DNA from: Alphaproteobacteria bacterium | GTDB lineage: Bacteria; Pseudomonadota; Alphaproteobacteria; SP197 | Length of the DNA stretch: 64,000 nt | NCBI GenBank assembly: GCA_965200495.1 | Contig: CBDAUG010000001.1 | Location: 2,196,885-2,260,884 of the forward strand | Direction of reading: 5' to 3' | Shown: piece after piece, positions 1-64,000 of the stretch | Position numbering within the stretch: position 1 is the stretch's first letter | How the letters are laid out: each line of letters begins with the position of its first letter | Translations under genes and position numbers: made by a program | The notes under the pieces: generated by a model | Seen by the model: only the letters and a program-made list of their open reading frames with translations | Told to the model about the DNA's origin: nothing | Database searches by the model: none

Positions 1-1146
1 GTCGTAAAGGCCGTCCGACCGGCACCGTCCGATGATGCTGTTGGTCGCAAGGTGATTGTTGCTGCCGTCAAATGACACCGGACCCTGCGGTGCGTCCAGG
101 GTGAGACCGGCCATGGCGTCGATCACCTGTTCGGTTTCGGTGCTGTCCGCCTTCTCCACCGCCTTCGCATAGAGCCAGGTGGCCACGTAGGTGGCTTCGG
201 CAATGGCGTTGACATAGCGGTCGGCGCCGAACGCCGCCCGATAGTTGGCGAGAAAGGTGTCGTTTGCCGGAGTCTGCAATGACGAGAAGTAGGACTGGTT
301 GACAATGATGCCCTCGACGTTCGCTCCATCGACTGCAGTCGTGAACAACTCGTCGAGACCGTTGGTCAGCAACTGGCCGCCCGGTTTGTAGCTGGCAAAC
401 TGCTTGAGAAAGGTCAGGGCATCGGCCCCGGCGAAAAGCTCCCAGACACAGTCGGGCTGGGCTGCCCGGATCTTGTCCAGCGCCGGTCCGAAATCCTGTG
501 TCCCGAAGGGGAAGAACCCGGTTCCCAGCGTGGTCCCTCCGGCCTGCTCGAATGCCTGGGAGATGGCCTTTGCCGTTTCCTGTGGCCAGGCATAGTCGGA
601 CCCGAGGATGTAGACGGACTTGCCGACGTTTTCCGTGATCCACGGAACGAACGGATCGACGGACTGGTTGGGAATCTGTCCGGTGCAGGCGAGATACCGC
701 TCGCACTCGCCACCTTCGTAGTAGGTGGGATAGATCACCAGTTTTTTTGCAGGCGCCGACACGCTGAGTGCTGCGGCGCGCTCCAGGCTCGTGATCATGC
801 CGACGATGACATCGACGTTGTCCTCGAAGATGAACTTGCGGGTCTTGTCGATGGCTCCGCGTGTGGTGGTCTGGTTGTCTTCAACCAGGTAGGTGACCTC
901 GCGACCGCCGGCGCCACCGGCAGCGTTGATTTCGTCAACGGCCATCTTGAAGCAGTTGAGCTGGGTTTCGCCCAGAAGGGTCTCGAGGCCGGTCAGGGCC
1001 GAATGAAACCCGATCGTGATCTGATCGGACTGTGCGCGGAGGATCGATGGCATGGCAAGGCCGCTGGCCAGGACCGATGCACCGGCACCCTTCATCACCG
1101 TTCTCCTGGATACTCCGTCACTGTTGGTGAGATTTCGCGTGATCAT
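1..1146 (-). CDS. Branched-chain amino acid (Liv-type) ABC transporter periplasmic substrate-binding protein; 3' end runs off the window
   Basis: Minus-strand frame reads MITRNLTNSDGVSRRTVMKGAGASVLASGLAMPSILRAQSDQITIGFHSALTG…VYILGSDYAWPQE…, the LivK/amide-receptor family, with a Tat-like RR signal. No stop codon inside the window, so it is absent from the ORF track. Sits downstream of livHMGF on the same strand. Confidence 0.8.
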   Translation of the reverse strand, partial: MITRNLTNSDGVSRRTVMKGAGASVLASGLAMPSILRAQSDQITIGFHSALTGLETLLGETQLNCFKMAVDEINAAGGAGGREVTYLVEDNQTTTRGAIDKTRKFIFEDNVDVIVGMITSLERAAALSVSAPAKKLVIYPTYYEGGECERYLACTGQIPNQSVDPFVPWITENVGKSVYILGSDYAWPQETAKAISQAFEQAGGTTLGTGFFPFGTQDFGPALDKIRAAQPDCVWELFAGADALTFLKQFASYKPGGQLLTNGLDELFTTAVDGANVEGIIVNQSYFSSLQTPANDTFLANYRAAFGADRYVNAIAEATYVATWLYAKAVEKADSTETEQVIDAMAGLTLDAPQGPVSFDGSNNHLATNSIIGRCRSDGLYD

Positions 1147-1177
1147 CTGACATTCTCCTTGCTTGGTTGTTGACCCG

Positions 1178-1876
1178 CTAGAGGGCCAGGGCTTCGAAGA
1201 CCTTGTCCCCGTCTTCGAGATCCTGCCGGGTCAGGCGGCGGGAGATTTGGCCCTTCGCCATGACCAGACATCGGGATGCTGTCCGGCGCGCCAGTTCGAT
1301 GTTCTGTTCCACCAGCAGGACGGTCAGACCAAGTTCACCGGTGAAGGTGTGAAGAAAGTCACCGATCTGGTGGACGATCGAGGGCTGAATGCCTTCCGAC
1401 GGCTCGTCCATGAGCAGCAGCATCGGATCGGCGCACAGGGCGCGCGCGAGGCAGAGAATCTGTTGTTGCCCGCCCGACAGCGTACCGGCAGATTGCTGCA
1501 GGCGGTCACCCAGAATGGGAAACATGTCGAGGATGTCGTCGGGGATTGTCCGCCGGCCGTCTGCCCGACTGCGCAGCCCGACGATGAGATTCTCCTCGAC
1601 TGTCAGTCGCCCGAAAATGCCCCGGCCCTGAGGGAGATAGGCCACGCGCGCCTTCGCCAGACGATGTGGCGCCCATCCGGTCACGTCGATGCCGTCGAGT
1701 CGCACGCTGCCCGAGGTCGGCTTGACGAGACCGACAAGGGCCTTGAGCAGGGTCGTCTTGCCGACGCCGTTGCGGCCAATGAGAACGAGCGTTTCGCCCC
1801 TTTCGAGGGTCAGCGAGATGTCGTGCAGGACAGGCAGAACACCAAAGCCCGCACCAAGATCCCGCACCTCAAGCAT
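1178..1876 (-). CDS. livF: Branched-chain amino acid ABC transporter ATP-binding protein LivF
   Basis: Walker A GRNGVGKTT, signature LSGGQQQ and Walker B LLLMDEP are present. Adjacent to livG. Confidence 0.9.
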   Translation of the reverse strand: MLEVRDLGAGFGVLPVLHDISLTLERGETLVLIGRNGVGKTTLLKALVGLVKPTSGSVRLDGIDVTGWAPHRLAKARVAYLPQGRGIFGRLTVEENLIVGLRSRADGRRTIPDDILDMFPILGDRLQQSAGTLSGGQQQILCLARALCADPMLLLMDEPSEGIQPSIVHQIGDFLHTFTGELGLTVLLVEQNIELARRTASRCLVMAKGQISRRLTRQDLEDGDKVFEALAL

Positions 1877-1877
1877 G

Positions 1878-2594
1878 TCAGGCCCGCCCCAGGTAGATGT
1901 CCCGTACGAGGGCGTCTTCCTCGATCTGTGAGAATGTGCCTTCGGCGATCACCCGTCCCTGGTGCATGACAATGGTGTGGCAACCAAGCGCGCGCACAAA
2001 GCTCATGTCATGTTCGATCGCCATGACGGCCGTGGTCTGCGCCAGCCTGCGCACGAGCGCAGCGGTCTCCAGGGTTTCGTCGAGAGTCATGCCGGCAGTC
2101 GGTTCATCGAGCAGCAGCAGCCTCGGTTCCGACATCAGGGCCATGCCGATCTCGAGCCATTGCTTGTGCCCGTGAGCGAGATTCCCGGCCACCTGATGGC
2201 GTATCGCTGTCTGGCCTGTAAGGTCGAGCATGGCTGTCAGCCGCTGCGCGTGTTCCGCCGCGGATCCTGGCCTGATGACAGCCGTTTCGAGATTCTGCGC
2301 AACCGTCAGGGTCTCGAAGACGCTTGGGATCTGGAACTTCCGGGCAATGCCCCGTCTGGCGAAGCCATGGAGCGGCAACCCGTGCAACGGGACACCCTCG
2401 AAGACGATGTCCCCGGTGTCTGGCCTGATGACACCCCCCAGGATGTTGAAGAGCGTGCTCTTTCCGGCGCCATTGGGTCCGATGATGCACTGGAGTTCGC
2501 CGGGCGCAATCGCAAGAGAGATGTTGTCGACGGCTGTCACGCCTCCGAAGCGCTTCGAGAGGTTGCTGCCGGCAAGAAGCGCCCCGGATGTCAT
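1878..2594 (-). CDS. livG: Branched-chain amino acid ABC transporter ATP-binding protein LivG
   Basis: Start moved to MTSGALLAGSNLSKRFGG. Has GPNGAGKST and LLLLDEP motifs. The start overlaps the livM stop by 4 nt. Confidence 0.9.
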   Translation of the reverse strand: MTSGALLAGSNLSKRFGGVTAVDNISLAIAPGELQCIIGPNGAGKSTLFNILGGVIRPDTGDIVFEGVPLHGLPLHGFARRGIARKFQIPSVFETLTVAQNLETAVIRPGSAAEHAQRLTAMLDLTGQTAIRHQVAGNLAHGHKQWLEIGMALMSEPRLLLLDEPTAGMTLDETLETAALVRRLAQTTAVMAIEHDMSFVRALGCHTIVMHQGRVIAEGTFSQIEEDALVRDIYLGRA

Positions 2595-3621
2595 GCCCGC
2601 CTTCCGCGCTCGAGAACCATGCGTAACGCGCCGAGGATTCCTTGCGGGAACACGAAGACGGCCAGAATGAACAATCCGCCCATGAACAGGGGCCATAGCT
2701 GGACGTCGATGCTGCTGATTTCCTGTTCCAGCCAGATCACCGCCATGGCGGCGCAGATCGGACCGATCAGGGTGCCGCGGCCGCCGATCGCAACCCAGAT
2801 GATGACCTGGGTTGAAAGAATGAGGCCGACAACATCCTTGGCGACGAATCCAACCGCCAAGGCATAAAGGGCTCCGCCGAGTGCAGCGATGGCTGCGGAA
2901 CCGACGAACACGGCAAGAAGGTGCCCGGACGTGTTGTGACCGAGTGCCTGGGCACGCTGTTCGTTGTCATCGATAGCCCTGAGGATTGATCCGTAACGGC
3001 CCCGGCAGATCATGGAGAGGGCGGCCGTGACAACGGTCACGACCGCCACCACAAACCAGTAGAGGCCCTCGGGCGGCAAGGGCGCCATGCCTCGCGGGGA
3101 TGGAAAGTGCAGCGGCGGTATGCCGAGAAGACCGGCATCGCCACCGGTGACGTCCGAAGACCGGCATCGCCACCGGTGACGTCCGACCAGCCGACGACGA
3201 CATGTTCGGAGATGACCGCCAGGGCCAGGGTCACGATGGTGAAGTAGGAGCCGCGAACACCGCCAAATATGAGGAAGTACCCGACGATCAGTGCGATGGC
3301 CATGGCAGCACATATGCCGGTTGCCAGGCCGAGCCAGGAGCCGACAGCGGGATCCAGCCCAAAGCGTGTCGAGATGATGGCTGCTCCGTAGGCGCCGGCA
3401 CCGAAGAATGTGGCATGACCAAAACTCAGAACGCCGGTCTTGCCCCACAGGAAGTCGAGAGCCAGCGCCAGCAAGGCGAAAAGCATGGCATCTCTCAGGA
3501 GTGCTGCGGCATAGGCGCCGACCATCAACGGAGCAAAACAGACGAGTATCAGCAGAAACCCCGACGCGGTGATCACGAGACCGGGTCCTATCCTGCGCCG
3601 GGCCGATGTCACGCAGTCCAT
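2591..3621 (-). pseudogene. livM: High-affinity branched-chain amino acid ABC permease LivM, disrupted by a frameshift from a 29-bp tandem duplication
   Basis: The N-terminal half (MDCVTSARRRIGPGLVITASGFLL…VVGWSDVTGGDAGL) and the C-terminal half (…SDVTGGDAGLLGIPPLHFPSPRGMAPLPPEGLYWFVVA…ILGALRMVLERGRRA) lie in different frames. Both halves encode 'TGGDAGL' flanking the duplication at 3129–3186. Confidence 0.75.
3129..3186. repeat. Exact 29-bp tandem duplication (AGACCGGCATCGCCACCGGTGACGTCCGA ×2) inside livM
   Basis: Positions 3129–3157 and 3158–3186 are identical. 29 nt is +2 mod 3, so it shifts the frame. Confidence 0.9.
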
Positions 3622-3623
3622 GC

Positions 3624-4472
3624 CTACACCTTCACCAGCCCGCTTGGCCGCAGGCGAACCAGCACGATGGCAAGCACCAGGACCAGCGCCTGCGAGAGCG
3701 TCGCCGGAATGGCGTAGGTGAAGAGTGTCTCTGCGCCTCCTACCAGAGCGCTGCCGGCGACCACACCCGGAACGCTTCCCGCACCCCCGACAATGACGAC
3801 GAAGAAGGACCGGGCGAGATAGTTGACACCCATCTGCGCAATGACGGCGGTGAGAGGCGCCAGCAGGACGCCCGCCACGGCGGCGAGTCCGGTTCCCAGG
3901 GAAAAGGCGATGGCATGGACACGACGCGTATCGATTCCGAGCGCCTCGGCCATCTGCGGATCCTGGATGGCGGTGCGCAGATCGAGGCCGAACCTCGTCC
4001 TGCGAATCACCAGGTGAGTGGCAACCATCGTGGCGATCGCCAGGGCGATGAGCACGATCCGGTAGGCGGGGTAGGCTGCGCCAAAGAGATCGACAGAGTC
4101 GGTGATCGGCGAGAACACCTTCTGGGGAGCGGCGCCGAACGTCAGCTGAAGGGTTTGCTGGATGATCAGCGACAGCCCCCAGGTTGCCATGATGGTCGCC
4201 AGGGGGCGGGCGTACAGGAAACGGATGATGGACTGTTCGACAAGGAGGCCGACGAGGGCGCCGACCATCCCTGCGACAACCAGGGCCAACCAGAAGTTGC
4301 CGCCGAGACCCTGGACGACGGCAAGACTGAAGGCGCCGATGGTGATGAAATCGCCATGGGAGAGATTGATGACGCCCATCAATCCGTAGATGATCGCCAG
4401 CCCGAGCCCGACCAACATCAGAATACTGACAAGTGTCAGCGCGTTCAGCACAATCGGAAGGATGACGTCCAT
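3624..4472 (-). CDS. livH: Branched-chain amino acid ABC transporter permease LivH
   Basis: Reads MDVILPIVLNALTLVSILMLVGLGLAIIYGLMGVINLSHGDF…, a polytopic LivH/BPD permease. Its stop abuts the livM start. Confidence 0.9.
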   Translation of the reverse strand: MDVILPIVLNALTLVSILMLVGLGLAIIYGLMGVINLSHGDFITIGAFSLAVVQGLGGNFWLALVVAGMVGALVGLLVEQSIIRFLYARPLATIMATWGLSLIIQQTLQLTFGAAPQKVFSPITDSVDLFGAAYPAYRIVLIALAIATMVATHLVIRRTRFGLDLRTAIQDPQMAEALGIDTRRVHAIAFSLGTGLAAVAGVLLAPLTAVIAQMGVNYLARSFFVVIVGGAGSVPGVVAGSALVGGAETLFTYAIPATLSQALVLVLAIVLVRLRPSGLVKV

Positions 4473-4579
4473 GACGATTCCGGACTGCCGTTCCAGTTCG
4501 ACAGGGCGGACACAAGGTCCACACTCAGGATCATGCTGAAACGCGGGTGGTGGCAGTTCTATACCAAATGCCTTACATT

Positions 4580-4601
4580 CACTTCATAGTTTGATGAAGT
4601 G
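4580..4601. promoter_or_regulatory. Inverted repeat CACTTCAT-agtttg-ATGAAGTG in the liv/LysR divergent intergenic region; candidate LysR-type binding site
   Basis: Perfect 8-bp arms with a 6-bp spacer. Ends about 10 nt before the LysR ATG at 4611. Contains a TTCA…TGAA core. Confidence 0.35.
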
Positions 4602-4610
4602 ACAACGACG

Positions 4611-5558
4611 ATGCTCGGATCCGTTGCCGATATCGACCTGCGTCTCCTGCGGGTTTTCCTCACGGTCGTTCGCTGTGGCGGCTTCGCTGCCGCCCAGTCC
4701 GCACTCAATGTCTCCCAGTCACAGATCAGCATGCAGATGAAGCAGCTTGAGGAACGGATCGGAACGCGCCTTTGCCATCGGGGGCGTGGCGGTTTCTGGC
4801 TCACCCGGGAAGGTCGTGATGTTCACGATGCCGCGAGGGCCCTGTTCCGCTCCATCGACGAGTTCCGTTCGTCCGTCGCCTCGACCTGCGGCCGACTTGG
4901 CGGCCGGCTGCATGTCAGCGTCATCGACAATTCGGTTTTCAACGAGGGATGCAGGCTTCATGCCGCGATTCATGCGTTCAAGGAGAAGAACCCTGTCTCG
5001 GAAGTCGGACTCGATGTCGTCGCACCCGACGAAGTCGAACAGATGGTGCTGTCGGGCGCTTGCGACCTTGGCATCGGTTTCTTCCCGGCCCTTCGTCAGG
5101 GGCTGGAATACAAGCCGCTCTTCACGTCGCGTATGGATCTCTATTGTGGCCGGGGCAATCCTCTCTTCGCCAAGGCGCCCGATAGCCTGCAACCGGATGA
5201 GGTCTTCGCATCGGAACATGCCGCGCGGGGCTATGTTGCCACGGCCCAGTTGCCGACGTTCGAACGCAAGTTCTTCGTGGGCGCCTCATCGTCCACGGTC
5301 GAGGGACTTGTCACTCTCGTGCTGTCCGGCCGCTACACCGCCTATCTGCCTCGACACTATGCCAGACACTGGGTGGATGCCGACCTGATCCGTCCTGTGC
5401 TGCCCGGGCTGATCGGCTACACGTCTCTCTATGAGATGGCGATCCGCAAGGAAAGCAGACGCAACAATCTACTCAATCTTTTCATTAAGTTGCTTGTTGA
5501 TCTTCATCCACAAATCGAAGAAAAGGACTTTCGCATCGGCACCGACGTCCCGGACTGA
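4611..5558 (+). CDS. LysR-family transcriptional regulator
   Basis: N-terminal HTH (DLRLLRVFLTVVRCGGFAAAQSALNVSQSQISMQMKQLE) plus a LysR substrate-binding domain. Divergent from the liv operon. The ORF-track start at 4599 is a GTG; the ATG at 4611 is preferred. Confidence 0.85.
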   Translation: MLGSVADIDLRLLRVFLTVVRCGGFAAAQSALNVSQSQISMQMKQLEERIGTRLCHRGRGGFWLTREGRDVHDAARALFRSIDEFRSSVASTCGRLGGRLHVSVIDNSVFNEGCRLHAAIHAFKEKNPVSEVGLDVVAPDEVEQMVLSGACDLGIGFFPALRQGLEYKPLFTSRMDLYCGRGNPLFAKAPDSLQPDEVFASEHAARGYVATAQLPTFERKFFVGASSSTVEGLVTLVLSGRYTAYLPRHYARHWVDADLIRPVLPGLIGYTSLYEMAIRKESRRNNLLNLFIKLLVDLHPQIEEKDFRIGTDVPD

Positions 5559-5742
5559 TGCCTGCCAGAGCATTGCGCGGCTGCTGCAGCGGGTGAGGCG
5601 TGGCGTGCACCACAATACCGTTCGCGGGTCCGTCCCGACGGCTTCGAGGCCCTCGCGGAGCGCCGGCAGGGCCTTGTCGCGTGGCGCGACACGACCGACC
5701 GTGCCGGCCGCAGGCTCCGCGACAATCGGGGGCCTGCCTGGC

Positions 5743-7665
5743 TCAGGGCAGGTTGAGTTCGGCCAGGTCCGGAACCGGACCGTCCCATCGGGGATCGCCG
5801 GACCAGGTTGCCCAGGAGGCATGGATCACGCGGTCGCGCTCACGCCAGTCGTCGAGCACGAAACTGATCCAGAATTCCATCATTTCCTCGTCCGATCCCC
5901 AGCCCCACGTCACGGTCTTCGGCGGCAGCGTCGGGTTGTAGGGATTGGCAGACGTGTTGTCGAACCGCAGCCAGCCGTCGATCGTGCTGCCGGCTGGAAG
6001 ACGGACCGGTTCCCGGAAGAAATAGATGTTCTGCCATCTGAGATCCCATTCCTCGACATGGATCAGCGGTATCTGCGTGCCGTCCGGGAGGGTCGCGATC
6101 GCCTTGGCCTCGGCGCCGAGGTAGTGCATGTGCGGCATGATGTCGACAAGGGTCAGGGACGCCGGAATCTCCATCCGGACGTGGCGCCAGTAGGTGTCCG
6201 ATTCGGGAGGAATCGCAAGCTGCTGGGTGCCGATCACGAGACCGTCAACCCAGTGGGCGACGGCATCGTCGGCAAACGTGAAGCCGATTCGACTGCGGTC
6301 CTGCGTGGCCTTGCCATTGAGGTGATAGTGGATCTCGAACACGATGTCGCCGGCGCCGGCCGGGAGCCACAGGGCATGATCGTCGGGCAGGACATAGGGA
6401 TCGACGCCGGGTGTCCAGCCTGCGATACCCCATGTCTGCGCTTCGCCGCCGTAGTCGAAGAAGCCGCCCGTTCCGAAGACGGAAAAGCCGGGTCCATCGT
6501 CCCTGGCGTCGGCGCGGCGTGCCCGGCCCGAGTAGTCGACAAAGATGTTGGCGTGGTGAACGACACGGCTGTCGCCGGGCTGGAATTCGACGGCGCTGAT
6601 GGCGCGCTCCTCGAGGAGTTCGAAGGGGATGACGAAGTACCGGTAGATGTCAGGACCGGTCGCGGGAATGGCGAAGGCCTCTTCCATGGCGAGAACAAGG
6701 TCAGGTTCGCCGACGCGCCACGCGGGGTCCGGCCACACCGTCTTCGGCAGTGCCTCCGCGTCCTCACCGAGCGGCGCGCCGGCTTCGGCCCATGCCGCGA
6801 GGAGGGCGACTTGCCTCTCGGAAAGGTGCCGCTCGTCACGGAAGGCGCCGAATCCCCTGGCGGCGCGCCACGGCGGCATGATCTGCTCTCTGGTCACGAA
6901 GGCCAGCATGTGGGCCCGGCGCCTGGCATCGACATACGTATCGAGAGGGAAGGGGGCGACGCTGCCGTTCCTGTGGCACTCAGTGCAGTTGGCCGCGAGC
7001 AGGGGAGCGATATCCCGGTTATAGGTCACGGACTCGGGGAGGCGGCCCGCATCCCAGCCCTCGAACACGCAGCCGACGGGCTTTGTCGAGACGGGCCGCG
7101 CATCGTCATCAGTTCCCACCGCCACGATGGCGTCCCTGAGGTCGTGGCGGGTGATCCGGTTGCGCAGGACGCCGATCGTTTCGAAACGATCGTCGATACG
7201 GCCGCGATACATCACGTCATCTCCGGTATCGATGACAAAGGCCTCCGGGGTGACAGCGGGATTGAGGCGCAGTGCGAGATCACCGGAGGGATCGAAGATG
7301 ACGGGAAAGTCGAAACCGTGGTCGACCACGAAGTTCCGGGCTTCGCCCACCGTGAGGTAGGGTCCCGACATGACCCCGTAGAACGAGGCGCCGTGGGTTT
7401 CGGCAAACATGGCAAGGTCGTTGAGTTCGGGAGCGTAGCGACTGGAGACCGGGCAGAAGGCGTTCATGAAGAGGAGGACAACCGGACGGACACCGGTATC
7501 GGTCCCTATGCGATGGACATGGCCGTCAAGATCGACCACGCGTGTGCCGTAGACATGCGCCTGCCGGTTGCTGTCGGCGGTGGTGGCCCATGCCATGCCG
7601 AAGAGCCAGACTAGGGTGGCAAGGAGAAGGACATGCGTCACGGTGGCCTTGTGGCGTCGGTACAT
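5743..7665 (-). CDS. Membrane-anchored multidomain redox protein: TlpA/redoxin-like thioredoxin fold (CPVS), Planctomycete-type cytochrome c (CTECH), and PHM/DBH-like type-II copper monooxygenase domain
   Basis: N-terminal TM helix (HVLLLATLVWLFG). Redoxin motif FCPVSSRY. Heme-binding NCTECHRNGSVAPFPLDTY (PSCyt1-like). CuH-site VVHHANIF…IHYHLNG. CuM-site MPHMHYLG…EEMMEFW. Start trimmed to M38 of the listed ORF, because the upstream part overlaps the divergent promoter. Confidence 0.8.
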   Translation of the reverse strand: MYRRHKATVTHVLLLATLVWLFGMAWATTADSNRQAHVYGTRVVDLDGHVHRIGTDTGVRPVVLLFMNAFCPVSSRYAPELNDLAMFAETHGASFYGVMSGPYLTVGEARNFVVDHGFDFPVIFDPSGDLALRLNPAVTPEAFVIDTGDDVMYRGRIDDRFETIGVLRNRITRHDLRDAIVAVGTDDDARPVSTKPVGCVFEGWDAGRLPESVTYNRDIAPLLAANCTECHRNGSVAPFPLDTYVDARRRAHMLAFVTREQIMPPWRAARGFGAFRDERHLSERQVALLAAWAEAGAPLGEDAEALPKTVWPDPAWRVGEPDLVLAMEEAFAIPATGPDIYRYFVIPFELLEERAISAVEFQPGDSRVVHHANIFVDYSGRARRADARDDGPGFSVFGTGGFFDYGGEAQTWGIAGWTPGVDPYVLPDDHALWLPAGAGDIVFEIHYHLNGKATQDRSRIGFTFADDAVAHWVDGLVIGTQQLAIPPESDTYWRHVRMEIPASLTLVDIMPHMHYLGAEAKAIATLPDGTQIPLIHVEEWDLRWQNIYFFREPVRLPAGSTIDGWLRFDNTSANPYNPTLPPKTVTWGWGSDEEMMEFWISFVLDDWRERDRVIHASWATWSGDPRWDGPVPDLAELNLP

Positions 7666-7720
7666 CAAACCAGCCCTCTTCCGGTGCTCGTGGATGACAA
7701 GTGTGGCGCGTCGTTGTAGA

Positions 7721-7736
7721 TTGTCAATAATGACAA
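7721..7736. promoter_or_regulatory. Palindrome TTGTCA-ataa-TGACAA; candidate TetR operator in the divergent promoter region
   Basis: 6-bp perfect inverted arms. Lies between the Cu-monooxygenase gene start (7665, minus) and the TetR gene start (7770, plus). Confidence 0.4.
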
Positions 7737-7769
7737 ACAACATGTCCCGCAAGACATGGGCAAACCGGG

Positions 7770-8366
7770 ATGGCATCCATGGCCCGTCCTGACCTTAGCG
7801 CTGAACGGTCGCAACAGATCCTCGATGCGTTCTCGCGGTGCGTGGCGCGTCTGGGCTTCGATGCCACGTCCCTCGAGGAGGTAGCCGGTGAAGCGGGAGT
7901 CCGCCGTTCGATCATCCGCCACTACATCGGCAATCGCGACGACCTGGTTGCGGCGTTCCTGGATCACCTGGGCATTCGCCTGCAGCGGCAGAACGATGAC
8001 ATGCGCGCCTGGTTCAGCGCCAACCCCGGGGTCGGCGACCTGCCGCACTACCTCTTCGCGGATGTTTCCAACGACGAACTGCCGGTGATCGAGTCGGTGT
8101 ATGCGGCCGGCCGCCGCAACCCGGCGATTGCTTGCCGCCTTGAGGGCTGGCAGCAGGGCTTCGCCGATGCGCTTGAGGATGTGTTGCGCACCTCTCTGCC
8201 CGATGCGGATCAGGAAGACATCGCAGCCGTTTCCCACGGTCTCGCCGCCATCTACAACAACCATCAGTCGATGCTGACCCTTGGAGCACCGCCTCGCTAC
8301 AGCGCGATGGCGCTTGCAGCCGCTGAAATGCTCATCGCCGCACTTGTCACGCGAGCGCGGCCATGA
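7770..8366 (+). CDS. TetR/AcrR-family transcriptional regulator
   Basis: N-terminal HTH (SAERSQQILDAFSRCVARLGFDATSLEEVAGEAGVRRSIIRHYIGNRDDL) and a helical C-terminal domain. Confidence 0.85.
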   Translation: MASMARPDLSAERSQQILDAFSRCVARLGFDATSLEEVAGEAGVRRSIIRHYIGNRDDLVAAFLDHLGIRLQRQNDDMRAWFSANPGVGDLPHYLFADVSNDELPVIESVYAAGRRNPAIACRLEGWQQGFADALEDVLRTSLPDADQEDIAAVSHGLAAIYNNHQSMLTLGAPPRYSAMALAAAEMLIAALVTRARP

Positions 8367-8866
8367 CGCGGCCAACGATGTGTGGCAGCGCTGCCCTGTG
8401 CTGTGACAACCTTGCCGCCCATCGGGACGACCGCCAGGCAGACGTTCTCGACTGGGGGTGCGGGGATGGCGAGGTCGGTGCGCTGCTTTGCGCTCTTGGA
8501 TACCGGACCGTTGATGGTATGGATACCGCGTTCGGCATGCTGGCACGCGCGCGCGAGCGCGGCGTTTATCGTCGGCTCTTCAGCGCCGCATCGCCGGATG
8601 ATCTGCCGGATCGCAGCTACGACGCGGTGGTCGCATCACGCAGCCTCGCAGGTGAGGATGCGTCCCCGGACGTGCTCCACGGTTTCGTCAGGCTGCTGAG
8701 GGCGGGAGGAGTGATGTCCCTTGCGGTGGCGCCCCGAGGCGGGTTGGCGGACGCTTGCCGCAGGATGTGCAGGGCAGGAACCCTGTTGAAGATGGAAGCA
8801 ACCTGGGACAGGCTTCCGGCAACGGGACAGCCGCAGGTGCGGTTTCTGGTTCTTGGACGATTCTAG
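8363..8866 (+). CDS. Small class-I SAM-dependent methyltransferase
   Basis: Motif I VLDWGCGDGEVG. 167 aa. Start overlaps the TetR stop (ATGA). Confidence 0.65.
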   Translation: MTRPTMCGSAALCCDNLAAHRDDRQADVLDWGCGDGEVGALLCALGYRTVDGMDTAFGMLARARERGVYRRLFSAASPDDLPDRSYDAVVASRSLAGEDASPDVLHGFVRLLRAGGVMSLAVAPRGGLADACRRMCRAGTLLKMEATWDRLPATGQPQVRFLVLGRF

Positions 8867-8881
8867 CCGGGGTTATGCAAC

Positions 8882-9847
8882 ATGCAGATCAACATGCGGG
8901 GGCCGGCCGGTCGCTACAATGCGCCCTATGGCGGAATCGCGACATTCCTGCGCCAGGACTACTGCGATGACATTGCCACTCTTGACGCTGACTATGCCAT
9001 TCTCGGCACGCCGACCGACGAGGGATCCCCCTTCATGGGCGGATCGCGTTTTGCCCCGCGTTCCATCCGCGAACATTCGCTGAGGTTCGGTTCGGACGGG
9101 TACTACGACATCCTCACAGACAAGTCTTACCTGGTCGAGGAAACGGCAAACCGGCGTATCGTCGATGTCGGGGACAGCGACGTTCTGGAGACCAATGTCG
9201 CAGGGACATTCGACAACATCACTGCCGATGTCTCGGGCATCCTCGAACGCGGCGCCATGCCGGTCATCATTGGTGGCGATCACTCGGTGACATATCCGGT
9301 GGTGAGGGCGTTCCATGAACCCATGCATGTCATGCACTTTGACGCCCACATGGACTATCGACCCTTCGTTCACGACCTGAGATTCACCAACGGTCATGCC
9401 TTCCGTCACATCAAGCCCATGTCCCATGTGCTGTCGCTGACACAGATCGGCATCCGCAGCCTGCGGAGCGCCCTTCAGGAGTTCATCGATGCGCGCGCCG
9501 AAGGCAGCCACATCGTCACCATGGATGAGATCCGCAGACTCGGGCCTGAGGACTTCGTGCACCAGACCTTCCCGCGAGGCGAAAAGATGTACGTGTCGAT
9601 TGATGTCGATGTCCTTGACATGTCACTTGTGCCGGGCTGTATCTCCGCGGAACCCAACGGCATGCTCTATGCCGAACTGCGTGACATCCTGCGCGTCACG
9701 GCGCGACACATGGACGTCATCGGTTTCGACTTCGTCGAAGTCAATCCCAGGCTCGATGTCGGCACCGGCGTGACGTCCTACCTCGGCGCCCACACCATGG
9801 TCGAATTCCTCGGCGCCATTGCCGAGGCGAAGGCCGCCAAGAGATAG
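8882..9847 (+). CDS. Ureohydrolase, arginase/agmatinase family (agmatinase or guanidino-acid hydrolase-like)
   Basis: Mn-binding motifs IIGGDHSVTYP, HFDAHMDY and SIDVDVLD. 321 aa. Confidence 0.85.
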   Translation: MQINMRGPAGRYNAPYGGIATFLRQDYCDDIATLDADYAILGTPTDEGSPFMGGSRFAPRSIREHSLRFGSDGYYDILTDKSYLVEETANRRIVDVGDSDVLETNVAGTFDNITADVSGILERGAMPVIIGGDHSVTYPVVRAFHEPMHVMHFDAHMDYRPFVHDLRFTNGHAFRHIKPMSHVLSLTQIGIRSLRSALQEFIDARAEGSHIVTMDEIRRLGPEDFVHQTFPRGEKMYVSIDVDVLDMSLVPGCISAEPNGMLYAELRDILRVTARHMDVIGFDFVEVNPRLDVGTGVTSYLGAHTMVEFLGAIAEAKAAKR

Positions 9848-10154
9848 GCACCGCGTCAGATGAATCACGTGGCGATGGAGGCGAAGTGAGGATATCGCCG
9901 GGCACCACCGTCCGCCTGAAGAACGATCCTGGACGTGGCGGAGAATTGCGGAAAGGTGAAAACGTCACCGCCGGCGGGCGCATGGTTGAGGCAAGGTCCA
10001 CAGTGTGGAGGAACGGCAGTTCGCATGCGTCGAACAGTTTTCGCGCATAGATCTCGAAGTCGAACCAGTCTTGAGCGGGTGAGATATACCCGGCCAGTGT
10101 GGCAATTGGATCATCGTCGTGACCGCTTTCGTCGACGTAGCAGACCAATGCCAT
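9741..10154 (-). pseudogene. DUF3800-family protein remnant; N-terminus conserved, remainder degraded
   Basis: MALVCYVDESGHDDDPIATLAGYISPAQDWFDFEIYARKLFDACELPFLHTVDL matches the DUF3800 'Y-x-DESG' N-terminus. Downstream sequence is low-complexity P/S/R-rich and overlaps the agmatinase 3' end. Confidence 0.4.
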
Positions 10155-10279
10155 CAAATGTGCTCCGTGTGAGTCATGGCCACAGCGACAGCCGGACCGC
10201 ACTGAGCGGCCGGCGGGGCATCGCCACCATGTCGTTGTGTGGCGCGGTGATCAGTCCGCAGTCTCGAACAGGTGCAAAC

Positions 10280-10576
10280 TCAAACCGCCATATGCGGCTG
10301 ATAGCGCCGTACTGCAATTCGGTCTTCGTATCTGCGCGCTTGCACGAGATCGTAGGCCGTCTGGCGTCGCAGCCAGAACTCTGCATTGGACCAGCCTGCC
10401 TTTTCGAGGCGGATGGCCATTTCGGGAGAGATCCCCGCGTGACCGTTGACAACCCGGGAAAGAGTATGGCGGGCGACGCCCAGCACCTGTGCCGCTTCGG
10501 TCACGCTCAAACCGAGTGGTTCGAGACAGTTTTCGCGAACACTGCGTCCGGGATGAGGGGGGGCGATCATCGGCAT
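10280..10576 (-). CDS. higA: HigA-family antitoxin (XRE-type HTH)
   Basis: Reads [72 protein letters not shown]. Lies 14 nt downstream of higB. Confidence 0.85.
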
Positions 10577-10590
10577 GCTCGTGGCTCCCG

Positions 10591-10869
10591 TCAGTGGTAG
10601 TCGACCAGGTCGACGTCGTAGGCGTCGCCGTCTTCAAGGCGGAAGGTCATCCGCCAGTTTCCGGAAATCGAGATGCTCCAGTGTCCCTTGAGATGGCCCT
10701 TCAGCAAATGAAGCCGGTAGCCGGGCAGATCAAGGTCGGAGGGCTTGCAGGCATCGTCGAGGTCGGCCAGCGCCAGTGCTCCACGGTCCGAAAGCTCGGG
10801 TCCTACCCTGTTCGCATCTCCACGTTCATACATTCGCTTGAGGCCGCGGTGACGAAAGCTCCGAATCAT
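10591..10869 (-). CDS. higB: HigB-family toxin (RelE/ParE superfamily 'killer' protein)
   Basis: Reads [38 protein letters not shown]…[39 protein letters not shown]. Toxin-first higBA gene order. Confidence 0.85.
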
Positions 10870-10875
10870 GACCAT

Positions 10876-10896
10876 GTGTACCGCATGTCGGTACAC
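10876..10896. promoter_or_regulatory. Palindrome GTGTACCG-catgt-CGGTACAC immediately upstream of higB; candidate HigA/HigBA autoregulatory operator
   Basis: Perfect 8-bp inverted arms within 30 nt of the higB start. An AT-rich promoter-like stretch follows at about 10960–11030. Confidence 0.5.
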
Positions 10897-12596
10897 ATAT
10901 CAACCAAAACCGGCGGGTTCCGCGAGGGTGTGGAGACTTGCGACCTCCTGAAAATGATTCACAGTCTTTGCCAAGAGCTTTTGCCCGCCATAAAATTCAT
11001 GTTGTCAACGATTTATTGGTTTTCTGGCGGGCACCAGTACATCCCGGCGCACAACCGTTCGCGCCGTCTCGATGCCGGCCTCGCCCTCGATGGTGAGCGG
11101 CATCCCGTGCAGCGGCTCGATCCCCTTCTTCAGGCGCTGCGGCGGGACCTCCTCAAGGGCCGAAACGGCCATCATGCGGATGGGCGCGGCACCCGCCGCG
11201 TCCTTCGGGAAGAGCAGGTCCACCGGCGTCGCGCGCAGCGTCAGCCGCGCCGCCCGTTCTCTCGCGCTCGCAGACCGTGACCACGCGCGTGTTCGGGCAG
11301 GCGTGCGCGCGATCCGGGCCAGCGATCCGGCGGACGCTGTCCTTGTCTTCCTGCTAGCGGACGTCGGCGGCGGCAGGTCGCCCGACTGCGTTCACCGCCA
11401 TGCGGGCATGGACCAGGATGCCCGAGGTCGCCTTGCCGCCGCCGGCAGGCTCATCGAGGCCCAGCCCGCCGTCGTATCCTTGATGGCCAGCACCAGCCGC
11501 GGCACCGCTCCACCGTCTGCGCGCAATGCGAGACCGGCATGTGCTCCATCGTCACCACCGCGTTCGACAGCAATCGGCAGGCCACCGTCTGTCTGTTCCG
11601 CATGCCCCGGGAAGATCACCGGCAGACGCTCGCCAGGACGACACCCATCTGCACGATCCGGCTTCTGACCCGGCCGTCGGGATGCGGGCGGCTTGAGCCA
11701 GACTGCGCGGCGCACCCCCGAACGACGCCCCGAGGTGAGTTCCGGACAGCACTTTCATCCCGCCGCCCGGTCGCTCAGGCGATGCGCCTCGATCGGACGC
11801 GACATCCGCTGCATGGAGCGCGTGCACGCCGATCTTCTCACCCTGTGGGCTTCTTAATCCCCACCACCCGGCTCTTGCGGCTGATCTCGATCGCGCCAGC
11901 CACTGTGACAGCGTCGGCACCGGCCGGCGCCGCGGGTTCGACCCCCTGAGGACATCGTCAGGGTCTCCTCGTCACGTGAGACAAGGGCGGCACTGTTGCG
12001 CCGACCGCCCTGCGGCCCTCATGGGATCCGGTGGAGGGTTGCCGGGTGAAAATCCGGCAGAAAGAGAGGATGGCCGCGACTTTTTCCGCGAACCGTGCGC
12101 CGGTCGCCCGGACCTCGGGGCCGGAGTCGTTCCATGGCAAACACATGGCGCGAGCGGATGGCGCGGGGCGACACGACGTCGTGTGTGGCTTCCAGCATCC
12201 GGGCGAAGCGAAGCGCTTCCTCGGCGACCTCGGGGAGAGGCTGATCCACGACGGACTGGAACGGCATCCAGACAGGACCCGGGCTCATCGATTCCACCGC
12301 ACCTTGCGGCGGATCAGGGGAGAACGCCTCGAGGTGCGGCACGATAACCGGGACAAAGTGGCCGGCTCAGGGACCATGCCGTGCCGGGCAGCGGTTCATG
12401 TCCCACTGCAGGCGACCGCTCATGCGCGCCCTTCGGCGGCGACCCCAAGGCGATCGCACGACAGGGGAGGAGATCGACACCCTCATCGCCGCCCGGCATC
12501 CGCCACCCGTGGCCAGGCCAACGGCTCGTCGTCGGGACCTGAAGGACGAAGAGCGCGATTCTTGATCGCGAGACTCACGTCACACCGCCTTCGGGA

Positions 12597-12618
12597 TTGA
12601 TTGACCAGTCAGAAAATC
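12597..12618. promoter_or_regulatory. Operator-like motif ATTGATTGACCAGTCAGAAAAT; 20/22 identical in reverse complement to 20188–20210
   Basis: About 100 nt upstream of the PotD-like SBP gene. Palindromic core TGACCAGTCA. Shared with the amine oxidase operon promoter. Confidence 0.55.
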
Positions 12619-12718
12619 TGGGTGATGCTTTCGGGGTCCGCAAACCAGGTGGCGTGGACTCACATGAAACCCGGGGCCAGCGGGCTGCGGGCAGGTGACA
12701 ATCTGGAGGATCACATCC

Positions 12719-13828
12719 ATGGATATCAGGGATACCATCAAGCGACTTGAAAACAGGGAGTTGAGCCGTCGGGAGCTCGGTCAGGCGATGGCCGCGGTCG
12801 GGCTGGTGTCGACGGTGATGCCGTTGACGGCGGCCCATGCCGAGGATCAGGCGGTCTACTTTACGTGGTCCGGTTATGACGTGCCGGAGCTCTGGCCCGG
12901 CTATGTCGAAAAGCACGGTGTGGAGCCGGATTGTCCGGTCTTCGGTGACGCCGAGGAGGCCTTCACCAAGGTGAGGGCCGGCTTCGTCGTGGATGTCATG
13001 CATCCATGCAGCGGCAATGTGCCACGCTGGCGGCGCGCGGGCGTTCTCCAGCCCATCGACACATCGAGGCTTTCCAACTGGAAGGATGTGGTTCCGGCGC
13101 TCTCCAACATCCAGGATGCCCGGCACGATGGACAGCAGTGGTTCGCTCCTTTCGAGTGGGGGCAGACATCGATCACCTACCGCACGGACATCGTCGACTG
13201 GCAGGGCGAAGAGGAGTCCTGGGGGCTGCTCTGGGACGAGCGCTATGCCGGCAGGCTTTCGATCATCGATGCCGCCGAGGATGCCTGGTGGTGTGCTGCC
13301 ATCTACGCCGGGGTCGACACCGACAATCTGACGGAAGAGGATCTGACAAGGGTTCTCGATGTCTTGAGACAGCAGCGTGATCTCCTGAGGTTTCGCCAGA
13401 GCGACATGACGACGGTGGAACAGGCTCTCGCCTCCGGGGAACTCGTCGCAGCGATGACCTGGAACGATTCGCCCTTGAGACTCATCGGACAAGGCATTCC
13501 GGTGAAGTTCGCCAATGTCAGGGAGGGCGCGCTGACCTGGGTCTGCGGCATGGCGCTGACCAGCAATGCGCCCCACTACGACAAGGCCCATGATCTCATC
13601 GACGCCATGCTGGCGCCTGATGTCGGGGAATATGTGATCATGGAGTTCGGTTATGGTCACTCGAGCGCCGCGGCGTTCGACCGTGTCAGCGATGACGACC
13701 TGGCCGCCCGCGGGCTTTCGAGGGATCCATCCGACATCCTGGACAAGGGCGTCTTCCTGATGGCGCAGTCCGAGGAGATCGAGACCAGGATCAACCGTGA
13801 CTGGGGTGAGATGATCGCCGGTTTCTGA
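12719..13828 (+). CDS. ABC transporter periplasmic substrate-binding protein, PotD/PotF (polyamine/amine) family
   Basis: Tat signal SRRELGQAMAAVGLVSTVMPLTAAHA followed by a PBP2 fold (…WSGYDVPELWPGYV…ITYRTD…). No cognate permease or ATPase is adjacent. Confidence 0.85.
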   Translation: MDIRDTIKRLENRELSRRELGQAMAAVGLVSTVMPLTAAHAEDQAVYFTWSGYDVPELWPGYVEKHGVEPDCPVFGDAEEAFTKVRAGFVVDVMHPCSGNVPRWRRAGVLQPIDTSRLSNWKDVVPALSNIQDARHDGQQWFAPFEWGQTSITYRTDIVDWQGEEESWGLLWDERYAGRLSIIDAAEDAWWCAAIYAGVDTDNLTEEDLTRVLDVLRQQRDLLRFRQSDMTTVEQALASGELVAAMTWNDSPLRLIGQGIPVKFANVREGALTWVCGMALTSNAPHYDKAHDLIDAMLAPDVGEYVIMEFGYGHSSAAAFDRVSDDDLAARGLSRDPSDILDKGVFLMAQSEEIETRINRDWGEMIAGF

Positions 13829-13858
13829 CCCGGCATCGCACCTTGCCGTCTGAAAGAC

Positions 13859-13900
13859 GGGAACCGGGACCAGGCTCGGTCCCGGTTCCTGTTTCCTTCT
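13859..13900 (+). terminator. Rho-independent terminator after the SBP gene
   Basis: GGGAACCGGGACC-aggctc-GGTCCCGGTTCC is a perfect 12–13-bp stem, followed by TGTTTCCTTCTTC. Confidence 0.7.
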
Positions 13901-13920
13901 TCACAGTCAGGTGACGCGAT

Positions 13921-14595
13921 ATGCCCCATGGTGCACCCCCGGCTGCGAGTGCGTTGCCAGCGAACCGCCGCCTTGCCGTTCGCCAGGCACGGCGACAGCA
14001 GCTGATCGACGCCACCATCGAATCGATCGCCCGGCGGGGATTCTCGGGCACCACCCTGGAAACCGTCACCAGGGGCGCCCGGCTGTCGCACGGCGTGGTC
14101 AACTTTCATTTCCGCACCAAGGAAGATCTCTACGTCGAGACTCTGGGTCATCTGGCGCGGGAACATTATGAGCTGTGGCGCAGCGCCATGCTGCGTGCCG
14201 GCCCGGACCCGGCGAAACAACTGCAGGCCATCCTGGAGGCGGATTTCGACCGCCGGGTCTGCTCGAAAAAGAAACTTGCGGTCTGGTTCGCCTTCTGGGG
14301 CCAGGCGAAATACCGGCCCGCCTACCTCGAGATCCACCACCGCTTCGATGACGAGAGGTATGTCGAGATCTGCCGGCTGTGCCGGGAACTGGTGTCAAGC
14401 GGCCCCTACGAGGGCGCCGACGCGGACGGGATTGCCCGCAGCATCGAGGCCCTGATCGACGGTCTGTGGCTCAACCTGCTCATGTATCCGCGGGACATCC
14501 GTCGCCAGACCGCGAGAACGGATTGCCTGGCATATCTTGCCACGGCCTTTCCCCATCATTTTGAACGGCCGGCGGCCGGTGGCTGCAAGGCCTGA
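13921..14595 (+). CDS. TetR-family transcriptional regulator (BetI-like)
   Basis: HTH RQQLIDATIESIARRGFSGTTLETVTRGARLSHGVVNFHFRTKEDL. Immediately upstream of the dehydrogenase gene. Confidence 0.85.
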   Translation: MPHGAPPAASALPANRRLAVRQARRQQLIDATIESIARRGFSGTTLETVTRGARLSHGVVNFHFRTKEDLYVETLGHLAREHYELWRSAMLRAGPDPAKQLQAILEADFDRRVCSKKKLAVWFAFWGQAKYRPAYLEIHHRFDDERYVEICRLCRELVSSGPYEGADADGIARSIEALIDGLWLNLLMYPRDIRRQTARTDCLAYLATAFPHHFERPAAGGCKA

Positions 14596-14599
14596 TGCG

Positions 14600-16681
14600 A
14601 TGGCAAGGGATCCGCGTCACGACATCCTGTTCGAGCCGGTGCCCATCGGGCCGTTGATCGCCCGCAACCGGTTCTACCAGGTGCCGCATTGCACAGGCAG
14701 TGGCTGGCAGAGCCCGCACATCCTTGCCGGGCTGCGCGCCATGAAAGCCGAAGGCGGCTGGGCCGTGGTCAACACGGAGTACTGTTCACCCCATCCTTCT
14801 GTTGACGATACGCCCTATCCCATGGCGTCGCTCTGGGATGATCGCGACATCCGGGCGCACGCCCTGATGACCGACCGGGTTCACGCCCATGGTTCGCTTG
14901 CCGGCGTGGAACTGGTTCTGGGTGGCGCAAGGATTGCCAATCACCTGACCCGCCAGGTGCCGCTCGGGGTGGTCAGCATGCCGCTCGCCACAGGAGAGCC
15001 CTTCCAGACGCGGGCCATGGACCATGACGACATCCGCGAGATCAGGCGCTGGCACCGCAATGCCGCGCTGCGCGCCAGGCAGGCAGGCTTCGACATTGTC
15101 TACGTCTATGCCACCCATGACTATCTGCTGTCGCAGTTTCTCTCGCCGGTGCTCAACACGCGTTCGGACGAGTATGGCGGCTCGCTTGCCAACCGGGTGC
15201 GCCTGGTACGCGAACTCATCGAGGATACGAAGGATGCCGTTGGCGGGACCATGGCTGTCGCGGTGAGATTCTCTGCCGAGACCAACGGTGGTGGCGGCGA
15301 TGACGGCACGCCGGTTCCCGGCGAAACCGAAGACATCCTGGGCCTGCTGGGGGATCTGCCAGACCTCTGGGACATCAATGTCAGCGACTATTCCCTCGAA
15401 ATGGGACTGTCGCGCTTTGTTGCTGAAGGGGCCCTCGAATCCTACGTTTCAACCATCCGTTCCCTGACGACGAAGCCCATCGTGACTGTCGGACGTTTCA
15501 CCTCGCCGGATACCATGGCGGCCTGGGTGAGGAAGGGGCTGGTCGACTTCATCGGCGCGGCGCGGCCGTCCATCGCCGATCCCTTCCTGCCCAGGAAGAT
15601 CGAAGAGGGACGCATCGAGGACATCCGCGAATGCATCGGCTGCAACATCTGCTACATGGGCGATGCCCGCGGCGCGCCCATCCGCTGCACCCAGAATCCC
15701 ACCATGAGCGAGGAGTGGCGCCGCGGCTGGCATCCGGAGGTCATCGCCAGCCGGCATTCCGCGTCGCGTGTTCTCGTCATCGGGGCGGGGCCGGCCGGGC
15801 TCGAAGCTGCCCTGTCCCTGGGAAGAAGGGGCTATGACGTCGTTCTTGCCGAGGCCGAGCGCGCACTCGGTGGACGGGTGACGAGGGAGGCCAGGCTTCC
15901 CGGACTCGCCGAATGGGCACGTGTGCGCGATTATCGGGTGACCCAGTTGAACGGGCTTGCCAACGTGGAGATCTATCCTGCGAGCAGGCTGGGTCCCGGA
16001 GATGTCCTCGATGTGGCGGCCGACCATGTCGCTGTGGCGACAGGGGCGCACTGGAGAGCCGATGGTTTCGGTGTCAGCAATCGCGCAGGCATTGAATCCC
16101 TCGGTCCCTGCGAGAGCATCTTCACGCCCGACGACATCATGGCAGGCCGGTTTCCTGGGGGCCGTGTCATCGTCTACGACGATGACCACTACTACATGGG
16201 TACAGTCATGGCCGAGGCATTGCGCGGCCACGGCCTCGAGACCACGCTTGTGACACCCGAAGATGTTGTTTCAGCCTGGGGCGGGCTGACCCTGGACCGC
16301 TGGCGGGCCCGCAGACGGCTGATGGAGACCGGTGTCGGCATTGTCGTTGCCCATGAGCTGGTTTCCTTCGATGGCCGTCGGGCCCGCCTGGCCTGCAGCG
16401 CCGGGGGCGGGGAACGGGATATCGATGCGGACGCGATCGTTCTCGTGACGTCGCGCGCGCCTGATGATGCCCTCTATCAGGCGGTTCGCCGCAGCATGGA
16501 AACAGGGGACAAGGGCGCGCCGACGACGCTGCAGCGGATCGGCGACTGTGATGCGCCGGCTATCATCGCTGCGGCGGTCTACGCCGGACACCGTTACGCC
16601 CGCGAACTCGGCGCCGACGTCGATGCCGACAATCCGCTCAGGCATGACCGGGTCGACGTGGAGGCGAGCCATGACAACTGA
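14600..16681 (+). CDS. Trimethylamine/dimethylamine/histamine dehydrogenase-family iron-sulfur flavoprotein (OYE-like FMN domain + [4Fe-4S] + ADP-binding domain)
   Basis: N-terminal OYE/TIM-barrel region (FYQVPHCTG, SLAGVELVLGGARIANHL). Cluster motif CIGCNICY-x11-C. C-terminal GxGxxG (VLVIGAGPAGLEAAL). About 693 aa. Confidence 0.85.
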   Translation: MARDPRHDILFEPVPIGPLIARNRFYQVPHCTGSGWQSPHILAGLRAMKAEGGWAVVNTEYCSPHPSVDDTPYPMASLWDDRDIRAHALMTDRVHAHGSLAGVELVLGGARIANHLTRQVPLGVVSMPLATGEPFQTRAMDHDDIREIRRWHRNAALRARQAGFDIVYVYATHDYLLSQFLSPVLNTRSDEYGGSLANRVRLVRELIEDTKDAVGGTMAVAVRFSAETNGGGGDDGTPVPGETEDILGLLGDLPDLWDINVSDYSLEMGLSRFVAEGALESYVSTIRSLTTKPIVTVGRFTSPDTMAAWVRKGLVDFIGAARPSIADPFLPRKIEEGRIEDIRECIGCNICYMGDARGAPIRCTQNPTMSEEWRRGWHPEVIASRHSASRVLVIGAGPAGLEAALSLGRRGYDVVLAEAERALGGRVTREARLPGLAEWARVRDYRVTQLNGLANVEIYPASRLGPGDVLDVAADHVAVATGAHWRADGFGVSNRAGIESLGPCESIFTPDDIMAGRFPGGRVIVYDDDHYYMGTVMAEALRGHGLETTLVTPEDVVSAWGGLTLDRWRARRRLMETGVGIVVAHELVSFDGRRARLACSAGGGERDIDADAIVLVTSRAPDDALYQAVRRSMETGDKGAPTTLQRIGDCDAPAIIAAAVYAGHRYARELGADVDADNPLRHDRVDVEASHDN

Positions 16682-17429
16682 CGATATCCTGCCGACAGCC
16701 GAAATCTGGTTTGCCATCGAGGCCCTCGATGGCGGCATCATCCGGTTTCGGGAGGACCACATCGATTCCTATGCCGTTGGTGATATCTGGCTCGTCCGTG
16801 GCCGCGACAGGGACCTTGCCGTCGATACGGGCACAGGCATTGTGGCGCCCGCGCCTCTCGTCGAGGCCGTGGCCGGCAAGCCCGTCACCGCTGTTGCCCT
16901 CAACTGCTACTACGACCATGCCGGCGGCTGGGCGAGTTTTTCCGACCGGGCCTGCCATCCCCTCGACGCGCCGGAACTGCGCGTGCCCACCCGGGAAAGC
17001 GTCGGGGCCGGAACCTATCTCAACCGCAACACGCTGTGGGCGCTGCCCCGTGAAGACTACGACGTGGCCGACTACACGATGACACCGGCCGAGCCGACGC
17101 GTCTTGTCGAGGAGGGATCGCAGTTCGACCTCGGCGACCGCGTTCTTGATGTTCTGCATGTTCCCGGGCGTTCACCAGGCGGCCTGGCGATCTGGGACAA
17201 GGACAGCGGAACGCTCTTCACCAGCGACATGCTCTATGACGGTGACCACGGGCCCGCATGGCCGCCTCCTGAACCGGTTGCCTACTGCGCCAGCCTGCGG
17301 CGCATGCGCGAACTCCCGGTCAGGCGCGTCTGCCCGGGTCACTATGGTGTCATGGGCGCCCGGAAGATGCGCGAGGTCATCGATCGCCAACTCGGCGATC
17401 TCGAACACGCCGCCGGCGGAATCACCTGA
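16671..17429 (+). CDS. MBL-fold metallo-hydrolase
   Basis: Reads …LNCYYDHAGGWASF…HVPGRSPGG…DGDHG. Start overlaps the dehydrogenase stop (ATGA…TGA), indicating translational coupling. The first 69 aa of the listed ORF are in another gene's frame. Confidence 0.75.
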   Translation: MTTDDILPTAEIWFAIEALDGGIIRFREDHIDSYAVGDIWLVRGRDRDLAVDTGTGIVAPAPLVEAVAGKPVTAVALNCYYDHAGGWASFSDRACHPLDAPELRVPTRESVGAGTYLNRNTLWALPREDYDVADYTMTPAEPTRLVEEGSQFDLGDRVLDVLHVPGRSPGGLAIWDKDSGTLFTSDMLYDGDHGPAWPPPEPVAYCASLRRMRELPVRRVCPGHYGVMGARKMREVIDRQLGDLEHAAGGIT

Positions 17430-17705
17430 CACAGGGCGACAGGGACCGCCTGCGAGCAGTGATGGTCAACATGACGCTGTTTGACCGCATCGAAGGGGGA
17501 CCATTGATCGTGTCAGTTGTGCCTGTCGACCGGCTCGGCCGCCTTGCGTTCCGGGAGACCGTCTCGTATGCTCTCGGTGTGGATGCGTTGGCACGATGCG
17601 GCGTCATCGCCTGTCCGGGCCCAACAAACGCTCGCCCCAGAGGGGTGTGGCCATGGTCAGAGCGCCCGGCCATGTTGGTGAGATTCCCCGTACATGCCAG
17701 AGGCC

Positions 17706-18599
17706 TCAACGAAGACGCCTCCTTCGCGCGGCAATGCGCTCGCGGTGGATGATGTAGAGACCTGCACCAATGATGACACTGGCGCCGATCATCACTTCCC
17801 GGCTTGGCCACTCGCCCCAGATCAGCAATCCCAGCACGATACCCCAGACGAGCCCCGTGTACTCGAACGGGGCGAGCACGGAAGGCGGCGCAATACGAAA
17901 GGCCGCCGTCATGGCGTACTGGGCGAGTCCTGCCATGAGGCCGACGGTGGCGAGGACGAGAGCGTCGTCCCAGTCAGGTGTCTCCCAGACGAAGGCAACC
18001 GCGATGGTGCTGAAGGTGGTGAATGCCAGCGCGGTATAGATTGAAAGCGAGGCGGTGGTGACCACGCGACCCAGCACCCGCGTCATCATCATGCCGATGG
18101 TGAACATGATGTTCGAGCCTACCAGGAGCGCCGCGCCTTCCCATGGAATCTGCCCGCCCGGCCGGACGACGAACAGCACGGCCGCGAATCCGAGAAGCAC
18201 CGCGCTCCAGCGGTGCGGGCCGACCGGTTCCTTCAGAATCCATGCCGAGGCTGCGGTGATGAAGATGGGCGCCGCCATGCCGACAGCAACGGCGTCGGCC
18301 AGGGGCATCAGCGGCAGCGCGAAGACAAAGCTCGCAAAGGCGCAGAACCCGACTGTACCGCGCAGCAGGCTGAGACAGTGAAGCCGCAGGGACATGCGTT
18401 GCAGGCCTCCCTGACGGCTCGCCAGAAGAAAGATCGGTACCATGCCGAAGAGGCTGCGCCAGAAGAGGATGACAAAAACGGGGTAGGTTGCGGCATACCA
18501 CTTGCTGGCCGCGTCGTGCAGCGCCCAGAGACCGACCGCCAGCACGATCAGGGCGATTCCCAACTGCGGACGATCATGACCCTTGAGCGTTGCGTTCAC
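17706..18599 (-). CDS. DMT-superfamily (EamA-like) transporter
   Basis: 10-TM profile with two EamA repeats. 297 aa. Confidence 0.85.
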   Translation of the reverse strand: MNATLKGHDRPQLGIALIVLAVGLWALHDAASKWYAATYPVFVILFWRSLFGMVPIFLLASRQGGLQRMSLRLHCLSLLRGTVGFCAFASFVFALPLMPLADAVAVGMAAPIFITAASAWILKEPVGPHRWSAVLLGFAAVLFVVRPGGQIPWEGAALLVGSNIMFTIGMMMTRVLGRVVTTASLSIYTALAFTTFSTIAVAFVWETPDWDDALVLATVGLMAGLAQYAMTAAFRIAPPSVLAPFEYTGLVWGIVLGLLIWGEWPSREVMIGASVIIGAGLYIIHRERIAARRRRLR

Positions 18600-18790
18600 G
18601 TTCTGTCCTGCTCACCTTGCGTGCGGGTGCCAGGGGCCTTGTGAATGCCGCCCTGCGATGCGGTTCTGCCCGGCCTTCAATCGGGATGCATGCTGACACA
18701 TGTCAGATCGTCGACGCTACCGACGCGCCGGCTGCAACGCCAGTCGACGCGGTGCGCGTGCCGCTTGCGGCCCGCCACGTGCGGCGTTGC

Positions 18791-20128
18791 CTATGAGAGA
18801 AGGGTGGCGACCTCCCGGGCGACGGCCCGACCGTTGAGCCAGGCGCCGCCGGCGAGCTGGTACCACGGCGCGGCGGTGGCCTCGCCGGCAAAGAAGATCC
18901 TGTCGGCGACGGGCCGGGCAAGCCCGGCTCGCGCGTCATGATGGCCCGGAAGCGCCGCGGCATAGGCGCCGCGCGTCCAGGGATTGCTGTCCCAGTCTGT
19001 CGCCAGTCCCCTGACGACGTGCTTGTAGACGTCATTGCCGAAAATCGCAGCAAGCTCGCCCAGGGCGAAGTCGATCGCGGCATCGGATCCTGCCGCCGCC
19101 AGTTCGCGTCCGAAACGCCCTCCCGTGAAGCCGATCATGAGATTGAAACCGAAGGGAAAGGTGAGGAAATAGCAGGCCCGTGCCGGCAGCAGGTTCTCCA
19201 CGTGGTAGGTCAGCCAGTTGTTGTCACCCAGGCCGAACCGCTCGCCGTCGAACTCAAGGGCGATTTTCATCAGAAGTCCCATCGGCAAGCGGTCGATGGC
19301 TTCCTGCTTCCACAATGGAAGGGCGGGAGAAAAGGAGATGTCACCGGAGGCCAGCACACCTGTGGAAACGGTGACGATGCAGGCCCGCGCCCTGACGGTG
19401 CCCGCAGGCGTTGCCAGCGCCACGCCGTCACCGCTCCAGTCGATCGCGGTGACCGGAGTCTCAAGCGTGACCGGCAGGCCATATCCGTCGCGGGCGACAA
19501 GCGTGCCGAACCCTTCGCGAACCCTGTAGTAGGCGCCGATGTCGCCGTAGTTCCAGTTGTCAAGGGTGGACAGCTCGTCGAAATCGACAGCGAAATCCAT
19601 GGCTCCCATCCACGTCTGGGACACACCGGAAAACGACATGTCCGGTGGAACAACCGTCGATGCGGCAACATCGAGACCATCGCGCCCTGCCTTGTCGAGA
19701 GCGCCGTTGATGGCGTCCCAGGCACGGTCGTACTCCCCCCGTTCCTGGCCACTCGCCTTGCGGCCGCCGACGAAGAGCGATTCTCCGGCGCCACTGTGAT
19801 CGAGCAGCGTCAAGCCCCACGCGCGCGCCATGGCGATGTAGGGAAGGTCTGCCGGGCCCGTGATCCAGGAACATCCGCGGTCGAAGGGGACACCGAACGT
19901 ATCGCTGTCCGTCCAGGCCCGTCCGCCGATTCGTCCCGCAGCCTCGAGGACGACGACCGACAGTCCCTCCTGCTGCAGGGTGCGGGCCGCGGCGAGACCG
20001 GCCGCGCCGGCTCCCACCACGACGACATCCGGATTGCCGGGAAGACCCAGAGCGCCCGAAGGCAACGCCATCGTGGCTCCCAGACCGGCCAGAAACGACC
20101 GGCGGGAGAATGACTGCGCATGAGTCAT
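18791..20128 (-). CDS. FAD-dependent amine oxidase (flavin monoamine/polyamine oxidase family), Tat-exported
   Basis: Tat signal SRRSFLAGLGATMALP. Dinucleotide fold VVVVGAGAAGLAAARTL…VVVLEAAGRIGGR. C-terminal FFAGEAT. Confidence 0.85.
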   Translation of the reverse strand: MTHAQSFSRRSFLAGLGATMALPSGALGLPGNPDVVVVGAGAAGLAAARTLQQEGLSVVVLEAAGRIGGRAWTDSDTFGVPFDRGCSWITGPADLPYIAMARAWGLTLLDHSGAGESLFVGGRKASGQERGEYDRAWDAINGALDKAGRDGLDVAASTVVPPDMSFSGVSQTWMGAMDFAVDFDELSTLDNWNYGDIGAYYRVREGFGTLVARDGYGLPVTLETPVTAIDWSGDGVALATPAGTVRARACIVTVSTGVLASGDISFSPALPLWKQEAIDRLPMGLLMKIALEFDGERFGLGDNNWLTYHVENLLPARACYFLTFPFGFNLMIGFTGGRFGRELAAAGSDAAIDFALGELAAIFGNDVYKHVVRGLATDWDSNPWTRGAYAAALPGHHDARAGLARPVADRIFFAGEATAAPWYQLAGGAWLNGRAVAREVATLLS

Positions 20129-20187
20129 GGTCGATGAGATTCTCCCGAAGTGTTGCCCGCACGCGCCAACGGGCGAGCATCCTCAAT

Positions 20188-20210
20188 ATTTTCTGACCGG
20201 TCAATCAAAC
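20188..20210. promoter_or_regulatory. Operator-like motif ATTTTCTGACCGGTCAATCAAAC (palindromic core TGACCGGTCA); second copy of the 12597–12618 motif
   Basis: About 60–80 nt upstream of the amine oxidase start (minus strand). 20/22 match to the reverse complement of site 12597–12618. Confidence 0.55.
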
Positions 20211-20294
20211 GTGAACCCGCGGCACGCCATCATCCGCGATGCAGGACAAGGGCGCCGACCGTTCAGTCGGCCCCGCAGCTGCGGGCATGGGCGT

Positions 20295-20552
20295 TCAGAT
20301 ACGGTGGCGTGACGCGCGGCGTCGGCGTAACAGCAGGAGCAGGACGCTGATGACGCCTGTCGCGATCCACAAGGGGAATCCGAGAACCGGCAGGACGATG
20401 TCGAGCCACAGGTCGGGGTCGACATTCTTCTCGATCAGGGCCTGCAATCCGACGAGACTGTTGGCATCAATCTCAGCCCAGAGTCCGCCGATGGAAAGGG
20501 ACGTGTAGAGAATTGCCAGCACCACGGTGATGATGACAAAGAGACTTGTCAT
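20295..20552 (-). CDS. Small hypothetical membrane protein (2 TM)
   Basis: MTSLFVIITVVLAILYTSLSIGGLWAEI…LPVLGFPLWIATGVISVLLLLL. Only hydrophobicity and operon position support this call. Confidence 0.4.
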   Translation of the reverse strand: MTSLFVIITVVLAILYTSLSIGGLWAEIDANSLVGLQALIEKNVDPDLWLDIVLPVLGFPLWIATGVISVLLLLLRRRRASRHRI

Positions 20553-20683
20553 GATGAAGCGCAATTCGGACAACTCAGCCTCCCTTGTGCTGCCGGATGG
20601 TCCTGGCACGGCGTGCAGTTTAGCCGACATCCTTCGTTGCGTCATCGTTACCCTGCCCGGCTGGCGGCGCTGCCCGACGCGGC

Positions 20684-21844
20684 TCAGTAGCGTTTCGGGA
20701 TGTATCGGGCGTAGAAGGCTCCCACCGCCATGCCGAGACCGGCCCAGGCGAAGACCGTCGACAGCGGAAGGACCAGAAGCACGACGGCGAAGAGGCTCTG
20801 GGGAACGATACGACCGAACTCCCTGTAGGTCGTGTAGAGGGATATCATTTCTGCACGTTCGTGAGGATGGACCGCGCGTACGAAGGGTGCGTTGCCGACA
20901 GCATCAATCCATGAGGCGCACAGGCACGCCATCAGGAGCAGGCCGATGACGACATCGGGCAGAACGGCGAGAAGGGTTGCCGCCACGGACACCGCGGCAG
21001 TCGCGAGATAGCCGACGATGAGATGCCGGCGCATGCCAAGCGAGGCGCCCAGACGCCCCCACAACGGGGCCAGCATGACGAAGAGGCTGCCGACAGAAAC
21101 GATGAGACCGGCGTCGGCGGCGGCAAAACCGTTGTTGACGCAGTAGATCGGGGTGTAGATGAAGAAGACGGACCACCAGGACGAACGCACCAGGGCCAGC
21201 ACGTAGGCGAGACGCAGCCGCGGCTGTCCGGCGAAGCGCGGAATGAAGCGCAAGGGGTTCGAATGGCCGCGAACCGTTCTCGTCGATGGTGTCACGTAGC
21301 GCCGCCAGATGATCCAGGCGCCCGTCGAGAGCGCCAGCAGCGCCATCACGGCGAAGGGAGCCCACAGTCCGGCGCGCGATGAAAGCTGGACACCAAACCA
21401 GGGTCCCATGGCGAAGGCGAGACCGAGCACGGCCATGCGCACCGCCTCGAAACGCGCGAAACGTCGCCGTTCCACCCTTTCGATGGTGATCATGTTGATG
21501 ACGATATCGACGGAGAAGAATCCCCACGTGTAGAGAACGACGGCAAGAAAAAAGGCGACGCCGCTGCCCGTTGGAAAAAGGAGGGCGGACAGCAGGATGT
21601 TCGTCAAACCGAGCTGCATCAGACGGTAACGTCCCATGCGGGCGAGCAGGTGTGGCAGTGTCAGCGCTCCTCCCAGGCCCATGATTCCGACAGCCGTGAA
21701 GAGCATGCTCACCTGTTGGGTGCTGCCCAGAAGCTCGAATGCCCGCAGCGGAAAGACGGTGATCGGTATGGCCAGGGCAAGGACCATCAGACCCAGCATG
21801 AGGGCCAGTTCGAAGGCATGGGGAATGCCCTCGATGTTCAGCAT
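20684..21844 (-). CDS. MFS transporter
   Basis: 12-TM profile with a typical MFS loop (GRLGASLGMRR). Start taken at the internal M16 of the listed ORF. Confidence 0.8.
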   Translation of the reverse strand: MLNIEGIPHAFELALMLGLMVLALAIPITVFPLRAFELLGSTQQVSMLFTAVGIMGLGGALTLPHLLARMGRYRLMQLGLTNILLSALLFPTGSGVAFFLAVVLYTWGFFSVDIVINMITIERVERRRFARFEAVRMAVLGLAFAMGPWFGVQLSSRAGLWAPFAVMALLALSTGAWIIWRRYVTPSTRTVRGHSNPLRFIPRFAGQPRLRLAYVLALVRSSWWSVFFIYTPIYCVNNGFAAADAGLIVSVGSLFVMLAPLWGRLGASLGMRRHLIVGYLATAAVSVAATLLAVLPDVVIGLLLMACLCASWIDAVGNAPFVRAVHPHERAEMISLYTTYREFGRIVPQSLFAVVLLVLPLSTVFAWAGLGMAVGAFYARYIPKRY

Positions 21845-21948
21845 TCGAACGAGACGAACCGGCACGAATGCAATCCCCGCACGGATCACCCATCATCGCT
21901 CCCGCCTTGGCGGCAATGTCAAGTACCCGACGAGGAATTTCAGGGCCC

Positions 21949-22758
21949 TCAGCCGGTGACGATCTGGCGAATCCTGGCGGCGACGGTTTCGGGCCTGTGG
22001 CGGAAGAGCGAACAGTGCCCCAGACCCTCCAGCAAGTGGAAGTGGCCATCGGCCGCCGCTTCGGCCACCAGGCGGCCGCGCGCCGGCGGCGTCTGCATGT
22101 CCTGGTCGAAGGCGATCACGTGGAGCGGCCGCGTGCAGCCGGCGAGTCGGTCCATGGCCGAATACTCGAGACATGCCTGCCACTGGGCGGCGAGCATGTC
22201 ACCGTCACGCTCGGCGTACGCTGCGGCCACCACGGGTTTGCACCTCTCCCACATCGCGTTGTCGCCCAGAACCTCGCTGGGGTACATCAGCAGGGCATAG
22301 TGGGCCAGCGCGAAGTCGGCAGGCAGGCGGTGACCCGCTTCGCGGAAACTGATCTCGGCCTCCTCCCATTCTGCGATGAAACCGCCCTTGCCGCCTGATG
22401 TTCCCATGGCGATTCCCAGGCGTACGAGTTCGGGCCAGGCCAGGAGCATCTCCTGGACGACGAGCGCGCCCATGGAGAGGCCGACGATCACGACCGGAGG
22501 ATCGCAGACTTCCCTGATCAGGTGCGCGACATCATCGGCATAGGTGGCGATCGGCCAGGGGGGAGGGCGGTGGCTGACCGTGCGTCCGGCGCCGCGTGGA
22601 TCAAAACTCGTGCAGCGGTAGTCGGGAAAGAAGCCGAACTGCTCCTCCCATTCCCCGCCTGTCTGGTCCCCGCCCGGACACCAGACGATGTCCGGTCCGG
22701 CTCCCGAACGGACCCAGTGGAGGGACACATCGGCGGTATTCAGCGTGGCGTGGTCCAT
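21949..22758 (-). CDS. Alpha/beta-fold hydrolase
   Basis: Nucleophile elbow GLSMG. Reads HWVRSGAGPDIVWCPGG…. Catalytic His near the C-terminus (GHCSLFRH). Confidence 0.8.
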   Translation of the reverse strand: MDHATLNTADVSLHWVRSGAGPDIVWCPGGDQTGGEWEEQFGFFPDYRCTSFDPRGAGRTVSHRPPPWPIATYADDVAHLIREVCDPPVVIVGLSMGALVVQEMLLAWPELVRLGIAMGTSGGKGGFIAEWEEAEISFREAGHRLPADFALAHYALLMYPSEVLGDNAMWERCKPVVAAAYAERDGDMLAAQWQACLEYSAMDRLAGCTRPLHVIAFDQDMQTPPARGRLVAEAAADGHFHLLEGLGHCSLFRHRPETVAARIRQIVTG

Positions 22759-22769
22759 GGCGGATTCCT

Positions 22770-23399
22770 TCAGCCGGTCAGCCGGGCGGGCTGGATCGGT
22801 CCCGGCGAAACCCACAGGCAGAACGTGAAGAGCGGTGTGGTGCGGGTGATCATCTCGTGGGGAAGCCAGGGGGTGTTGTGAACCGGCTTGCCCGGCGGGC
22901 GCTCCCGGGGCGGGGCGTCATCCTGGCCCCACAGGGTATCGCCCCCGAAGGGATAGTATATTTCCTCGGCTTCGTGATGGTGACGCGGGTAGTGTTGTCC
23001 GGGGCCAATGACGAAGAAGGCGGCCACGACGCGGTCGTGCGGAATGAGCGCCTCGAAGCCCAGAATGTTGGTGTAGCAGTAGTTGTTCATGTAGCCGTCG
23101 CCAAGGCTTTCGCGATAGTGCTCGCTGCGAATCCAGCGCAGCGACGGCTCGAGTGCGGCAAAGGCCTGTGCGAGATCCGCCATGGGACCCTTCCGCGCCA
23201 TGGAGAGCGCAGCAGCGAGATGGCGACAGCCCGGCAGCCGCCGCGCCTCCTGGATCCGGTCCGGCAGTCGGGCAGCGGAGAGTTCACGGGAGAGAATGGA
23301 AAGCGGCGGCGACGTGGCCGTGTCTTTGTGCTGCGCGATGAAGCGCAGGATTTCCCGGCGCACGCGTTCGAAGGCCGTGTCGAGAGCATTGTGGACCAT
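22770..23399 (-). CDS. Cupin-domain protein (metal-binding HHHEAEE motif; DMSP-lyase DddL-like / RmlC-like cupin)
   Basis: GPGQHYPRHHHEAEEIYYPFGGDTLWG matches G-x5-HxH-x3,4-E-x6-G. About 210 aa. First gene of the minus-strand operon. The N-terminal 113 aa of the listed ORF do not look coding. Confidence 0.65.
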   Translation of the reverse strand: MVHNALDTAFERVRREILRFIAQHKDTATSPPLSILSRELSAARLPDRIQEARRLPGCRHLAAALSMARKGPMADLAQAFAALEPSLRWIRSEHYRESLGDGYMNNYCYTNILGFEALIPHDRVVAAFFVIGPGQHYPRHHHEAEEIYYPFGGDTLWGQDDAPPRERPPGKPVHNTPWLPHEMITRTTPLFTFCLWVSPGPIQPARLTG

Positions 23400-23465
23400 G
23401 ACCTCTTTCCTCTCATGCGTCTGCCTGCCATGGTGCCCGGGCAAAGCGGTCGAAGAGTGCGGGCA

Positions 23466-24029
23466 ATGGATCAGGGAAACAAGCCGGGGTGGCTGACGCC
23501 GGCAACCGACTATGGGCCGCTCGCGCTGTTTCTTGCCGCCTACCTGCTGGCCGACCTGATGGTTGCGACAGGGGTGCTGGTCCTGGCGACGCTCGGCGCT
23601 GTGGCGCTGGGATATCTGGTGGCCCGGCACGTTCCCAAGATGGCCGTGATGACAGCGGCCCTGGTCTCCGTTTTCGGCGGTCTCACTCTCGCACTGCAGG
23701 ATGCGACGTTCATCAAGATGAAACCGACGATCGTTCAACTGCTGTTTGCCGCGCTTCTTGCGGGCGGTGTCGCCATGGGGCGTTCACCGCTGAAGTGCGT
23801 CATGGGTGGCGCGTTCGATCTGGTTGATGATGCCTGGCGCATCCTCTCTGTCAGGTTTGCGCTCTTCTTCACGGCGATGGCCGGTCTCAACGAACTGGTC
23901 TGGCGCACCCAGGACGAAGAAACATGGGTGTTCTTCAAGGTTTTCGGAATCCTTGGCCTGACGGTGCTCTTCGCCGTTGCACAGACACCGTTCCTGATGC
24001 GTCACCGGCCTCCCGACAGCCCGGATTGA
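23466..24029 (+). CDS. yciB: Intracellular septation protein A (YciB/IspZ)
   Basis: MDQGNKPGWLTPATDYGPLALFLAAYLLADLMVATGVLVLATLGAVALGYLVARHVPKMA…, a 5-TM YciB family member. Only the 3' 188 codons of the 477-aa listed ORF are coding. Confidence 0.8.
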   Translation: MDQGNKPGWLTPATDYGPLALFLAAYLLADLMVATGVLVLATLGAVALGYLVARHVPKMAVMTAALVSVFGGLTLALQDATFIKMKPTIVQLLFAALLAGGVAMGRSPLKCVMGGAFDLVDDAWRILSVRFALFFTAMAGLNELVWRTQDEETWVFFKVFGILGLTVLFAVAQTPFLMRHRPPDSPD

Positions 24030-24034
24030 GGGCG

Positions 24035-25552
24035 TCAGCCTACCGTGCCTGAATAGGAAGCCTGGATATCGCCACCCTCGCGGAAGTAGAGCCGCGACGC
24101 ATCGCGCAGCGGCTGGAAATCCCAGGGGGTTCGCCTGCCGGTGTCGAGGGCGGCGCCAACCAGACGTCTCGAGGCCTGGCTGCGGCGCACTGCCGCGTCG
24201 AGCGCCGGGATGTCCCAGGTCCTGTCGACGGCCGTTTCCAGTACAGCGCGCACCTGAGCGTGATCAGGGCATCGTGCGAGGTTGCGGCGTTCATCCGGGT
24301 CTGCGTCGAGATCGAAGAGAAGCGGCGGATCAGCGGGAGACGAGATCAGCTTGCAGGGCCCCTTGCGCACCATCACCAACGGCGCCGGCACACCCTCGGC
24401 GGTGTACTCGGCACAGACCAGATCGGACCAGTCATCGTCATTGCCTGAGCTCAGGGGCATGAGCGAGGCGCCGTCAATCGGCGCTGCCAGTTCCGGAAGC
24501 GCGCCGTCGTACGCCACGTCGAGCAGGGTCGGGAGGAGATCGATGTGGGAAACGTTCGCAGCCTGACGGCGTGGGGCAAAGGCAAAGGGTGCATGCACGA
24601 TCAAGGGAACCCGGACCGACCATTCGAAGAAGGACATCTTGAAGAACAGGCCACGCTCGCCGAGTGAATCGCCGTGATCGGAGGTGAAGACGACGAGGGT
24701 GTTGTCCGCCGCGCCGATTTCGTCCAGCGCCGCCAGCAGCCGGCCGACTTTTGCGTCAACATAGCTCGTGACCGCATAGTAGGCGCGGCGCATGCGCACC
24801 ACGTCCGCCTCGCTGATGGCGGCGAGATGACGCCCGGTCAGGAACCAGTGCCGTCGGCTGTGCGGATCGCGCTCATCGGGCGGGATGTCCGGAACACGGG
24901 GCGGATCGACCCTGGCATCGCGGTAGCGATCCCACCAGTCAGGTGGAGCGAGATAGGGATCGTGAGGCGAGATGAATGACGCCGTGAGCGCAAACGGCCG
25001 CCCGTCATTGCTGTCGGCATGTTCGTGCAGCCATCGGACCGCCTCGAATTCCACTTCATCATCATAGGCGATATTGACGCTCCGCCGGTGCGGACCGGCA
25101 TCGAGGACCGCATGCATGCTGTGATACCACTCAAGCCAGCACTCGTCGTCGAGACTCCAGTCCGGCGACCACAGGAAGTCGGCAGGGTAGACATCGGTCG
25201 TGACGCGTTCTTCGTATCCATGGAGCTGGTCGGGGCCGACGAAGTGCATCTTGCCGGCAAGGCAGGTGCGGTAACCGGCACTGCGCAGGTAGTGATGGAT
25301 GGTCGGTGTGGAAGCGGGAAACTCGACGGCATTGTCGTATGCGCCGATTCTCGAAGGCAGACGCCCGCTCAGCATCGAAAACCGCGCCGGCGCACACAGC
25401 GGAAAGTTGCAGTAGGCGTTCTCGAACACCACGCCGTCCCTGGCAAGGCGATCAAGGTGCGGGGTATCCACTCCCGTCCCGCCATAGGCGGACAGCACCT
25501 GCGGCGCGAGTTGATCGGCCATGACAAAAAGGATGTTCGGGCGTTTCGTCAT
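24035..25552 (-). CDS. betC: Choline-sulfatase (type-I sulfatase family)
   Basis: MTKRPNILFVMADQL…; formylglycine motif CAPARFSMLSGR. About 505 aa, no signal peptide, matching the BetC profile. Confidence 0.8.
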   Translation of the reverse strand: MTKRPNILFVMADQLAPQVLSAYGGTGVDTPHLDRLARDGVVFENAYCNFPLCAPARFSMLSGRLPSRIGAYDNAVEFPASTPTIHHYLRSAGYRTCLAGKMHFVGPDQLHGYEERVTTDVYPADFLWSPDWSLDDECWLEWYHSMHAVLDAGPHRRSVNIAYDDEVEFEAVRWLHEHADSNDGRPFALTASFISPHDPYLAPPDWWDRYRDARVDPPRVPDIPPDERDPHSRRHWFLTGRHLAAISEADVVRMRRAYYAVTSYVDAKVGRLLAALDEIGAADNTLVVFTSDHGDSLGERGLFFKMSFFEWSVRVPLIVHAPFAFAPRRQAANVSHIDLLPTLLDVAYDGALPELAAPIDGASLMPLSSGNDDDWSDLVCAEYTAEGVPAPLVMVRKGPCKLISSPADPPLLFDLDADPDERRNLARCPDHAQVRAVLETAVDRTWDIPALDAAVRRSQASRRLVGAALDTGRRTPWDFQPLRDASRLYFREGGDIQASYSGTVG

Positions 25553-25639
25553 CGAGCTTGTCCTCGTTGGTGGCGCAGCAGTGAGAGATCAATTCCCGCA
25601 TTCCCGACGGCGGCAGGTTCGCATGGCGGCGGCGCTCGA

Positions 25640-26200
25640 TCAGGCAGCGCCCTGCTCCGCCATGTCCTTTTCGCGAGCCTGTTTGGCATCGGCCCTTTCA
25701 ATCGCGTCATTGAGTTCCGCGGCGGTGCACAATCCGGCAAGCACCGGGTCCTTCATCTCGATCATGCTCGAGTTACGGTGGCTCCCTTCACGGATTCTCT
25801 CGATGGTTTTTCTGGTGGTGCCGATGAGCCTTTCGATCTGCGCCGGCGACAGCTGGGGATAGTGCTTGATGAGATAGGCGATGGCATCGGGCTTGTTGCG
25901 ACGTTTCGAGATGGGCGTATAGCGGGTGCGAGAGGTTTTTCGGGGTGTTGCCTCACCACGGTTGGCGAGTTGCATGGTGGCGGACGGATCCGCCTGACAA
26001 CGGTCCAGCTCCTCCTTGGTGACCTGCCCTGTCTGAACGGGGTTCCGGCCGATCAGATCCTTTTCGATCTCACCGTCGGCGATGTTCTGGATTTCCAGTT
26101 CGTGCATGCCGCAGAACTCGGCAATCTGGCTGAACGTGAGAATCGTGTTGTCGATCAGCCACACGGCTGTTGCCCGAGGCATCAGCAACTCTTGCGACAT
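25640..26200 (-). CDS. DUF1013-family protein (alphaproteobacterial; TrcR-like putative cell-cycle regulator)
   Basis: MSQELLMPRATAVWLIDNTILTFSQIAEFCGMHELEIQNIADGEI… Noticeably lower GC than its neighbours. Confidence 0.7.
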   Translation of the reverse strand: MSQELLMPRATAVWLIDNTILTFSQIAEFCGMHELEIQNIADGEIEKDLIGRNPVQTGQVTKEELDRCQADPSATMQLANRGEATPRKTSRTRYTPISKRRNKPDAIAYLIKHYPQLSPAQIERLIGTTRKTIERIREGSHRNSSMIEMKDPVLAGLCTAAELNDAIERADAKQAREKDMAEQGAA

Positions 26201-26382
26201 GGTTTATCTCCACACCAGCTGTTCGCGAAGGCGGCAGCGGGACGTCCGGCGTTCTTCGGCAGCCGTACTCGGCACGGCACGCAACACGGCGCTGCCTCGC
26301 CCTGACCATAGAACACCGGGAACGGACGTGACAAGGCATGAGCGCGTCGATGATTTCCCGCACGCTGCAGGGTGGTCGGCTT

Positions 26383-27372
26383 TCAGCCCATGGACAGCAC
26401 CACCTTGCCGACATGATCGTCGTCGAGCATGTCCTGGGCGCGGGCAGCCTGTGCGAGGGGAAGCGTGGCATGAATCACCGGTTTGACCCGGCCGCTCTCA
26501 AGCAGGGGCAGAACCTCACGTGCGAGTTCGGCGGCGATGAGGCCCTTTTCGTTCACCGACCGGGCACGCAGCGTCGAGCCGGTGATCGTCGCCCGCTTCA
26601 TCATCATCGGCGCAAAATCGACGGTCGCCCTGGAGCCGGACAGGAATGCGATGAAGCACAGGCGGCCCTCGGTCGCCAGAAGACGGATATTGCGGGGAAT
26701 CGTGTCGCCTCCCGCCATGTCGAGAATGACGTCGATGCCGCGTCCCTGCGTCAGTTCCCTGGCGAGAGCGACGAAGTCGTCCCGGTGATAGTTGAAGGCC
26801 CGTTCAGCGCCGAGCGCCTCACAGGCCCGGCATCGCGAATCGCTTCCGGCGGTGGCGAACACCCGGGCGCCCCTCGCCTCGGCGAGCTGGATGGCGGTGG
26901 TTCCGATACCGCTTGCTCCGCCATGCACGAGGAATGTCTCGCCACCCGAGAGCCGGCATCTCTGGAAGACATTGGTCCACACGGTGAAGAAAGTCTCAGG
27001 GACTGCGGCAGCCACGGTGTCGTCGAGGCGGTCGGGAACCGGCAGGGCCTGGGGAACGGGAACCACGCAATACTCTGCATAGCCCCCCCCTGACACCAGG
27101 GCCATGATGCGCTGTCCCGGTTGGAGAGCCTCGCTCGATGGTCCATTGGCGACCACCTCTCCGGCAATCTCGAGGCCCGGAACATCACTCGTTCCGGGCG
27201 GCGGCGGATAGGTGCCGGCACGCTGCAGGATGTCCGGCCGGTTGACCCCCGCCGCGTGGATCCGGACCAGCACCTCGCCGACGTCCGGCCGGGGGATGGG
27301 GCGGCGCACAAGACGAACCACACCGGAATCGCCATGGCCGTCGTACACGATGGCATGCATGGTATCAGGCAT
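26383..27372 (-). CDS. qor: NAD(P)H:quinone oxidoreductase (zeta-crystallin / MDR family)
   Basis: [43 protein letters not shown]…[14 protein letters not shown]. Confidence 0.85.
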
Positions 27373-27625
27373 CGCCGTTCTCCCGTGCGCCCTTTCTCAA
27401 CGTCCGTGTCCGGGCTCGTGTCCTGTCAATCCATCGCAATCAGCGGCGCCTGATGGGGGATGCATCGCGCCGGGTGCTCGCCCCGCGTCATCAGCTGAAG
27501 TGGTCCGGCGCATTCTCCAGGGGGACGCGAGGTCGCTCGCCATCCCGGCAGTGTGTGCACACTTTCCGGCAACGAGTGTGCTATGGTCAACATTGGGACA
27601 GGGTCGGGAGATTGCCGGAAACGTC

Positions 27626-28375
27626 ATGGCCGGGCATTCCAAGTGGAAGAACATCATGTACCGCAAGGGTGCGCAGGATGCCAGGCGCGCCCGCCAGTTC
27701 ACAAAGGTGGGGCGCGAGATCGCCGTCGCCGCGCGCTCCGGTCTGCCTGATCCCGATCACAATCCGCGCCTTCGGGCGGCCATTCAGGCGGCCCGGGCTG
27801 TGAACATGACCCGAGAGGCCATCGACAGAGCCATCAAGCGCAGTACCGGAAGCGATGCGGCGGCCGACTATGTCGCAATGCGCTACGAGGGCTATGGCCC
27901 GGGCGGCGTGGCGATCATCGTCGAGGCCCTGACCGACAACCGCAACAGGACGGCTGCCGAGATTCGTGCCGCGTTTTCGAAGAATGGCGGCAGTCTCGGA
28001 GAGACGGGCAGCGTGTCGTTCATGTTCGAGCGCACGGGCCAGATCGTCCTTGCAGCACAGGTCGGCGACGAGGACGAGGTGTTCGAAGCAGCGCTCGAAG
28101 CCGGCGCCGGAGACGTGATGTCCGACGCCGACGGTCACATCGTTCTGTGTGCTCCGGAGGATTTCGGCGCCACCAGCGATGCCCTGGTGGCGCGATTCGG
28201 CAACCCCCGCGAAGCCGGTCTCATCTGGCGGGCCTCGGTCGTCACCGCGGTGACGGAAGACAAGGCGGCAACCCTGTTGCGGCTGATCGGGGATCTCGAG
28301 GACAATGACGATGTCCAGTCCGTGGCGGCCAATTTCGAGATTGCGGATGACGTGATGGAACGACTGGTTGCCTGA
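27626..28375 (+). CDS. yebC: YebC/PmpR-family transcriptional regulator
   Basis: Canonical [21 protein letters not shown]… N-terminus. Confidence 0.9.
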
Positions 28376-28383
28376 GGTGCGTC

Positions 28384-28884
28384 ATGCGAATTCTGGGACT
28401 GGATCCCGGCCTCCTGAACACCGGCTGGGGAGTGATCTCGATCGATGGTTCTCTGCTTCATCATGTTGCGCACGGTGTCATCTCGCCCCGTCCGTGCCTT
28501 TCCATGGCCCAACGCCTGACAGAGATCCATCGCGGCGTCAGCAGCCTGCTCGTGGAGCAGACTCCCGATCATGTTGCCATCGAGGAGACGTTCGTCAGCC
28601 TGAATGCGGACAGCACCCTCAAGCTCGGGCTGGCCCGCGGCGCAGCCCTTGTCGCGGCTGCCGCAACCGGCCTCGAGGTCAGCGAGTACGCGACGCGGCT
28701 GGTGAAGAAGACCGTGGTCGGAACGGGAAAGGCGGAGAAGCACCAGATTGCCGCCATGATCGGCATTCTGCTTCCGGCCGCGAAGGGCGCGCGCCACGAC
28801 GCCGCGGATGCGCTGGCAGTCGCCGTCTGTCATGTCTATCACGCGCGGACCTTTGAGCGCATTCGTTCCGGAACGCGCGCATGA
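28384..28884 (+). CDS. ruvC: Crossover junction endodeoxyribonuclease RuvC
   Basis: MRILGLDPGLLNTGWGVI… RuvC fold with catalytic D/E residues. Confidence 0.9.
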   Translation: MRILGLDPGLLNTGWGVISIDGSLLHHVAHGVISPRPCLSMAQRLTEIHRGVSSLLVEQTPDHVAIEETFVSLNADSTLKLGLARGAALVAAAATGLEVSEYATRLVKKTVVGTGKAEKHQIAAMIGILLPAAKGARHDAADALAVAVCHVYHARTFERIRSGTRA

Positions 28885-29471
28885 TCGGGCGTCTGACCGG
28901 TCGCCTGGATGTGGTGACAGACGACCGGGTGATCCTTGATGTCGAGGGTGTGGGCTACTGCGTTGTCTGCTCGGCGCGCACTGTCAGTGCCCTGGCGGGC
29001 CAGGGGGGTGATGCCTGCCTCCTCATCGAAACAATGATCCGCGACGACCGGATCGTTCTCTACGGATTTGCCGACGCCGCCGAGCAGGCGATCTTCAGGA
29101 TGCTGACCACGGTTCAGGGGGTTGGTCCCCGCGGTGCCCTCGCCATCCTCTCGGTGCTGGGTCCCGATGACCTGGTCGATGCCGTGAGAGCGCATGACAG
29201 GCGCGCGATCGCAAGGGCCAGCGGTGTGGGCCCCAAGCTCGCAACGCGGATCATCACCGAACTCGCGGACAGCCTGGAGACCATGGCGCCGCCGTCCGCA
29301 GCCGGTGAGGGAACGGCGGCGGGCGGGGTCGAGTCGGACGCGATTGCCGCTCTGGTCAATCTGGGATACACGCGCTCGCAGGCGTGGCGGGCAGTCACCT
29401 CGGCGCGCCAGACCGCGGAGGCAGGACTGGACGCGCTCATCCGGGCGAGCCTGAAGGAACTGGCGCGATGA
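28881..29471 (+). CDS. ruvA: Holliday junction branch migration protein RuvA
   Basis: [26 protein letters not shown]…; overlapping start and stop with ruvC and ruvB. Confidence 0.9.
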
Positions 29472-30508
29472 CGGACGAAAACGGACGACTGGTGGACGCG
29501 ACCGGGACGGATGGCGAACAGGCGCCGTCCTTGCGCCCGCGCAGATTTGCGGAGTTCATCGGCCAGACAGCGGTGACCGAAAGCCTGATGACCGGAATCC
29601 GCGCCGCCCGTGGCCGTCGTGAAGTGCTTGATCACGTGCTTCTGCATGGTCCGCCCGGTCTCGGCAAGACAACCCTTGCGCGCATTATTGCCAATGAACT
29701 CGGCGTCAGATTTCACCAGACGTCGGGTCCTGTCATCATGCGCGCCGGCGATCTTGCTGCCCAGCTCACCAACCTCGATGAGGGTGACGTTCTTTTCATC
29801 GACGAGATTCACCGCCTCAATCCTGCCGTGGAAGAAGTGTTGTATCCGGCCATGGAAGACTTTCAGCTGGATCTCATCATCGGCGAGGGTCCGGCGGCAC
29901 GGTCGGTCCGGATCGACCTGCAGAACTTTACCCTGGTCGGCGCGACAACGCGCGCGGGCCTGATCACCAAGCCGCTTTATGACCGCTTCCTGATCCCGCA
30001 ACGCCTCGATTTCTACGACGCCGATGCCCTTGCCGTGATGCTCCTGCGCCTGGCAGGGGTCATGCATGTCACCCTGGCTGCCGACGGTGCACGGGAACTG
30101 GCGGCCAGGGCGCGCGGAACCCCGAGAGTGGCCGGCAGGCTGCTGCGCCGGGTTCGCGATGAAGCCTTTGACATGGTGGATGTCATCGACGCGGTCTTTG
30201 CCCGGCAGGCATTGGAGAAACTGGGCGTTGACGAAAAGGGCATGGACGCCATGGACAGGAGGTATCTCGCTTGCATCGCCCACAACTATGGTGGAGGTCC
30301 GGTCGGTGTCGAGACCCTCGCGGCGGCGTTGTCCGAGCACAGGAATGCCATCGAAGACGTCATCGAGCCATTCATGATGCAGCAGGGATTCATCAGGCGC
30401 ACGTCCAGCGGCCGTGTTCTCGCCGCCGCCGGCTGGCGTCATCTGGGGCTTCCTGTTCCCGCGGACGATACCCCCGATCTCTTCGCAGACGCGCGGACGG
30501 ATGACTAA
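29468..30508 (+). CDS. ruvB: Holliday junction ATP-dependent DNA helicase RuvB
   Basis: [12 protein letters not shown]…[14 protein letters not shown]…[10 protein letters not shown] (AAA+ Walker A/B). Confidence 0.9.
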
Positions 30509-30920
30509 ACCGTTCGGCAGGATCAGGACACGGATCTACCATGAAGACACCGATGCGGGTGGCATTGTCTACCATACCGCGTACCTGCGCTTTGCCGAAC
30601 GGGGTCGCACGGAACTGCTGCGCTCTCTGGGACACGATCACCGGAGCCTGCGCGTGCGGGATGGCGGCGGCTTTGTTGTGCGTTCCATGACTGTCGACTA
30701 TGCATCGGCCGCAAGGCTTGATGACGAGGTCGAGATCGAGACAGAGGTTGTCGCGGTGAAGCGCGCCAGTCTCCTTGTGCGGCAGGCCATCGTGCGTGAT
30801 CGCCGCACGCTCGTTTCGCTGGATGTGCGCCTTGCGTTCCTCGGCGCCGCTGGCAGGGCGATGCGTCTTCCGGCAGCGCTCCGGGAGACATGTGACCGAT
30901 ACGCTGGCAAAGGAAACTGA
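30501..30920 (+). CDS. ybgC: Tol-Pal-associated acyl-CoA thioesterase YbgC (hotdog fold)
   Basis: [41 protein letters not shown]… Sits upstream of tolQ. Confidence 0.8.
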
Positions 30921-30966
30921 ACCCGTGGAAGCGACTGTACTTGCTGATGTGTCGGCCCATGGCGAC

Positions 30967-31647
30967 ATGTCCGTGTGGAGCCTGTTCTGGCGTGCCGATG
31001 CCGTTGTCAAGTTCGTCATGCTGCTGTTGCTGGCGGCCTCGGTCTGGTGCTGGGCCATCATCTTCGACAAGGTCAGAAGACTGCGCCAGCTTGGAGCGCG
31101 AGCGGCGGCGTTCGAGCAGGCATTCTGGTCGGGTGGTCCGCTCGACGAACTCTACAGGAACGTCGACGGGCTTGCGCCGCACCCGATGACGACGGTGTTC
31201 AAGGCTGCGATGGACGAGTTGCGGCGGGCCATGGGTCACCAGGAGATGATCGCCGACAGCCGTCTGCGCGCCGACCTCAAGCAAAGGATCGGCCAGGGGA
31301 TGCAGATCAGCATCGACCGCGAGATGGATGGTCTTGAACGTTACATGGGACTGTTGGCCACTGTGGGCTCCACGGCGCCCTTCGTCGGACTGTTCGGCAC
31401 CGTCTGGGGTATCATGAATGCCTTCACGGCCATCGCGGTCGAGCACAGCACATCGCTTGTCGTTGTTGCTCCGGGCATTGCCGAGGCGCTTTTTGCCACG
31501 GCACTCGGCCTGCTGGCGGCCATTCCCGCCGTGGTGGCCTACAACAAGCTTTCCGGTGACCTTGACCGCTACGCCAGTCGGCTCGAGAGCTTTGCCACGG
31601 AGTTCCACGCGCTGCTGTCGCGCCAGCTTGACGAGCACGGCGGCTGA
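30967..31647 (+). CDS. tolQ: Tol-Pal system protein TolQ
   Basis: MSVWSLFWRADAVVKFVMLLLLAASVWCWAIIFDKVRRL… MotA/TolQ/ExbB family. Start is tentative; an alternative GTG lies at 30892. Confidence 0.85.
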   Translation: MSVWSLFWRADAVVKFVMLLLLAASVWCWAIIFDKVRRLRQLGARAAAFEQAFWSGGPLDELYRNVDGLAPHPMTTVFKAAMDELRRAMGHQEMIADSRLRADLKQRIGQGMQISIDREMDGLERYMGLLATVGSTAPFVGLFGTVWGIMNAFTAIAVEHSTSLVVVAPGIAEALFATALGLLAAIPAVVAYNKLSGDLDRYASRLESFATEFHALLSRQLDEHGG

Positions 31648-32096
31648 TGGCGGTCCAATTCACCACGGCCAGTGCCAGGCGCAGCGCCCGGGCCGGGCGC
31701 CGGCGTCCTCCGATCAGCGAGATCAACGTCACGCCCCTGGTTGACGTCATGCTCGTTCTGCTGGTCGTGTTCATGGTCACCGCACCGCTGCTCACTGCCG
31801 GTGTCGAGGTTGATCTTCCGGAGGCTTCCGTCAGTGATCTGGCAGGCATGGATGAACCCGTCGAGGTCACAATCTCGGCCTCGGGCGAGATCTGGCTTGG
31901 CGAAACACCGGTGGAACTTGATCAGCTCGGACCGCGCCTGGCTGCCATCTCGGACAACAATCCCGATGTGCGAGTCTTCATCAGGGGAGACAGGAATGTG
32001 GCCTACGAGGAAGTCATGGCCGTCATGGGTGCGCTGACCGAGGCCGGTTTCCGTCACCTGGCGCTGGAGGCGCGACGCTTTGAAGGAGATTCCTGA
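31647..32096 (+). CDS. tolR: Tol-Pal system protein TolR
   Basis: ISEINVTPLVDVMLVLLVVFMVTAPLL…, the ExbD/TolR family. Confidence 0.85.
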   Translation: MAVQFTTASARRSARAGRRRPPISEINVTPLVDVMLVLLVVFMVTAPLLTAGVEVDLPEASVSDLAGMDEPVEVTISASGEIWLGETPVELDQLGPRLAAISDNNPDVRVFIRGDRNVAYEEVMAVMGALTEAGFRHLALEARRFEGDS

Positions 32097-32922
32097 AGGC
32101 GTGTCTCCCGTGGGCTGGGCCGGATCGATCGTCTTTCATGTCCTTGTCGTCACGCTTGGCCTGATGGGGCTTCCCGAACTGTGGCGTACGCCGCCGCCCG
32201 TTGCCGACAGCGTCACGGTCGATGTCATCACGGTTGCAGAGGAGAGCGTGGCGCCGCCGGAAAGTGTTGAGCCCGAACCCGAACCCGAACCCGCACCCGA
32301 ACCTGCGCCGGAGCCCGAGCCGACGCCCCCGAGTTCCGCCCGGACAGCCCCCGCCAACCCGGAAGAGACCCCGCCTGCCGAGGAGTCCGCGGAACAGCCC
32401 GTCGAGCCCCTGCAGGTGAGCGATGCCGTTCCGCTCCCGGTCACGAAACCCGATGCTCCGTCGCGTCCGGTGCAGGACGTGTCCTTCACGAGCGTCAGCG
32501 AAAGTCTGCTGGTCGACCGCAGGGACCGGGCGCCGGAGGAGCATTCCACCACCTTTGCCGATGTCGCATCGGCCCTTGACGGCGCGCCCGATGTGCCCGT
32601 TTCGGATGTCGAACTGGCCTCCCTGCGCCGCAGTATCGCCAACCAGGTGACAAGGAGATGGATCATCCAGAGCGGCGCCATCGATGCCCGGGACCTCATC
32701 GTCACCATCAAGGTGGTGCTCTCCATGGATGCCCGTGTCGTGCGCGCACGGATTGTCGGTGTCGAGGGAGGACAGAGCGAGAGAACGCGGCGGGTGGCGG
32801 CCGAGTCGGCCCTGCGGGCCGTTCTCTTTTTCCGCGATCATCCCTTCGAGAACCTGGACGGCAGCCGTTATGACATCTGGAAGGAACTGATCGTTCGGTT
32901 CGACCCCAGCGCCCAGTTCTGA
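32080..32922 (+). CDS. tolA: Tol-Pal system protein TolA (Pro/Glu-rich linker)
   Basis: N-terminal TM, a PEPEPEPAPEP low-complexity linker and a C-terminal TolA domain. Assignment relies on its position between tolR and tolB. Confidence 0.7.
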   Translation: MKEIPEGVSPVGWAGSIVFHVLVVTLGLMGLPELWRTPPPVADSVTVDVITVAEESVAPPESVEPEPEPEPAPEPAPEPEPTPPSSARTAPANPEETPPAEESAEQPVEPLQVSDAVPLPVTKPDAPSRPVQDVSFTSVSESLLVDRRDRAPEEHSTTFADVASALDGAPDVPVSDVELASLRRSIANQVTRRWIIQSGAIDARDLIVTIKVVLSMDARVVRARIVGVEGGQSERTRRVAAESALRAVLFFRDHPFENLDGSRYDIWKELIVRFDPSAQF

Positions 32923-33096
32923 GCGACGCCGTCACGGGCATTGTGCGAATCGCCGTCTCGCTTGCAGGCAGCCGGCCGGATGGTTCGGCCACGGCGTCAT
33001 TCGGCGCTTGATTCGCGCGCGCAGTTGCCGGTATCAACACAGGATGTGCGTGGGAGGCGACAGCCCGGACGTTCGGGAGACAGGACGACACAATCA

Positions 33097-34443
33097 ATGA
33101 TCGCATATGTCACCAGGTTCATTCTGGCGGGGGTTTTCTGTGCAGCCCTGTTCATCGGCAGGGCTGATGCACAGCTTGATGTCGGTGTGACCGAGGGGCG
33201 TGCCGATCCGGTTCCCGTTGCAGTGACAGATTTCAACGGCGTGGGCCCGCTGGCCGACCTGGGGGCCGACATCGCTGCGGTGGTGAAGGCCGATCTGGAG
33301 TTCTCCGGGCTTTTCCGCGCGATTCCGCCTGGCGCCTTTCTCCAGGATCCGACATCGCTCGGGGAGGACGCGCAGCCGCGTTTCGACCTGTGGCGCAGGA
33401 GCGGGGCGCAGGCACTCGTGACCGGCTGGGTGTCGACCGAGAGTGATGGTCGTATCCGGGTGAGCTTCCGCCTGTTCGACACGCTTGCCGAAGAGGGGCT
33501 GGTGGGTTTCGTCTTCCGTGGCGGTCAGGGAATCTGGCGGCGCATTGCCCACAAGGTCTCCGATGCCGTCTACCGGCGATTGACCGGTGAAGGCGGCTAT
33601 TTCGATACCCGTATTGCCTATGTTCACGAGGAAGGCCCGCAGACGGCGCTCACCAAGCGCATCGCCATCATGGACTATGACGGGGAAAACCACAGATTCC
33701 TGACGTCGGGAGACCACACGGTGCTGACACCGCGATTCTCGCCGACGATTCAGAAAATCGCCTATTTCTCCTACTTCAACGAGACCACGCCGCGCGTCAA
33801 CTTGCTGGATCTGGAGACAGGACGGCGCGATGTGCTGGGCGACTTTCCGGGCATGACCTTTGCGCCGCGATTTTCGCCTGATGGATCAAGTGTGATCATG
33901 TCGCTTGCCATCAACGGCAACACGGACATCTATGTGATGAATCTCGAAACCCGCACCATCAGGCAGTTGACGGACGGCTCCCATATCGAGACGTCACCGT
34001 CCTACTCGCCGGACGGCTCACGGATCGCCTTCACGTCGGATCGCTCGGGGCGCACGCAGATCTACGTCATGAACGCCGACGGCAGCGAGCAGAATCGCAT
34101 CAGCTGGGATCTCGACAACCGGGCCTCCTATTCGACACCCGTATGGTCGCCGCGCGGCGATCTCATCGCCTTCACAAAGCACATCCCGGACAGCGACTGG
34201 GCCATCGGCGTGATGACCCCCGAACCGGGCGAGGGAGAAAGGCTGCTGGCGTTCGGCGATCTTGTCGAGGGGCCGACCTGGTCGCCCAACGGGCGTGTCA
34301 TCATGTTTGCCCACGAAACCTACGGTGCCAGCGAGGGTACCGAGAGGGTCATCAAGAGCATCGACCTGACCGGATATGTCGAGCGCACGATCCGCACACG
34401 AGGCGCCGCGAGCGATCCGGCATGGTCCGCCTTGATTCCCTGA
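33097..34443 (+). CDS. tolB: Tol-Pal system beta-propeller protein TolB
   Basis: Signal peptide, then an N-terminal domain and WD-like β-propeller repeats (…DGSRIAFTSDRSG…). Confidence 0.9.
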   Translation: MIAYVTRFILAGVFCAALFIGRADAQLDVGVTEGRADPVPVAVTDFNGVGPLADLGADIAAVVKADLEFSGLFRAIPPGAFLQDPTSLGEDAQPRFDLWRRSGAQALVTGWVSTESDGRIRVSFRLFDTLAEEGLVGFVFRGGQGIWRRIAHKVSDAVYRRLTGEGGYFDTRIAYVHEEGPQTALTKRIAIMDYDGENHRFLTSGDHTVLTPRFSPTIQKIAYFSYFNETTPRVNLLDLETGRRDVLGDFPGMTFAPRFSPDGSSVIMSLAINGNTDIYVMNLETRTIRQLTDGSHIETSPSYSPDGSRIAFTSDRSGRTQIYVMNADGSEQNRISWDLDNRASYSTPVWSPRGDLIAFTKHIPDSDWAIGVMTPEPGEGERLLAFGDLVEGPTWSPNGRVIMFAHETYGASEGTERVIKSIDLTGYVERTIRTRGAASDPAWSALIP

Positions 34444-34580
34444 CTTGCGGTCGTCTATAGAGTGCAGGGTGTTGTGAACCGACAGCCGATGTTGAGGTTG
34501 ACAGCCAGCGCTGTTTGCGGTCATTAGTGGCGCGTTTTGTTGGGGTATATTGGGGATCTATCCGGAAAGGGGGCTTTTCC

Positions 34581-35081
34581 ATGCGTTTCAAACTGATTGC
34601 GGCCCTGGCAGCGGGTCTTCTGCTGGCTGCGTGCGAGTCCACCCCGGAGGTCGCCGAAGAAGACGACAGCGCCGGCGTTGTCGATGTCGCCGAGGAGATT
34701 GCGGTCGAGGCCGACCCCATTGATCCGAGGTCCGAACGCTACATTGAGGACGTTCTTGGCAAGCGGGTCTTCTTTGCCCTCGACAGTTCGGTGCTCAATG
34801 CGCGCGCCCAGTCGACCATTCGCCGCTGGGCCGATTGGATGAACGACTTCAGTGATGTCAATGTGATCATCGAGGGCCATTGCGACGAACGCGGTACCCG
34901 CGAGTACAACCTGGCGCTCGGCGACAGGCGCGCCAATGCCGTCAAGGATCATCTGGTTGTCCTGGGCATCGATCCCAATCGCATCACGACAATCAGCTAC
35001 GGCAAGGAACGCCCCCTCGTGCTCGGCCATACCGAAGCCGCGTGGGGACAGAACCGCCGGGGTGATCTGACCATCAGTTGA
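34581..35081 (+). CDS. pal: Peptidoglycan-associated lipoprotein Pal (OmpA-like)
   Basis: Lipobox LLLAAC. OmpA domain NVIIEGHCDERGTREYNLALGDRRANAV. RBS AAAGGGGG sits upstream. Confidence 0.9.
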   Translation: MRFKLIAALAAGLLLAACESTPEVAEEDDSAGVVDVAEEIAVEADPIDPRSERYIEDVLGKRVFFALDSSVLNARAQSTIRRWADWMNDFSDVNVIIEGHCDERGTREYNLALGDRRANAVKDHLVVLGIDPNRITTISYGKERPLVLGHTEAAWGQNRRGDLTIS

Positions 35082-35197
35082 CCCCGCTCGGGAGGGCTGG
35101 ATGCAAACATCCAGCCCTCGTGAACCCGGACCGGTGCTGCAGAACACCCAAGAATGTGTTTGTCGGGTGTGATGTTCGCCGGCGTTCCTGGAGAGCG

Positions 35198-36010
35198 ATG
35201 GTGGCCATGAAAAGAGTCCTTCTGGCAGTTCTTGTCATTGCGTCAGCCGGTCCGGCCGGTGCTCAGGATGGGATGGCTGAACTGGCGCAGACCCTGGAAA
35301 GCCTGCGCAGGGATGTCACTGATCTCCAGGCGTTCATCTACAAGACAGATTTTCCCGAAGACGGCGGCATTGCCGGCGCGTCCTTTGATGGCAGCAAGCT
35401 GCATGCCGCCATGCAGCAGATCGAAGAATCACTGCGACATCTTGCGGGGCGCATGGACGGCCTGGAATTTGCCCAGCGTCAGCTTCGTGAACAGCTTGCC
35501 GCTCTCGAGGCCGATGTCGCCGCGCGGACCGCCACCGGCGCCCTCGCCTCGGAGACGCAAGACGGCGTGCTGCCGCAGGATCCGCAGACCGGGACGCTCG
35601 CCGAGGAGGGTCTGTTGCCGCCGGGAACGGAAGCGGAGAAGTATGATCACGCCTTCTCGCTTCTGCGCAAGGCCGACTACGAGGCGGCCGAGCGTGCCTT
35701 TTCGGCATTCATCGACGAGTACCCGGAAAGCGAACTGGTTGGCAATGCATGGCACTGGATCGGATCCATGGACTTCGTGCGCGACCGGTTTCGTGAAGCG
35801 GCCGTTGCCTTTCTCAAGAGCTATCAGGAGGCTCCGGAAGGGCCCAAGGCCGCGGGCAGTCTGCTCAAGCTTGGCACGTCCCTGGGGCAGCTTGGCAAGC
35901 AGGGGGAGGCCTGTGCGACGTTCCGCGAGTTCATGGAGCGGTTTCCCGACGCGGGGGAGGCACTGCTCGGTCAGGCGCGCGAGGCGGCGGCCGCCACCGG
36001 GTGCACCTGA
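35198..36010 (+). CDS. cpoB: Cell division coordinator CpoB/YbgF (coiled coil + TPR)
   Basis: Signal peptide, a coiled-coil region, and C-terminal TPR repeats (…YDHAFSLLRKADYEAAERAF…). Confidence 0.8.
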   Translation: MVAMKRVLLAVLVIASAGPAGAQDGMAELAQTLESLRRDVTDLQAFIYKTDFPEDGGIAGASFDGSKLHAAMQQIEESLRHLAGRMDGLEFAQRQLREQLAALEADVAARTATGALASETQDGVLPQDPQTGTLAEEGLLPPGTEAEKYDHAFSLLRKADYEAAERAFSAFIDEYPESELVGNAWHWIGSMDFVRDRFREAAVAFLKSYQEAPEGPKAAGSLLKLGTSLGQLGKQGEACATFREFMERFPDAGEALLGQAREAAAATGCT

Positions 36011-36039
36011 CTTGCGCCGCACCGCAGCCATCCTTCACG

Positions 36040-37272
36040 ATGCTGGCCGAGGCAGCTGAAGAGCCTCTGGGAGGTGTCGAATTTGCCGGAGCCATGGCGG
36101 CACTGGCTCCCTTTGAAACCTCTCCGCGCCTTGCCGTGGCCCTTTCCGGCGGGCCCGACAGCACGGCGCTTGCCCTGCTGGCCGACGCGTGGGTGCGGGC
36201 GCGGGACGGCACGATGGTGGCCTTCATTGTCGATCATGGTCTGGGCGAGGGATCCGCCGGCGCGGCACGGGCAACGGCAAGACGCTGCGCGACGTGGGGC
36301 ATCTCTTGGCACATTCTCACCTGGAAGGGGCCGAAACCGACACGGGCCATTGAGGAGACGGCGCGCCACACACGCTATCGTCTTCTGGGTACTGCCTGCC
36401 GCCGCCACGGTGTTCTCCACCTTCTGACAGCACACCACCTTCAGGACCACCGGGAGACGGTTGCCCTGCGCCGTGAAGCCGGCAGCGGACCCATGGGGCT
36501 GGCCGGCATGTCCCGTTGTGTCGAACGCCCGGATTTCAGGATTCTGAGACCCCTTTTGGGTTTTCACCCTGCACGACTCAAGGCGACACTTCTCGAGAGG
36601 GGCGAGCACTGGCTCGATGACCCCATGAACCGCGACCCCAGGTTCGCCCGTGTTCGTCTGCGCCAGCGGGGTGTTCCCGACTGTGGCTCCGGCCATGCCG
36701 AAAGGCGCATGGAACTGGAAGGCGCGCTCGCCGGCGTTTTGCCGCACATGGCTTGCGTCGATGACCAGGGTGTGGCGACATTCGACCGCCCTGGCTGGCA
36801 ATGCCTGCCGGCTGATATCCGTCGCCTTGTTCTTGAGCGCCTGGCGATGACCGTGGGCGGGCATGCCTATCCGCCAGCCACCCGCAAGACCGAGCGGCTG
36901 GCGCGTCTGCTTGATTCGCACGAGACGGTGGCCGTCACTCTTGGTGGTTGCCGGTGGCAGGGTGGCGCAGAGGTGACGGTCAGGCGCGAGCGGCGGAATC
37001 TTCCTGTCATGGATGGGCATGGCGGGGAGGGAGAGATTCTCTGGGACGGACGGTTTCGCGTCACGGTGCCGGACGGGCCCTGGCGCATCCGGCCTGACGG
37101 CGGTTCCTTGCCGGTGGTCGAACGGCCTTCGGGCGATCCCTGGACTGGCGACGGCCGGTCCATCCGTTTCGCACCCCGACAGCCCCTGACGGGCCCGCTC
37201 TTCTCGCGTGGCGCTGCGGAAGCACCACAATGCGGCGCGGGCACTGGAAATTCGCTCATCCAGTCACCATAA
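36040..37272 (+). CDS. tilS: tRNA(Ile)-lysidine synthetase TilS
   Basis: PP-loop SGGPDSTAL. Start is ambiguous between 36001 and 36040. Confidence 0.8.
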
Positions 37273-37303
37273 TATCTGTCGGATCAGGGTATCGGGACAC
37301 TCT

Positions 37304-39229
37304 TTGAGCAACTTCGGACGCAATCTCGCGCTATGGGTGATCATCGGTTTTCTGCTGATCGCTCTCTTCAACCTCTTCCAGCCTTCAGATGACGGCGAAC
37401 GGGAGATTGCCTATTCGTCCTTCCTGCAGGCGGTGGCTGCCGGGCAGGTGCAGGATGTCACCATTCAGGGGAACCGGATCACCGGCCACGAGGCCGGTGG
37501 CCAGGGTTTCTCGACCTATGCTCCGGATCATCCCGGTCTGGTGCCGCTTCTTGAGGAGCATGGGGTCATTATCTCCGCCGCTCCCGCAGATGAAGGAATG
37601 CCCTCCATCTTCAGCATTCTGCTTTCCTGGTTCCCGATGCTGCTTCTCATCGGCGTGTGGATCTTCTTCATGCGCCAGATGCAGGGAGGCGGCGGCAAGG
37701 CCATGGGATTCGGCCGCTCCAAGGCCAAGCTGCTGAACGAAAAACAGGGCCGTGTGACCTTCGAGGACGTGGCCGGTATCGACGAGGCCAAGGATGAGCT
37801 CGAAGAGATCGTCGAATACCTGAAGAATCCCCAGAAGTTCCAGAAGCTCGGCGGCAAGATTCCCAGGGGTGTGCTCCTGGTTGGCCCACCGGGAACCGGC
37901 AAGACCCTCCTGGCGCGGGCCATTGCCGGCGAGGCCAATGTGCCGTTCTACACGATTTCCGGTTCTGACTTTGTCGAGATGTTCGTCGGCGTGGGCGCCA
38001 GCCGCGTGCGTGACATGTTCGAGCAGTCCAAGAAGAATGCCCCGTGCATCATCTTCATTGACGAGATCGACGCCGTGGGGCGGCATCGCGGCGCCGGACT
38101 GGGAGGCGGCAACGACGAGCGTGAGCAGACGTTGAATCAACTGCTTGTCGAAATGGACGGCTTCGAGGCGAACGAGGGCATCATCCTGATTGCCGCCACC
38201 AATCGTCCGGACGTTCTCGACCCGGCGCTGCTCAGACCCGGGCGCTTCGATCGCCAGGTGGTGGTGCCCAATCCTGACATTCTCGGTCGCGAGAAGATCC
38301 TCAAGGTGCATACGCGCCAGACGCCGATTGCCGCCGATGTGATTCTCAAGACCATCGCCCGGGGCACGCCGGGCTTTTCCGGGGCCGATCTTGCGAATCT
38401 GGTGAACGAGGCCGCACTGCTCGCGGCGCGCCGGTCCAAGCGCGTGGTCACCATGCGGGAATTCGAGGACGCCAAGGACAAGGTGATGATGGGGGCCGAG
38501 CGGCGTTCCATGGTCATGACCGAGGACGAGAAGAAACTCACCGCCTACCATGAGGGCGGCCATGCGCTGGTCATGCTGTATGTGCCGGGGCACGAACCCC
38601 TTCACAAGGTGACCATCATTCCGCGCGGACGGGCGCTGGGCGTCACCATGTATCTTCCGGAGCGCGACCGGCTCAGTCTGTCGGAGCGCGAACTCAAGGC
38701 CAAGCTTGCCAGTCTCTTCGGAGGCCGCATTGCCGAAGAGATTGTGTTCGGCAAGGAGAACATCACCACGGGCGCCAGCAACGACATCAAGGTGGCCACC
38801 GATATCGCGCGCCGCATGGTCACGCAGTTCGGATTCTCCGACAAGCTGGGTCCGTTGCTCTATGGCGACAACGAGGAAGAGGTCTTCCTCGGCCACTCGG
38901 TGACGCAGCGCAAGAATGTTTCCGATTCGACGGCCGCCGTCATCGATTCGGAGATCCGTCGATTCATCGATGAGGGCGCCGACACGGCGCGTGAAATCCT
39001 GGAGTCCCGGCGCGACGAGCTCGAACTCCTGGCGGACGCCCTGCTCGAGCATGAAACCCTGACGGCAGACGAGGTGCGGCGGGTCATCAGGGGCGAGACG
39101 ATTATCCGCGGCGACAGTGACGAAGGTGAACATCAACCGCCGCCGCGTCAGGAATCATCGGTTCCGGCCACGGGCGAACGGGGAGGGGCAACGGCCGGAC
39201 CGGAGCCCGAACCGCAACCGGGGCATTGA
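37304..39229 (+). CDS. ftsH: ATP-dependent zinc metalloprotease FtsH
   Basis: (M)[17 protein letters not shown]… AAA+ motifs GPPGTGKT and DEIDAVG. Zinc motif HEGGHAL. The only in-frame start after the upstream stop is TTG at 37304, with GGGA 7 nt upstream. Confidence 0.9.
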
Positions 39230-40293
39230 CCTCACAGATTGTCGACACTGACCCCGAGAGCCTCGCCGCCGCGTTCACTCCCGGTTGCAGACCGTACGTG
39301 CGGCCGGTGCAGGGAACGGGATCCCTGGAGATCATCGTGCGCAGGCCGGACGGGCTGTTTGCCGCGAGACTGGACGCGGCGGACCTGGACGCCTGGGCCG
39401 GGCACCTGCCGGAACCTGCGGCCCGGCGTCTTGCCACTCTCGTCAGCCGTCTTCGTTCGCCCCCGCGCGTGTTTGCCGGACTCGATCTGCAAGAACCCCG
39501 GGTCATGGGGATCATCAACACGACACCCGACAGTTTCTCCGATGGCGGCATGGCTCTCGATCCGCACGATGCCGTGGCCCGGGGCGAAGCCATGCGCGAA
39601 GCCGGCGCTGCCATTCTCGATGTCGGCGGGGAATCGACCCGCCCCGGGGCCGAACCGGTGGATTGGCGTGTGGAATCGGATCGCATTGTGCCCGTGGTCA
39701 CCCACTTTGCCGGTGTCGGTGCACGGGTTTGCGTTGACAGCCGCAAGGCGGAGGTGATGCGCATGGCCATTGCCGCTGGCGCTGCACTTGTCAACGATGT
39801 CAGCGCACTCACCCACGATCCATGGTCCATGGATGTCGTTGCCGGCGCCGGCGTGCCCGTCGTTCTCATGCACGCGCTCGGTGATCCGCGCACGATGCAG
39901 GACGCGCCAGCCTACGGTCATGTCAGTCTCGACATTCACGACTATCTCGAGAGCAGAATTGACGCCTGTCTCGAAGCCGGCATCGCCCGCAGCGCCATCG
40001 CCATTGACCCGGGGATAGGGTTCGGCAAGACAGTTGCCCACAACGTGACCTTGCTGCGCCACCTGGCATTGTTTCATGCTCTCGGCTGTCCCATTCTTCT
40101 GGGCGCATCGCGCAAGAGCTTCATCGGCCGGATCACGGGCGAGGAAAGACCGGCGCAACGCCTTGGCGGAAGCATCGCGGCAGCGCTGGCCGGGGTGGCA
40201 GCGGGTGCACAGCTCCTGCGGGTCCATGATGTCGCCGATACGGTGCAGGCGGTGAAGATCTGGTCAGCCATGGCGGAGCCGGTATCGACATGA
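39226..40293 (+). CDS. folP: Dihydropteroate synthase with ~85-aa N-terminal extension
   Basis: DHPS core begins at [16 protein letters not shown]. The ATG overlaps the ftsH stop (ATGA), which supports the long N-terminus. Confidence 0.85.
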
Positions 40294-41639
40294 GACAGAT
40301 GTTCGGAACCGACGGCATAAGGGGCCGCGCCAATTGCGAGCCGATGACTGTCGAGACGGCGTCGCGGGCCGGGATGGCGGCCGGAGTCCATTTCCGCAGG
40401 GGCGATCACACGCACCGCGTCGTGATCGGAAAGGATACCCGGCTTTCCTGCTACATGATCGAGTACGCCATGGCCTCGGGGTTCGTGAGCGTCGGCGTGG
40501 ACGTCCTGCTCATCGGACCCGTTCCGACACCGGGTGTGGCCACTCTGACGCGTTCGATGCGCGCCGACCTCGGTGTGATGATCTCCGCATCCCACAACTC
40601 CTTCGAGGACAACGGCATCAAGCTCTTCGGGCCCGACGGCTACAAGCTCTCCGACAGGGTGGAAATGGCCATCGAGAAAGGCATGGCCGGAGACTTGTCG
40701 GCAGCCAGGGTCGACGCCCGTCATCTGGGCAGGGTGCGACGTCTGCAGGGCGCCCTCGGCCGCTACTCCGAGTTCTGCAAGAACATCTTTCCGAGAAATC
40801 TGCGTCTTGACGGGCTGAAGATTGTCATCGATGCCGCCAACGGTGCAGGCTACCGGGTGGTGCCCGAGGCGCTCTGGGAACTCGGCGCCGATGTCATGGC
40901 CCTGGGCGTTGACCCGGACGGCATGAACATCAACCGGAACTGCGGTTCGACGGCGCCCGAGACGATGCAGGGCATGGTGAGGCAAGCCGGCGCCGATATC
41001 GGTATCGCCATCGACGGAGACGCTGACCGCGCCGTCTTCGCTGATGAGAGCGGCGCACTCGTTGATGGTGACCAGATCGTGGCATTGCTCGGCGACTGGC
41101 TCAACCGGCGCGGAGAACTTTCCGGCGGTGGCGTCGTCGGCACCGTCATGTCGAACCTCGGACTTGAACGGTTCTTCCAGAAGCGCGGTCTTCGTTTCGA
41201 ACGCACGCCTGTGGGAGACCGCTACATCGTGGAACGCATGCGCGACAGGGGCTGCAACTTTGGTGGCGAGCCTTCCGGTCACATGGTCTTCGGCGATCAT
41301 GCGACAACCGGGGATGGCCTCATCGCCGCCCTGCAGGTCCTCGCTGTCCTTGTCGGGAGCGGGCGGCCCATGAGTGAGATCGCAAGGCAGTTCGAGGCCG
41401 TTCCGCAGGTGGCGAGCAATGTTCGTCTCAGGGGCGGAGCGTCACTGGCATGCGAGGCGGTTCAGGCGGTCCTGGCGTCGTCGCGTGACCGTCTCGCTGA
41501 TGACGGGCGTCTCGTGGTACGCGAATCGGGGACCGAACCGTTGATCCGGATCATGGTCGAACACCCCGACGACGTTCTTGCGCGACATCTCGTGAGCGAA
41601 CTCGAGAGCGCCCTTGGCCAGGCAGCCGGCGACGCCTGA
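40290..41639 (+). CDS. glmM: Phosphoglucosamine mutase GlmM
   Basis: [12 protein letters not shown]…; active-site [14 protein letters not shown]. Confidence 0.9.
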
Positions 41640-41647
41640 TCAACGCC

Positions 41648-42388
41648 GTGCGCTGTCCCTTCTCGTGTACCGGCGAAGCGTTCAGGGTCAATCCCGCAGC
41701 AGTCATGGTGCTGGGGTGGTTGCCCGGCATCACGCTTCAGGGAACGATCTCGCCCCGACGGCCTTCCTTCTCCGGCGCAGCCGGTCGCGACGACCGGCTG
41801 CGCCGGTTCGCACCCGCCGTCGAAGGCCCGCTTTGCGGTCACGCAACCCTTGTGCCTGCATGCGTCATCATGACCGACACGACGGCAGACAAGGTGCGGT
41901 TCATCACGGCGTGCGCCGCCGGAACGACGTGCTTGTCGCCGGCTTTCCGGCAGAAACACCGGTCGCATGCGAGGTGTCCGATGACGTCGTCGCAGCCGTG
42001 GGAAGCACGCCGACGGAAACCCTGTGTGGCAGCCATCATCTCTTCGTCCATGACAGCAAGACCGAACCTGACATGCGGGACCTTTGTGCGGCGCCTGAAG
42101 GACAGGGAAGGAGGCGTGACCGTCAGCGCTCCCTGCTCACGTGATGCCGCGGACGCCCCCTCCCGGCTCCTTGCCCCTCATCATGGAATCCCGGAAGATC
42201 CTGTCACCGGTTCGGCCCGTTGCATGATCTTTTCCTGTCGGGTCGGTCGCCCGGGAACCCGGACCATCCACGCCCTTGAGGTGTCGCAGCGCGGCGGCGA
42301 GGTCCGTTGCCGATGGCGAGATGACAGGACCGATATGGCCGGCAAGGCGGTGACGTTCATCCATCGCGTTGCCTCGATACCATCATGA
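41648..42388 (+). pseudogene. PhzF-family (phenazine-biosynthesis-like isomerase) gene with apparent internal frameshifts
   Basis: PhzF motifs NPAAV, EGPLCGHATL and GIPEDPVTGSA are all in frame 41648. The middle portion reads as protein only in another frame (…DVLVAGFPAETPVACEVSDDVVAAVGSTPTE…). Its stop overlaps the cobB start. Confidence 0.5.
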
Positions 42389-43134
42389 CGGGAGACCTTG
42401 ACCGGTTGCGCACCATGCTCGACGACGCCCGGCATGTTGTCGTCTTCACGGGTGCGGGAATCTCGACGGAATCGGGCATTCCGGATTTCCGCAGCCCCGG
42501 CGGTATCTGGTCGCGCACCGGGACGATCATGTTTGATGACTTCATGACCTCCATCGAGGCGCGGCGCGAATCGTGGCGCCGCCGCAACGAGATCGAGCGT
42601 GACATGACCGGAGCAAGGCCCAATGCGGGCCACATGGCCGTGGCCCGCCTCGTGGCCACGGGCAAGGTGATGACGCTCATCACGCAGAACATCGACGGAC
42701 TGCACCAGGCGTCCGGTGTTCCCGAGGGGAAGATTGTCGAACTTCACGGCAACAGCACCTATGCCGTCTGCCTCGATTGCGGCGAGCGTCATGACATCGC
42801 GCCAATCCTCAAGGCCTTCTGCGCTGATGGCGTTGTTCCCCTGTGTCGGGCCTGTGGCGGTATCGTCAAGACAGCGACCATCTCCTTTGGTCAGCCGATG
42901 CCCGCCGAAGCGATGGAAAGGGCCCGCCGGGCGGCGCTTTCGTGCGATCTCTGCCTCGCCATCGGGTCCTCGCTCGTGGTCTGGCCAGCGGCCTCCTTCC
43001 CGCTCCTGGCCAAGCAGAACGGTGCGGCTCTCGTCATCCTCAACCGCGAGCCCACCGACCACGATCCGCACGCGGACCTTGTCCTCCACCGTGAAATCGG
43101 CCCGACCCTGTCGGCAGTGGTCGCCCCTGCCTGA
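42385..43134 (+). CDS. cobB: NAD-dependent protein deacylase, Sir2 family
   Basis: GAGISTESGIPDFRSPGG…, QNIDGLH, and a Zn ribbon C-x2-C…C-x2-C. Confidence 0.85.
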   Translation: MTGDLDRLRTMLDDARHVVVFTGAGISTESGIPDFRSPGGIWSRTGTIMFDDFMTSIEARRESWRRRNEIERDMTGARPNAGHMAVARLVATGKVMTLITQNIDGLHQASGVPEGKIVELHGNSTYAVCLDCGERHDIAPILKAFCADGVVPLCRACGGIVKTATISFGQPMPAEAMERARRAALSCDLCLAIGSSLVVWPAASFPLLAKQNGAALVILNREPTDHDPHADLVLHREIGPTLSAVVAPA

Positions 43135-43394
43135 CATGTTCTGGCGGCGCACATCGACGCAGGGGCCCGGGACACAAGCCGGTTCGCCTTGTCGCCATCT
43201 TCTCTGATGGCGGCGATGACGCGGAACCTGCCAGCGGATCGCATTGTGGGGACGGACCATGAACCCACCACAATCCGGCCAGCGCGGTCGGGCGTGGAGG
43301 GCCTTCGGGGTGATGGTTGTCGACCTCACGGGCGTGTGCGATGCCGATCGAGGGTTGACAGGGCGCCTGGCAGGTTCAATAGTTTGCGGAGCCG

Positions 43395-43585
43395 CTGAAA
43401 CCTGCGGGAGAGACCGGTCTGCGGACCGGCGCCGAAGGTGCAATCTGTCCCGAAATCTCTCAGGCAAAGGGACCGCAGGCGAATGGCTGCTCTGGAGAGA
43501 AGAAGGCGCTGATGCGTCTTCTCGCCGAAGGGGAAAGCCGGCGTTCCGGTGATGCTCTCAGGTTCGGTGACAGAGGGGGCACGGT
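43395..43585 (+). promoter_or_regulatory. Glycine riboswitch (tandem aptamers) in the gcvT leader
   Basis: Aptamer 1: GGGAGAGACC…GCGCCGAAGGTGCAA…CTCTCAGGCAAAGGGAC. Aptamer 2: CTCTGGAGAG…TCGCCGAAGGGGAAAGCCGG…CTCTCAGGTTCGGTGACAG. Followed by a GGGGGC…GCCCCC hairpin. Confidence 0.8.
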
Positions 43586-43627
43586 GTGCATCTGCGCGCG
43601 CCCCCTGCAACGACCGGGACAGATTCC

Positions 43628-44758
43628 GTGACCCTGGATGACACTCTCCTCGCAACCCCGCTTGATGGATTCCACCGCGAACTCGGAGCCCGCATGGTTC
43701 CCTTTGCCGGCTATGCCATGCCGCTGCAGTACGCGACCGGCATTCTTGCCGAGCACCGGCACACGCGCAGTCTCGCCAGCCTCTTTGATGTTTCCCACAT
43801 GGGCCAGGTCCGCCTTTCGGCCAGGCCCGGAGCGTCCATGGAGAGTGTGGCCCGGGCGCTCGAGCGCCTGGTGGCGGCCGATATCGTCGGTCTTGGCAAC
43901 GGAAGACAGCGTTACACCCAGTTCACCAACGGCACCGGCGGCATCCTCGACGATCTGATGGTGACCTCGCTCGGCGATCATCTGTGGCTGGTGGTGAACG
44001 CATCCCGCAAGCATGATGACGTCGAACGCCTGAGGGTGCTGATCGGCGAGGAGTGCGATATCGAGTTTCTGGAGACAAGGGCTCTTGTCGCCCTGCAGGG
44101 ACCGGCTGCCGTGGCGGCCTTCGCGCCGATCGTTCCGCAATCGCAGGGCCTTTCCTTCATGCAGGCGGCATTGTGGTCCCATGAGGGCGAGACGCTCATG
44201 GTCAGCCGATCAGGATACACCGGGGAGGACGGCGTCGAGGTATCGGTTTCGTCGCGTGGTGTTGAATCCCTGGTCCGGCGTCTTCTTGCCAGCGACGATG
44301 TCAGGCCGGCCGGGCTCGGCGCGCGCGACAGCCTGCGCCTGGAGGCCGGCCTGTGTCTCCACGGTCACGATATCGATGCCACGACGACTCCTGTCGAGGC
44401 CGGACTCGCCTGGTCGATTCACAAGCGGCGGCGTCGTGAGGGTGGTTTCCCCGGCGCCGACGTCATTGTCTCGCAATTGCGTGACGGCCCGCCGAGGAGC
44501 CGGGTCGGTCTGGTTCCAAGGGAACGCGCTCCGGTGAGAGAGGGAGCAGCCATCCGCTCTGCATCGTCGGGCAGGCCTCTCGGGACCGTGACGAGCGGCG
44601 CCTTCGGTCCGACGGCGCAAGGGCCGGTTGCCATGGGCTACGTGGCCAGCGAAGAGGCCGCAACAGGTACTGTGGTCGAGGTCGAAAGACGCGGTTCATG
44701 GGTGGGGGCTGAAATCCGGTCACTGCCTTTCGTGTCGCACCGCTATCACCGATCATGA
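43628..44758 (+). CDS. gcvT: Glycine cleavage system aminomethyltransferase GcvT
   Basis: …TPLDGFHRELGARMVPFAGYAMPLQY… GTG start chosen. The upstream part of the listed ORF overlaps the riboswitch. Confidence 0.85.
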   Translation: MTLDDTLLATPLDGFHRELGARMVPFAGYAMPLQYATGILAEHRHTRSLASLFDVSHMGQVRLSARPGASMESVARALERLVAADIVGLGNGRQRYTQFTNGTGGILDDLMVTSLGDHLWLVVNASRKHDDVERLRVLIGEECDIEFLETRALVALQGPAAVAAFAPIVPQSQGLSFMQAALWSHEGETLMVSRSGYTGEDGVEVSVSSRGVESLVRRLLASDDVRPAGLGARDSLRLEAGLCLHGHDIDATTTPVEAGLAWSIHKRRRREGGFPGADVIVSQLRDGPPRSRVGLVPRERAPVREGAAIRSASSGRPLGTVTSGAFGPTAQGPVAMGYVASEEAATGTVVEVERRGSWVGAEIRSLPFVSHRYHRS

Positions 44759-44786
44759 CATCGCTCACGTGAAGGGAGAGAACACG

Positions 44787-45164
44787 ATGGGGAGCAGACG
44801 CTACAGCAAGGAACATGAGTGGATCGATGTCGACAAGGATATCGGGACCGTCGGCATCTCCGACTATGCTCAGGAACAGCTCGGCGATGTTGTCTTCGTG
44901 GAGTTGCCGCAAGCAGGGCGCGACGTGGCGCGCAACGACGAACTGTGCGTCGTCGAATCGGTCAAGGCGGCCAGCGAGGTCTATGCTCCCGTCTCCGGCC
45001 AAGTCGTTGCGGTCAACGATGCGCTCGGCAATGACCCGGCCGGAGTCAATGCCGATCCCTATGGTGCGGGCTGGTTTGTGCGGATCCGGCTTGCAGATGT
45101 CGGGGAGCTCGACGCACTGATGGATGAGGACGCCTACAGAGACTATCTCCTGGAGATGGCCTGA
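44787..45164 (+). CDS. gcvH: Glycine cleavage system H protein (lipoyl carrier)
   Basis: [16 protein letters not shown]…; lipoyl-lysine in [10 protein letters not shown]. Confidence 0.9.
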
Positions 45165-46507
45165 TGCGCTATCTGCCCCTCACCGATGCCGACCGCGCCG
45201 CCATGCTTGATGTTGTCGGTGTGGGCAGCATCGAGGACCTCTATGCCGATGTCCCCCAGAAAGCGTGGTCCGAGGAACTTCTCGACCTGCCGCTCCATCA
45301 GGGCGAAATCGAGGTCGAGAGGACTCTCTCGGCCATGGCGCAGAAGAATCTGCACGCCGGCAATGCACCGTTCTTTCTTGGCTGCGGGGCGTATCGCCAC
45401 CATGTGCCGGCAGCCGTGGACGCTCTCATCCAGCGAGGCGAGTTTCTCACGTCCTACACGCCCTATCAGCCGGAGATCTCCCAGGGCACCCTGCAGATGC
45501 TCTTCGAGTTCCAGACCATGGTGGCCAGGCTGACGGGCATGGAAGTCGCCAACGCCTCGATGTATGACGGCGCCTCGGCGGCGGCGGAAGCCGTTCTCAT
45601 GGCAAGCCGCGTGACAAGGCGGTCGAGAGCCGTCCTGTCGGGCGGGCTTCATCCGCACTACCGCGATACCGTTGCCACCTACGTGCGCCATGCCGACCTT
45701 GAGGTCGTGACGTTGCCGATGGCCGTCCGGGAGGCCGGCCTTGAGGCGCAGATCGATGATTCGACGGCGTGTGTCGTCGTGCAGACCCCCGATTTCTTCG
45801 GCCGCCTGCATGACTTCTCGGCATTGGCGCAAGTCTGCCAGGAGGCGGGAGCTCTCCTGGTTGTTGCGGTGAGCGAAGTGGTGTCGCTCGGCCTTCTCAC
45901 CCCACCGGGCGACATGGGGGCCGATATCGTTGTCTGCGAGGGGCAGTCCCTGGGCAATTCCCTGGGATTTGGCGGACCCTATGTCGGTCTCTTTGCGACC
46001 AGGCAACGCCATGTGCGCCAGATGCCGGGACGGCTGGCCGGTGAAACCGTGGATGCCGATGGACGCAGGGGCTGGGTCCTGACCCTGTCGACGCGCGAGC
46101 AGCACATCCGTCGCGAGAAGGCGACAAGCAACATCTGTACCAACGCGGGCCTGTGTGCCCTCGCCTTCACCATCCATCTTGCATTGCTCGGGGAAACAGG
46201 CCTTGCGCGGTTGGCGATGCTCAATCACGAAGCGGCGCAGCGGACGATGGAGCGCCTCCTGGCGATCGAGGGAGTCTCCACGCCGAACGATGGGTTTTTC
46301 AACGAATTGACACTGCAACTTCCGCGGCCTGCCGGGGACGTCGTCGATGAGCTCGCCGACCGGGGCATTCTGGGGGGGGTGCCGGTGTCGCGTTTCGAGC
46401 CCGTGAACGGCGCTGTCGCGAACCTCATGCTGGTCGCCGCAACGGAAATGACGACGGCCGCAGAGATCGATGCACTTGCCGGTGCGATGCAGGAGATCCT
46501 GTCATGA
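45164..46507 (+). CDS. gcvPA: Glycine dehydrogenase (decarboxylating) subunit 1
   Basis: [20 protein letters not shown]…[15 protein letters not shown]…. Confidence 0.9.
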
Positions 46508-47991
46508 CAGACGTGACATCGGGTGGCCATCGCGGCCTGGTCATGGACGAGCCGCTGCTGTTCGAACTCGACAGTGGCGCACGCAGCGGAGTCGATCTTC
46601 CCCAACCGGAGGGCAGGGCGCTGAAGCTGGGCGGCGTCGGGCAGCGCGGTTCCATCGGCCTGCCAGGTGTTGCGGAGCCCGAGGTGATCCGTCACTTCAC
46701 GCGGTTGTCGCAGAAGAACTACGCGATCGATTCGGGTCTCTACCCCCTGGGATCGTGCACCATGAAGCACAATCCCCGGATCAACGAGAAGGTCGCCCGA
46801 TTGCCGGGGATTGCCATGGCGCACCCCTTGCAGCCACCGGCGACGGTACAGGGTTGCCTGGAACTTGTCGCCACTCTGGCGCACTGGCTCACCACTCTCA
46901 CCGGCATGCAGGGCGTGGCCATGTCGCCGGCGGCGGGTGCGCACGGCGAGTTCGCCGGTCTCATGTGCATCCGCGCCGCCCTCACGGCAAGGGGTGACGC
47001 GCGCCGCAGGATCCTCGTTCCCGAATCGGCCCATGGCACCAACCCGGCGACGGCGGCGCTCTGCGACTACAGTGTTGATACCGTGCCGTGCGATGCGAGA
47101 GGGCGTGTCGACCTGGACGCCTTCGAGCAGGCGCTCGACGACGATGTCGCCGCTCTCATGCTGACGAATCCCAATACCTGCGGGCTCTTCGAGAACGACA
47201 TCATGACGATCGCCGCCATGCTGCACGCCGCGGGAGCCTTTCTCTATGCCGATGGCGCCAACTTCAACGCCATCGTCGGCCGCGTGAGACCCGGAGATCT
47301 CGGTGTCGATGCCATGCACATCAATCTTCACAAGACCTTCTCGACTCCCCACGGCGGCGGTGGCCCGGGAAGCGGGCCGGTGGTTCTGTGCAAGGAGCTG
47401 CTGCCCTTTGCGCCCGTGCCGCGTATCGAGGCCGATGATGATGCGTGGCGGTTGATCGAACACGACGGCACCGGACGGGCGTTTGGTCGTCTGCGCAGTT
47501 TTCACGGGCAGATGGGCATGTTCGTGCGGGCTCTTGCCTACATGATGAGTCATGGCGCCGACGGCTTGCGCCAGGTCGCCGAGGACGCCGTGCTCAATGC
47601 CAACTACGTGCTGGCCCGTCTTTCCGGCGCCTACAACGCGCCGTTTCCCGGACCCTGCATGCACGAATGCCTGTTCGATGACCGAAACTTCAAGGACACG
47701 GGAATCGCGACGCTCGATATCGCAAAGGCGATGATCGATGAGGGATACCATCCCATGACCATGTACTTTCCGCTCATCGTTCATGGTGCCATGCTCATCG
47801 AGCCAACGGAAACCGAAAGCCGCCAGAGCATTGACCGGTTCTGCGATGTCATGATGCATCTGGCCAACGAGGCGAGGAAAGGGAACCGGGAACTCTTCCA
47901 CGGTGCGCCGCGCCTTGCTCCCTGGAAGCGACTCGATGAGACAGCCGCTGCCCGTCGTCCCGTTCTGACATGGGAACCGGACAGCACGTGA
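46504..47991 (+). CDS. gcvPB: Glycine dehydrogenase (decarboxylating) subunit 2
   Basis: …[12 protein letters not shown]…; PLP-lysine [18 protein letters not shown]. Confidence 0.9.
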
Positions 47992-48911
47992 CCTGACACG
48001 CTGCGCGATGGGCGCTGTCTCGGTGAGTGTCCCGTTCGATGCGCTGATCCTTTCAACGCCCGTGCCGTGCTGGTGCGCAATCGATTTCCGGGGCGGGCGG
48101 TTGCTGGCCTCACGGGTTCCTGACGCGCCCGGCAGGGCGCGAACCGGCGGCCTGCCCATGACATCTGGCGTGACCTTGCACGCGGTCACGTTCCCGATGG
48201 ACGCCGACGCCCGGCGCTCTCGCGTCCGGCCACGTGACCGTGTTCAACGGAAAGCGGGCCACGCATGCTTCGCCGATCACGCACGGCACGTCTCCCCGGC
48301 ACACCGGAATGGTCGAACGCCAGGCCGCATGGGAACAACCACAGGAAACATCGTCTCGGGATGCTCACAAGGAACCGCAGCGGCGGTCCGCTGAACACCC
48401 GCCGCACCGGCAGGCGACACCGCTCGCCTTCCCGTTCCCTGCAACGCTCAAGGGTTCGCCGGAGCGCGAACAGCAGTGCCCAACAGAACCGCGCCCCTCT
48501 GCGGCGATCGGCCCATGGCCGATGAGCTGCGCTGGCGGCCGTGACAGCACGCCGTCACGTGGACGGCGGATGGCCACAACAAAGAACACCATGGGGAAAA
48601 ACTCCTCGGCGACTGCCATCAAACACCAAGCTCGAAAACCGCGCCTTGCAGCCAGAATCCCGCGCTTCCATAAAACCGCCGACAGTGCGCGAGGTGCTGA
48701 CAGACGGGTCGGCAATCTCCCGCAGCCGACACGAAGGCGGCGCCCGCAGAGTGAGCGATACTTCCCCGATGAGCGCTCCGGCAAGGGAGTCAAAACAAGT
48801 TAACGCGTATGGGGACACATCCCGCCCCGCCAGAGTGTGTCGGGTGGTTGCCTTCGGTCACGACCGTGACGCTGCGTTCGGCATTCACCTGCAACGCCGG
48901 CTTGCGCCGGT

Positions 48912-49403
48912 TCAGGCGAGGCGCTGATCGAGTTCGTCGATGGCCTCGTCGACGAGACGTGCCTGTTCGCCGTCGTCAAGCCGGGCGTGGATGAGTTGCG
49001 CGGTGGCGCCAAGGGCGAGGTCGACTGCGGCTGCGCGGACCTGGTTGACGGCGTCGGCTTCGGCCTGGCGGATCCTCTCCTGTGCCGCCTGGCGCCGCTG
49101 GGCCAGTCTGGTCTGGAGTTCGCGGGAAGCGTTGCGCTTCAGGGTTTCCGCTTCCTCATGCGCCCGCGCCATGATTGCGGCAATCTCGGCTTCCGCCTCA
49201 CGATGCTTGCGCCGGTAGGAAGACAGCAGTTCCTTTGCTTCCTCGTTCAGCGCGTTCGCTTCATCAAGTCTTCGTGCGATCTCGCTGCTGCGCCTGTCGA
49301 GCGCGGACAGAACCATGGAGGAAAGCGGTTTGCCGACAATGGCAATGGCGATCACGAAGGCTACGGCCACCCAGAACGAAGGATCCTCGAGCAGGTGCTC
49401 CAT
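48912..49403 (-). CDS. atpF: ATP synthase F0 subunit b
   Basis: N-terminal TM followed by a long charged coiled coil. Confidence 0.85.
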   Translation of the reverse strand: MEHLLEDPSFWVAVAFVIAIAIVGKPLSSMVLSALDRRSSEIARRLDEANALNEEAKELLSSYRRKHREAEAEIAAIMARAHEEAETLKRNASRELQTRLAQRRQAAQERIRQAEADAVNQVRAAAVDLALGATAQLIHARLDDGEQARLVDEAIDELDQRLA

Positions 49404-49406
49404 GGG

Positions 49407-49892
49407 TCAGTTTCCCCGCGCCGCCGCCAGCGCCTTGAGTGCATCCTCGTCGCTGACCTCCGCCCCGGTCAGCCGCCGGGTTGCCAGGCGCGCCGCTTCC
49501 ACAGCCACGTTCTCAAGGTTGGCAAGCGCTGCTGTCCGGGCCTTGTCGATGGCCCGTTGTGCATCCTCAAGTTCGCGGCCGGTCTCGTCATCGAGCGCCT
49601 GAAGTTGCCGCTCTCCCTCCGCGGCCGCCTGCTCGACAGCCTCGCCGATGATGGATCGTGCCCTGTTGCGGGCCTCATCGAGAGAACTTTCGTACTCGAG
49701 ACGCGCCCGGTCGGCGTCGGCCCTCGCCTTCTCGGCGCCGTCGAGATCCTGTTCGATCCTGTGCGTGCGATCGGTCAGGACGCGGCCAATGCGTGGCAAC
49801 GCGACGTACGCCATGATGGCATAAAGAAACACGAAGCAGACCGCGAGCCAGAATAACTGCGGCAGAAAGTGCCAGAATTCCAGTTGTGGCAT
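49407..49892 (-). CDS. atpG: ATP synthase F0 subunit b'
   Basis: MPQLEFWHFLPQLFWLAVCFVFLYAIMAYVALP… followed by a coiled coil. Alphaproteobacterial b/b' pair. Confidence 0.85.
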   Translation of the reverse strand: MPQLEFWHFLPQLFWLAVCFVFLYAIMAYVALPRIGRVLTDRTHRIEQDLDGAEKARADADRARLEYESSLDEARNRARSIIGEAVEQAAAEGERQLQALDDETGRELEDAQRAIDKARTAALANLENVAVEAARLATRRLTGAEVSDEDALKALAAARGN

Positions 49893-49929
49893 GGATCGTT
49901 GTCCTCAGGGCCGCAGACGCCTCGGGTGA

Positions 49930-50160
49930 TCAGAAGACGAAGAGGAGAAGAAGGGCGATGAGCAGCGCGTAGAGCGCCACCGCCTCGACGAGGGCGAAGC
50001 CGATCCACATGAAGCCCTGGACACTGCCGGTCGCCGCCGGATTGCGTCCAACTGCGGTGATCATCGAGGCGAAGATATGGCCGATACCGGCGCCAACGCC
50101 GCCCAGTCCGATGACCGCAAGGCCAGCGCCAATGAGCTTTGCAGCTTCTGCATCCATCAT
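49930..50160 (-). CDS. atpE: ATP synthase F0 subunit c
   Basis: 76 aa, two TM helices; reads …GAGIGHIFASMITAVGRNPAA…. Confidence 0.9.
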   Translation of the reverse strand: MMDAEAAKLIGAGLAVIGLGGVGAGIGHIFASMITAVGRNPAATGSVQGFMWIGFALVEAVALYALLIALLLLFVF

Positions 50161-50211
50161 GAAAGGTCCTTTCCAGTTCGAGGGGGATGTGCCTGGACGG
50201 GAGGCAACCCG

Positions 50212-50961
50212 TCAGTGCATGTGAATCGCGTCATGCAGGTAGATACAGGTCAACACGGCAAACACATAGGCCTGCAGGAACGCAATGGCGAATTCGAGAA
50301 GGGTCAGTCCGATCACTGCCGCCATGGGGATCGCGCCGGGGAGGATCCACAAGGCCCCCAGCGGGGCAATGAAGCCGGCGAACACCTTCAGCATGGTGTG
50401 ACCCGCTGTCAGGTTGGCAAAGAGGCGCAGGCCCAGACTGACCGGGCGAATCAGGTAGGACAGGATCTCGATGGGGATCACGAGGGGAGCGAGAAAGCCC
50501 GGGACACCGTGGGGAAGGAAGAACTTGAAGAAACCCAGTCCATGTTTCACGAAGCCGACGATGGTGACCCCGATGAAGACGACAAGGGCGAGTCCGAACG
50601 TGACAACGACCTGGCTCGTCACGGTAAAGCTGTACGGCAGCATGCCCAGCATGTTGCAGAAGAGGATGAACATGAAGAGGGTGAAGACAAAGGGAAAGAA
50701 CGGACGACCCTGATCCCCGACGTTGTCCTGCAGCATGTTGGCAATGAACTCGTAGGAGACCTCCACCAGGGACTGCATGCGCCCCGGGACCATGCTGCGT
50801 CGTGCGATGAACACGGTGGTGAAGATGATGACGAGCGCGGTTGCCGCCATCATCCAGATTGCCGAGTTGGTGATTGCAAGGTCGAGGTCGCCGATGCCGA
50901 ACTCGACGGCGGACGACACTGCAAACTGATCAAGCGGATTGTGACCGGAGTCAGTTGCCAC
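50212..50961 (-). CDS. atpB: ATP synthase F0 subunit a
   Basis: …LGLRLFANLTAGH…; conserved Arg of the a-subunit. Confidence 0.9.
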   Translation of the reverse strand: MATDSGHNPLDQFAVSSAVEFGIGDLDLAITNSAIWMMAATALVIIFTTVFIARRSMVPGRMQSLVEVSYEFIANMLQDNVGDQGRPFFPFVFTLFMFILFCNMLGMLPYSFTVTSQVVVTFGLALVVFIGVTIVGFVKHGLGFFKFFLPHGVPGFLAPLVIPIEILSYLIRPVSLGLRLFANLTAGHTMLKVFAGFIAPLGALWILPGAIPMAAVIGLTLLEFAIAFLQAYVFAVLTCIYLHDAIHMH

Positions 50962-51280
50962 GCCTTTGATCCTCTTCGTCGTTCACCGGACCGCGCCGCG
51001 ACCCGCGAGTCATCATTCCTGCGGCCCTCACCACATTGATGACACCGGCCGCCATGCCCATGATCAGAAAGATCACCAGGAACAACGGCGCGGTATCCAG
51101 TTCCCCGTCAATCCAGAGTCCCAGAAAGACGGAAACGGCAAGGGCAGCAACCATTTCGACCGCCATGCGGACGGCCATGCCATAACCGGACGCCTGTGCT
51201 CTCCCCGTGGTCCTGCCACCCTTGCCCTTGCTTCGGGCTGCAGCGATTCGTGTCTCAAGATCGGATGGATCATCCGCCAT
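50951..51280 (-). CDS. atpI: ATP synthase protein I (AtpI)
   Basis: Small 2-TM protein heading the F0 operon (…GMAVRMAVEMVAALAVSVFLGLWIDGEL…). Confidence 0.7.
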   Translation of the reverse strand: MADDPSDLETRIAAARSKGKGGRTTGRAQASGYGMAVRMAVEMVAALAVSVFLGLWIDGELDTAPLFLVIFLIMGMAAGVINVVRAAGMMTRGSRRGPVNDEEDQRRGN

Positions 51281-51347
51281 GTCGTCTCGCCAGCCTGGCA
51301 GTCAAGGCCACCGGAAAAAGCGGGCGCACATTAGATAAGGCGTGGCA

Positions 51348-51381
51348 GGCGTGTCAATCGGCTTTGCCCGATTGACACGCC
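51348..51381. promoter_or_regulatory. Perfect 14-bp inverted repeat GGCGTGTCAATCGG-ctttgc-CCGATTGACACGCC in the atpI/mttB divergent intergenic region
   Basis: Lies between the divergently transcribed atpI (minus) and mttB-like gene (plus), so it is not a terminator position. Candidate operator or transcript-stability element. Confidence 0.4.
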
Positions 51382-51427
51382 CCGTGCCTTGATTTCACAT
51401 GCGACCGCGCTCAACGGGGGATGGGAC

Positions 51428-52957
51428 ATGGGAGAAACGCGTGGACGGCGCGGGGGACGGGCCAGACGCCATCGCGAGCGTATCGGCGCACCCATCATCC
51501 AGCAGCGTTACATCACGCGCGAGATTCCGGTCTACGAGCTTCTCGACGAGGCCGGAGTCGACCTGCTGCACCACACCTCCATGCAGATCCTCGAGGAAAC
51601 CGGCATCGACTTCCTCGATGACGAGGCGTGCCGCCAGTGGAAGGAGGCCGGGGCGGACGTCGCCGGGCAGCGGGTGCGGGTCCCGCGGGCCCTGATCGGG
51701 GACCTTCTCGCCAAGGTGCCGGAAAGCTATGTGCAGCTGGCGCGCAACCCTGAGCGCAGCGTCGTCGTCGGCGGCAGCAACACGGTCTTTGCACCGACCT
51801 TCGGTTCGCCCTTTGTGCGTGATCTTTCGAACCGGCGACGCTATGCGACACTCGAGGATCTGCAGAACTTCATCAAACTCGCCTACATGTCGCCGGTTCT
51901 GCACCATTCTGGAGGAATCATCTGCGAGCCGGTGGATGTGCCGGTACCCAGGCGCCATCTCGATATCGTCTACTCTCACATGAAGTATTCCGACAAACCG
52001 TTCATGGGCGTGCAGTCCGCACCCGAACGTGCTCTCGATTCGTGCCGGTTGTGCGAGATTCTCTTCGGCGCCGATGTCATGCGCGAGAACACGGTGATGA
52101 CGTCCGTCGTCAACTGCAACTCGCCACTTGTCTGGGACGGCTCCATGCTCGGCGCACTGCGTCACTATGCCGGGCACAACCAGGCTGTTCTCGTGACTCC
52201 GTTCATCATGGCAGGAGCCATGGCTCCGGTGGTGACCGCCGGCGCCATTGCCCAGCTCAATGCCGAGGTCGTGTCGGGCCTGGCCTATGCCCAGATTGTT
52301 CGTCCCGGAGTGCCCATGGTCTACGGCAGCTTTCTTGCGACTGTCTCCATGAGATCGGGAGCGCCGATGATGGGTACGCCGGAGACCTTGCAGATGATCT
52401 ATGCGGTGGGACAGCTCGCCCGCCGCTATCGGGTTCCGCTGCGCTCCGGGGGCATGCTCAACGGCGCCAAGATCGCCGATGCCCAGGCAGCCTATGAATC
52501 GATGCAGACCATGACGGCCACACTGCTGGCGGGGACCAACTTTGTGCTGCATGCCGCCGGCTGGCTCGAGGCGGGGCTGACGGCCGGCTACGGCAAGTTC
52601 ATCATGGACACCGAACAGGTGGCGATGCTGCAGAGTTTCTGTCGCCGGCTCGATCTTTCGGAGAATGGCCTCGGTCTCGAGGCGATTCGCGAAGTTGGTC
52701 CGGGCCATCACTTTCTCGGTTGCGCCCATACCAGGCGCAACTACCTCGACGGGTTCTTCATTCCCGAGATTGCCGACAACAACAGTTTCGAGCAGTGGCA
52801 GGCCGAGGGCGGACTCACCCATGATGAGCGCGCACTGGCCACCGCCCGCCGGCGCCTCGAGGCCTACGAGCCGCCGCCGCTTGACGAGGCCCGTGACGAG
52901 GCCCTGCAGGATTTCATCTCCCGGCGCAAGGCCGAGCTTCCCGATACCGTCACCTGA
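51428..52957 (+). CDS. Trimethylamine methyltransferase (MttB) superfamily protein, non-pyrrolysine type (e.g. glycine betaine:corrinoid methyltransferase-like)
   Basis: Arg-rich N-terminus MGETRGRRGGRARRHRER. TIM-barrel MttB core. No in-frame amber codon. Confidence 0.8.
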   Translation: MGETRGRRGGRARRHRERIGAPIIQQRYITREIPVYELLDEAGVDLLHHTSMQILEETGIDFLDDEACRQWKEAGADVAGQRVRVPRALIGDLLAKVPESYVQLARNPERSVVVGGSNTVFAPTFGSPFVRDLSNRRRYATLEDLQNFIKLAYMSPVLHHSGGIICEPVDVPVPRRHLDIVYSHMKYSDKPFMGVQSAPERALDSCRLCEILFGADVMRENTVMTSVVNCNSPLVWDGSMLGALRHYAGHNQAVLVTPFIMAGAMAPVVTAGAIAQLNAEVVSGLAYAQIVRPGVPMVYGSFLATVSMRSGAPMMGTPETLQMIYAVGQLARRYRVPLRSGGMLNGAKIADAQAAYESMQTMTATLLAGTNFVLHAAGWLEAGLTAGYGKFIMDTEQVAMLQSFCRRLDLSENGLGLEAIREVGPGHHFLGCAHTRRNYLDGFFIPEIADNNSFEQWQAEGGLTHDERALATARRRLEAYEPPPLDEARDEALQDFISRRKAELPDTVT

Positions 52958-52970
52958 CGGCGCAGACTGC

Positions 52971-53645
52971 TCACAGACCGGCAAGCGCCGGGACAAGGTC
53001 CGCCATGCGGTCGATCATGCGGTCGGCGCCCAGCGATGCGGGCGGCACCCCGGCATAACCGTAACTGACGACGACACACGGCATGCCGGCGCCGTGGGCG
53101 GCGGCAACATCGGCGTGACTGTCTCCCACCATGACGGCATCCGTGGCGGCCACATCAAGGCGGTCGAGAACGATCGCGAGATGAGCGGGGTCGGGTTTCA
53201 TCACGCCTGTGTCGCCGCCGACCACCGCGCCGATGGCCTCTTCGAGGCCGAAGGCTGCAACGACATGATCGGCGCCCGCCTGGCGCTTGTTGGTACACAC
53301 GCCGATCGCCGTGCCGTCCCGGCGAAGCGCATCAATGGTTCCGGCAACGCCCGGGTAGAGACTTGAAAGGCGCGTGCTGCGCGGCAGGTAGAACCGGCGA
53401 AACCTGTCCTCGATGGCAGATGCCGCTTCTTCGGGCATGCCCCCCGTCAGGGTCATGGCGCGTTCAAGCAGACCCGCCCAGCCGTTGCCCACCATGTCCC
53501 GCACCGCGCCCTCGGTCAGGGCCTGGCGTCCGAACTCGGCCATCACCATGTTGATGGCATCGGCGATATCGGGCGCACTGTCGATCAGCGTGCCGTCGAG
53601 ATCGAAGATGACGGCACGGAATCTGTGTCGCTGACGATCTGTCAC
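52971..53645 (-). CDS. gph: HAD-family phosphoglycolate phosphatase-like hydrolase
   Basis: DLDGTLIDS motif I, CTNK motif II, GDSHADVAAA motif III. Confidence 0.8.
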   Translation of the reverse strand: MTDRQRHRFRAVIFDLDGTLIDSAPDIADAINMVMAEFGRQALTEGAVRDMVGNGWAGLLERAMTLTGGMPEEAASAIEDRFRRFYLPRSTRLSSLYPGVAGTIDALRRDGTAIGVCTNKRQAGADHVVAAFGLEEAIGAVVGGDTGVMKPDPAHLAIVLDRLDVAATDAVMVGDSHADVAAAHGAGMPCVVVSYGYAGVPPASLGADRMIDRMADLVPALAGL

Positions 53646-53764
53646 GTCCGCGCCCGTGGCAGCCGACGATGACGGCTGTATGGTGTCATTGAGTGTTGCA
53701 ATTCTTGACTTCGGTCAGCGTGCTTGAGTGTGGCACCAACCGGTGGTTGCCGAAAGGGGTACTC

Positions 53765-55126
53765 ATGAATTCCGCTCTGGCCCTGAAGAATGTCGCCGTG
53801 GTCGTGCTTGCGGCAGGCCGGGGCACGCGCATGAAATCTGACCTTCCCAAGGTCATGCACACGGTTGTCGGCAGACCCATGGTCAATCACGTGATCGCCG
53901 CGGCTGCAGCGATCGGGCCCGAACGCATCGTTGTGGTGACCGGGCCCGGAGACAACCACACGGCCGAGGCCGTCAGGCCTGCCCGTGTCGTCGTCCAGCA
54001 GCGCCCGCGCGGCACGGCCGATGCGGTCAAGGCAGCTTGCGATACTCTTGAGGGGCTGGCCGATGACGGCGATGTCGTGGTGCTGTTCGGTGATGCGCCG
54101 ACGCTGCAGGCGTCCGCCATTCATGACCTTGTCGCAGTGCGACGCAACAGGGGTGCCGTGGCCTCGGTCCTGGGTGTGCACGTCACCTCCGACAACCGCT
54201 ACGGGCGGCTGGTGACCGGAGCCGACGGCTCCCTCGAGAGAATTGTCGAGTTTCACGATGCCAGCGAATCCGAGCGTGCCTCGACGCTGTGCAACTCGGG
54301 CATGATGAGCATCGAGGCGGGGCGTCTTGGTGCATTCCTTGACGAGGTTTCCAACGACAACACCAAGGGTGAATTCTATCTCTCCGATGTCGTCGCGATT
54401 GCCCGGCGCCGGGGCCTTGCGACCGCCGTTCTCGAGACCACCGATCCCGACGATACCGTCGGCGCCGATGATCGCGTGGACCTCGCCCGTTTCGAAGCGG
54501 TCATGCAGCGCCGCCTGCGTCATGCCGCCATGGCCGCCGGCTGTTCAATGATGGCGCCGGAGACGGTGTGGCTCTCCTGGGATACGGTGGTCGGACGCGA
54601 TGTCGTGATCGAACCGGATGTCGTGATCCGTCCGGGCGTGACGATCGGCAATGGCGCCATCATCCGCAGCTTCAGCCATCTCGAGGACTGTGAAGTCGGC
54701 GCCGGCGCCGTGATCGGCCCCTTCGCACGACTGCGTCCCGGAACCCGCATCGGCGCCGATGCGAGAGTCGGCAATTTCGTCGAGATCAAGGCCTCGACGC
54801 TTGAGGCCGGCGTGAAGACGAATCACCTGGCTTATGTCGGGGATGCCGAGGTCGGCGCCGGGACGAATCTCGGCGCCGGAGTCGTGATCTGCAATTACGA
54901 CGGCGTGACCAAGCACCCGACGCGGATCGGCAGGGACGCCTTCATCGGATCGAACGTTTCCCTTGTGGCGCCGCTCACGATCGGCGACGGCACGATGGTC
55001 GGCGCCGGCAGCACGATTACCCGGGACGTCGGCGACGATGCCATGGCTCTCGAACGGGCGCCCCAGACGGTTCGCGAGCGCCTGGCGCCCCGGTGGCGGC
55101 GCAACAGGTCGGGCGCCGGGGACTGA
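53765..55126 (+). CDS. glmU: Bifunctional UDP-N-acetylglucosamine pyrophosphorylase / GlcN-1-P acetyltransferase GlmU
   Basis: LAAGRGTRMKSDLPKV at the N-terminus; C-terminal left-handed β-helix hexapeptide repeats. Confidence 0.9.
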   Translation: MNSALALKNVAVVVLAAGRGTRMKSDLPKVMHTVVGRPMVNHVIAAAAAIGPERIVVVTGPGDNHTAEAVRPARVVVQQRPRGTADAVKAACDTLEGLADDGDVVVLFGDAPTLQASAIHDLVAVRRNRGAVASVLGVHVTSDNRYGRLVTGADGSLERIVEFHDASESERASTLCNSGMMSIEAGRLGAFLDEVSNDNTKGEFYLSDVVAIARRRGLATAVLETTDPDDTVGADDRVDLARFEAVMQRRLRHAAMAAGCSMMAPETVWLSWDTVVGRDVVIEPDVVIRPGVTIGNGAIIRSFSHLEDCEVGAGAVIGPFARLRPGTRIGADARVGNFVEIKASTLEAGVKTNHLAYVGDAEVGAGTNLGAGVVICNYDGVTKHPTRIGRDAFIGSNVSLVAPLTIGDGTMVGAGSTITRDVGDDAMALERAPQTVRERLAPRWRRNRSGAGD

Positions 55127-55132
55127 CAGGGC

Positions 55133-56956
55133 ATGTGCGGGATCATCGGTTATCTCGGGAGCGGCGAGGCGGCTCCGGTTCTCCTCGACGGACTGCGCCG
55201 GCTCGAGTATCGCGGCTATGACTCGGCGGGCATTGCCGTGCTCGGCGATGCGGGGATCGTGCGCCGGCGCGAGGCCGGCAAGATCGCCAACCTCGAGGCC
55301 GCACTGACGGCGAACGGCGTGACGGGTGAGGCCGGCATAGGCCATACCCGATGGGCGACCCATGGAGCGCCCACGCGCAGGAATGCCCATCCCCACATGA
55401 CCGGCCGGGTTGCCGTCGTCCACAACGGCATCATCGAGAATTATCGCGCGCTGCGTGAAGACCTGCGCGCCGGGGGGTGCTGTTTCGAGTCGGACACGGA
55501 TACCGAGGTGGTGGCGCACCTGTTTGACGCGTTGCTGGAAACCGAAGGGACTCCGTCAGCGGCGATGATGGCCCTGATGGACCGTCTCGAGGGCATGTTC
55601 GCCCTTGCCCTTCTCATCGAGGGCGCGGACGTGGCCATTGCCGGAGCGCGGCGGGGAGCGCCGCTGGCGGTGGGCTGGGGCGAGGACGGCCTCTTCCTTG
55701 CTTCCGATGCCATCGCCCTTGCGGGTCACACCCGCCAGGTCTCCTACCTGGAAGAAGGCGATCTCGTCCTTGTCCGCCGCGACGGCATCGATGTTCTCGA
55801 TACGGGTGGCCGTCCGGCGGCGCGCCCTGTGGTGGATATCGAACTGTCCGGCGCGGTGATCGGGAAGGGGAGCTTCCGCCATTTCATGGAGAAGGAGATC
55901 CACGAGCAGCCGGTGGCGGTCGGCGAGACCCTGGGCCGCTATCTCGACCCCGAGGCGGGTTCGATCACGATCCCCGGAGCGTCCCTCGGCCCCGGCGCGG
56001 TTGAACGGATGACCCTGATCGCCTGTGGCACCGCCTACTACGCGGCTCTCATCGGCAAGTACTGGCTTGAACGCCTGGCCGCATTGCCCGCCGACGCCGA
56101 CATTGCCTCGGAGTTCCGCTACCGCCGGGCGCCCATGGTCGAGAACGGTCTCGGTGTGTTCATCTCGCAGTCGGGAGAGACCGCCGACACCCTTGCCGCC
56201 ATGCGCTATGCCCGTGATCTGGGAAGGACCGTTGTCGCGGTGACCAACACCGAGACCAGCACGGTGGCGCGTGAGGCGGACCTTGTGCTTGCGACCCATG
56301 CCGGGCCGGAGATCGGTGTGGCCGCGACCAAGACGTTTACCTCCCAGATTGCCGTCCTCTTCTGCCTTGCCGTGGCCACGGCACGGGATCGCGGGGTCAT
56401 TGATCGTCATGAGGTCGCCCGCCTTGCCGGTGTCCTGACCACACTGCCCTCGACACTGGCGCGCGTCATCGCCATGGAGGACGCGTTCCGGCAACTCGCC
56501 TGGGAGATCGCCGAAGCGCAGCGTGTTCTCTACCTCGGTCGAGGCACCTCTGCAGTCGTCGCCATGGAGGGAGCGCTGAAGCTCAAGGAGATCAGCTACA
56601 TTCACGCGGAGGCCCATGCCGCAGGAGAGATGAAACACGGGCCGATTGCGCTGATCGACGAGCACGTTCCGGTCATCGTCGTCGCCCCGGGCGATGATCT
56701 CTTCGACAAGACGATGTCCAACGTCGAGGAAGCCAGGGCGAGAGGCGGCAGGATCATCCTCATTACCGATGAGGCGGGTGCGGCCGGTGCAGAACCCCTG
56801 GCCGACAGAATGGTCGTCCTGCCAACCGTCGATGCGCTCGTCACGCCGCTGGTTCACGCCATCCCGGTGCAGATGATCGCCTACCATGCGGCCATGCGCA
56901 AAGGCACAGACGTCGATCAGCCGCGCAATCTCGCCAAGAGTGTCACGGTGGAGTAG
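55133..56956 (+). CDS. glmS: Glutamine—fructose-6-phosphate aminotransferase GlmS
   Basis: MCGIIGY (Ntn Cys) at the N-terminus, two SIS domains, C-terminal …KSVTVE. Confidence 0.9.
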   Translation: MCGIIGYLGSGEAAPVLLDGLRRLEYRGYDSAGIAVLGDAGIVRRREAGKIANLEAALTANGVTGEAGIGHTRWATHGAPTRRNAHPHMTGRVAVVHNGIIENYRALREDLRAGGCCFESDTDTEVVAHLFDALLETEGTPSAAMMALMDRLEGMFALALLIEGADVAIAGARRGAPLAVGWGEDGLFLASDAIALAGHTRQVSYLEEGDLVLVRRDGIDVLDTGGRPAARPVVDIELSGAVIGKGSFRHFMEKEIHEQPVAVGETLGRYLDPEAGSITIPGASLGPGAVERMTLIACGTAYYAALIGKYWLERLAALPADADIASEFRYRRAPMVENGLGVFISQSGETADTLAAMRYARDLGRTVVAVTNTETSTVAREADLVLATHAGPEIGVAATKTFTSQIAVLFCLAVATARDRGVIDRHEVARLAGVLTTLPSTLARVIAMEDAFRQLAWEIAEAQRVLYLGRGTSAVVAMEGALKLKEISYIHAEAHAAGEMKHGPIALIDEHVPVIVVAPGDDLFDKTMSNVEEARARGGRIILITDEAGAAGAEPLADRMVVLPTVDALVTPLVHAIPVQMIAYHAAMRKGTDVDQPRNLAKSVTVE

Positions 56957-56999
56957 GCCCTTGTCCGCCGTTTGTGGCCGAGCTCGTGCGAGACGGCCC

Positions 57000-57741
57000 A
57001 GTGCTGTCGTCACCATGCTGCGCGGGCAGGCAAGATTGGCGCGCACGAATCCCCGGGTCATGGCGCCGAATGCGTTTCCTGCCCGAACAGGCGGGTTTTG
57101 TCCCCTCCATGAGTTTCTCTTCGTCAAGACCGGTGCCTGCGGTGTCGCGCCATCACCAGGACCACGGCGCCGGCACGTGCGCGCATGCCCCTGGCGTCGA
57201 CGGCAGCCATGGTGCCGGCGACGTGATCAGGCAGCGCGTCAAGCCAGGCGCCGCCGGGCGCATAGCCGGCGAGAGCGGCTTGCCGGGATGACACCCCATT
57301 CTCCGCTCCGGCGCACGGCGTCCTCGACCCTTGCAGGAAGTCCCCGGGATGCAATCACGAGAGTGCTGAGGCCCAGGCCGACGGGGTTCATCGTCTTCGA
57401 GAGACCGTTTGCCGCCATGACCTCGACATCGAGGTCGTCGCAGAGCGACAGCAATGGCACAGGACGTCCGGGAGGCACACACGAGATCGCCGTGCATTTC
57501 GTCGGCCATGACGCGGTGTCGCGCAGCGATCTCCGCGAGGCACCGAAATTCTTCTGCCGTGACGTTGCGCCCGGTCGGGTTGTGGGGGCTGCACAGGATG
57601 AAGAGCCGTGCGGCAGGCTTCTTCGCATGCCTCGAAGTCGGGGTCATGGGAGTCTCCCCGGCGCATCATCGCGCAAGCGACGACGCGATGGCCGTTGAGG
57701 AGAATGGCATCGAGAAAGGGCGGGAACGCAGGCGTCATCAC
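57000..57741 (-). pseudogene. Class-I/II PLP aminotransferase (MalY/PatB-like) remnant: 5'-truncated and frameshifted
   Basis: Three overlapping minus-strand frames carry successive aminotransferase motifs: TPAFPPFLDAILLNGHRV, then LCSPHNPTGRNVTAEEF…ADEMHGDLV, then AANGLSKTMNPVGLGLS. The first ~100 codons are missing where the island begins. Confidence 0.5.
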
Positions 57742-57806
57742 GATAGGGGGTCATCGCGCTGGGTTTCTGCATTGTCCCATCCCTGCTGCTGCGGGCGCAG
57801 AACCGG

Positions 57807-58169
57807 TTGGGGCTCAATCCGACGCAGCTCGCCGTGCTGATGCAGCTCTGCGACTTCTGGTGGGAATGCGATCGGAAGCCCTTTCCCGGCAAGGCGGTTC
57901 TCGCCGAGCGGCTGGGCATCAGTCCCCGTCAGGTGCAGCGCCACATCGTGGACCTCGAAACGGCGGGCCTGGTCAAGCGTGTCGCGCGTCGGGCCATCCA
58001 TGGCGGAAAGCTGAGCAACCTCTACGACCTCGGCGGGCTGGTGGCGCGACTGAAGAAGCTCGAAGTGGAGTTCCGCGAGGTGGACGAGGCCGCCAGAACG
58101 GCCCGCAGAGCTGTCTCCAGACGGGGATATCGTCAAAACCGTACCGGCGGTGCGGCGAAACTGTCATGA
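57807..58169 (+). CDS. Winged-helix DNA-binding protein (phage/plasmid replication-initiator-like HTH)
   Basis: LNPTQLAVLMQLCDFWWECDRKPFPGKAVLAERLGISPRQVQRHIVDLETAGLVKR. TTG start as listed. First gene of the inserted island. Confidence 0.6.
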   Translation: MGLNPTQLAVLMQLCDFWWECDRKPFPGKAVLAERLGISPRQVQRHIVDLETAGLVKRVARRAIHGGKLSNLYDLGGLVARLKKLEVEFREVDEAARTARRAVSRRGYRQNRTGGAAKLS

Positions 58170-58230
58170 GTGGATTGGGGAGTGAAACACGAACCCCGGG
58201 CGCATACCGGGTGGCAGAGGCGGGTCCGGG

Positions 58231-58965
58231 GTGTACGCAATGAATATGGCGGACCGGGGCCAGGACGTCAACGACTTCTGCTACGCGGACGACGTTCTCG
58301 CTGATATCGAGGTTCTCCTGTCGCGCGAGCGCCTCGGCACATATCTTGATGCCGCCCGGGAAGACCGGGAAGAAGCGGTCCGGCTCCATGTCTGGAACAC
58401 CGCGGTCAGCGCCGCCTTCTACGGACCGCTGCAGGTCCTGGAGGTCGCGCTGCGCAACGCCATGAACCGAAGACTTGGCGAACGATACGGCGTGGCTTGG
58501 TACGACAACAGCCGTGCGGGTTTGGACAGGGGCGCCCTGGAGCGGATCGCGAACGCCAGGGCCGACTTGGCGCGAGACGGGCATGGCGACGATTCGCGCC
58601 GGGTCGTGGCGGCCTTGTCGTTCGGCTTCTGGGTTTCGTTGCTGGGTCCCGGGGGCCGTGCGGCCGCAGGGCGCAGGACCAACTACGAGATGACGCTCTG
58701 GCGCCCGGCGCTGCGCGGCGCCTTTCCACATCGCGCCCCGCTGATTCGCAGACAGGCTCATCGGCCGTTGAACACCTTGCGGACGCTGCGCAACCGAATT
58801 GCTCACCATGAACCGATATTCGCGCGGAATCTCGTCGAAGACCATGAGCGTATCATGGAGGTTGCCGGATGGCTCTCGCCAGCGGTCCGAGCATGGATCG
58901 AACACCACAGCCGCGTTCCGTCCGTTCTCGACTCCAGGGGAAGCGCCGGCGATGTTCCGTTCTGA
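58231..58965 (+). CDS. Abi_2-family (AbiD/AbiF-like) abortive-infection protein
   Basis: LSRERLGTYLDAAREDREEAVRLHVWNTAVSAAFYGPLQVLEVALRNAM…ALSFGFWVSLL…LRTLRNRIAHHEPIF matches the Abi_2 signature blocks. Confidence 0.75.
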   Translation: MYAMNMADRGQDVNDFCYADDVLADIEVLLSRERLGTYLDAAREDREEAVRLHVWNTAVSAAFYGPLQVLEVALRNAMNRRLGERYGVAWYDNSRAGLDRGALERIANARADLARDGHGDDSRRVVAALSFGFWVSLLGPGGRAAAGRRTNYEMTLWRPALRGAFPHRAPLIRRQAHRPLNTLRTLRNRIAHHEPIFARNLVEDHERIMEVAGWLSPAVRAWIEHHSRVPSVLDSRGSAGDVPF

Positions 58966-59436
58966 CCGGTTGCTGTCTGACGCTCGGCGACCTGACGGTT
59001 CGTGAAGCGGGGCGGCCGTTTGCATCGGTGTTCGGACGCTGTCCGGAGGCCCGACGCCAATGTGTCCGTCACGGACCGATGTTCCGGGGTGGCGCAAACG
59101 GGCGATCGAATGCCAGGCCCGGGTCAGGCGAGCGCGGCAGAGGCGTCTTGCCATGCCGAGGTGGAGCGTCACCCGGTGGCGCTCGTCGGGCGTGACGTCG
59201 CCCTTGCCGTGCCGGCTCTTCGCCTGGCCGACGATAAGGCGGCGGAACGTGCGATCGTGGAAGATCGCGTCCGGATTGCCGACTGTCAGTTGTCATCCTG
59301 ACTGTTCCGGCTGATGCCCTCCGGGAATTCCACCGCGACGTCGTCTGCGGCCGGTCCACCTCGTCAACGAAATCATCTACAACAGGCTTAGGCCAACGCG
59401 CACCCCTCGATCGAGTGGACAGCGGACAGGAAAACC

Positions 59437-60182
59437 ATGACCGAATGCGATTACCGACCGGACCGTCAGAAGATCGCAGAAGCGATCGCCATCATCGCCA
59501 GAGCGTCCGCGGACGCGGATGCAGCCGCGCGCCGACCGGGCAAGAACGACGCACGATTCAGCCCGGCCGCCTGGCAACGCGAGTTCACGCTTCGCACAGG
59601 GCTGGCGCTGTCGCGGTGCGAAGTCCAGTCACTGCTCACGACGGACGAATGCGACCCGGTGACAGGCAATCCGAAAAAGAAACCGGAGATCTTCTGGCAT
59701 CCCGCATGGATGCTGCACGAGGCAGCCAAGCTCGGACAGGTCGTGGAACATCTCGATGCCCCGGACGACGGTCGTTCTGTTCAGTTCGATCGATCATCGA
59801 TAGCGGTCATCGTGCTGCTCGCTCTCGCCGTCGAACTTGCGTTGAAGGCACTGCAGTGGACGAACGGAACGGTCGGCCACCCGACCGTACGCACGACCTG
59901 CTCAAGCTGTTCAAGCGCCTGAAGAAGGACACGCGCGAACGGATTGAAGCGAACATGCCGGAGGTTCCGGGCATGTTTCCGGATATGCCGCAATGGCCGG
60001 GGATAAGGACCGCGCTGTCACGAGCCAGGAACGCCTTCATCGACTGGCGATACCCGTACGAACACCACGGCCTCTTCGTCGAAACCCCTGTACTGAAGAC
60101 TGCCCTCAAGGCCATTCTGGCCGTGCAGCCCGTCCACGTCGTGCGGGGCCAGACACTCGGAAATCAGGGGCGCCGCCAGTAA
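59437..60182 (+). pseudogene. HEPN-domain protein with unknown ~140-aa N-terminal domain, split by a +1 frame change near 59875
   Basis: Frame 1: M…SIAVIVLLALAVELALKALQWTNGTVG then stop. Frame 2 continues …RPPDRTHDLLKLFKRLKKDTRERIE…AFIDWRYPYEHHGLF… This gives the classic HEPN 'ALKAL…THDLL' helix pair and an Rx5H motif. RBS GGACAGGA is upstream of the ATG. Confidence 0.55.
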
Positions 60183-60370
60183 TCGACGAGAATGCCGACA
60201 ATCCGCGGAGCGCTGCCTGCGGGGAGGGCTGGCGCTCGGCGAGAGCCTCACAATGACCGGGAGGCCGTCGAGTCACACGCAGGTTCAAGAGCAGACGAGG
60301 CCGGCAACCGCGGCTCGCGGTATCGTCGACGTTCGCCTGCAAGTGGTGAACAGATGCGGTGCACTTGCTA

Positions 60371-62522
60371 GCCCATCTTTAACATTGAGTGCAAAAAACG
60401 ATTGAGAATCAGTGGGGTAGGATTCGCAGTGGCACGACAAGTGGGATCGCGCGGCTCAGTGGCCGCTCGCCGGGCTCAGACGAGAGGCCCGCCTCACACG
60501 ATGGTCTTGCGGACGTTGCGCGGCGGCGGGGCGATGCCCATGGCTCAGATGATGACAGCCTGCTGGTCGTCGGGCAGCGCCGTCTTGCGCACGTGCAGGG
60601 TGTGTCCGTCCTGGCGGGTGAAGGTGGTGGTGGTGCGCTGCAGGGGCCTCAGGGCATGGCGTATGGTGGACCAGCTGTCTGACGCGCCGGCCCGCTTCAT
60701 GCGCGTGCGCAGGAGCTGCACGGCCTGGTAGGCGAGGACGGAGATGAAGAGGTGGCCGTCGGCGCGGCGCTGCTTGTGATGGAAGATGGGGCGCAGCCCG
60801 AGCTCGGACTTGAGCGAGCGGAACACGGCCTCGACGTCGGTGAGGGTGACCCAGGTACGCCACAGGGTCTCGGCGTCGAGATCGAGGATGTTGGTGCGCA
60901 GGCAGGAGACGCCCGGGTGGCTCATCATGGATCCCTCGGTCGGCTTCCATGTCCAGGAGATGGCGCGGGCCTTCTTTCCCTCGTCATCGGGAGTGACGGT
61001 GATCTCGCAGTGCCGGGCGACGCGGGCGTTGGCCTTTTCGAGGCGTCCGATGCGGCGCTGGATGTGGTCAAGGGCCTTGCGGGTCCTGGGCTTGGACAGC
61101 CCTTCGTCGAGCTTCTTCAGGCCCTCCTCGAAGCGCCGCTGGAAGCGCTCCAGGATGCCCCGTTCCCTGGCCTCGCGAGCCGTCGAGTGACAGCGCAGGA
61201 GAACCTCCCTGCAGGGCGTGCCATCCTCCTCCTGGCTGTCGACTTCGTCGGTGTCGACATCCACCGCCTGGCCGGACGCCGTCACCACCGTGGTGAGCTC
61301 CCGCGTGGCGTCAAACACCCGTGTGGTGTCGCGGGAGACGACGAGATAGCGGTAGCCCTCGCGGCGCAGCCAGGCGAGGTTGGCCTTCGTGGCGATGCCG
61401 CGATCCATGATGACCACGGCCCCCTGGGACGCCCCCAGGGAGGCCAGCATGGATTCCAGTGTCGCGGCCTCGGCAACGTTGCCGGCGAGGACGCTTGAGC
61501 GGCGGACAAAGCCCGAACCGTCGAGCACCAGACCCAGGGTCAACAGCGGCGCGTCCGTGCGCCTCTCCTTCGAGTGACCCCGCCTGGCCTTGGGCTGGCC
61601 TGAGACCTGGCCCTCGTAGAACGTGTTGGTGAGATCATAGAGCGTGACTGTCGGCTTGAGGCCGAAGAAGCTCTCCACCCTGCCGAAGAGATGGTTCTCG
61701 ATCTCTTCCTGGTGGGCGAGAAGACGGTCCGAAGCCCGGTAGAGCGCCATGGCGCTGACACGGGAGAAGTCGAAGCCCAGCATCTCGCCTGCGGCACTCG
61801 TCTGTCTCAGCCAGCGGTTGGTCTCGCGCTCCGATCCCGGGTGCGCCATGCGGGCGATGATGGAGCCCAGGGCACAGCAGCGCTGGCGCCGGTTGAAGCC
61901 CAACGCGTCAAGCAGAGCGGGAAGGCGCAGCATCTCCAGGGCCTGCCATGCGGCATGCTCGACGCCGATGGTGCGCCCGTCCATGTCGCAGGCGGACCCG
62001 ACATCGACGGTCTCCCAGTCCGCCCCGTCCGTCTCCCCGCCCTGACGCTCCAGCAGGCGCCCGGCGATGCGCCGGGCCTCGGCCTCGATCTCGGCAGGGA
62101 GAGGTTCCAGGGACAGCGTGGGCCGGCCCTTGATCAATTCCTCGATGCGTTGGCACAGAAGGGCCCAGTCGGCCTTGTCGATCGCGAAGTGGCGGCCGAG
62201 GTTGAGCAGGGTGATCTGGCGCACCTTGCCGCCCTCGCGGCGGGTCTCGACGAGGCGCTGCGAGAGGCGTGCGGAGCCGTCCCTTGCGGTGCCGGTCCTG
62301 GAGGCGCGGATGAACATGGGGTGACTGGAGGGCTTGGGAGGCGCGGCGCAAGGGGCTGACCAAAGAAAATGGCACGACAAAGGAGGTTCGGACACCGCCC
62401 CGGATCGGGCGACATGGATAACATAGTGTTATCACACGACATTGACACAACACCGTCAGAGCCACGAGGTGCAAAATATGCCAAATTAACCCCCTCGGCT
62501 GTGGAAAACGTTAAAGATGGAG
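60371..62522 (-). mobile_element. IS1634-family insertion sequence (~2.15 kb)
   Basis: Terminal inverted repeats GCCCATCTTTAACAT (60371–) and its partner ending CTCCATCTTTAACGT (–62522) share an 11-bp perfect core CCATCTTTAAC. Contains a single transposase ORF and an AT-rich 5' region. Confidence 0.7.
60545..62317 (-). CDS. IS1634-family (IS4 superfamily) DDE transposase
   Basis: MFIRASRTGTARDGSARLSQRLVETRREGGKVRQITLLNLG N-terminus. DDE domain (…LYDLTNTFYEG…VIMDRGIATKANLAWLRREGYRYLVV…). 590 aa after trimming to the conserved MFIR start. Confidence 0.85.
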   Translation of the reverse strand: MFIRASRTGTARDGSARLSQRLVETRREGGKVRQITLLNLGRHFAIDKADWALLCQRIEELIKGRPTLSLEPLPAEIEAEARRIAGRLLERQGGETDGADWETVDVGSACDMDGRTIGVEHAAWQALEMLRLPALLDALGFNRRQRCCALGSIIARMAHPGSERETNRWLRQTSAAGEMLGFDFSRVSAMALYRASDRLLAHQEEIENHLFGRVESFFGLKPTVTLYDLTNTFYEGQVSGQPKARRGHSKERRTDAPLLTLGLVLDGSGFVRRSSVLAGNVAEAATLESMLASLGASQGAVVIMDRGIATKANLAWLRREGYRYLVVSRDTTRVFDATRELTTVVTASGQAVDVDTDEVDSQEEDGTPCREVLLRCHSTAREARERGILERFQRRFEEGLKKLDEGLSKPRTRKALDHIQRRIGRLEKANARVARHCEITVTPDDEGKKARAISWTWKPTEGSMMSHPGVSCLRTNILDLDAETLWRTWVTLTDVEAVFRSLKSELGLRPIFHHKQRRADGHLFISVLAYQAVQLLRTRMKRAGASDSWSTIRHALRPLQRTTTTFTRQDGHTLHVRKTALPDDQQAVII

Positions 62523-62740
62523 CCTCTTGCAAAACTCCTGAGTTCGAGGTCCGCGAGGCTTGCCTGCGGGCCTTGGCCACGGCTGACGGTGTTCCCGGGG
62601 GCGAGATTCCGGCGATGTTCGGCACTGCGGCCGCGCCAATAAGAACAAAATGACACCATGCCAGGCGTCGGGACAAGCGTCTCCAGGCCGCCCCTTGCAC
62701 AAGGTGCGGCGCGGTCCCGACAGACCTGACGGGAGCCGCC

Positions 62741-63956
62741 CTACGGGACGGCGAGACGCATCACCTGATCGGCGGTCAGGGCGAGCAGGCCGACCATGAG
62801 GTGGCAGGCGACCTTGGCGGCTCCCCGGACACGGACATGGCGGCCTCCGCATTCATCCTTGAGACGGCCGTTGGTCCTCTCGACACCGCTGCGGGTGCGA
62901 AAGCGCACGCTTGCGGCATCGCCATGACAGGCCGCACGTCGTGCCCGCGCCTCGCGTTCAAGGTCGGCCTTGAGTTCCTTGTTCCGACGCGGATTGACAT
63001 CGATGATCGCTACGTGGCCAAGGCACATCGCTCATCGCGTGGATCTCCCTGGCGTCATAGGCGGCGTCCATGAGATCGTCGAGGTGCGTCACACGCCCGG
63101 CTGTCATCAGCGCGAGTGGGATCGCAACCTGGCTGTCATGGACACCACGCCGAGGTAAGAACGGCACTGACAGGCACGCCACAGTCTGCCGTGTCGATGT
63201 GCAGCTTGTAGCCTCGCCACGTCTCAATGAACCCCTTGGCGTTCCTCTTGCTTCCAACATCGCAGGCCTTCGGCAACTCGTCGAGCATGTCTTTCGAGGT
63301 TCATGCTGTCGGTCTGCCGCTCAAGACGGGTCGATTCCTTCACTCTTTCTTCGCCCTTGCGGGGACGGCCGCGCTTGCGCCTGGGCTTGTCGCCCGCCCG
63401 GGGCTTCGGCGCCGGCTTCTCCCGGCCCTCAATGGCCGTCGAATCCCGCGAGACATGACCGACAAGCTCGTCGCCCAGCGTCTCCTCGACCAGATGGCCG
63501 TGCATCCTCTCCGCAAGACGCGACCGCGAGAACGCGCCAAAGGCTAAGCGAGAACGTCGCCTCGCTCGGGATCTCCGCACACCGCGACCAGCCGCATAGC
63601 CGGCGCAGCGTCGCGTCCGTCTGCACCCTGTCGATCAGGTGGCGCGTCGTCGGCAGGTCCCACACGGCCTCAGGCATGAAAGCCCGGGCCAAGGCACATC
63701 GGTCTTCCCGGGGGCGACCCGGTGAGCCCCACGCCTGACCGGCAAAGCGCTCCACCCGAACCAGGTCGAGAACCGTCACGAAACGCTGGTGCCGTTCGAG
63801 AAGGGGGCCGACCTCCTCGGCCAGATCAGGGAACAGTTCTCCTTGAAATCGGTTCCACAAACCGGATATCGTCGCTGACAGGGACATCGGGTTGTCTCCA
63901 CGGGTACAGCAAGCGAGAGGAAGTGGACATTCGTCATGATCGGACCGCGAGAACAC
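62741..63956 (-). pseudogene. Degraded IS4/IS5-superfamily DDE transposase (DUF772 N-terminal domain); frameshifted, internally deleted and cut off by the window edge
   Basis: Four successive minus-strand frames carry: MSLSATISGLWNRFQGELFPDL…LPTTRHLIDRVQTDATLRRLCGW…PSEATFS (DUF772); GHVSRDSTAIEGREKPAPKP…KRGRPRKGE…RLERQ; HDSQVAIPLALMTAGRVTHLDDLMDAAYDAREI; LGHVAIIDVNPRR…RSGVERTNGRLKDECGGRHVRVRGAAKVACHLMVGLLALTADQVMRL. Confidence 0.6.
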
Positions 63957-64000
63957 CGTGCGGTGGCGAGGTGGCTGCGGCAGAACAGCAAACGACCCAC

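Follow-up and report, generated by a model that had tools for sequence, protein, structure and literature searches.

The textbook examples of non-coupled binuclear copper monooxygenases are PHM, DBH and TBM, and with oxygenases of this kind animals produce amidated peptides and noradrenaline. Two points are still under debate, namely how the electron crosses the approximately 11 Å from CuH to CuM and by which route the reductant reaches CuH. Reviews treat monooxygenases of the PHM/DBH type as eukaryotic (PMC7435645), and the table of this 2020 review places PHM and DBM under eukaryotes only. The absence of a characterised bacterial counterpart, claimed in the original prediction for the gene studied here, agrees with that table, and no characterised bacterial member was found in the literature searched. 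Here we explore a gene from a 64,000 nucleotide stretch of alphaproteobacterial DNA, hereafter the window, in order to identify which domains and which residues could make its product a bacterial member of this class.

The gene encodes a single polypeptide, predicted to be exported, in which a signal-like segment is followed by a thioredoxin-fold domain, a predicted heme c domain and a PHM/DBH-like dicopper half. This combination, predicted originally from motifs, is backed by folds, motifs and profile alignment. We consider it more probable than any other reading, with a rough probability of 0.6, that the product is a PHM/DBH-type, non-coupled dicopper monooxygenase of the periplasm that is fed by its own heme c and repressed by a TetR-type regulator until some ligand appears. 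Coordinates of all features are listed in Table 1.

Table 1. Features of the enzyme gene and its regulatory region. Positions refer to the window, residues to the enzyme; enzyme motifs were read from the translation.
Feature	Residues	Position	Strand	Basis or remark
Enzyme gene		5743..7665	minus	complete, 640 codons plus stop
Probable Sec signal peptide, MYRRHKATVTHVLLLATLVWLFGMAWA	1-27	7585..7665	minus	
Thioredoxin-fold domain, degenerate active site	36-206	7048..7560	minus	Pfam, PDB profile, Foldseek
Single conserved active-site Cys (in CPVS)	C71	7453..7455	minus	aligns with second Cys of CNHC in 2ywi/2cvb
Invariant G-C motif ending the thioredoxin-like domain	C199	7069..7071	minus	175/176 members
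Probable class I c-type cytochrome domain	212-300	6766..7032	minus	Pfam profile, helix pattern
Predicted heme c attachment motif with proximal His	C227-T-E-C230-H231	6973..6987	minus	translation
Candidate distal Met heme ligand	M263-P-P-W (263-266)	6868..6879	minus	M263 in 150/154, rest gaps
PHM/DBH-like catalytic core, two beta-sandwich subdomains	320-625	5791..6708	minus	Foldseek, profile
Predicted CuH ligands	H370-H371	6553..6558	minus	vvHH aligned to tvHH; 150 and 152/154
Predicted third CuH ligand	H446	6328..6330	minus	EiHY aligned to QvHY; 152/154
Predicted CuM ligands	H512-M-H514	6124..6132	minus	PHMHylGk aligned to vHtHhlGk; 153 and 152/154
Candidate CuM Met	M595 in D-E-E-M	5881..5883	minus	149/154, rest gaps
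Conserved extra half-site TGACAA (ATTGTCATC on gene strand)		7695..7700		between operator and enzyme start
Predicted TetR operator, ATTGTCAATAATGACAAA		7720..7737		inverted repeat; consensus ATTGTCA-N4-TGACAAT
Second short palindrome CATGTC-N6-GACATG		7741..7758		just upstream of TetR start
Predicted cognate TetR-family repressor, divergent		7770..8366	plus	TetR_N E 1.9e-6, 28 bits vs 24

The open reading frame as called mechanically is longer (5743..7776, minus strand) and the supported start at 7665 corresponds to its M38. The N-termini of homologues coincide with this start, and an AGAGGG Shine-Dalgarno sequence 8 nt upstream of it is kept in relatives. The start at 7776 was rejected, since it would overlap the TetR start at 7770 and read through the operator, whereas homologues and ribosome binding site favour 7665. 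An antisense frame of 727 aa (5431..7614) was likewise discarded as a GC-rich artefact, given a GC3 of 0.67 as compared to 0.80 for the minus-strand frame. More than 520 full-length homologues were collected, with identities between 47 and 87%.

A confident AF2 model of the protein was obtained (pLDDT 83, pTM 0.76). The best Foldseek match is human DBH (4zel, E 3e-13), accompanied by more than 30 PHM entries with E-values from 1e-12 to 1e-9, among which 3mll, 1phm and 1sdw. Superposition on PHM extends over both subdomains with about 300 aligned columns and TM scores of 0.55-0.67 when normalised to PHM. The family profile, when compared with the PDB, retrieved PHM chains only (E 5.6e-5). In the resulting alignment H370/H371 fall on H107/H108, H446 on H172, H512/H514 on H242/H244 and Q545 on Q272, hence the predicted HH...H and HxH parts of both copper sites coincide with PHM ligands.

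Ligand conservation was determined in 154 aligned stretches from 150 representatives with 35-57% identity. The six copper ligands as well as the four heme-site residues each occur in at least 148 stretches, nearly all exceptions being alignment gaps. The claim that the catalytic metal ligands are intact therefore extends to 150 distant representatives, in which near-invariance of all heme and copper ligands points to strong purifying selection. M595 lies within the region that Foldseek superposes on PHM; going by the SSDEMC motif of PHM we take it to be the counterpart of M314, and the D-E-E-M around it presumably resembles the DEM of PHM. A profile of 41 columns made for this residue match found nothing in the PDB, which counts against the main reading.

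So do the Pfam results for the catalytic core of the window protein, where Cu2_monoox has an E-value of 0.24, Cu2_monoox_C reaches 11.3 of the 23 bits required and PF01082 gives no match. Among 22 relatives Cu2_monooxygen matches six and Cu2_monoox_C eight, with best E-values of 2e-4 and 2e-5, and precomputed PF03712 matches exist for some minimal relatives. The domain predictions made originally are thus upheld in part: Redoxin/AhpC-TSA passes its Pfam threshold and the PHM/DBH fold is recovered by Foldseek, whereas the cytochrome c and Cu2_monoox models stay below threshold in the window protein.

Several residues that are important in PHM differ. The equivalent of R240, the carboxylate anchor, is M510, which is variable in the family (Y/T/S/A/L); the equivalents of N316 and Y318 would be E597 and W599, as assigned by offset only; and E444, neighbour of H446, aligns with Q170 and is an invariant Glu. 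The PHM-like domain contains no Cys and thus has none of the disulfides of eukaryotic PHM. Since both this anchor and these disulfides are absent, the chemistry could differ from that of PHM, and so could the substrate, for which a small amine or a peptide had been proposed originally.

The predicted heme-binding part is matched by the Pfam model Cytochrome_CBB3 (residues 219-268) with an E-value of 0.02, a sub-threshold score that weighs against the main reading; the same model matches 21 out of 22 family members, at best with 4.6e-5. Pfam listed no PSCyt family, either for the window protein (E<=1) or for the 22 relatives (E<=0.1). The resemblance to a planctomycete-type cytochrome c (PSCyt1-3) noted originally exists at motif level only, and a cbb3/c6-like class I cytochrome c was preferred. 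In the model an N-terminal helix, the CxxCH, a Met-bearing loop and a C-terminal helix follow each other as in that class. When submitted to Foldseek in isolation the domain has cytochromes c6, OmcF and c-554 as top matches, all non-significant with this heme-free model, which again counts against the main reading.

CTECH is kept in 148-149 of the 154 stretches, the remainder being gaps, and in all 139 representatives compared (139/139) exactly 36 residues separate CxxCH from MPP. The spacings from the heme motif to HH, HxH and EM are tightly bounded too, and the cytochrome domain is present in forms with and without redoxin domain alike. Its fusion to the dicopper half suggests that the reductant is something other than ascorbate.

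The N-terminal domain is the only part of the enzyme with above-threshold Pfam matches, to Redoxin (E 1.3e-8, 35.2 bits vs a cut-off of 26.6) and AhpC-TSA (E 8.9e-9, 35.8 bits vs 26). Profile comparison with the PDB yields 2ywi (8e-14) and 2cvb (2e-13), and Foldseek superposes the domain on 2ywi, 3u5r and 2cvb with TM scores of 0.71-0.77. The prediction of a CxxS redoxin, or monothiol, was made in the wrong register: when aligned to 2ywi and 2cvb the motif reads N-A-F-C, i.e. the first Cys of a CxxC has been lost (N/D-x-x-C). At this first position the window protein has N68 and the family D, G, S, N or A (Ser in 20 and Cys in none of 186 members), whereas 180 of 182 members retain C71. S74, the last residue of CPVS, alternates with Ala (89 Ser, 82 Ala and 1 Cys among 182 members), and Ser occupies the cis-Pro position in one third of the members.

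C199 belongs to a G-C motif that is common to 2ywi, 2cvb and 3u5r (IGC). Among 186 members a CxxC redox pair of the ResA/CcmG/TlpA type was found in neither register, nor does the peroxiredoxin pattern P-x3-T/S-x2-C fit, as C71 is kept but the residue at -3 is D, G, S, N or A and Pro is lacking at -7. The NCBIfam models StoA, ResA and DsbE match weakly, with 12-18 bits against cut-offs of 123-210. As the domain conserves no cysteines other than C71 and C199, a dithiol relay is improbable, and the thiol electron relay that had been predicted was abandoned. The domain is an optional accessory module that probably serves in docking of substrate or partner, or in single-cysteine chemistry.

The N-terminus was predicted to be a transmembrane anchor, which we doubt. 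It shows a basic n-region, a hydrophobic core and an AWA|TT cleavage motif, is the sole hydrophobic segment of the protein and is followed by a disordered linker (pLDDT below 50 at residues 22-33 of the model), while homologues have A-x-A ends of like kind. As judged from these sequence features it is more likely a cleavable signal peptide than a membrane tether. Covalent heme c matures in the periplasm, which together with the signal-like N-terminus implies that the enzyme resides there.

The divergent TetR gene and the palindromic operator between both genes had been predicted as well. TetR_N is above threshold, the inverted repeat is present and phylogenetic footprinting extends its conservation to relatives. 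TetR proteins of the same subfamily (E 1e-53 to 1e-82 with the family HMM) are neighbours of the enzyme gene in about 59 of the 85 loci that were informative, across more than eight phyla, and one such TetR stands beside a variant without redoxin domain (locus L088). The operator includes TTGACA, a perfect -35 hexamer that points to the enzyme gene. It has a single match in the 64-kb window, where 0.12 is expected by chance, and when up to two mismatches are allowed in the 1.23 Mb of 87 loci, 34 of the 36 matches fall within the promoter region of the enzyme gene. These promoter matches span Alphaproteobacteria, Planctomycetota and Verrucomicrobiales; two operator types exist, each in different clades.

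The extra half-site occurs at the same position in loci L007-L015 and L023. The second palindrome is of doubtful significance because it is not conserved in relatives. Within the subfamily the ligand-binding half of the TetR shows little conservation, and no invariant Cys was found in its ligand domain. Most likely, on the strength of this sequence evidence, the TetR represses the enzyme gene via the predicted operator.

Searches at E<=1e-30 showed that the conserved core of the family consists of cytochrome c plus PHM-like domain and comprises 2,658 clusters at 50% identity. The architecture is not rare but common, and in part already annotated automatically. An N-terminal redoxin domain and C-terminal TPRs are optional additions: the former does not occur in most of the superfamily, and about half of the representatives have C-terminal tails of more than 150 aa, all ten of those examined being TPR arrays. 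Database names include 'redoxin domain-containing protein', 'mono/diheme cytochrome c family protein' and, for some minimal members, the NCBI pipeline name 'ascorbate-dependent monooxygenase', an independent annotation in favour of the main reading; most members are labelled only as 'redoxin domain-containing protein' or 'hypothetical protein'.

All-against-all clustering of the open reading frames of 87 loci did not identify any conserved neighbour besides the TetR. RND efflux genes are found downstream in seven loci and a TGT neighbour only in the closest alphaproteobacterial clade. MsrA adjoins the gene in L005 and L088, and a systematic check gave one such case among 87 loci. The homologue of L003, in a single genome lineage, has as neighbour a LanM gene accompanied by four precursor genes of the NHLP type. 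Genes in the neighbourhood that would point to a substrate were not found, which counts against the main reading.

Under the monooxygenase reading the protein would be exported by Sec, after which heme would be attached to C227 and C230 in the periplasm. With His231 and Met263 as ligands this heme may be reduced, one electron at a time, by the cytochrome c pool of the periplasm; it could thus take the place that ascorbate has in PHM and the cytochrome b561/ascorbate supply in DBH. Electrons would then pass from heme to CuH (H370, H371 and H446), while CuM (H512, H514 and M595) would bind O2 and hydroxylate a C-H bond of the substrate.

An enzyme of the same class could, instead of a small molecule, use as substrate a peptide or protein that is secreted or resides in the periplasm, the macromolecule being bound by the thioredoxin-like domain and by the TPR arrays of paralogues. 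Thioredoxin-fold domains often hold protein substrates, and both the TPR tails and the LanM cluster beside the L003 homologue fit such a role. However, that RiPP neighbourhood is restricted to one genome lineage, no precursor-peptide gene is conserved near the enzyme gene in the 87 loci, the R240 that anchors the peptide carboxylate in PHM is not conserved, and the one neighbour that is conserved encodes a TetR, whose family mostly responds to small ligands. We regard a macromolecular substrate as unlikely. A cytochrome-c-dependent oxidase or oxidant detoxifier, in which copper would reduce O2, H2O2 or another oxidant and C71 would handle peroxide, appears quite improbable. Most of the superfamily lacks the redoxin domain, yet has invariant copper and heme sites, and a complete CuH/CuM set with its Met is characteristic of enzymes that hydroxylate a substrate. 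C71 does align with the second cysteine of CxxC, a position that we assume to be that of the peroxidatic Cys of peroxiredoxins, and the AhpC-TSA model is above threshold, but the Thr of the peroxiredoxin T-x-x-C is replaced by D, N, G or S. The downstream RND genes and the MsrA in two loci would also suit detoxification, the latter adjacency not being recurrent (1/87).

Databases imply a third possibility, namely a thiol-disulfide oxidoreductase of the ResA/CcmG/TlpA type with an inert C-terminal extension, as expressed in the source name 'redoxin domain-containing protein', in Redoxin/AhpC-TSA as sole above-threshold Pfam domain and in the weak matches to StoA, ResA and DsbE. This is strongly disfavoured and receives hardly any credence from us: neither register contains a CxxC in 186 members, the NCBIfam scores are far from their cut-offs, it is the redoxin domain that the family can dispense with, and the heme and dicopper module with its invariant ligands makes up three quarters of the protein.

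We thus prefer the heme-c-fed dicopper monooxygenase. More tentatively, and with somewhat less than even odds, we suggest that the family as a whole forms a bacterial clade of the PHM/DBH type, with thousands of sequence clusters from ten or more phyla, in which a built-in cytochrome c wires the copper site to the respiratory pool instead of to ascorbate, swappable thioredoxin-like or TPR modules choose the target, and the gene of the window is a TetR-inducible member. If so, non-coupled dicopper monooxygenases would be known from prokaryotes for the first time, the animal enzymes of peptide amidation and catecholamine synthesis could possibly have evolved from this clade, and the enzymes of host-associated bacteria could act on amines or peptides of the host. 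Given that the family is large and mostly labelled as redoxin or hypothetical, thousands of genes would receive a new annotation once correctly assigned. A bacterial homologue would be tractable for timing of the electron-transfer steps because it is predicted to be soluble, without disulfides or glycosylation, and its covalent heme would provide an intrinsic electron donor that can be followed by spectroscopy. The tight pairing of TetR and operator offers a route to the substrate, since a ligand that releases the repressor is a candidate substrate.

The regulatory region is alike to divergent regulons of the TetR-tetO type in the TetR_N helix-turn-helix, the divergent or upstream cognate gene and the 18-bp palindrome over promoter elements. 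The thioredoxin-like domain has the same fold (TM 0.75) as 2YWI from Geobacillus, 2CVB/2YWO from Thermus and 3U5R (SMc02350) from Sinorhizobium, with ResA, CcmG and TlpA as more distant relatives. It shares with the 2YWI/2CVB/3U5R group the YRGxxDD and the C-terminal I-G-C-x-x-x-W motifs, but where this group has a CxxC (C-N-H-C-P) the first Cys is N, D, G or S and only the second, C71, is left. With class I cytochromes such as CcoP-type cbb3 and c6/c553 the family has in common a CxxCH behind an N-terminal helix, a later Met-Pro loop and a C-terminal helix; in the family, unlike in these cytochromes, the domain never stands alone but in every case precedes the dicopper core in the same chain. 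The motif RDIxPIL..C..CH is shared between the N-terminal heme helix of the window protein and the hydrazine synthase alpha heme domain (5C2V).

DBH (4ZEL) and tyramine beta-monooxygenase are likewise multidomain, with an N-terminal accessory domain (DOMON) before the dicopper core, and the idea of an attached domain that handles electrons or ligand is analogous. The accessory domains are unrelated, however, being a class I cytochrome c and a thioredoxin fold rather than DOMON; a dimerisation domain is absent and the electron donor is probably a cytochrome c instead of ascorbate. PHM (1PHM, 1OPM, 1SDW, 3MLL) has the same two-subdomain beta-sandwich fold, with three His for CuH and two His plus the candidate Met for CuM, and the equivalent of its Q272, Q545, is conserved in the bacterial family. 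Identity between both is only 13-15%, and the window protein departs from PHM in the lack of disulfides, the invariant Glu (E444) for Q170 and the variable residue for R240, as well as in being bacterial, by prediction periplasmic, and fused to a heme c domain that presumably replaces ascorbate.

The mechanical ORF of the enzyme gene extends to 7776, and its true start is the ATG at 7665, since homologues begin at the same place, an AGAGGG ribosome-binding site conserved in the closest relatives lies 8 nt upstream, and codon-position GC (0.67/0.47/0.80) is as expected of a genuine gene where the genome has 64% GC. The start at 7776 was rejected because it would overlap the start of the divergent TetR gene (7770) and read through the conserved operator. 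An antisense 727-aa ORF spanning the whole gene was dismissed as a GC-rich artefact with atypical codon-position GC (0.75/0.50/0.67). The 640-aa product has only four cysteines, C71, C199, C227 and C230, and its translation contains all the motifs of the original prediction where they had been placed.

Features of the enzyme gene, its product and its surroundings (window nucleotides unless given as residues)
Feature	Position	Strand	Remark
Enzyme gene, mechanical ORF	5743..7776	-	start rejected
Enzyme gene, true extent	5743..7665	-	640 aa
Antisense ORF	5431..7614	+	artefact
Thioredoxin-like domain	residues about 36-206		Pfam Redoxin and AhpC-TSA above thresholds
Cytochrome c domain	residues about 212-300		Cytochrome_CBB3 match, CxxCH, M263-P-P
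PHM/DBH-like domain	residues about 320-625		structural and profile matches to DBH/PHM
Palindrome (operator)	7720-7737		
TetR-family gene	7770..8366	+	divergent
LysR-family regulator	4599-5558	+	convergent with enzyme gene
Amine and amino-acid metabolism genes	8363-8866, 8882-9847, 12695-13828, 14537-16681	+	
Amine and amino-acid metabolism genes	18791-20128, 1178-4472	-	

In the PDB, the full-length predicted model, which is confident (pLDDT 83, pTM 0.76), is matched best by human DBH (E 3e-13), together with over 30 entries for PHM (E about 1e-12); about 300 columns align, across both subdomains. A profile of the dicopper domain searched against the whole PDB retrieved PHM chains only (E 5.6e-5). 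According to the printed profile alignment, from which PHM numbering was worked out, H370/H371 correspond to H107/H108, H446 to H172, H512/H514 to H242/H244, E444 to Q170 and Q545 to Q272; M595 (D-E-E-M), outside the residue alignment obtained, is the obvious candidate counterpart of M314. For the domain preceding it, sequence evidence for a class I cytochrome c is good. Pfam Cytochrome_CBB3 matches the window protein below threshold (E 0.02) and 21 of 22 relatives (best E 4.6e-5), none of the PSCyt models proposed for this region matched, CxxCH and M263-P-P are both invariant and exactly 36 residues apart in 139/139 representatives, and the helices follow one another as in class I cytochromes, with an N-terminal helix ending at CxxCH, a Met loop and a C-terminal helix. 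The isolated heme-free domain model (pLDDT 72) has cytochromes c6, OmcF and c-554 as top structural matches, which at E 0.6-3 are not significant.

The N-terminus, MYRRHKATVTHVLLLATLVWLFGMAWA-TT, combines a basic n-region, the sole hydrophobic segment of the protein and an A-x-A site, and a disordered linker follows, from which we infer a cleavable Sec signal peptide instead of the membrane anchor initially suggested. The thioredoxin-like domain has the uncharacterised thioredoxin-like proteins 2YWI, 2CVB and 3U5R as nearest solved structures. Their C-N-H-C-P active site aligns with N68-A-F-C71-P72, so that in this family the nucleophilic first cysteine is lost and the second retained (C71 in 180/182 members); C199, in a G-C motif common to these PDB relatives, is kept in 175/176. 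In 186 members no cysteine occurs at position 68, which is taken by D, G, S, N or A, and the last residue of the CPVS motif is serine in 89, alanine in 82 and cysteine in one, so the domain is neither a CxxC oxidoreductase nor a T-x-x-C peroxiredoxin and a dithiol electron relay is unsupported. To regard the protein as a plain redoxin, in line with the Pfam matches, or as an oxidant detoxifier is weaker than to regard it as a heme-fed dicopper monooxygenase.

More than 520 relatives with 47-87% identity share the full architecture and where named at all are called 'redoxin domain-containing protein'. Relatives were located in 292 species-level genomes, and carriers include Alpha- and Gammaproteobacteria, Planctomycetota (among them Ca. 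Uabimicrobium), Acidobacteriota, Gemmatimonadota, Latescibacterota, Binatia, Verrucomicrobiales and Flavobacteriales. When only the cytochrome and PHM-like regions served as query, representatives clustered at 50% identity gave 14,275 matches with E<=1e-3, of which 2,658 reached E<=1e-30. In the top 150 of these the ten metal-site residues are essentially invariant, the N-terminal domain is absent in 81 and present in 57 of 139 scored, and about half have C-terminal tails, TPR arrays in 10/10 tested. Since the N-terminal domain is often missing and the metal sites are invariant, the conserved unit is, judging by these sequences, the cytochrome c plus dicopper core, with the redoxin domain of the window protein as an accessory. 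NCBI annotates minimal forms of roughly 430 aa (Fimbriimonadia) as 'ascorbate-dependent monooxygenase', and JGI as 'mono/diheme cytochrome c family protein'. Two homologues are duplicated within one polypeptide: P0139 (1251 aa) is a tandem of two complete redoxin/cytochrome c/PHM-like units and P0121 (1064 aa) has two cytochrome c plus PHM-like units. Many carriers among loci L007-L086 are MAGs that, by their names (RHO1/RHO3_bin, SB0661_bin, Co_bin, UUID-named isolates) and phyla (Latescibacterota, Binatia, Gemmatimonadota, Acidobacteriota), may belong to sponge or other marine-invertebrate symbiont sets. That sequences from different phyla are still about 50% identical hints at horizontal transfer inside a single habitat.

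Genes of one TetR subfamily are the only conserved neighbour in an ORF-level survey of 87 loci: of the 85 that were informative, about 59 have one next to the enzyme gene, which lies upstream in the same direction in 31, divergently in 22-24 and downstream in two. A redoxin-less variant is also accompanied by one. The palindrome originally proposed as operator was confirmed and extends to other divergent loci as intergenic ATTGTCA-N4-TGACAAT, often in two copies: 34 of 36 matches in 1.23 Mb fall in the enzyme promoter region, in Alphaproteobacteria, Planctomycetota and Verrucomicrobiales. The window copy is the sole match in 64 kb (0.12 expected by chance) and holds a perfect TTGACA -35 hexamer oriented towards the enzyme gene. 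Directly next to it is a promoter-like site that points towards TetR. Where TetR and enzyme form an operon, at co-directional loci (L025-L078), another palindrome, TGAGACA-N4-TGTCTCA, takes its place about 10-130 bp upstream of TetR. Repressor and predicted operator appear to have co-diverged with gene order.

The window neighbourhood is rich in amine and amino-acid metabolism genes, none a conserved enzyme neighbour in other genomes. A SAM methyltransferase gene overlaps the TetR stop by 4 bp, and nearby are an arginase-family hydrolase, a polyamine-type solute-binding protein, an OYE/TMADH-like FMN and FAD oxidoreductase, a flavin amine oxidase and a branched-chain amino-acid ABC transporter. 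Several of the closest relatives have an ORF similar to the LysR gene of the window downstream (the cluster exemplified by L009, 8991-9908), a feature that the wider family does not share. RND efflux genes occur at 7 of the 87 loci. A methionine sulfoxide reductase A (PMSR) gene adjoins enzyme or TetR at two distant loci, L005 (7137-7661) and L088 (4412-5095), an adjacency without recurrence in a systematic check of the 87. In a Rhodospirillales MAG (homologue P0023; L003, 627-7014) the TetR-enzyme pair is directly preceded by a class II lanthipeptide synthetase gene (DUF4135 and LANC_like) accompanied by four precursor genes of NHLP type (NHase_alpha-like), and is followed by an RND efflux system. 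The arrangement may be fortuitous or may connect the enzyme with peptide substrates.

What sequence comparison and the predicted model show are the thioredoxin-like and PHM/DBH-like folds, the sets of metal ligands, a constant arrangement of heme domain relative to copper core, a probable signal for export, and the linkage of TetR and its predicted operator to the enzyme gene. On the proposed mechanism, His/Met-ligated heme c would take electrons from periplasmic cytochromes and reduce the copper site CuH, CuM would activate O2 and hydroxylate the substrate, and TetR would leave its operator once the substrate, or a ligand related to it, is present. In this scheme heme takes over the role of ascorbate as reductant, no periplasmic supply of which is known. 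The substrate may be a small molecule, as TetR control and the efflux genes at some loci suggest, or a peptide or protein, as the TPR and thioredoxin-like accessory domains suggest.

The original observation as a whole is confirmed. Its interpretation is supported in part: the heme and dicopper domains and the operator stand, the thiol relay and PSCyt assignment are unsupported, the membrane anchor is doubtful, and the claim of rarity is tempered, the architecture being common and partly auto-annotated. That nobody has studied it agrees with the literature searched, where no characterised bacterial member was found, an absence which is not proof as most subscription journals lie outside that coverage. 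PHM and DBM are eukaryote-only in the table of a 2020 review (PMC7435645). This is a real, widespread, uncharacterised enzyme family, whose built-in electron donor is its mechanistic attraction.

The window protein, likened to PHM and DBH in mode of action on the basis of sequence and a predicted model, has their fold and copper ligands, but falls below the Pfam sequence threshold for PHM/DBH and has a variable residue in place of the PHM carboxylate anchor R240. The PHM disulfides are absent, since its dicopper domain has no cysteine, and its heme-helix motif resembles that of hydrazine synthase alpha. We regard it as a novel bacterial form within the PHM/DBH type, distinct from PHM and DBH themselves.

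Follow-up and report, generated by a model that had tools for sequence, protein, structure and literature searches.

Two copies of a 22-bp motif in the 64-kb stretch of DNA analysed here (the window) are probably operators of a BetI-like TetR repressor encoded at 13921-14595. One copy stands before the gene of a PotD/PotF-like solute-binding protein (SBP) and the other before that of a flavin amine oxidase, and 7.5 kb separates the two promoters. The regulon of amine uptake and oxidation genes to which they point is likely previously undescribed and ordinary in kind; searches of full-text literature turned up no account of it. Its regulator would be an uncharacterised member of the BetI-like branch of TetR repressors that follows standard TetR logic. 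The features concerned, in window coordinates, are as follows.

12596-12617, plus strand: site 1, operator-like motif ATTGATTGACCAGTCAGAAAAT; 37.3 bits
12601-12606, plus strand: putative -35-like hexamer TTGACC within site 1, read from the sequence
12602-12611, plus strand: dyad core of site 1, TGACCAGTCA, one change from a perfect dyad
12624-12629, plus strand: -10-like hexamer GATGCT, 17 bp past TTGACC, a spacing that recurs at site 2
12630-12718, plus strand: SBP leader, about 90 nt up to the start codon, with ribosome-binding site GGAGGA at 12706-12711
12719-13828, plus strand: PotD/PotF-like periplasmic SBP with an SRR-containing signal-like N-terminus
13860-13889, plus strand: 12-bp perfect hairpin GGAACCGGGACC-N6-GGTCCCGGTTCC, then a T-rich tract, between SBP and TetR
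13921-14595, plus strand: TetR-family regulator with a BetI-type C-terminal domain, the candidate repressor, after a 92-bp gap from SBP
14600-16681, plus strand: histamine/trimethylamine-dehydrogenase-family flavoprotein, starting 4 bp past the TetR stop
16464-17429 (ORF limits), plus strand: metallo-beta-lactamase-fold (MBL) protein, real start probably near 16.68 kb
17706-18599, minus strand: EamA-type transporter, downstream of the amine oxidase
18791-20128, minus strand: flavin amine oxidase with a twin-arginine signal-like N-terminus (SRRSFLAG)
20176-20181, minus strand: -10-like GATGCT of the oxidase promoter
20188-20209, minus strand: site 2, TTTGATTGACCGGTCAGAAAAT; 35.4 bits
20194-20203, minus strand: perfect dyad core of site 2, TGACCGGTCA
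20199-20204, minus strand: -35-like TTGACC of site 2

The two sites and their promoters

The motif at site 1 is real, although the first-pass annotation had placed it one base off, at 12597-12618 in place of 12596-12617. The 20/22 match that it described between the SBP and amine oxidase promoters was reproduced: against the reverse complement of site 1, site 2 differs only at the central C/T and at the last base. On the forward strand site 2 reads ATTTTCTGACCGGTCAATCAAA(C) at 20188-20209(10), and ATTTTCTGACCGGTCAATCAAAC at 20188-20210. The opposite orientation ascribed to the pair is true of the chromosome, on which the copies are inverted, but not of the genes, since both copies share one orientation relative to their own downstream gene. 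In the gene direction each reads (A/T)TTGATTGACC(A/G)GTCAGAAAAT, followed by six variable bases and GATGCT. The likeness of the sites extends past the 22 bp, with GATGCT at equal spacing downstream (12624-12629 and 20176-20181), and the ~20 bp upstream of the motif can likewise be aligned with the promoter of relatives. Site 1 lies 101 nt before the SBP ATG and site 2 lies 59 nt before the oxidase ATG.

Short palindromes do arise randomly, and the 10-mer core alone occurred at least twice in 4 of 100 shuffles, as would suit a chance similarity of two A+T-rich patches in G+C-rich intergenic DNA. The 22-mer with up to three mismatches, in contrast, gave 0 matches in each of 100 dinucleotide-preserving shuffles, and the same search of the 64-kb window returned sites 1 and 2 with no third copy. 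A weight-matrix scan of the window scored the two sites at 37.3 and 35.4 bits and the runner-up position at 10 bits. The motif also recurs across dozens of orthologous loci. The shuffles, together with the motif matches at 80 TetR-orthologue loci described below, refute chance similarity, to which we assign a next to negligible probability.

At both sites TTGACC is followed, after a 17-bp spacer, by a -10-like hexamer whose second base is A and whose sixth is T, and the region of the dyad TGACCGGTCA overlies the -35-like element and the spacer. TTGACC-N17-GATGCT agrees with TTGACA/TATAAT at 8 of 12 positions, short of 9 of 12 with 16-18 bp spacing, and a strict sigma-70 consensus scan called no promoter at either site. 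Because of this 8/12 agreement and the empty scan, the promoter assignment and the overlap with the -35 element are put forward as putative. Alphaproteobacterial -10 boxes are weakly conserved, and a failed consensus scan does not exclude a promoter.

The leader of the SBP transcript is 82% identical among nine close relatives, which is about the level of four-fold degenerate sites (79%). An Rfam scan of 12400-12800 found no leader match, the single match being at chance level (E 1.4), and RNAalifold on 12 leaders gave near-zero covariation (-0.24 kcal/mol; 1 compensatory pair in 27). With no Rfam match, almost no covariation and conservation at the synonymous level, a riboswitch in the leader was set aside as unsupported. 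The leader contains the hairpins GTCCGC-N-GCGGAC and CCCGG-N-CCGGG.

The interval 9848-12596 is a lineage-specific 2.75-kb segment with little coding signal. Its place in L001-L009 is taken by a minus-strand gene for a 735-aa S15/CocE-type peptidase, and the window becomes homologous to L001 again precisely at the operator's first base (12597). A search of a plasmid collection gave no match to 9848-12596; only short stretches matched, at 77-81%, all of them in the dehydrogenase gene. Inside the segment a HigB-like toxin gene (10591-10896, minus strand; PF05015, E 2e-16) adjoins an HTH_3 antitoxin-like gene (10280-10576), and a weak DUF3800-like fragment lies at 9741-10202. The reading of 9935-12600 as a decayed S15 peptidase was rejected, with tblastn returning only marginal fragments of 20-31 aa at 12551-12701 that overlap the promoter, and the segment, in which the HigB/HigA pair lies, is unrelated DNA. 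A resemblance of 12031-12600 to part of a group II intron reverse transcriptase found no confirmation in Pfam.

The motif at loci of TetR orthologues

Homologues of the TetR protein numbered 474 at E<1e-20, none of them identical to the window's protein. The comparison covered 80 loci with TetR orthologues (47-92% protein identity), mostly from Alphaproteobacteria and drawn from a 27-homologue alignment. Scanned for the window's motif with mismatches allowed, most of the 80 loci proved to contain it, nearly always on the TetR strand. With a weight matrix at a threshold of at least 14 bits, 132 matches were obtained in 66 of 81 sequences as compared with 4 in shuffled DNA. Sites of at least 20 bits were present in 57 of the 80 loci and sites of at least 14 bits in 65, down to about 50% TetR identity. 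The loci that had no site are mostly truncated contigs and the rest are the most distant orthologues; several of the most distant loci have symmetric variants, such as CATTGATTGAACGTTCAATCAATG in L069.

All ORFs of the loci were clustered and the clusters annotated to define gene types. Of 79 strong sites, 76 lie just upstream of five gene types in the motif orientation: the SBP (57), TetR (9), a dehydrogenase paralogue (5), the amine oxidase (4) and a methyltransferase (1). In minimal loci, among them L016, L024, L028, L029, L035, L036, L045 and L053, the site is found directly before the TetR gene. The gene on the far side of the site is often divergent and encodes a cupin, a Rieske oxygenase, an amine oxidase or an S15 peptidase. 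A matrix-independent pattern, TGAnTGAnnnnTCA, occurs at 2.03/kb near SBP starts versus 0.062/kb elsewhere, a 33-fold enrichment measured over the 70 loci that do not belong to the window's clade; of these, 47 contain an SBP gene, and 41 of the 47 have the pattern.

Among nine close relatives the operator 21-mer is 95% identical, versus 79% for SBP four-fold degenerate sites and 44% for the upstream 60 bp. The conserved motif positions are T2 G3 A4, T6 G7 A8, C10, T13 C14 A15 G16 A17 and A19.

The arrangement of operators varies among the loci. More distant relatives have tandem operators 43-45 bp apart (about four helical turns) in a divergent control region, at 5608/5653 in L011, 1734/1777 in L019, 606/650 in L022, 5601/5645 in L027, 9839/9883 in L028 and 5728/5773 in L078; the window's clade has one per promoter. 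In L005 (8679-13032) and L008 (6343-10687) the whole module of operator, SBP and TetR is tandemly duplicated, with a high-scoring operator in each copy.

An exact-pattern scan of metagenome contigs gave 34 matches, of which 11 adjoin genes of the system and 4 adjoin other TetR-like genes. The remaining 19 are mostly on low-G+C or short contigs or inside long ORFs. Chance would yield ~10-20 matches if the collection holds ~5e11 bases, a size that is a rough estimate, and these 19 matches away from recognisable system genes are compatible with chance and were treated as such. An exact motif was also observed near more distant members of the TetR family, ~50 bp from the start of the gene (L088 4816, L096 5219, L112 6199 and L100 1679), and the products of these genes match the profile at E 1e-9 to 1e-24; the operator type may be shared by further TetR paralogues.

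The TetR protein and its gene neighbourhood

The TetR protein (224 aa) has the architecture of its family, with PF00440 at residues 28-73 and PF13977 at residues 97-210. All of its PDB matches are TetR-family proteins, and the dyad upstream of the SBP-TetR genes provides the operator-like site near the regulator's own operon that is typical of the family. Residues of the helix-turn-helix and recognition helix (S56, H57, G58 and others) are invariant across the orthologue alignment. The best NCBIfam models are two BetI equivalogs, TIGR03384 and NF001978, with scores below the cut-offs (120.3 bits versus 201.3, and 114.7 versus 118), and the protein is 29% identical to E. coli BetI over the whole length. 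Linkage to betA, betB and betT (or betC), as expected of BetI, was not found; the neighbours are the SBP, a HADH-like dehydrogenase, the MBL protein and the amine oxidase. Because the scores fall below the cut-offs and the surrounding genes serve amine uptake and oxidation instead of being bet genes, we classify the protein as a BetI paralogue and not as BetI.

The predicted operator resembles the BetI box in part, being a dyad over a putative -35 box with the spacing TGA-N4-TCA. E. coli BetI has one binding site in the betI-betT spacer (PMC5934670), and R. pomeroyi BetI1 protects a region with ATTGACG*CGTCAAT over the -35 box (PMC12442346). The E. coli spacer contains ATTGATTGGACGTTCAAT, and the left arm of our motif, ATTGATTG, is identical to the left arm there. 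The right arm is TCAGAAAAT, that is TCAGAwA, versus TCAAT in the betI box (an ATTGA-N-TCAAT-type palindrome over the -35 box), and for this reason the window's site, unlike the BetI box, lacks full symmetry and always faces its gene the same way. The conserved motif positions make up two half-sites ~11 bp apart, which is the expectation for a single TetR dimer.

The choline-responsive BetI proteins of E. coli, S. meliloti and R. pomeroyi (BetI1) have the same TetR_N + PF13977 architecture as the window's TetR, and in both systems the regulator gene lies beside the regulated operon, here probably inside it. Unlike BetI, the window's TetR is accompanied by a PotD/F-like SBP or an ABC importer, histamine-dehydrogenase-family enzymes and a flavin amine oxidase, and its effector is probably not choline. 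TetR-tetO, QacR-IR1 and AguR are likewise small-molecule-responsive repressors with a ~20-bp palindromic operator in the adjacent catabolic or transport promoter and with autoregulation, and AguR, of the Pseudomonas agmatine operon, is a TetR-type regulator of an amine pathway. They belong to other TetR subfamilies whose operator sequences are unrelated to the window's motif, and unlike these generic pairs the window's operator type would serve at least two promoters and appears to have spread by promoter-cassette copying.

The neighbouring products were assigned at the level of families. Against the PotD/PotF equivalogs the SBP scored 97.5 bits versus 582 and 84.2 bits versus 636, below the cut-offs, and its likeness to PotD/PotF is one of family only. 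In the window's clade the SBP gene directly precedes TetR, whereas in ~50 more distant loci genes for two permeases and an ATPase separate the two; the window's SBP is therefore an orphan binding protein. Alignments of the dehydrogenase to histamine dehydrogenase 3K30 (E 9e-203, 679 bits, residues 27-699) and to trimethylamine dehydrogenase (E 2.5e-155) span the full length, and the protein contains the Oxidored_FMN and Pyr_redox_2 domains expected of the histamine/trimethylamine dehydrogenase family, the architecture of histamine dehydrogenase (PDB 3K30, 6DE6) and trimethylamine dehydrogenase (2TMD). The MBL gene comes after the dehydrogenase in 18 loci.

Relatives of the window differ from the histamine dehydrogenase case in carrying up to four tandem dehydrogenase paralogues, which suggests a range of amines and not histamine alone. 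Two to four such paralogues were observed downstream of TetR in L017, L019, L024, L027, L038, L046, L054 and L062. Ruegeria-type loci have nearby genes for a Rieske oxygenase, a DMGDH-like enzyme, GcvT, a class-III aminotransferase and a methyltransferase, some with weaker sites of their own. The loci with dehydrogenase paralogues and the Ruegeria-type gene sets suggest a broad amine/methylamine catabolic island.

The hairpin between SBP and TetR is kept as a hairpin in L001-L010, with altered sequence in L010. A terminator scan of the SBP-TetR gap called nothing, so that the hairpin is given from sequence reading and RNAfold, and neither an operator nor a promoter was found in the gap. The hairpin might act on the SBP:TetR expression ratio, either by terminating part of the transcripts or by stabilising mRNA, and it could end transcription ahead of TetR and the dehydrogenase or reduce the read-through that reaches them. 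Since a conserved strong hairpin intervenes, co-transcription of TetR and the dehydrogenase from site 1 is presumptive.

Further gene sets were observed in the window. Upstream, 7770-9847 on the plus strand holds a second TetR-family gene (7770-8366), a methyltransferase gene (8363-8866) and an arginase-family gene (8882-9847), all kept in the nine closest relatives. A choline-sulfatase-like gene with Sulfatase and Choline_sulf_C domains (24035-25552, minus strand) lies 4 kb beyond site 2, with no motif nearby. Tandem glycine riboswitch aptamers (RF00504; 73 and 44 bits) at 43395-43583 on the plus strand stand directly 5' of the ORF 43586-44758.

Cassette duplication and the proposed regulon

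The flanks of the two sites had been taken for otherwise unrelated intergenic DNA. That description has to be abandoned, as the oxidase copy duplicates the whole SBP promoter-leader cassette, and on comparative grounds the oxidase site is best read as a lineage-specific, decayed duplicate of it. In L011, L012, L019, L020 and L078 the oxidase gene is divergent from the SBP operon with the operator region in common. In the window's clade the oxidase gene is located downstream of the MBL gene, and in L001, L002, L004, L005, L008 and L009 it begins ~47 bp past a small membrane-protein ORF with no operator. The gap before the oxidase gene is occupied, in the window as in L006 and L007, by a copied SBP promoter-leader cassette. 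The L007 copy can be aligned over a stretch that begins ~60 bp before the operator and takes in the complete leader with its ribosome-binding site, whereas ~24 nt of leader are lost in L006 and ~57 nt in the window. The 22-mer is the best preserved part of the duplicated cassette, and an operator that stays near-intact while the leader decays strengthens the case for selection on the operator. We propose that the cassette was copied before the oxidase gene in the lineage of the window, L006 and L007, which would have restored the linkage seen in distant relatives that have a divergent oxidase at the same operator region.

The copied unit could be a portable ~185 bp promoter-operator-leader cassette in which the leader is a second, RNA-level control acting with the TetR operator, although we consider this unlikely. 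If true, the leader would be, for example, an amine- or translation-responsive element outside any Rfam family.

Could the shared sequence be no more than a copied promoter core, consisting of -35, spacer and -10 from a recent duplication, without a repressor site? The two copies are oriented alike relative to their genes and have common -35-like and -10-like hexamers, and in L006 and L007 they lie inside a longer paralogous cassette of ~185 bp, as such a copy would. Yet the dyad is kept before SBP and TetR genes where TetR is only ~50-65% identical and the flanks are unalignable, the motif often occurs as two tandem copies 44-45 bp apart, and the most conserved positions are those of the symmetric TGA/TCA arms rather than of the -35 hexamer. 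The window's oxidase leader has lost ~57 nt and still the 21-mer is 20/21 identical. A bare promoter core is on this evidence very improbable. The sites could also be operators of another regulator, either the TetR-family protein at 7770-8366 or an unlinked factor, to which the BetI-like TetR is a mere neighbour; the close clade does retain that second TetR_N-containing gene, which in the window lies 4.2 kb before site 1. It is, however, present in just nine loci (cluster c34) and cannot explain the distribution of a motif that accompanies the BetI-like TetR in at least 57. The neighbourhood is without any other conserved regulator, and the site has the TGA-N4-TCA spacing of boxes bound by BetI proteins. 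Control by a different regulator is thus highly improbable.

The reading of the two sites as operators of the BetI-like TetR at 13921-14595 is favoured because the motif co-occurs with TetR orthologues, the protein is itself a paralogue of BetI and the site has the TGA-N4-TCA spacing of the BetI box. Phylogenetic footprinting (57 of 80 loci, 76 of 79 sites) supports the first-pass proposal that a single regulator controls both units, and the choice of this TetR gains from a motif that travels with the orthologues and sometimes stands directly before the TetR gene. The proposed regulon of SBP, dehydrogenase and oxidase is supported in that the motif does precede this gene set. Two members need qualification: the dehydrogenase would join presumptively, by way of site 1, and membership of the oxidase is lineage-specific, since the six close relatives named above have no site before the oxidase gene.

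The following scheme, in which operator binding, repression, promoter positions, operon structure and effector are all inferred, would account for these features. In the absence of effector a TetR dimer would sit on the half-sites yTGAnTGAnC and RnTCAGAwA and block RNA polymerase at two promoters, the dyad being built into each promoter over the -35 hexamer and most of the spacer. Transcripts from the SBP promoter probably continue beyond the hairpin into the genes of TetR, the histamine-dehydrogenase-like enzyme and the MBL protein, and such read-through into TetR would make the system autoregulated. The second repressed promoter would be that of the amine oxidase (-EamA). Repression would be lifted once the BetI-type ligand domain binds an imported amine or a catabolic intermediate.

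These results supply a concrete predicted operator and regulon for a BetI paralogue with a wide distribution among marine and soil Alphaproteobacteria. The predicted regulon joins a PotD/F-type importer, histamine-dehydrogenase-family enzymes and a periplasmic flavin amine oxidase in one amine-catabolic unit. With the consensus yTGAnTGAnCRnTCAGAwA the regulon can be annotated in other genomes and in metagenomes, and repressor and operator together form a candidate amine biosensor. The oxidase site would provide an example of regulon rewiring through the copying of a promoter-operator cassette.

What the first reader, a model, noticed from the sequence alone, without database searches (positions are those of the whole stretch)
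12597..23465. Candidate uncharacterised amine-catabolism gene set
Two adjacent transcription units carry this gene set. On the plus strand: a Tat-exported PotD/F-family binding protein (monocistronic, with its own terminator), a TetR, a trimethylamine-dehydrogenase-family Fe-S flavoprotein and a translationally coupled MBL hydrolase. On the minus strand: a cupin, an α/β-hydrolase, an MFS transporter, a small membrane protein, a Tat-exported FAD amine oxidase and a DMT exporter.

This combination does not correspond to any characterised pathway I recognise, whether TMA/DMA, histamine, polyamine or carnitine. The substrate-binding protein has no ABC permease or ATPase partner nearby.

Choline sulfatase and an MttB-like methyltransferase lie within 30 kb. 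That hints at quaternary-amine or sulfonium metabolism.
Basis: inference. Interest (0 to 1): 0.6.

Follow-up and report, generated by a model that had tools for sequence, protein, structure and literature searches.

The report
Trimmed amine-oxidation regulon beside cupin operon
The ten genes are real, but they are two unrelated units placed side by side: a cut-down copy of a widespread, still uncharacterised marine amine-oxidation gene cluster controlled by one repressor site, and a separate DMSP-lyase-like cupin/hydrolase/transporter operon.

Summary
All ten genes exist with the stated families and order. They are not one pathway on two transcripts.

**Unit A** comprises the SBP, a BetI-type TetR, a TMADH/histamine-dehydrogenase-family enzyme ("p2"), an MBL-fold protein, the Tat-exported flavin amine oxidase (AO), and probably the DMT.
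- A 21-bp palindromic site, TTGATTGACCRGTCAGAAAAT, occurs exactly twice in 64 kb, upstream of the SBP and of the AO.
- The same site sits at the orthologous cluster in distant marine MAGs.
- There the full form is AO | SBP-permease-permease-ATPase-TetR-p1-p2-MBL.
- The window has lost the permeases, the ATPase and the histamine-dehydrogenase-like paralog p1. This explains the orphan SBP, which is still under purifying selection (dN/dS 0.10).
- p2 matches neither the histamine nor the trimethylamine active-site signature. The MBL partner lacks three metal-binding histidines. The substrate is unknown.

**Unit B** comprises a cupin, an α/β-hydrolase, an MFS transporter and a small membrane protein.
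- The cupin is a DMSP-lyase-like (cupin-DLL, DddQ-fold) protein.
- The unit lacks the operator and is conserved next to yciB in Alphaproteobacteria that lack unit A.
- Elsewhere it is joined by MttB-family, DAO, GNAT and LysR genes.

I found no characterised ortholog. Interest is moderate.

The parts
12597..12617 (+). Operator/promoter element O1, TTGATTGACCAGTCAGAAAAT (palindromic core TGACCAGTCA). It lies 102 bp upstream of the SBP start.
   Evidence: One of exactly two matches in the window; 0 expected in 100 shuffles. Conserved upstream of SBP orthologs in L088, L092, L093, L099, L106 and L108.
12719..13828 (+). Tat-signal PotD/F-family solute-binding protein. It is an orphan: no permease or ATPase gene is nearby.
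   Evidence: Pfam SBP_bac_8/6/1. PotD/PotF NCBIfam scores are 97 and 84 bits, far below the cut-offs of 582 and 636. The SRR motif is conserved in orthologs. dN/dS is 0.097 against L088. The pocket differs from PotF: D39 is Gly, S85 is Cys and D278 is Cys, conserved across orthologs.
13852..13899 (+). Long GC-rich hairpin after the SBP gene, acting as a terminator or attenuator.
   Evidence: Fold of -45 kcal/mol over 96 nt, z = -4.18, with 0 of 200 shuffles as stable.
13921..14595 (+). TetR-family repressor with a BetI-type C-terminal domain; the presumed binder of the operator.
   Evidence: TetR_N plus TetR_C_6 at 88 bits. BetI models score 120 and 115 bits, below the cut-offs of 201 and 118. 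Orthologs at 59-86% identity sit in the cluster in L088, L089, L092 and L093.
14600..16681 (+). TMADH/histamine-dehydrogenase-family FMN/4Fe-4S amine dehydrogenase, 'p2' type.
   Evidence: Best PDB matches are 3k30 (E 1.4e-202), 6de6, 6l6j and TMADH. The Cys31 FMN link and four Fe-S cysteines are present. The active-site signature Y61/M75/Y264/E267/D355 is neither HADH nor TMADH and is conserved in 68-91% orthologs.
16671..17429 (+). MBL-fold protein translationally coupled to p2, with a non-canonical metal site.
   Evidence: Pfam Lactamase_B. It has NCYYDH in place of HxHxDH and HVPGR in place of HxPGH. The same substitutions occur in the L092 and L093 orthologs, whereas 38% homologs in Azospirillum and Gemmobacter are canonical.
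17706..18599 (-). EamA/DMT transporter; a variable accessory gene downstream of the AO.
   Evidence: Pfam EamA. It is present only in relatives that also carry the operator before the AO: L003, L007, L010 and L088.
18791..20128 (-). Tat-exported flavin amine oxidase of the MAO/PAO/LSD type.
   Evidence: Pfam Amino_oxidase at 191 bits. The SRRSFLAG motif has its RR conserved in orthologs. In the AF2 model (pLDDT 86) the nearest folds are LSD2, a bacterial MAO, spermine oxidase and maize PAO (TM 0.81).
20188..20208 (-). Operator/promoter element O2, TTGATTGACCGGTCAGAAAAT (perfect palindrome TGACCGGTCA). It lies 60 bp upstream of the AO start.
   Evidence: The second of the two matches in the window. 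It occupies the same position in L003, L007, L010 and L088.
20295..20645 (-). Small two-helix membrane protein. The true start is probably at 20564 or 20552.
   Evidence: No family match. Conserved at 62-80% in relatives, where it is called as 89 aa. An inverted repeat at 20251-20274 follows it.
20684..21889 (-). MFS transporter of the cupin operon.
   Evidence: Pfam MFS_1. Found downstream of the cupin and ABH genes in 20 related loci at 43-89% identity.
21949..22758 (-). α/β-fold serine hydrolase; its start overlaps the cupin stop.
   Evidence: Abhydrolase_6/1. The GLSMG Ser, Asp and His are conserved. It is 72-93% identical across all loci that have it. The best PDB match is Rv0554/BpoC at E 1e-21.
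22770..23399 (-). Cupin of the DMSP-lyase-like (cupin-DLL) superfamily with a DddQ-type fold.
   Evidence: Pfam DMSP_lyase at 103.6 bits. H140, H142, E146, Y148, H181 and W196 are conserved. The AF2 model has pLDDT 95.8, and the top folds are DddQ 4b29, 4la2 and 5cu1 (TM 0.66-0.82, 20-24% identity).

Best explanation
The interval holds two independent units that happen to be neighbours in this lineage of sponge-associated Alphaproteobacteria.

**Unit A** is a TetR-controlled amine-oxidation regulon. It is a trimmed copy of a cluster common in marine Alphaproteobacteria, whose full form is AO | SBP-permease-permease-ATPase-TetR-p1-p2-MBL.

- *Shown:* the same 21-bp palindromic site lies before the SBP gene and before the amine-oxidase gene. 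It is conserved at orthologous positions in distant genomes.
- *Shown:* the window lacks the permease and ATPase genes and the p1 paralog, yet the remaining genes are under purifying selection.
- *Inferred mechanism:* without inducer, the BetI-type TetR sits on both sites, each of which overlaps a TTGAYY -35-like hexamer. An amine releases it.
  - Promoter 1 gives abundant SBP mRNA and, by read-through of the hairpin, TetR, p2 and the MBL-fold protein.
  - Promoter 2 gives the oxidase, and probably the DMT.
- *Inferred enzymology:*
  - The oxidase is exported folded with FAD by Tat. It oxidises a C-N bond of a substituted or primary amine in the periplasm; its fold is PAO/LSD/MAO-like.
  - In the cytoplasm, p2 cleaves a C-N bond to give an aldehyde plus a smaller amine. 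Electrons pass from 6-S-cysteinyl-FMN through the 4Fe-4S cluster, presumably to ETF.
  - The MBL-fold partner handles a product of p2. Its chemistry is unknown, and its metal site is degenerate.
- *Substrate:* unidentified. It is most likely a biogenic or polyamine-type or N-methylated amine. It is not classical histamine, trimethylamine or putrescine.

**Unit B** (cupin-DLL, α/β-hydrolase, MFS, small membrane protein) is a separate operon, divergent from yciB.

- *Inferred from neighbours in other genomes* (MttB family, DAO, GNAT, LysR): it imports an onium compound, either a quaternary amine or a sulfonium, possibly an ester. It then processes the compound by hydrolysis and metal-dependent elimination.
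For: **Operator.**
- It has 2 matches in 64 kb with 0 expected, at -102 of the SBP and -60 of the AO.
- The same pairing occurs in L088.
- Two copies lie in the divergent AO-SBP intergenic region of L092 and L093, where the SBP is 64% and the AO 60% identical to the window's.
- The same core lies upstream of a bare TetR-p2 pair in L089.
- A related palindrome, TTGAGCGCTCAA, lies before both the SBP/dehydrogenase genes and the TetR gene on the P. marina plasmid.
- Three further metagenome contigs carry the motif about 100 bp before the SBP.

**Cluster conservation.**
- The full cluster appears in four independent contigs.
- The p2 and AO hit lists share twelve contig lengths, four of them at or below 38 kb.

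**Reduction.**
- L088 and the window share the SBP-TetR-p2-MBL form. No permease homolog is in the window.
- dN/dS is 0.09-0.14 for the SBP, TetR, p2, AO and DMT.

**Enzyme assignments:** (p2; AO; MBL, Tat motifs).

**Independence of unit B.**
- Cupin and ABH, with or without the MFS, sit next to yciB/trcR in loci that lack p2, MBL and AO (L016, L018, L019, L026, L030, L033-L037).
- The full clusters L092-L094 lack the cupin and ABH.
- No operator lies near the cupin.
- MttB-family, DAO, GNAT and LysR genes sit beside cupin and ABH.
Against: - No expression or binding data exist. TetR as the operator's binder is inferred from position and symmetry only.
- In nine relatives without the DMT, the AO has no operator and directly follows the small gene. 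AO regulation therefore varies, and AO may there be tied to unit B's transcript.
- Units A and B stay adjacent down to 67% cupin identity (L014, L015), which could reflect a functional link.
- L094 shows no recognisable operator.
- Of the 26 metagenome matches to the operator, 23 are unrelated to the cluster. The motif alone is therefore not diagnostic.
- No ETF, aldehyde dehydrogenase or cytochrome c gene was found among the window ORFs scanned, so the pathway is incomplete locally.
- The substrate proposal rests on fold and family resemblance only.
Confidence: 0.6

Rival explanations
1. All ten genes form one pathway for a single quaternary amine or sulfonium compound, and the cupin, hydrolase, oxidase and dehydrogenase act in sequence.
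For: - The order cupin-ABH-MFS-small-AO-(DMT)-MBL-p2-TetR is kept in 12 related MAGs down to 67% cupin identity.
- In DMT-less relatives the AO starts 38 bp after the small gene.
- Both units concern charged nitrogen or sulfur compounds.
Against: - The two gene groups have different distributions.
- The operator lies only before the SBP and the AO.
- Relatives carry unrelated genes (Aldolase_II, CitMHS) inserted between the MFS and small genes.
- Gammaproteobacterial orthologs of the cupin stand alone.
Confidence: 0.12
2. Unit A is simply a histamine-utilisation locus (or a classical putrescine/spermidine one): p2 is a histamine dehydrogenase and the SBP is PotF/PotD.
For: - The best solved relatives of p2 are the two histamine dehydrogenases (E 1e-202 and 1e-199; 54% and 52% identity over the catalytic domain).
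- The SBP's best PDB matches are putrescine and spermidine binders.
- The AO fold is close to polyamine oxidases and to a putrescine-bound bacterial MAO.
- The lost paralog p1 keeps the histamine-dehydrogenase residues E79, W267 and D358.
Against: - p2 has Tyr, Met and Tyr at HADH positions Gln65, Glu79 and Trp267. It keeps only Asp358, and this signature is conserved across orthologs.
- The SBP lacks PotF D39 and D278 (Gly and Cys) and scores far below the PotD/PotF cut-offs.
- The HADH-like paralog is exactly the one missing from the window.
Confidence: 0.18
3. The cupin is a genuine DMSP lyase, and unit B is a DMSP import-and-cleavage operon.
For: - Pfam DMSP_lyase at 103.6 bits.
- All six cupin-DLL active-site residues are present.
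- DddQ is the top structural match.
- The organism is marine and host-associated.
Against: - Identity to DddQ is only 20-24%, and DddQ itself is argued to be a promiscuous, poor DMSP lyase (bioRxiv 10.1101/161257).
- No acrylate-handling gene is nearby: the Zn-ADH at 26383-27372 is a PIG3-type quinone oxidoreductase, not AcuI.
- Recurrent neighbours are MttB-family, DAO and GNAT genes, which fit betaine-type amines.
- I could not compare the cupin with a DddL sequence.
Confidence: 0.2
4. Unit A in this genome is a decaying remnant with no current function: an orphan SBP, a lost paralog and a crippled MBL.
For: - The permease, ATPase and p1 genes are lost relative to L092-L094.
- A toxin-bearing 2.8-kb insertion lies just upstream.
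- The MBL metal motif is degenerate.
Against: - All reading frames are intact.
- dN/dS is 0.09-0.14 against a relative at dS of about 0.45.
- Both operators are perfectly preserved.
- The MBL substitutions are shared by the full clusters, so they are ancestral and not decay.
- A bare TetR-p2 unit also exists in L089.
Confidence: 0.08

Closest known systems
Histamine dehydrogenase (Nocardioides/Pimelobacter simplex 3k30; Rhizobium sp. 4-9 6de6) and trimethylamine dehydrogenase (2tmd/1djn)
   Same: - Same three-domain architecture.
- The Cys for 6-S-cysteinyl-FMN is present, as is the CxxCxxC...C 4Fe-4S motif.
- Identity over the catalytic domain is 54% to HADH 3k30, 52% to 6de6 and 48% to TMADH.
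   Different: - The substrate-pocket residues are a mosaic. TMADH Tyr60 is kept; Trp264/267 is Tyr; HADH Glu79 is Met; HADH Asp358 is kept; TMADH Trp355 is absent.
- The signature is conserved in a large marine ortholog group at 66-72% identity.
- The electron acceptor was not determined.
Hno + Pno pair of the hybrid (VPP) nicotine pathway of Agrobacterium tumefaciens S33 (PMC7688666)
   Same: - A flavin amine oxidase and a TMADH-family, ETF-dependent dehydrogenase act on successive C-N bonds of one amine.
- The cluster also carries TetR, ABC and MFS genes.
   Different: - No molybdenum hydroxylase, pyridine-ring genes, etfAB or aldehyde dehydrogenase is present here.
- Pno lacks the FMN-linking Cys (6l6j has Ala), whereas p2 has it.
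- The oxidase here is Tat-exported; in that review, enzymes other than NdhAB are reported to be cytoplasmic.
PotFGHI / PotABCD polyamine ABC uptake systems
   Same: - The SBP has the PotD/F fold family.
- The aromatic box residues W37, Y40, W244 and Y314 and an acid at E185 are retained.
- The ancestral cluster has two BPD_transp_1 permeases and an ABC_tran+TOBE_2 ATPase.
   Different: - The window has no permease or ATPase.
- PotF D39, S85 and D278 are Gly, Cys and Cys.
- The protein carries a Tat-type rather than a Sec-type signal.
- NCBIfam scores are about one sixth of the equivalog cut-offs.
[quoted passage not shown]
   Same: - Pfam PF16867.
- The HxHxxxExY motif plus the distal His and Trp are present.
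- The full-length DddQ fold, including the N-terminal helical part, is matched.
- Like DddQ, its neighbours in other genomes concern N-methylated compounds.
   Different: - Identity to DddQ is only 20-24%.
- It forms its own tight ortholog group at 57-88% identity.
- It is fused in an operon with a very conserved α/β-hydrolase and an MFS transporter.
- Activity is unknown.
BetI (choline-responsive TetR repressor)
   Same: TetR_N plus the BetI-type C-terminal domain; a palindromic operator overlaps the promoter.
   Different: - It scores below both BetI equivalog cut-offs (120 against 201; 114.7 against 118).
- It controls an amine dehydrogenase and oxidase set, not betABT.
Periplasmic amine oxidases such as NicA2 of Pseudomonas putida S16 or copper amine oxidase TynA of E. 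coli (comparison from my own knowledge, not tested here)
   Same: The first oxidative step on an amine takes place in the periplasm.
   Different: - No cytochrome c or CxxCH protein is encoded nearby.
- The fold is nearer to PAO/LSD than to the nicotine oxidase clade. The (S)-6-hydroxynicotine oxidase 6cr0 ranks only 42nd.

Membership tests
TMADH / histamine dehydrogenase family (FMN + 4Fe-4S + ADP amine dehydrogenases) | OYE-like FMN domain followed by two nucleotide-binding-type domains. | tested here: met
   Oxidored_FMN at 229 bits, plus Pyr_redox_2, NAD_binding_8 and OYE-like second α/β domain. Full-length alignment to 3k30, 6de6 and 1djn.
TMADH / histamine dehydrogenase family (FMN + 4Fe-4S + ADP amine dehydrogenases) | Cys that forms 6-S-cysteinyl-FMN, and four Cys of the 4Fe-4S cluster. 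| tested here: met
   Cys31 in VPHC; C345, C348, C351 and C363 all align with TMADH and HADH.
Histamine dehydrogenase (EC 1.4.9.1) proper | Substrate-site residues Gln65, Glu79 and Asp358, with Trp267 (positions recalled from the literature on 3k30 and located in the alignment). | tested here: not met
   The window has Tyr61, Met75, Tyr264 and Asp355; only the Asp is kept. The paralog p1, absent from the window, keeps E79, W267 and D358.
Trimethylamine dehydrogenase proper | Aromatic bowl of Tyr60, Trp264 and Trp355. | tested here: not met
   Tyr is kept. Trp264 is Tyr. Trp355 is absent: the loop is one residue shorter, and Gly-Asp occupies the site.
TMADH / histamine dehydrogenase family | Electron transfer to ETF. 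| not testable with these tools
   No etfAB was found among the window ORFs scanned. This needs biochemistry.
Cupin-DLL superfamily (DMSP lyases and lyase-like) | [quoted passage not shown] | tested here: met
   H140, H142, E146, Y148, H181 and W196 are invariant or nearly so in 30 homologs and align with 5cu1 H141, E145, Y147, H180 and W195.
Cupin-DLL superfamily (DMSP lyases and lyase-like) | DddQ-type fold: helical N-terminal part plus a cupin barrel. | tested here: met
   AF2 pLDDT 95.8. Foldseek top six hits are all DddQ, with TM 0.66-0.82 and E down to 2e-15.
Bona fide DMSP lyase (DddL/DddY/DddK/DddW-like function) | DMS and acrylate release from DMSP at physiological efficiency; often with acrylate-detoxifying neighbours (acuI, acuNK). 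| tested here: inconclusive
   Activity is not testable here. No AcuI is present: the nearby Zn-ADH is PIG3-family at 440 bits, against 43 bits for AcuI. I had no DddL reference sequence to compare.
Metallo-β-lactamase superfamily hydrolases | MBL fold. | tested here: met
   Lactamase_B at 49.9 bits, above the cut-off of 22.7. PDB 2zwr at E 1.7e-10.
Metallo-β-lactamase superfamily hydrolases | HxHxDH motif and a downstream His for a (bi)nuclear metal site. | tested here: not met
   NCYYDH replaces HxHxDH and HVPGR replaces HTPGH, in the window and in L092 and L093. Homologs outside the cluster are canonical.
PotD/PotF polyamine-binding proteins | Equivalog-level similarity and acidic ligand-anchoring residues (PotF D39, E185, D247, D278). 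| tested here: not met
   Scores are 97 against 582 and 84 against 636 bits. D39 is Gly and D278 is Cys; E185 is Asp; D247 falls in a deleted loop.
PotD/PotF polyamine-binding proteins | Encoded with cognate permeases and ATPase. | tested here: not met
   None is present in the window. They are present in orthologous clusters L092, L093, L094 and the JGI contig.
Flavin amine oxidases (MAO/PAO/LSD family) | Amino_oxidase domain, GxGxxG dinucleotide fold, and the conserved Lys near flavin N5. | tested here: met
   Amino_oxidase at 191 bits. GAGAAG lies at 39-44. K288 is invariant in 30 homologs. The equivalence of K288 to LSD1 K661 and maize PAO K300 is my reading of the motif, not a structural superposition.
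Tat substrates | Twin-arginine motif followed by a hydrophobic h-region and an AxA-type cleavage site. | tested here: met
   - AO: SRRSFLAGLGATMALP. The RR is at least 90% conserved.
- SBP: LSRRELGQAMAAVGLVSTVMPLTAAHA, conserved in L088, L092 and L093.
- This is motif evidence only; no signal-peptide predictor was run.
BetI (choline repressor) | Equivalog score. | tested here: not met
   TIGR03384 scores 120.3 against 201.3; PRK00767 scores 114.7 against 118.
   The site lies only before the SBP and the AO. None lies in the 66-bp cupin-yciB intergenic region or elsewhere in 12.4-23.6 kb.

The most novel reading that the evidence does not exclude
The full cluster AO | SBP-ABC-TetR-p1-p2-MBL encodes an unrecognised route for catabolism of an abundant marine amine. 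Candidates are a polyamine-type or N-methylated amine, or a host-derived amine in sponges.

- A Tat-exported PAO/LSD-like flavoprotein would act in the periplasm.
- Two specialised TMADH-family dehydrogenases would act in the cytoplasm.
- An MBL-fold protein that has given up its canonical metal site would complete the route.

In the sponge-symbiont lineage, the SBP survives the loss of its transporter because it has a second role, such as delivering substrate to the periplasmic oxidase or signalling. Separately, the cupin-ABH-MFS operon could give the first native substrate for a cupin-DLL clade.
Probability: 0.25. Interest if true: 0.65.

Novelty: new variant of a known kind. Interest (0 to 1): 0.42.

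Why it matters
- **A widespread cluster with no assigned substrate.** Orthologs of p2 and of the AO are numerous in marine metagenomes: each search lists 120 hits, at 66-91% identity for p2 and 56-89% for the AO. Pipelines label p2 'dimethylamine/trimethylamine dehydrogenase', and its active site does not support that label. Dissolved organic nitrogen budgets that rely on such labels may therefore be wrong.
- **A practical experimental handle.** The conserved operator, the TetR and the SBP allow ligand screening of two small soluble proteins, which should reveal the substrate.
- **A test case for orphan binding proteins.** The window's reduced version shows an orphan binding protein staying under selection after its transporter genes are lost.
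[quoted passage not shown] The very conserved cupin/hydrolase pair and its MttB-family neighbours give a concrete starting point.

Tried and rejected
- **Exact look-ups.** Look-ups of the window's own cupin and dehydrogenase, and of P0001, found no record. Context therefore came from relatives.
- **Literature.** Five searches found no characterised ortholog. The terms covered DMSP lyase in sponges, 6L6J, histamine dehydrogenase clusters, TMADH with polyamines, and roseobacter polyamine work. Only the nicotine VPP pathway surfaced as an analogue.
- **Plasmid searches.**
  - AO homologs are only about 36% identical and have uninformative neighbours.
  - The ABH gave no match.
- **Consensus scans.** The σ70 promoter and terminator scan found nothing useful in this 64% G+C region. 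Rfam found nothing inside the interval.
- **Cytochrome c partner for the periplasmic oxidase.** No CxxCH protein was found.
- **AcuI next to the cupin.** Rejected: the Zn-ADH is PIG3-type.
- **The window's MttB gene as the missing partner of the cupin unit.** Rejected: it is only 25% identical to the MttB genes beside the cupin elsewhere.
- **Region 9848-12596 as degraded ABC genes.** Rejected: it is a lineage-specific insertion carrying a HigB-like toxin.
- **ORF 17422-17811(-).** Rejected as a gene.
- **Metagenome scan with the 19-nt operator.** Of 26 hits, only 3 lie at the cluster and the rest look like chance. It adds little beyond confirming the position of the motif.
- **Operator in other relatives.** I looked for it before the AO in DMT-less relatives and in L094 and found none.

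Full report
**Observation.** The region is 64% G+C and full of spurious ORFs. I therefore fixed gene starts by ribosome-binding sites and by where family matches begin.
- Plus strand: SBP 12719-13828, TetR 13921-14595, TMADH-family enzyme 14600-16681, and MBL-fold protein 16671-17429.
- Minus strand, in transcription order: cupin 22770-23399, α/β-hydrolase 21949-22758, MFS 20684-21889, small membrane protein 20295-20645, flavin amine oxidase 18791-20128, and EamA/DMT 17706-18599.
- The Tat-type motifs are SRRSFLAG on the oxidase and LSRREL on the SBP.
- The MBL start overlaps the dehydrogenase stop, and the hydrolase start overlaps the cupin stop.
- A strong hairpin follows the SBP gene.
- No PotB/C-type permease exists anywhere in the window.
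- Choline sulfatase (24035-25552) and an MttB-family gene (51389-52957) are real.

**Source.** The closest relatives of these proteins are complete or draft MAGs of Alphaproteobacteria. They occur together with Candidatus Poriferihabitaceae and other sponge-derived bins. The window's own proteins appear as 100% hits on a 2.45-Mb contig, but no gene record could be fetched for them.

**What the cupin is.**
- It matches Pfam DMSP_lyase (PF16867) at 103.6 bits.
- Its only solved relatives by sequence are DddQ proteins, at E 1e-9 to 5e-7.
- An AlphaFold model (pLDDT 95.8) has six DddQ structures as its top six Foldseek matches, over the full length. TM scores are 0.66-0.82 and identity is 20-24%.
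- Lei et al. (bioRxiv 10.1101/161257) define the cupin-DLL superfamily by six residues. All six are present and conserved in 30 homologs: H140, H142, E146, Y148, H181 and W196.
- The same paper argues that most cupin-DLL proteins, DddQ included, are not true DMSP lyases and have unknown native functions. Membership of the superfamily is therefore met, but DMSP lyase function is open.

**Gene-neighbourhood test from the cupin.** I fetched 80 genomic loci around cupin relatives and searched them with the window's proteins.
- In 11 close loci (83-88% cupin identity; L001 and L011 are the same contig region) the whole order is kept: trcR-(betC)-yciB | cupin-ABH-MFS ... small-AO-(DMT)-MBL-p2-TetR.
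  - Unrelated genes are inserted between the MFS and small genes (Aldolase_II and CitMHS in L001).
  - The DMT is present in only some relatives.
- In more distant Alphaproteobacteria (46-64% cupin identity), the cupin, the hydrolase and usually the MFS remain next to yciB/trcR.
  - The hydrolase is strikingly conserved there, at 72-84% identity.
  - The dehydrogenase, MBL and oxidase are absent.
- Gammaproteobacterial and Chloroflexota orthologs of the cupin stand alone in unrelated contexts.
- In L016, L018, L019, L030, L033 and L036, the cupin and hydrolase are accompanied by further genes:
  - MttB-family methyltransferases (354-357 bits in L018 and L019);
  - a DAO-type flavoprotein in L018 and L036;
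  - GNAT and divergent LysR genes in L016, L018, L019, L034 and L035.
- The window's own MttB gene is only 25% identical to those, so it is not their ortholog.
- The Zn-ADH near the cupin is a PIG3-type quinone oxidoreductase, not AcuI.

**The dehydrogenase.**
- Its best solved relatives are the two histamine dehydrogenases (E 1.4e-202 and 8.8e-200). Next come 6l6j, then trimethylamine dehydrogenase.
- 6l6j lacks the FMN-linking Cys. This fits the non-covalent FMN reported for the Pno structure in PMC7688666, so I take it to be Pno.
- Residue by residue:
  - The FMN-linking Cys and the four Fe-S cysteines are present.
  - The substrate pocket is a mosaic. TMADH Tyr60 is kept, where HADH has Gln65.
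  - HADH Glu79 is Met. Trp264/267 is Tyr.
  - HADH Asp358 is kept. TMADH Trp355 is missing.
- This signature is conserved in orthologs of 68-91% identity.
- A database search shows a very large group of 66-72% orthologs in marine metagenomes. JGI names them 'dimethylamine/trimethylamine dehydrogenase'.

**The full cluster.**
- The dehydrogenase and oxidase hit lists share twelve 'longest contig' lengths, four of them at or below 38 kb.
- Fetching such contigs gave the same architecture four times. It is AO (divergent) | SBP - two BPD_transp_1 permeases - ABC_tran/TOBE_2 ATPase - TetR - a first TMADH-family paralog (p1) - the window-type enzyme (p2) - MBL. There are small variations:
  - the JGI contig has a third paralog and a MOSC gene;
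  - L094 has no MBL.
- Identities to the window proteins in L092 and L093 are SBP 64-65%, TetR 59-63%, p2 68%, MBL 61-65% and AO 60%.
- p1 is 61% identical to N. simplex HADH over the catalytic domain. It keeps E79, W267 and D358.
- The window and its 91% relative L088 have SBP-hairpin-TetR-p2-MBL only. The permeases, the ATPase and p1 have therefore been deleted in this lineage, which explains the orphan SBP.
- The remaining genes are not decaying. Against L088 (dS about 0.45), dN/dS is 0.097 for the SBP, 0.141 for TetR, 0.105 for p2, 0.129 for the AO and 0.092 for the DMT.
- A bare TetR-p2 pair next to DAO and GCV_T genes exists in L089.

**Co-regulation.**
- The last 120 bp before the SBP gene resemble the region before the AO gene in other genomes.
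- Alignment exposed a shared 21-mer. TTGATTGACCRGTCAGAAAAT occurs exactly twice in the window: at 12597-12617(+), 102 bp before the SBP start, and at 20188-20208(-), 60 bp before the AO start. None is expected by chance.
- The core TGACCRGTCA is palindromic and overlaps a TTGAYY -35-like hexamer.
- Conservation elsewhere:
  - The same pairing is present in L088.
  - L092 and L093 each carry two copies in the divergent AO-SBP intergenic region.
  - L089 has the core upstream of its TetR-p2 pair.
  - The P. marina plasmid has a related palindrome, TTGAGCGCTCAA, before both the SBP/dehydrogenase genes and the TetR gene. Its SBP, TetR and dehydrogenase are 38%, 38% and 54% identical to the window's.
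- A scan of metagenome contigs with a 19-nt version gave 26 hits. Three are at the cluster, each about 100 bp before the SBP; the others appear unrelated.
- I infer that this is the TetR operator, and that the SBP (with TetR-p2-MBL by read-through) and the AO form one regulon.
- Caveats:
  - Nine relatives that lack the DMT also lack the operator before the AO, which there follows the small gene directly.
  - L094 shows no recognisable site.
  - Presence of the DMT and presence of the AO operator coincide perfectly.
- No such site lies near the cupin. An inverted repeat (20251-20274) follows the small gene.

**The other proteins of unit A.**
- *Oxidase.* The model (pLDDT 86; the signal peptide is disordered) is nearest to LSD2, a bacterial MAO solved with putrescine, spermine oxidase, maize polyamine oxidase (TM 0.81/0.78), APAO and FMS1. 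This is the clade that oxidises substituted amines. K288 is invariant. No cytochrome c is encoded nearby.
- *SBP.* It is a distant PotD/F relative. It keeps the aromatic residues and one acid. It has Gly, Cys and Cys at PotF D39, S85 and D278, and these changes are conserved in all orthologs.
- *MBL-fold protein.* It is glyoxalase-II-like, but NCYYDH and HVPGR replace the metal-binding histidines, in the window and in L092 and L093.
- *MBL homologs elsewhere.* Homologs at 38% identity have the canonical motif. In Azospirillum the homolog sits in TetR-PotD SBP-permeases-MBL-aldehyde dehydrogenase. In Gemmobacter it sits in MBL-agmatinase next to an oppositely oriented succinate-semialdehyde dehydrogenase gene.
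- *Arginase-family gene.* This agmatinase-like gene scores below the equivalog cut-off. It lies just upstream of the SBP in L088. In the window it is separated from the SBP by a 2.8-kb insertion carrying a HigB-like toxin.

**Explanation.**
- *Unit A.* I read it as a TetR-gated amine-oxidation regulon in reduced form: a periplasmic PAO/LSD-like oxidase, a cytoplasmic TMADH-family C-N-cleaving dehydrogenase, an MBL-fold helper of unknown chemistry, and a binding protein that has outlived its transporter.
  - The closest characterised design is the Hno + Pno pair of the hybrid nicotine pathway (PMC7688666). None of that pathway's ring-degrading genes is present here.
  - The substrate is unknown. 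The family resemblances point to a biogenic, polyamine-like or N-methylated amine. The active-site and pocket differences argue against plain histamine, trimethylamine or putrescine.
- *Unit B.* I read it as a separate operon for an onium compound. This rests on its DMSP-lyase-like cupin and on the MttB/DAO/GNAT company it keeps elsewhere.
- *Side-by-side position.* It is conserved within this lineage only. I cannot exclude a functional link.

**Novelty and score.**
- All families are known, and the reaction types are probably known too.
- The cluster architecture is not described in anything I could find. This covers the conserved operator, the p2 active-site signature, the degenerate MBL partner and the Cys-lined SBP.
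- I file it as a new variant of a known kind, with moderate interest (0.42). The window's copy is a truncated example rather than the best model for study.

Noticed in passing
window 9848-12596: A 2.8-kb stretch lies between the arginase-family gene and the SBP. It is absent from the 91% relative L088, where the gap is 620 bp. It carries a HigB-like toxin ORF at 10591-10896(-) (60 bits) and short coding-like fragments at 11005-11223(-) and 12019-12342(-). It is probably a toxin-antitoxin or mobile insertion.
   Followed up: partly
window 43395-43583: A tandem glycine riboswitch (73 and 44 bits) sits directly upstream of gcvT-gcvH-gcvP1-gcvP2 (43586-47991).
   Followed up: no
window 51389-52957: An MttB-family methyltransferase gene (705 bits) stands alone between the ATP synthase subunit a gene and the HAD/GlmU/GlmS genes. 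It scores below the pyrrolysine-type TMA methyltransferase cut-off (271 against 525). It is only 25% identical to the MttB genes found beside the cupin elsewhere.
   Followed up: partly
window 60545-62395: A DDE transposase ORF (616 aa) has a third-position G+C of 0.88, well above the 0.75-0.80 of neighbouring genes. An Abi/HEPN-like ORF lies nearby at 58231-58965.
   Followed up: no
window 8882-9847: An arginase/agmatinase-family gene scores 137 bits against the agmatinase cut-off of 174, so its specificity is unknown. In L088 it directly precedes the SBP, after a TetR and a methyltransferase gene. An MBL homolog is translationally coupled to an agmatinase in Gemmobacter (L085).
   Followed up: partly
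window 12719-13828; L088, L092, L093, L094, L087: All SBP orthologs share two cysteines at positions that contact the ligand in PotF (S85, D278) and a glycine at D39. This suggests a distinct ligand class for this PotD/F subfamily.
   Followed up: partly
L093 about 14200(-): A third copy of the operator lies upstream of two DUF995 genes at the edge of the full cluster. These may be additional regulon members in that genome.
   Followed up: no
L099 and L108 (both from contig MKWU01000027.1): One 281-kb metagenome contig carries two operator+SBP copies (87% and 89% identical to the window's SBP) and two copies of the TetR.
   Followed up: no
window 17706-18599 and 20188-20208; L001-L015, L088: The DMT gene and the operator before the AO are either both present (window, L003, L007, L010, L088) or both absent (L001, L002, L004-L006, L008, L014, L015). 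This suggests an operator-AO-DMT cassette.
   Followed up: partly
window 17422-17811(-): This 129-aa ORF overlaps the 3' end of the DMT gene, has no family match and has an Arg/Pro/Ser-rich composition. I do not consider it a gene.
   Followed up: yes
window 5743-7776(-): A 677-aa protein has only a short AhpC/TSA-Redoxin match (residues 95-195). It is otherwise unassigned, and a second TetR gene is divergent from it at 7770-8366.
   Followed up: no
L082, L084 (gammaproteobacterial sponge-symbiont MAGs): Orthologs of the cupin at 63-64% identity are solitary. One lies among transposases, and the other lies near creatinase and arginase-family genes. The cupin can therefore function without the hydrolase and MFS partners.
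   Followed up: partly
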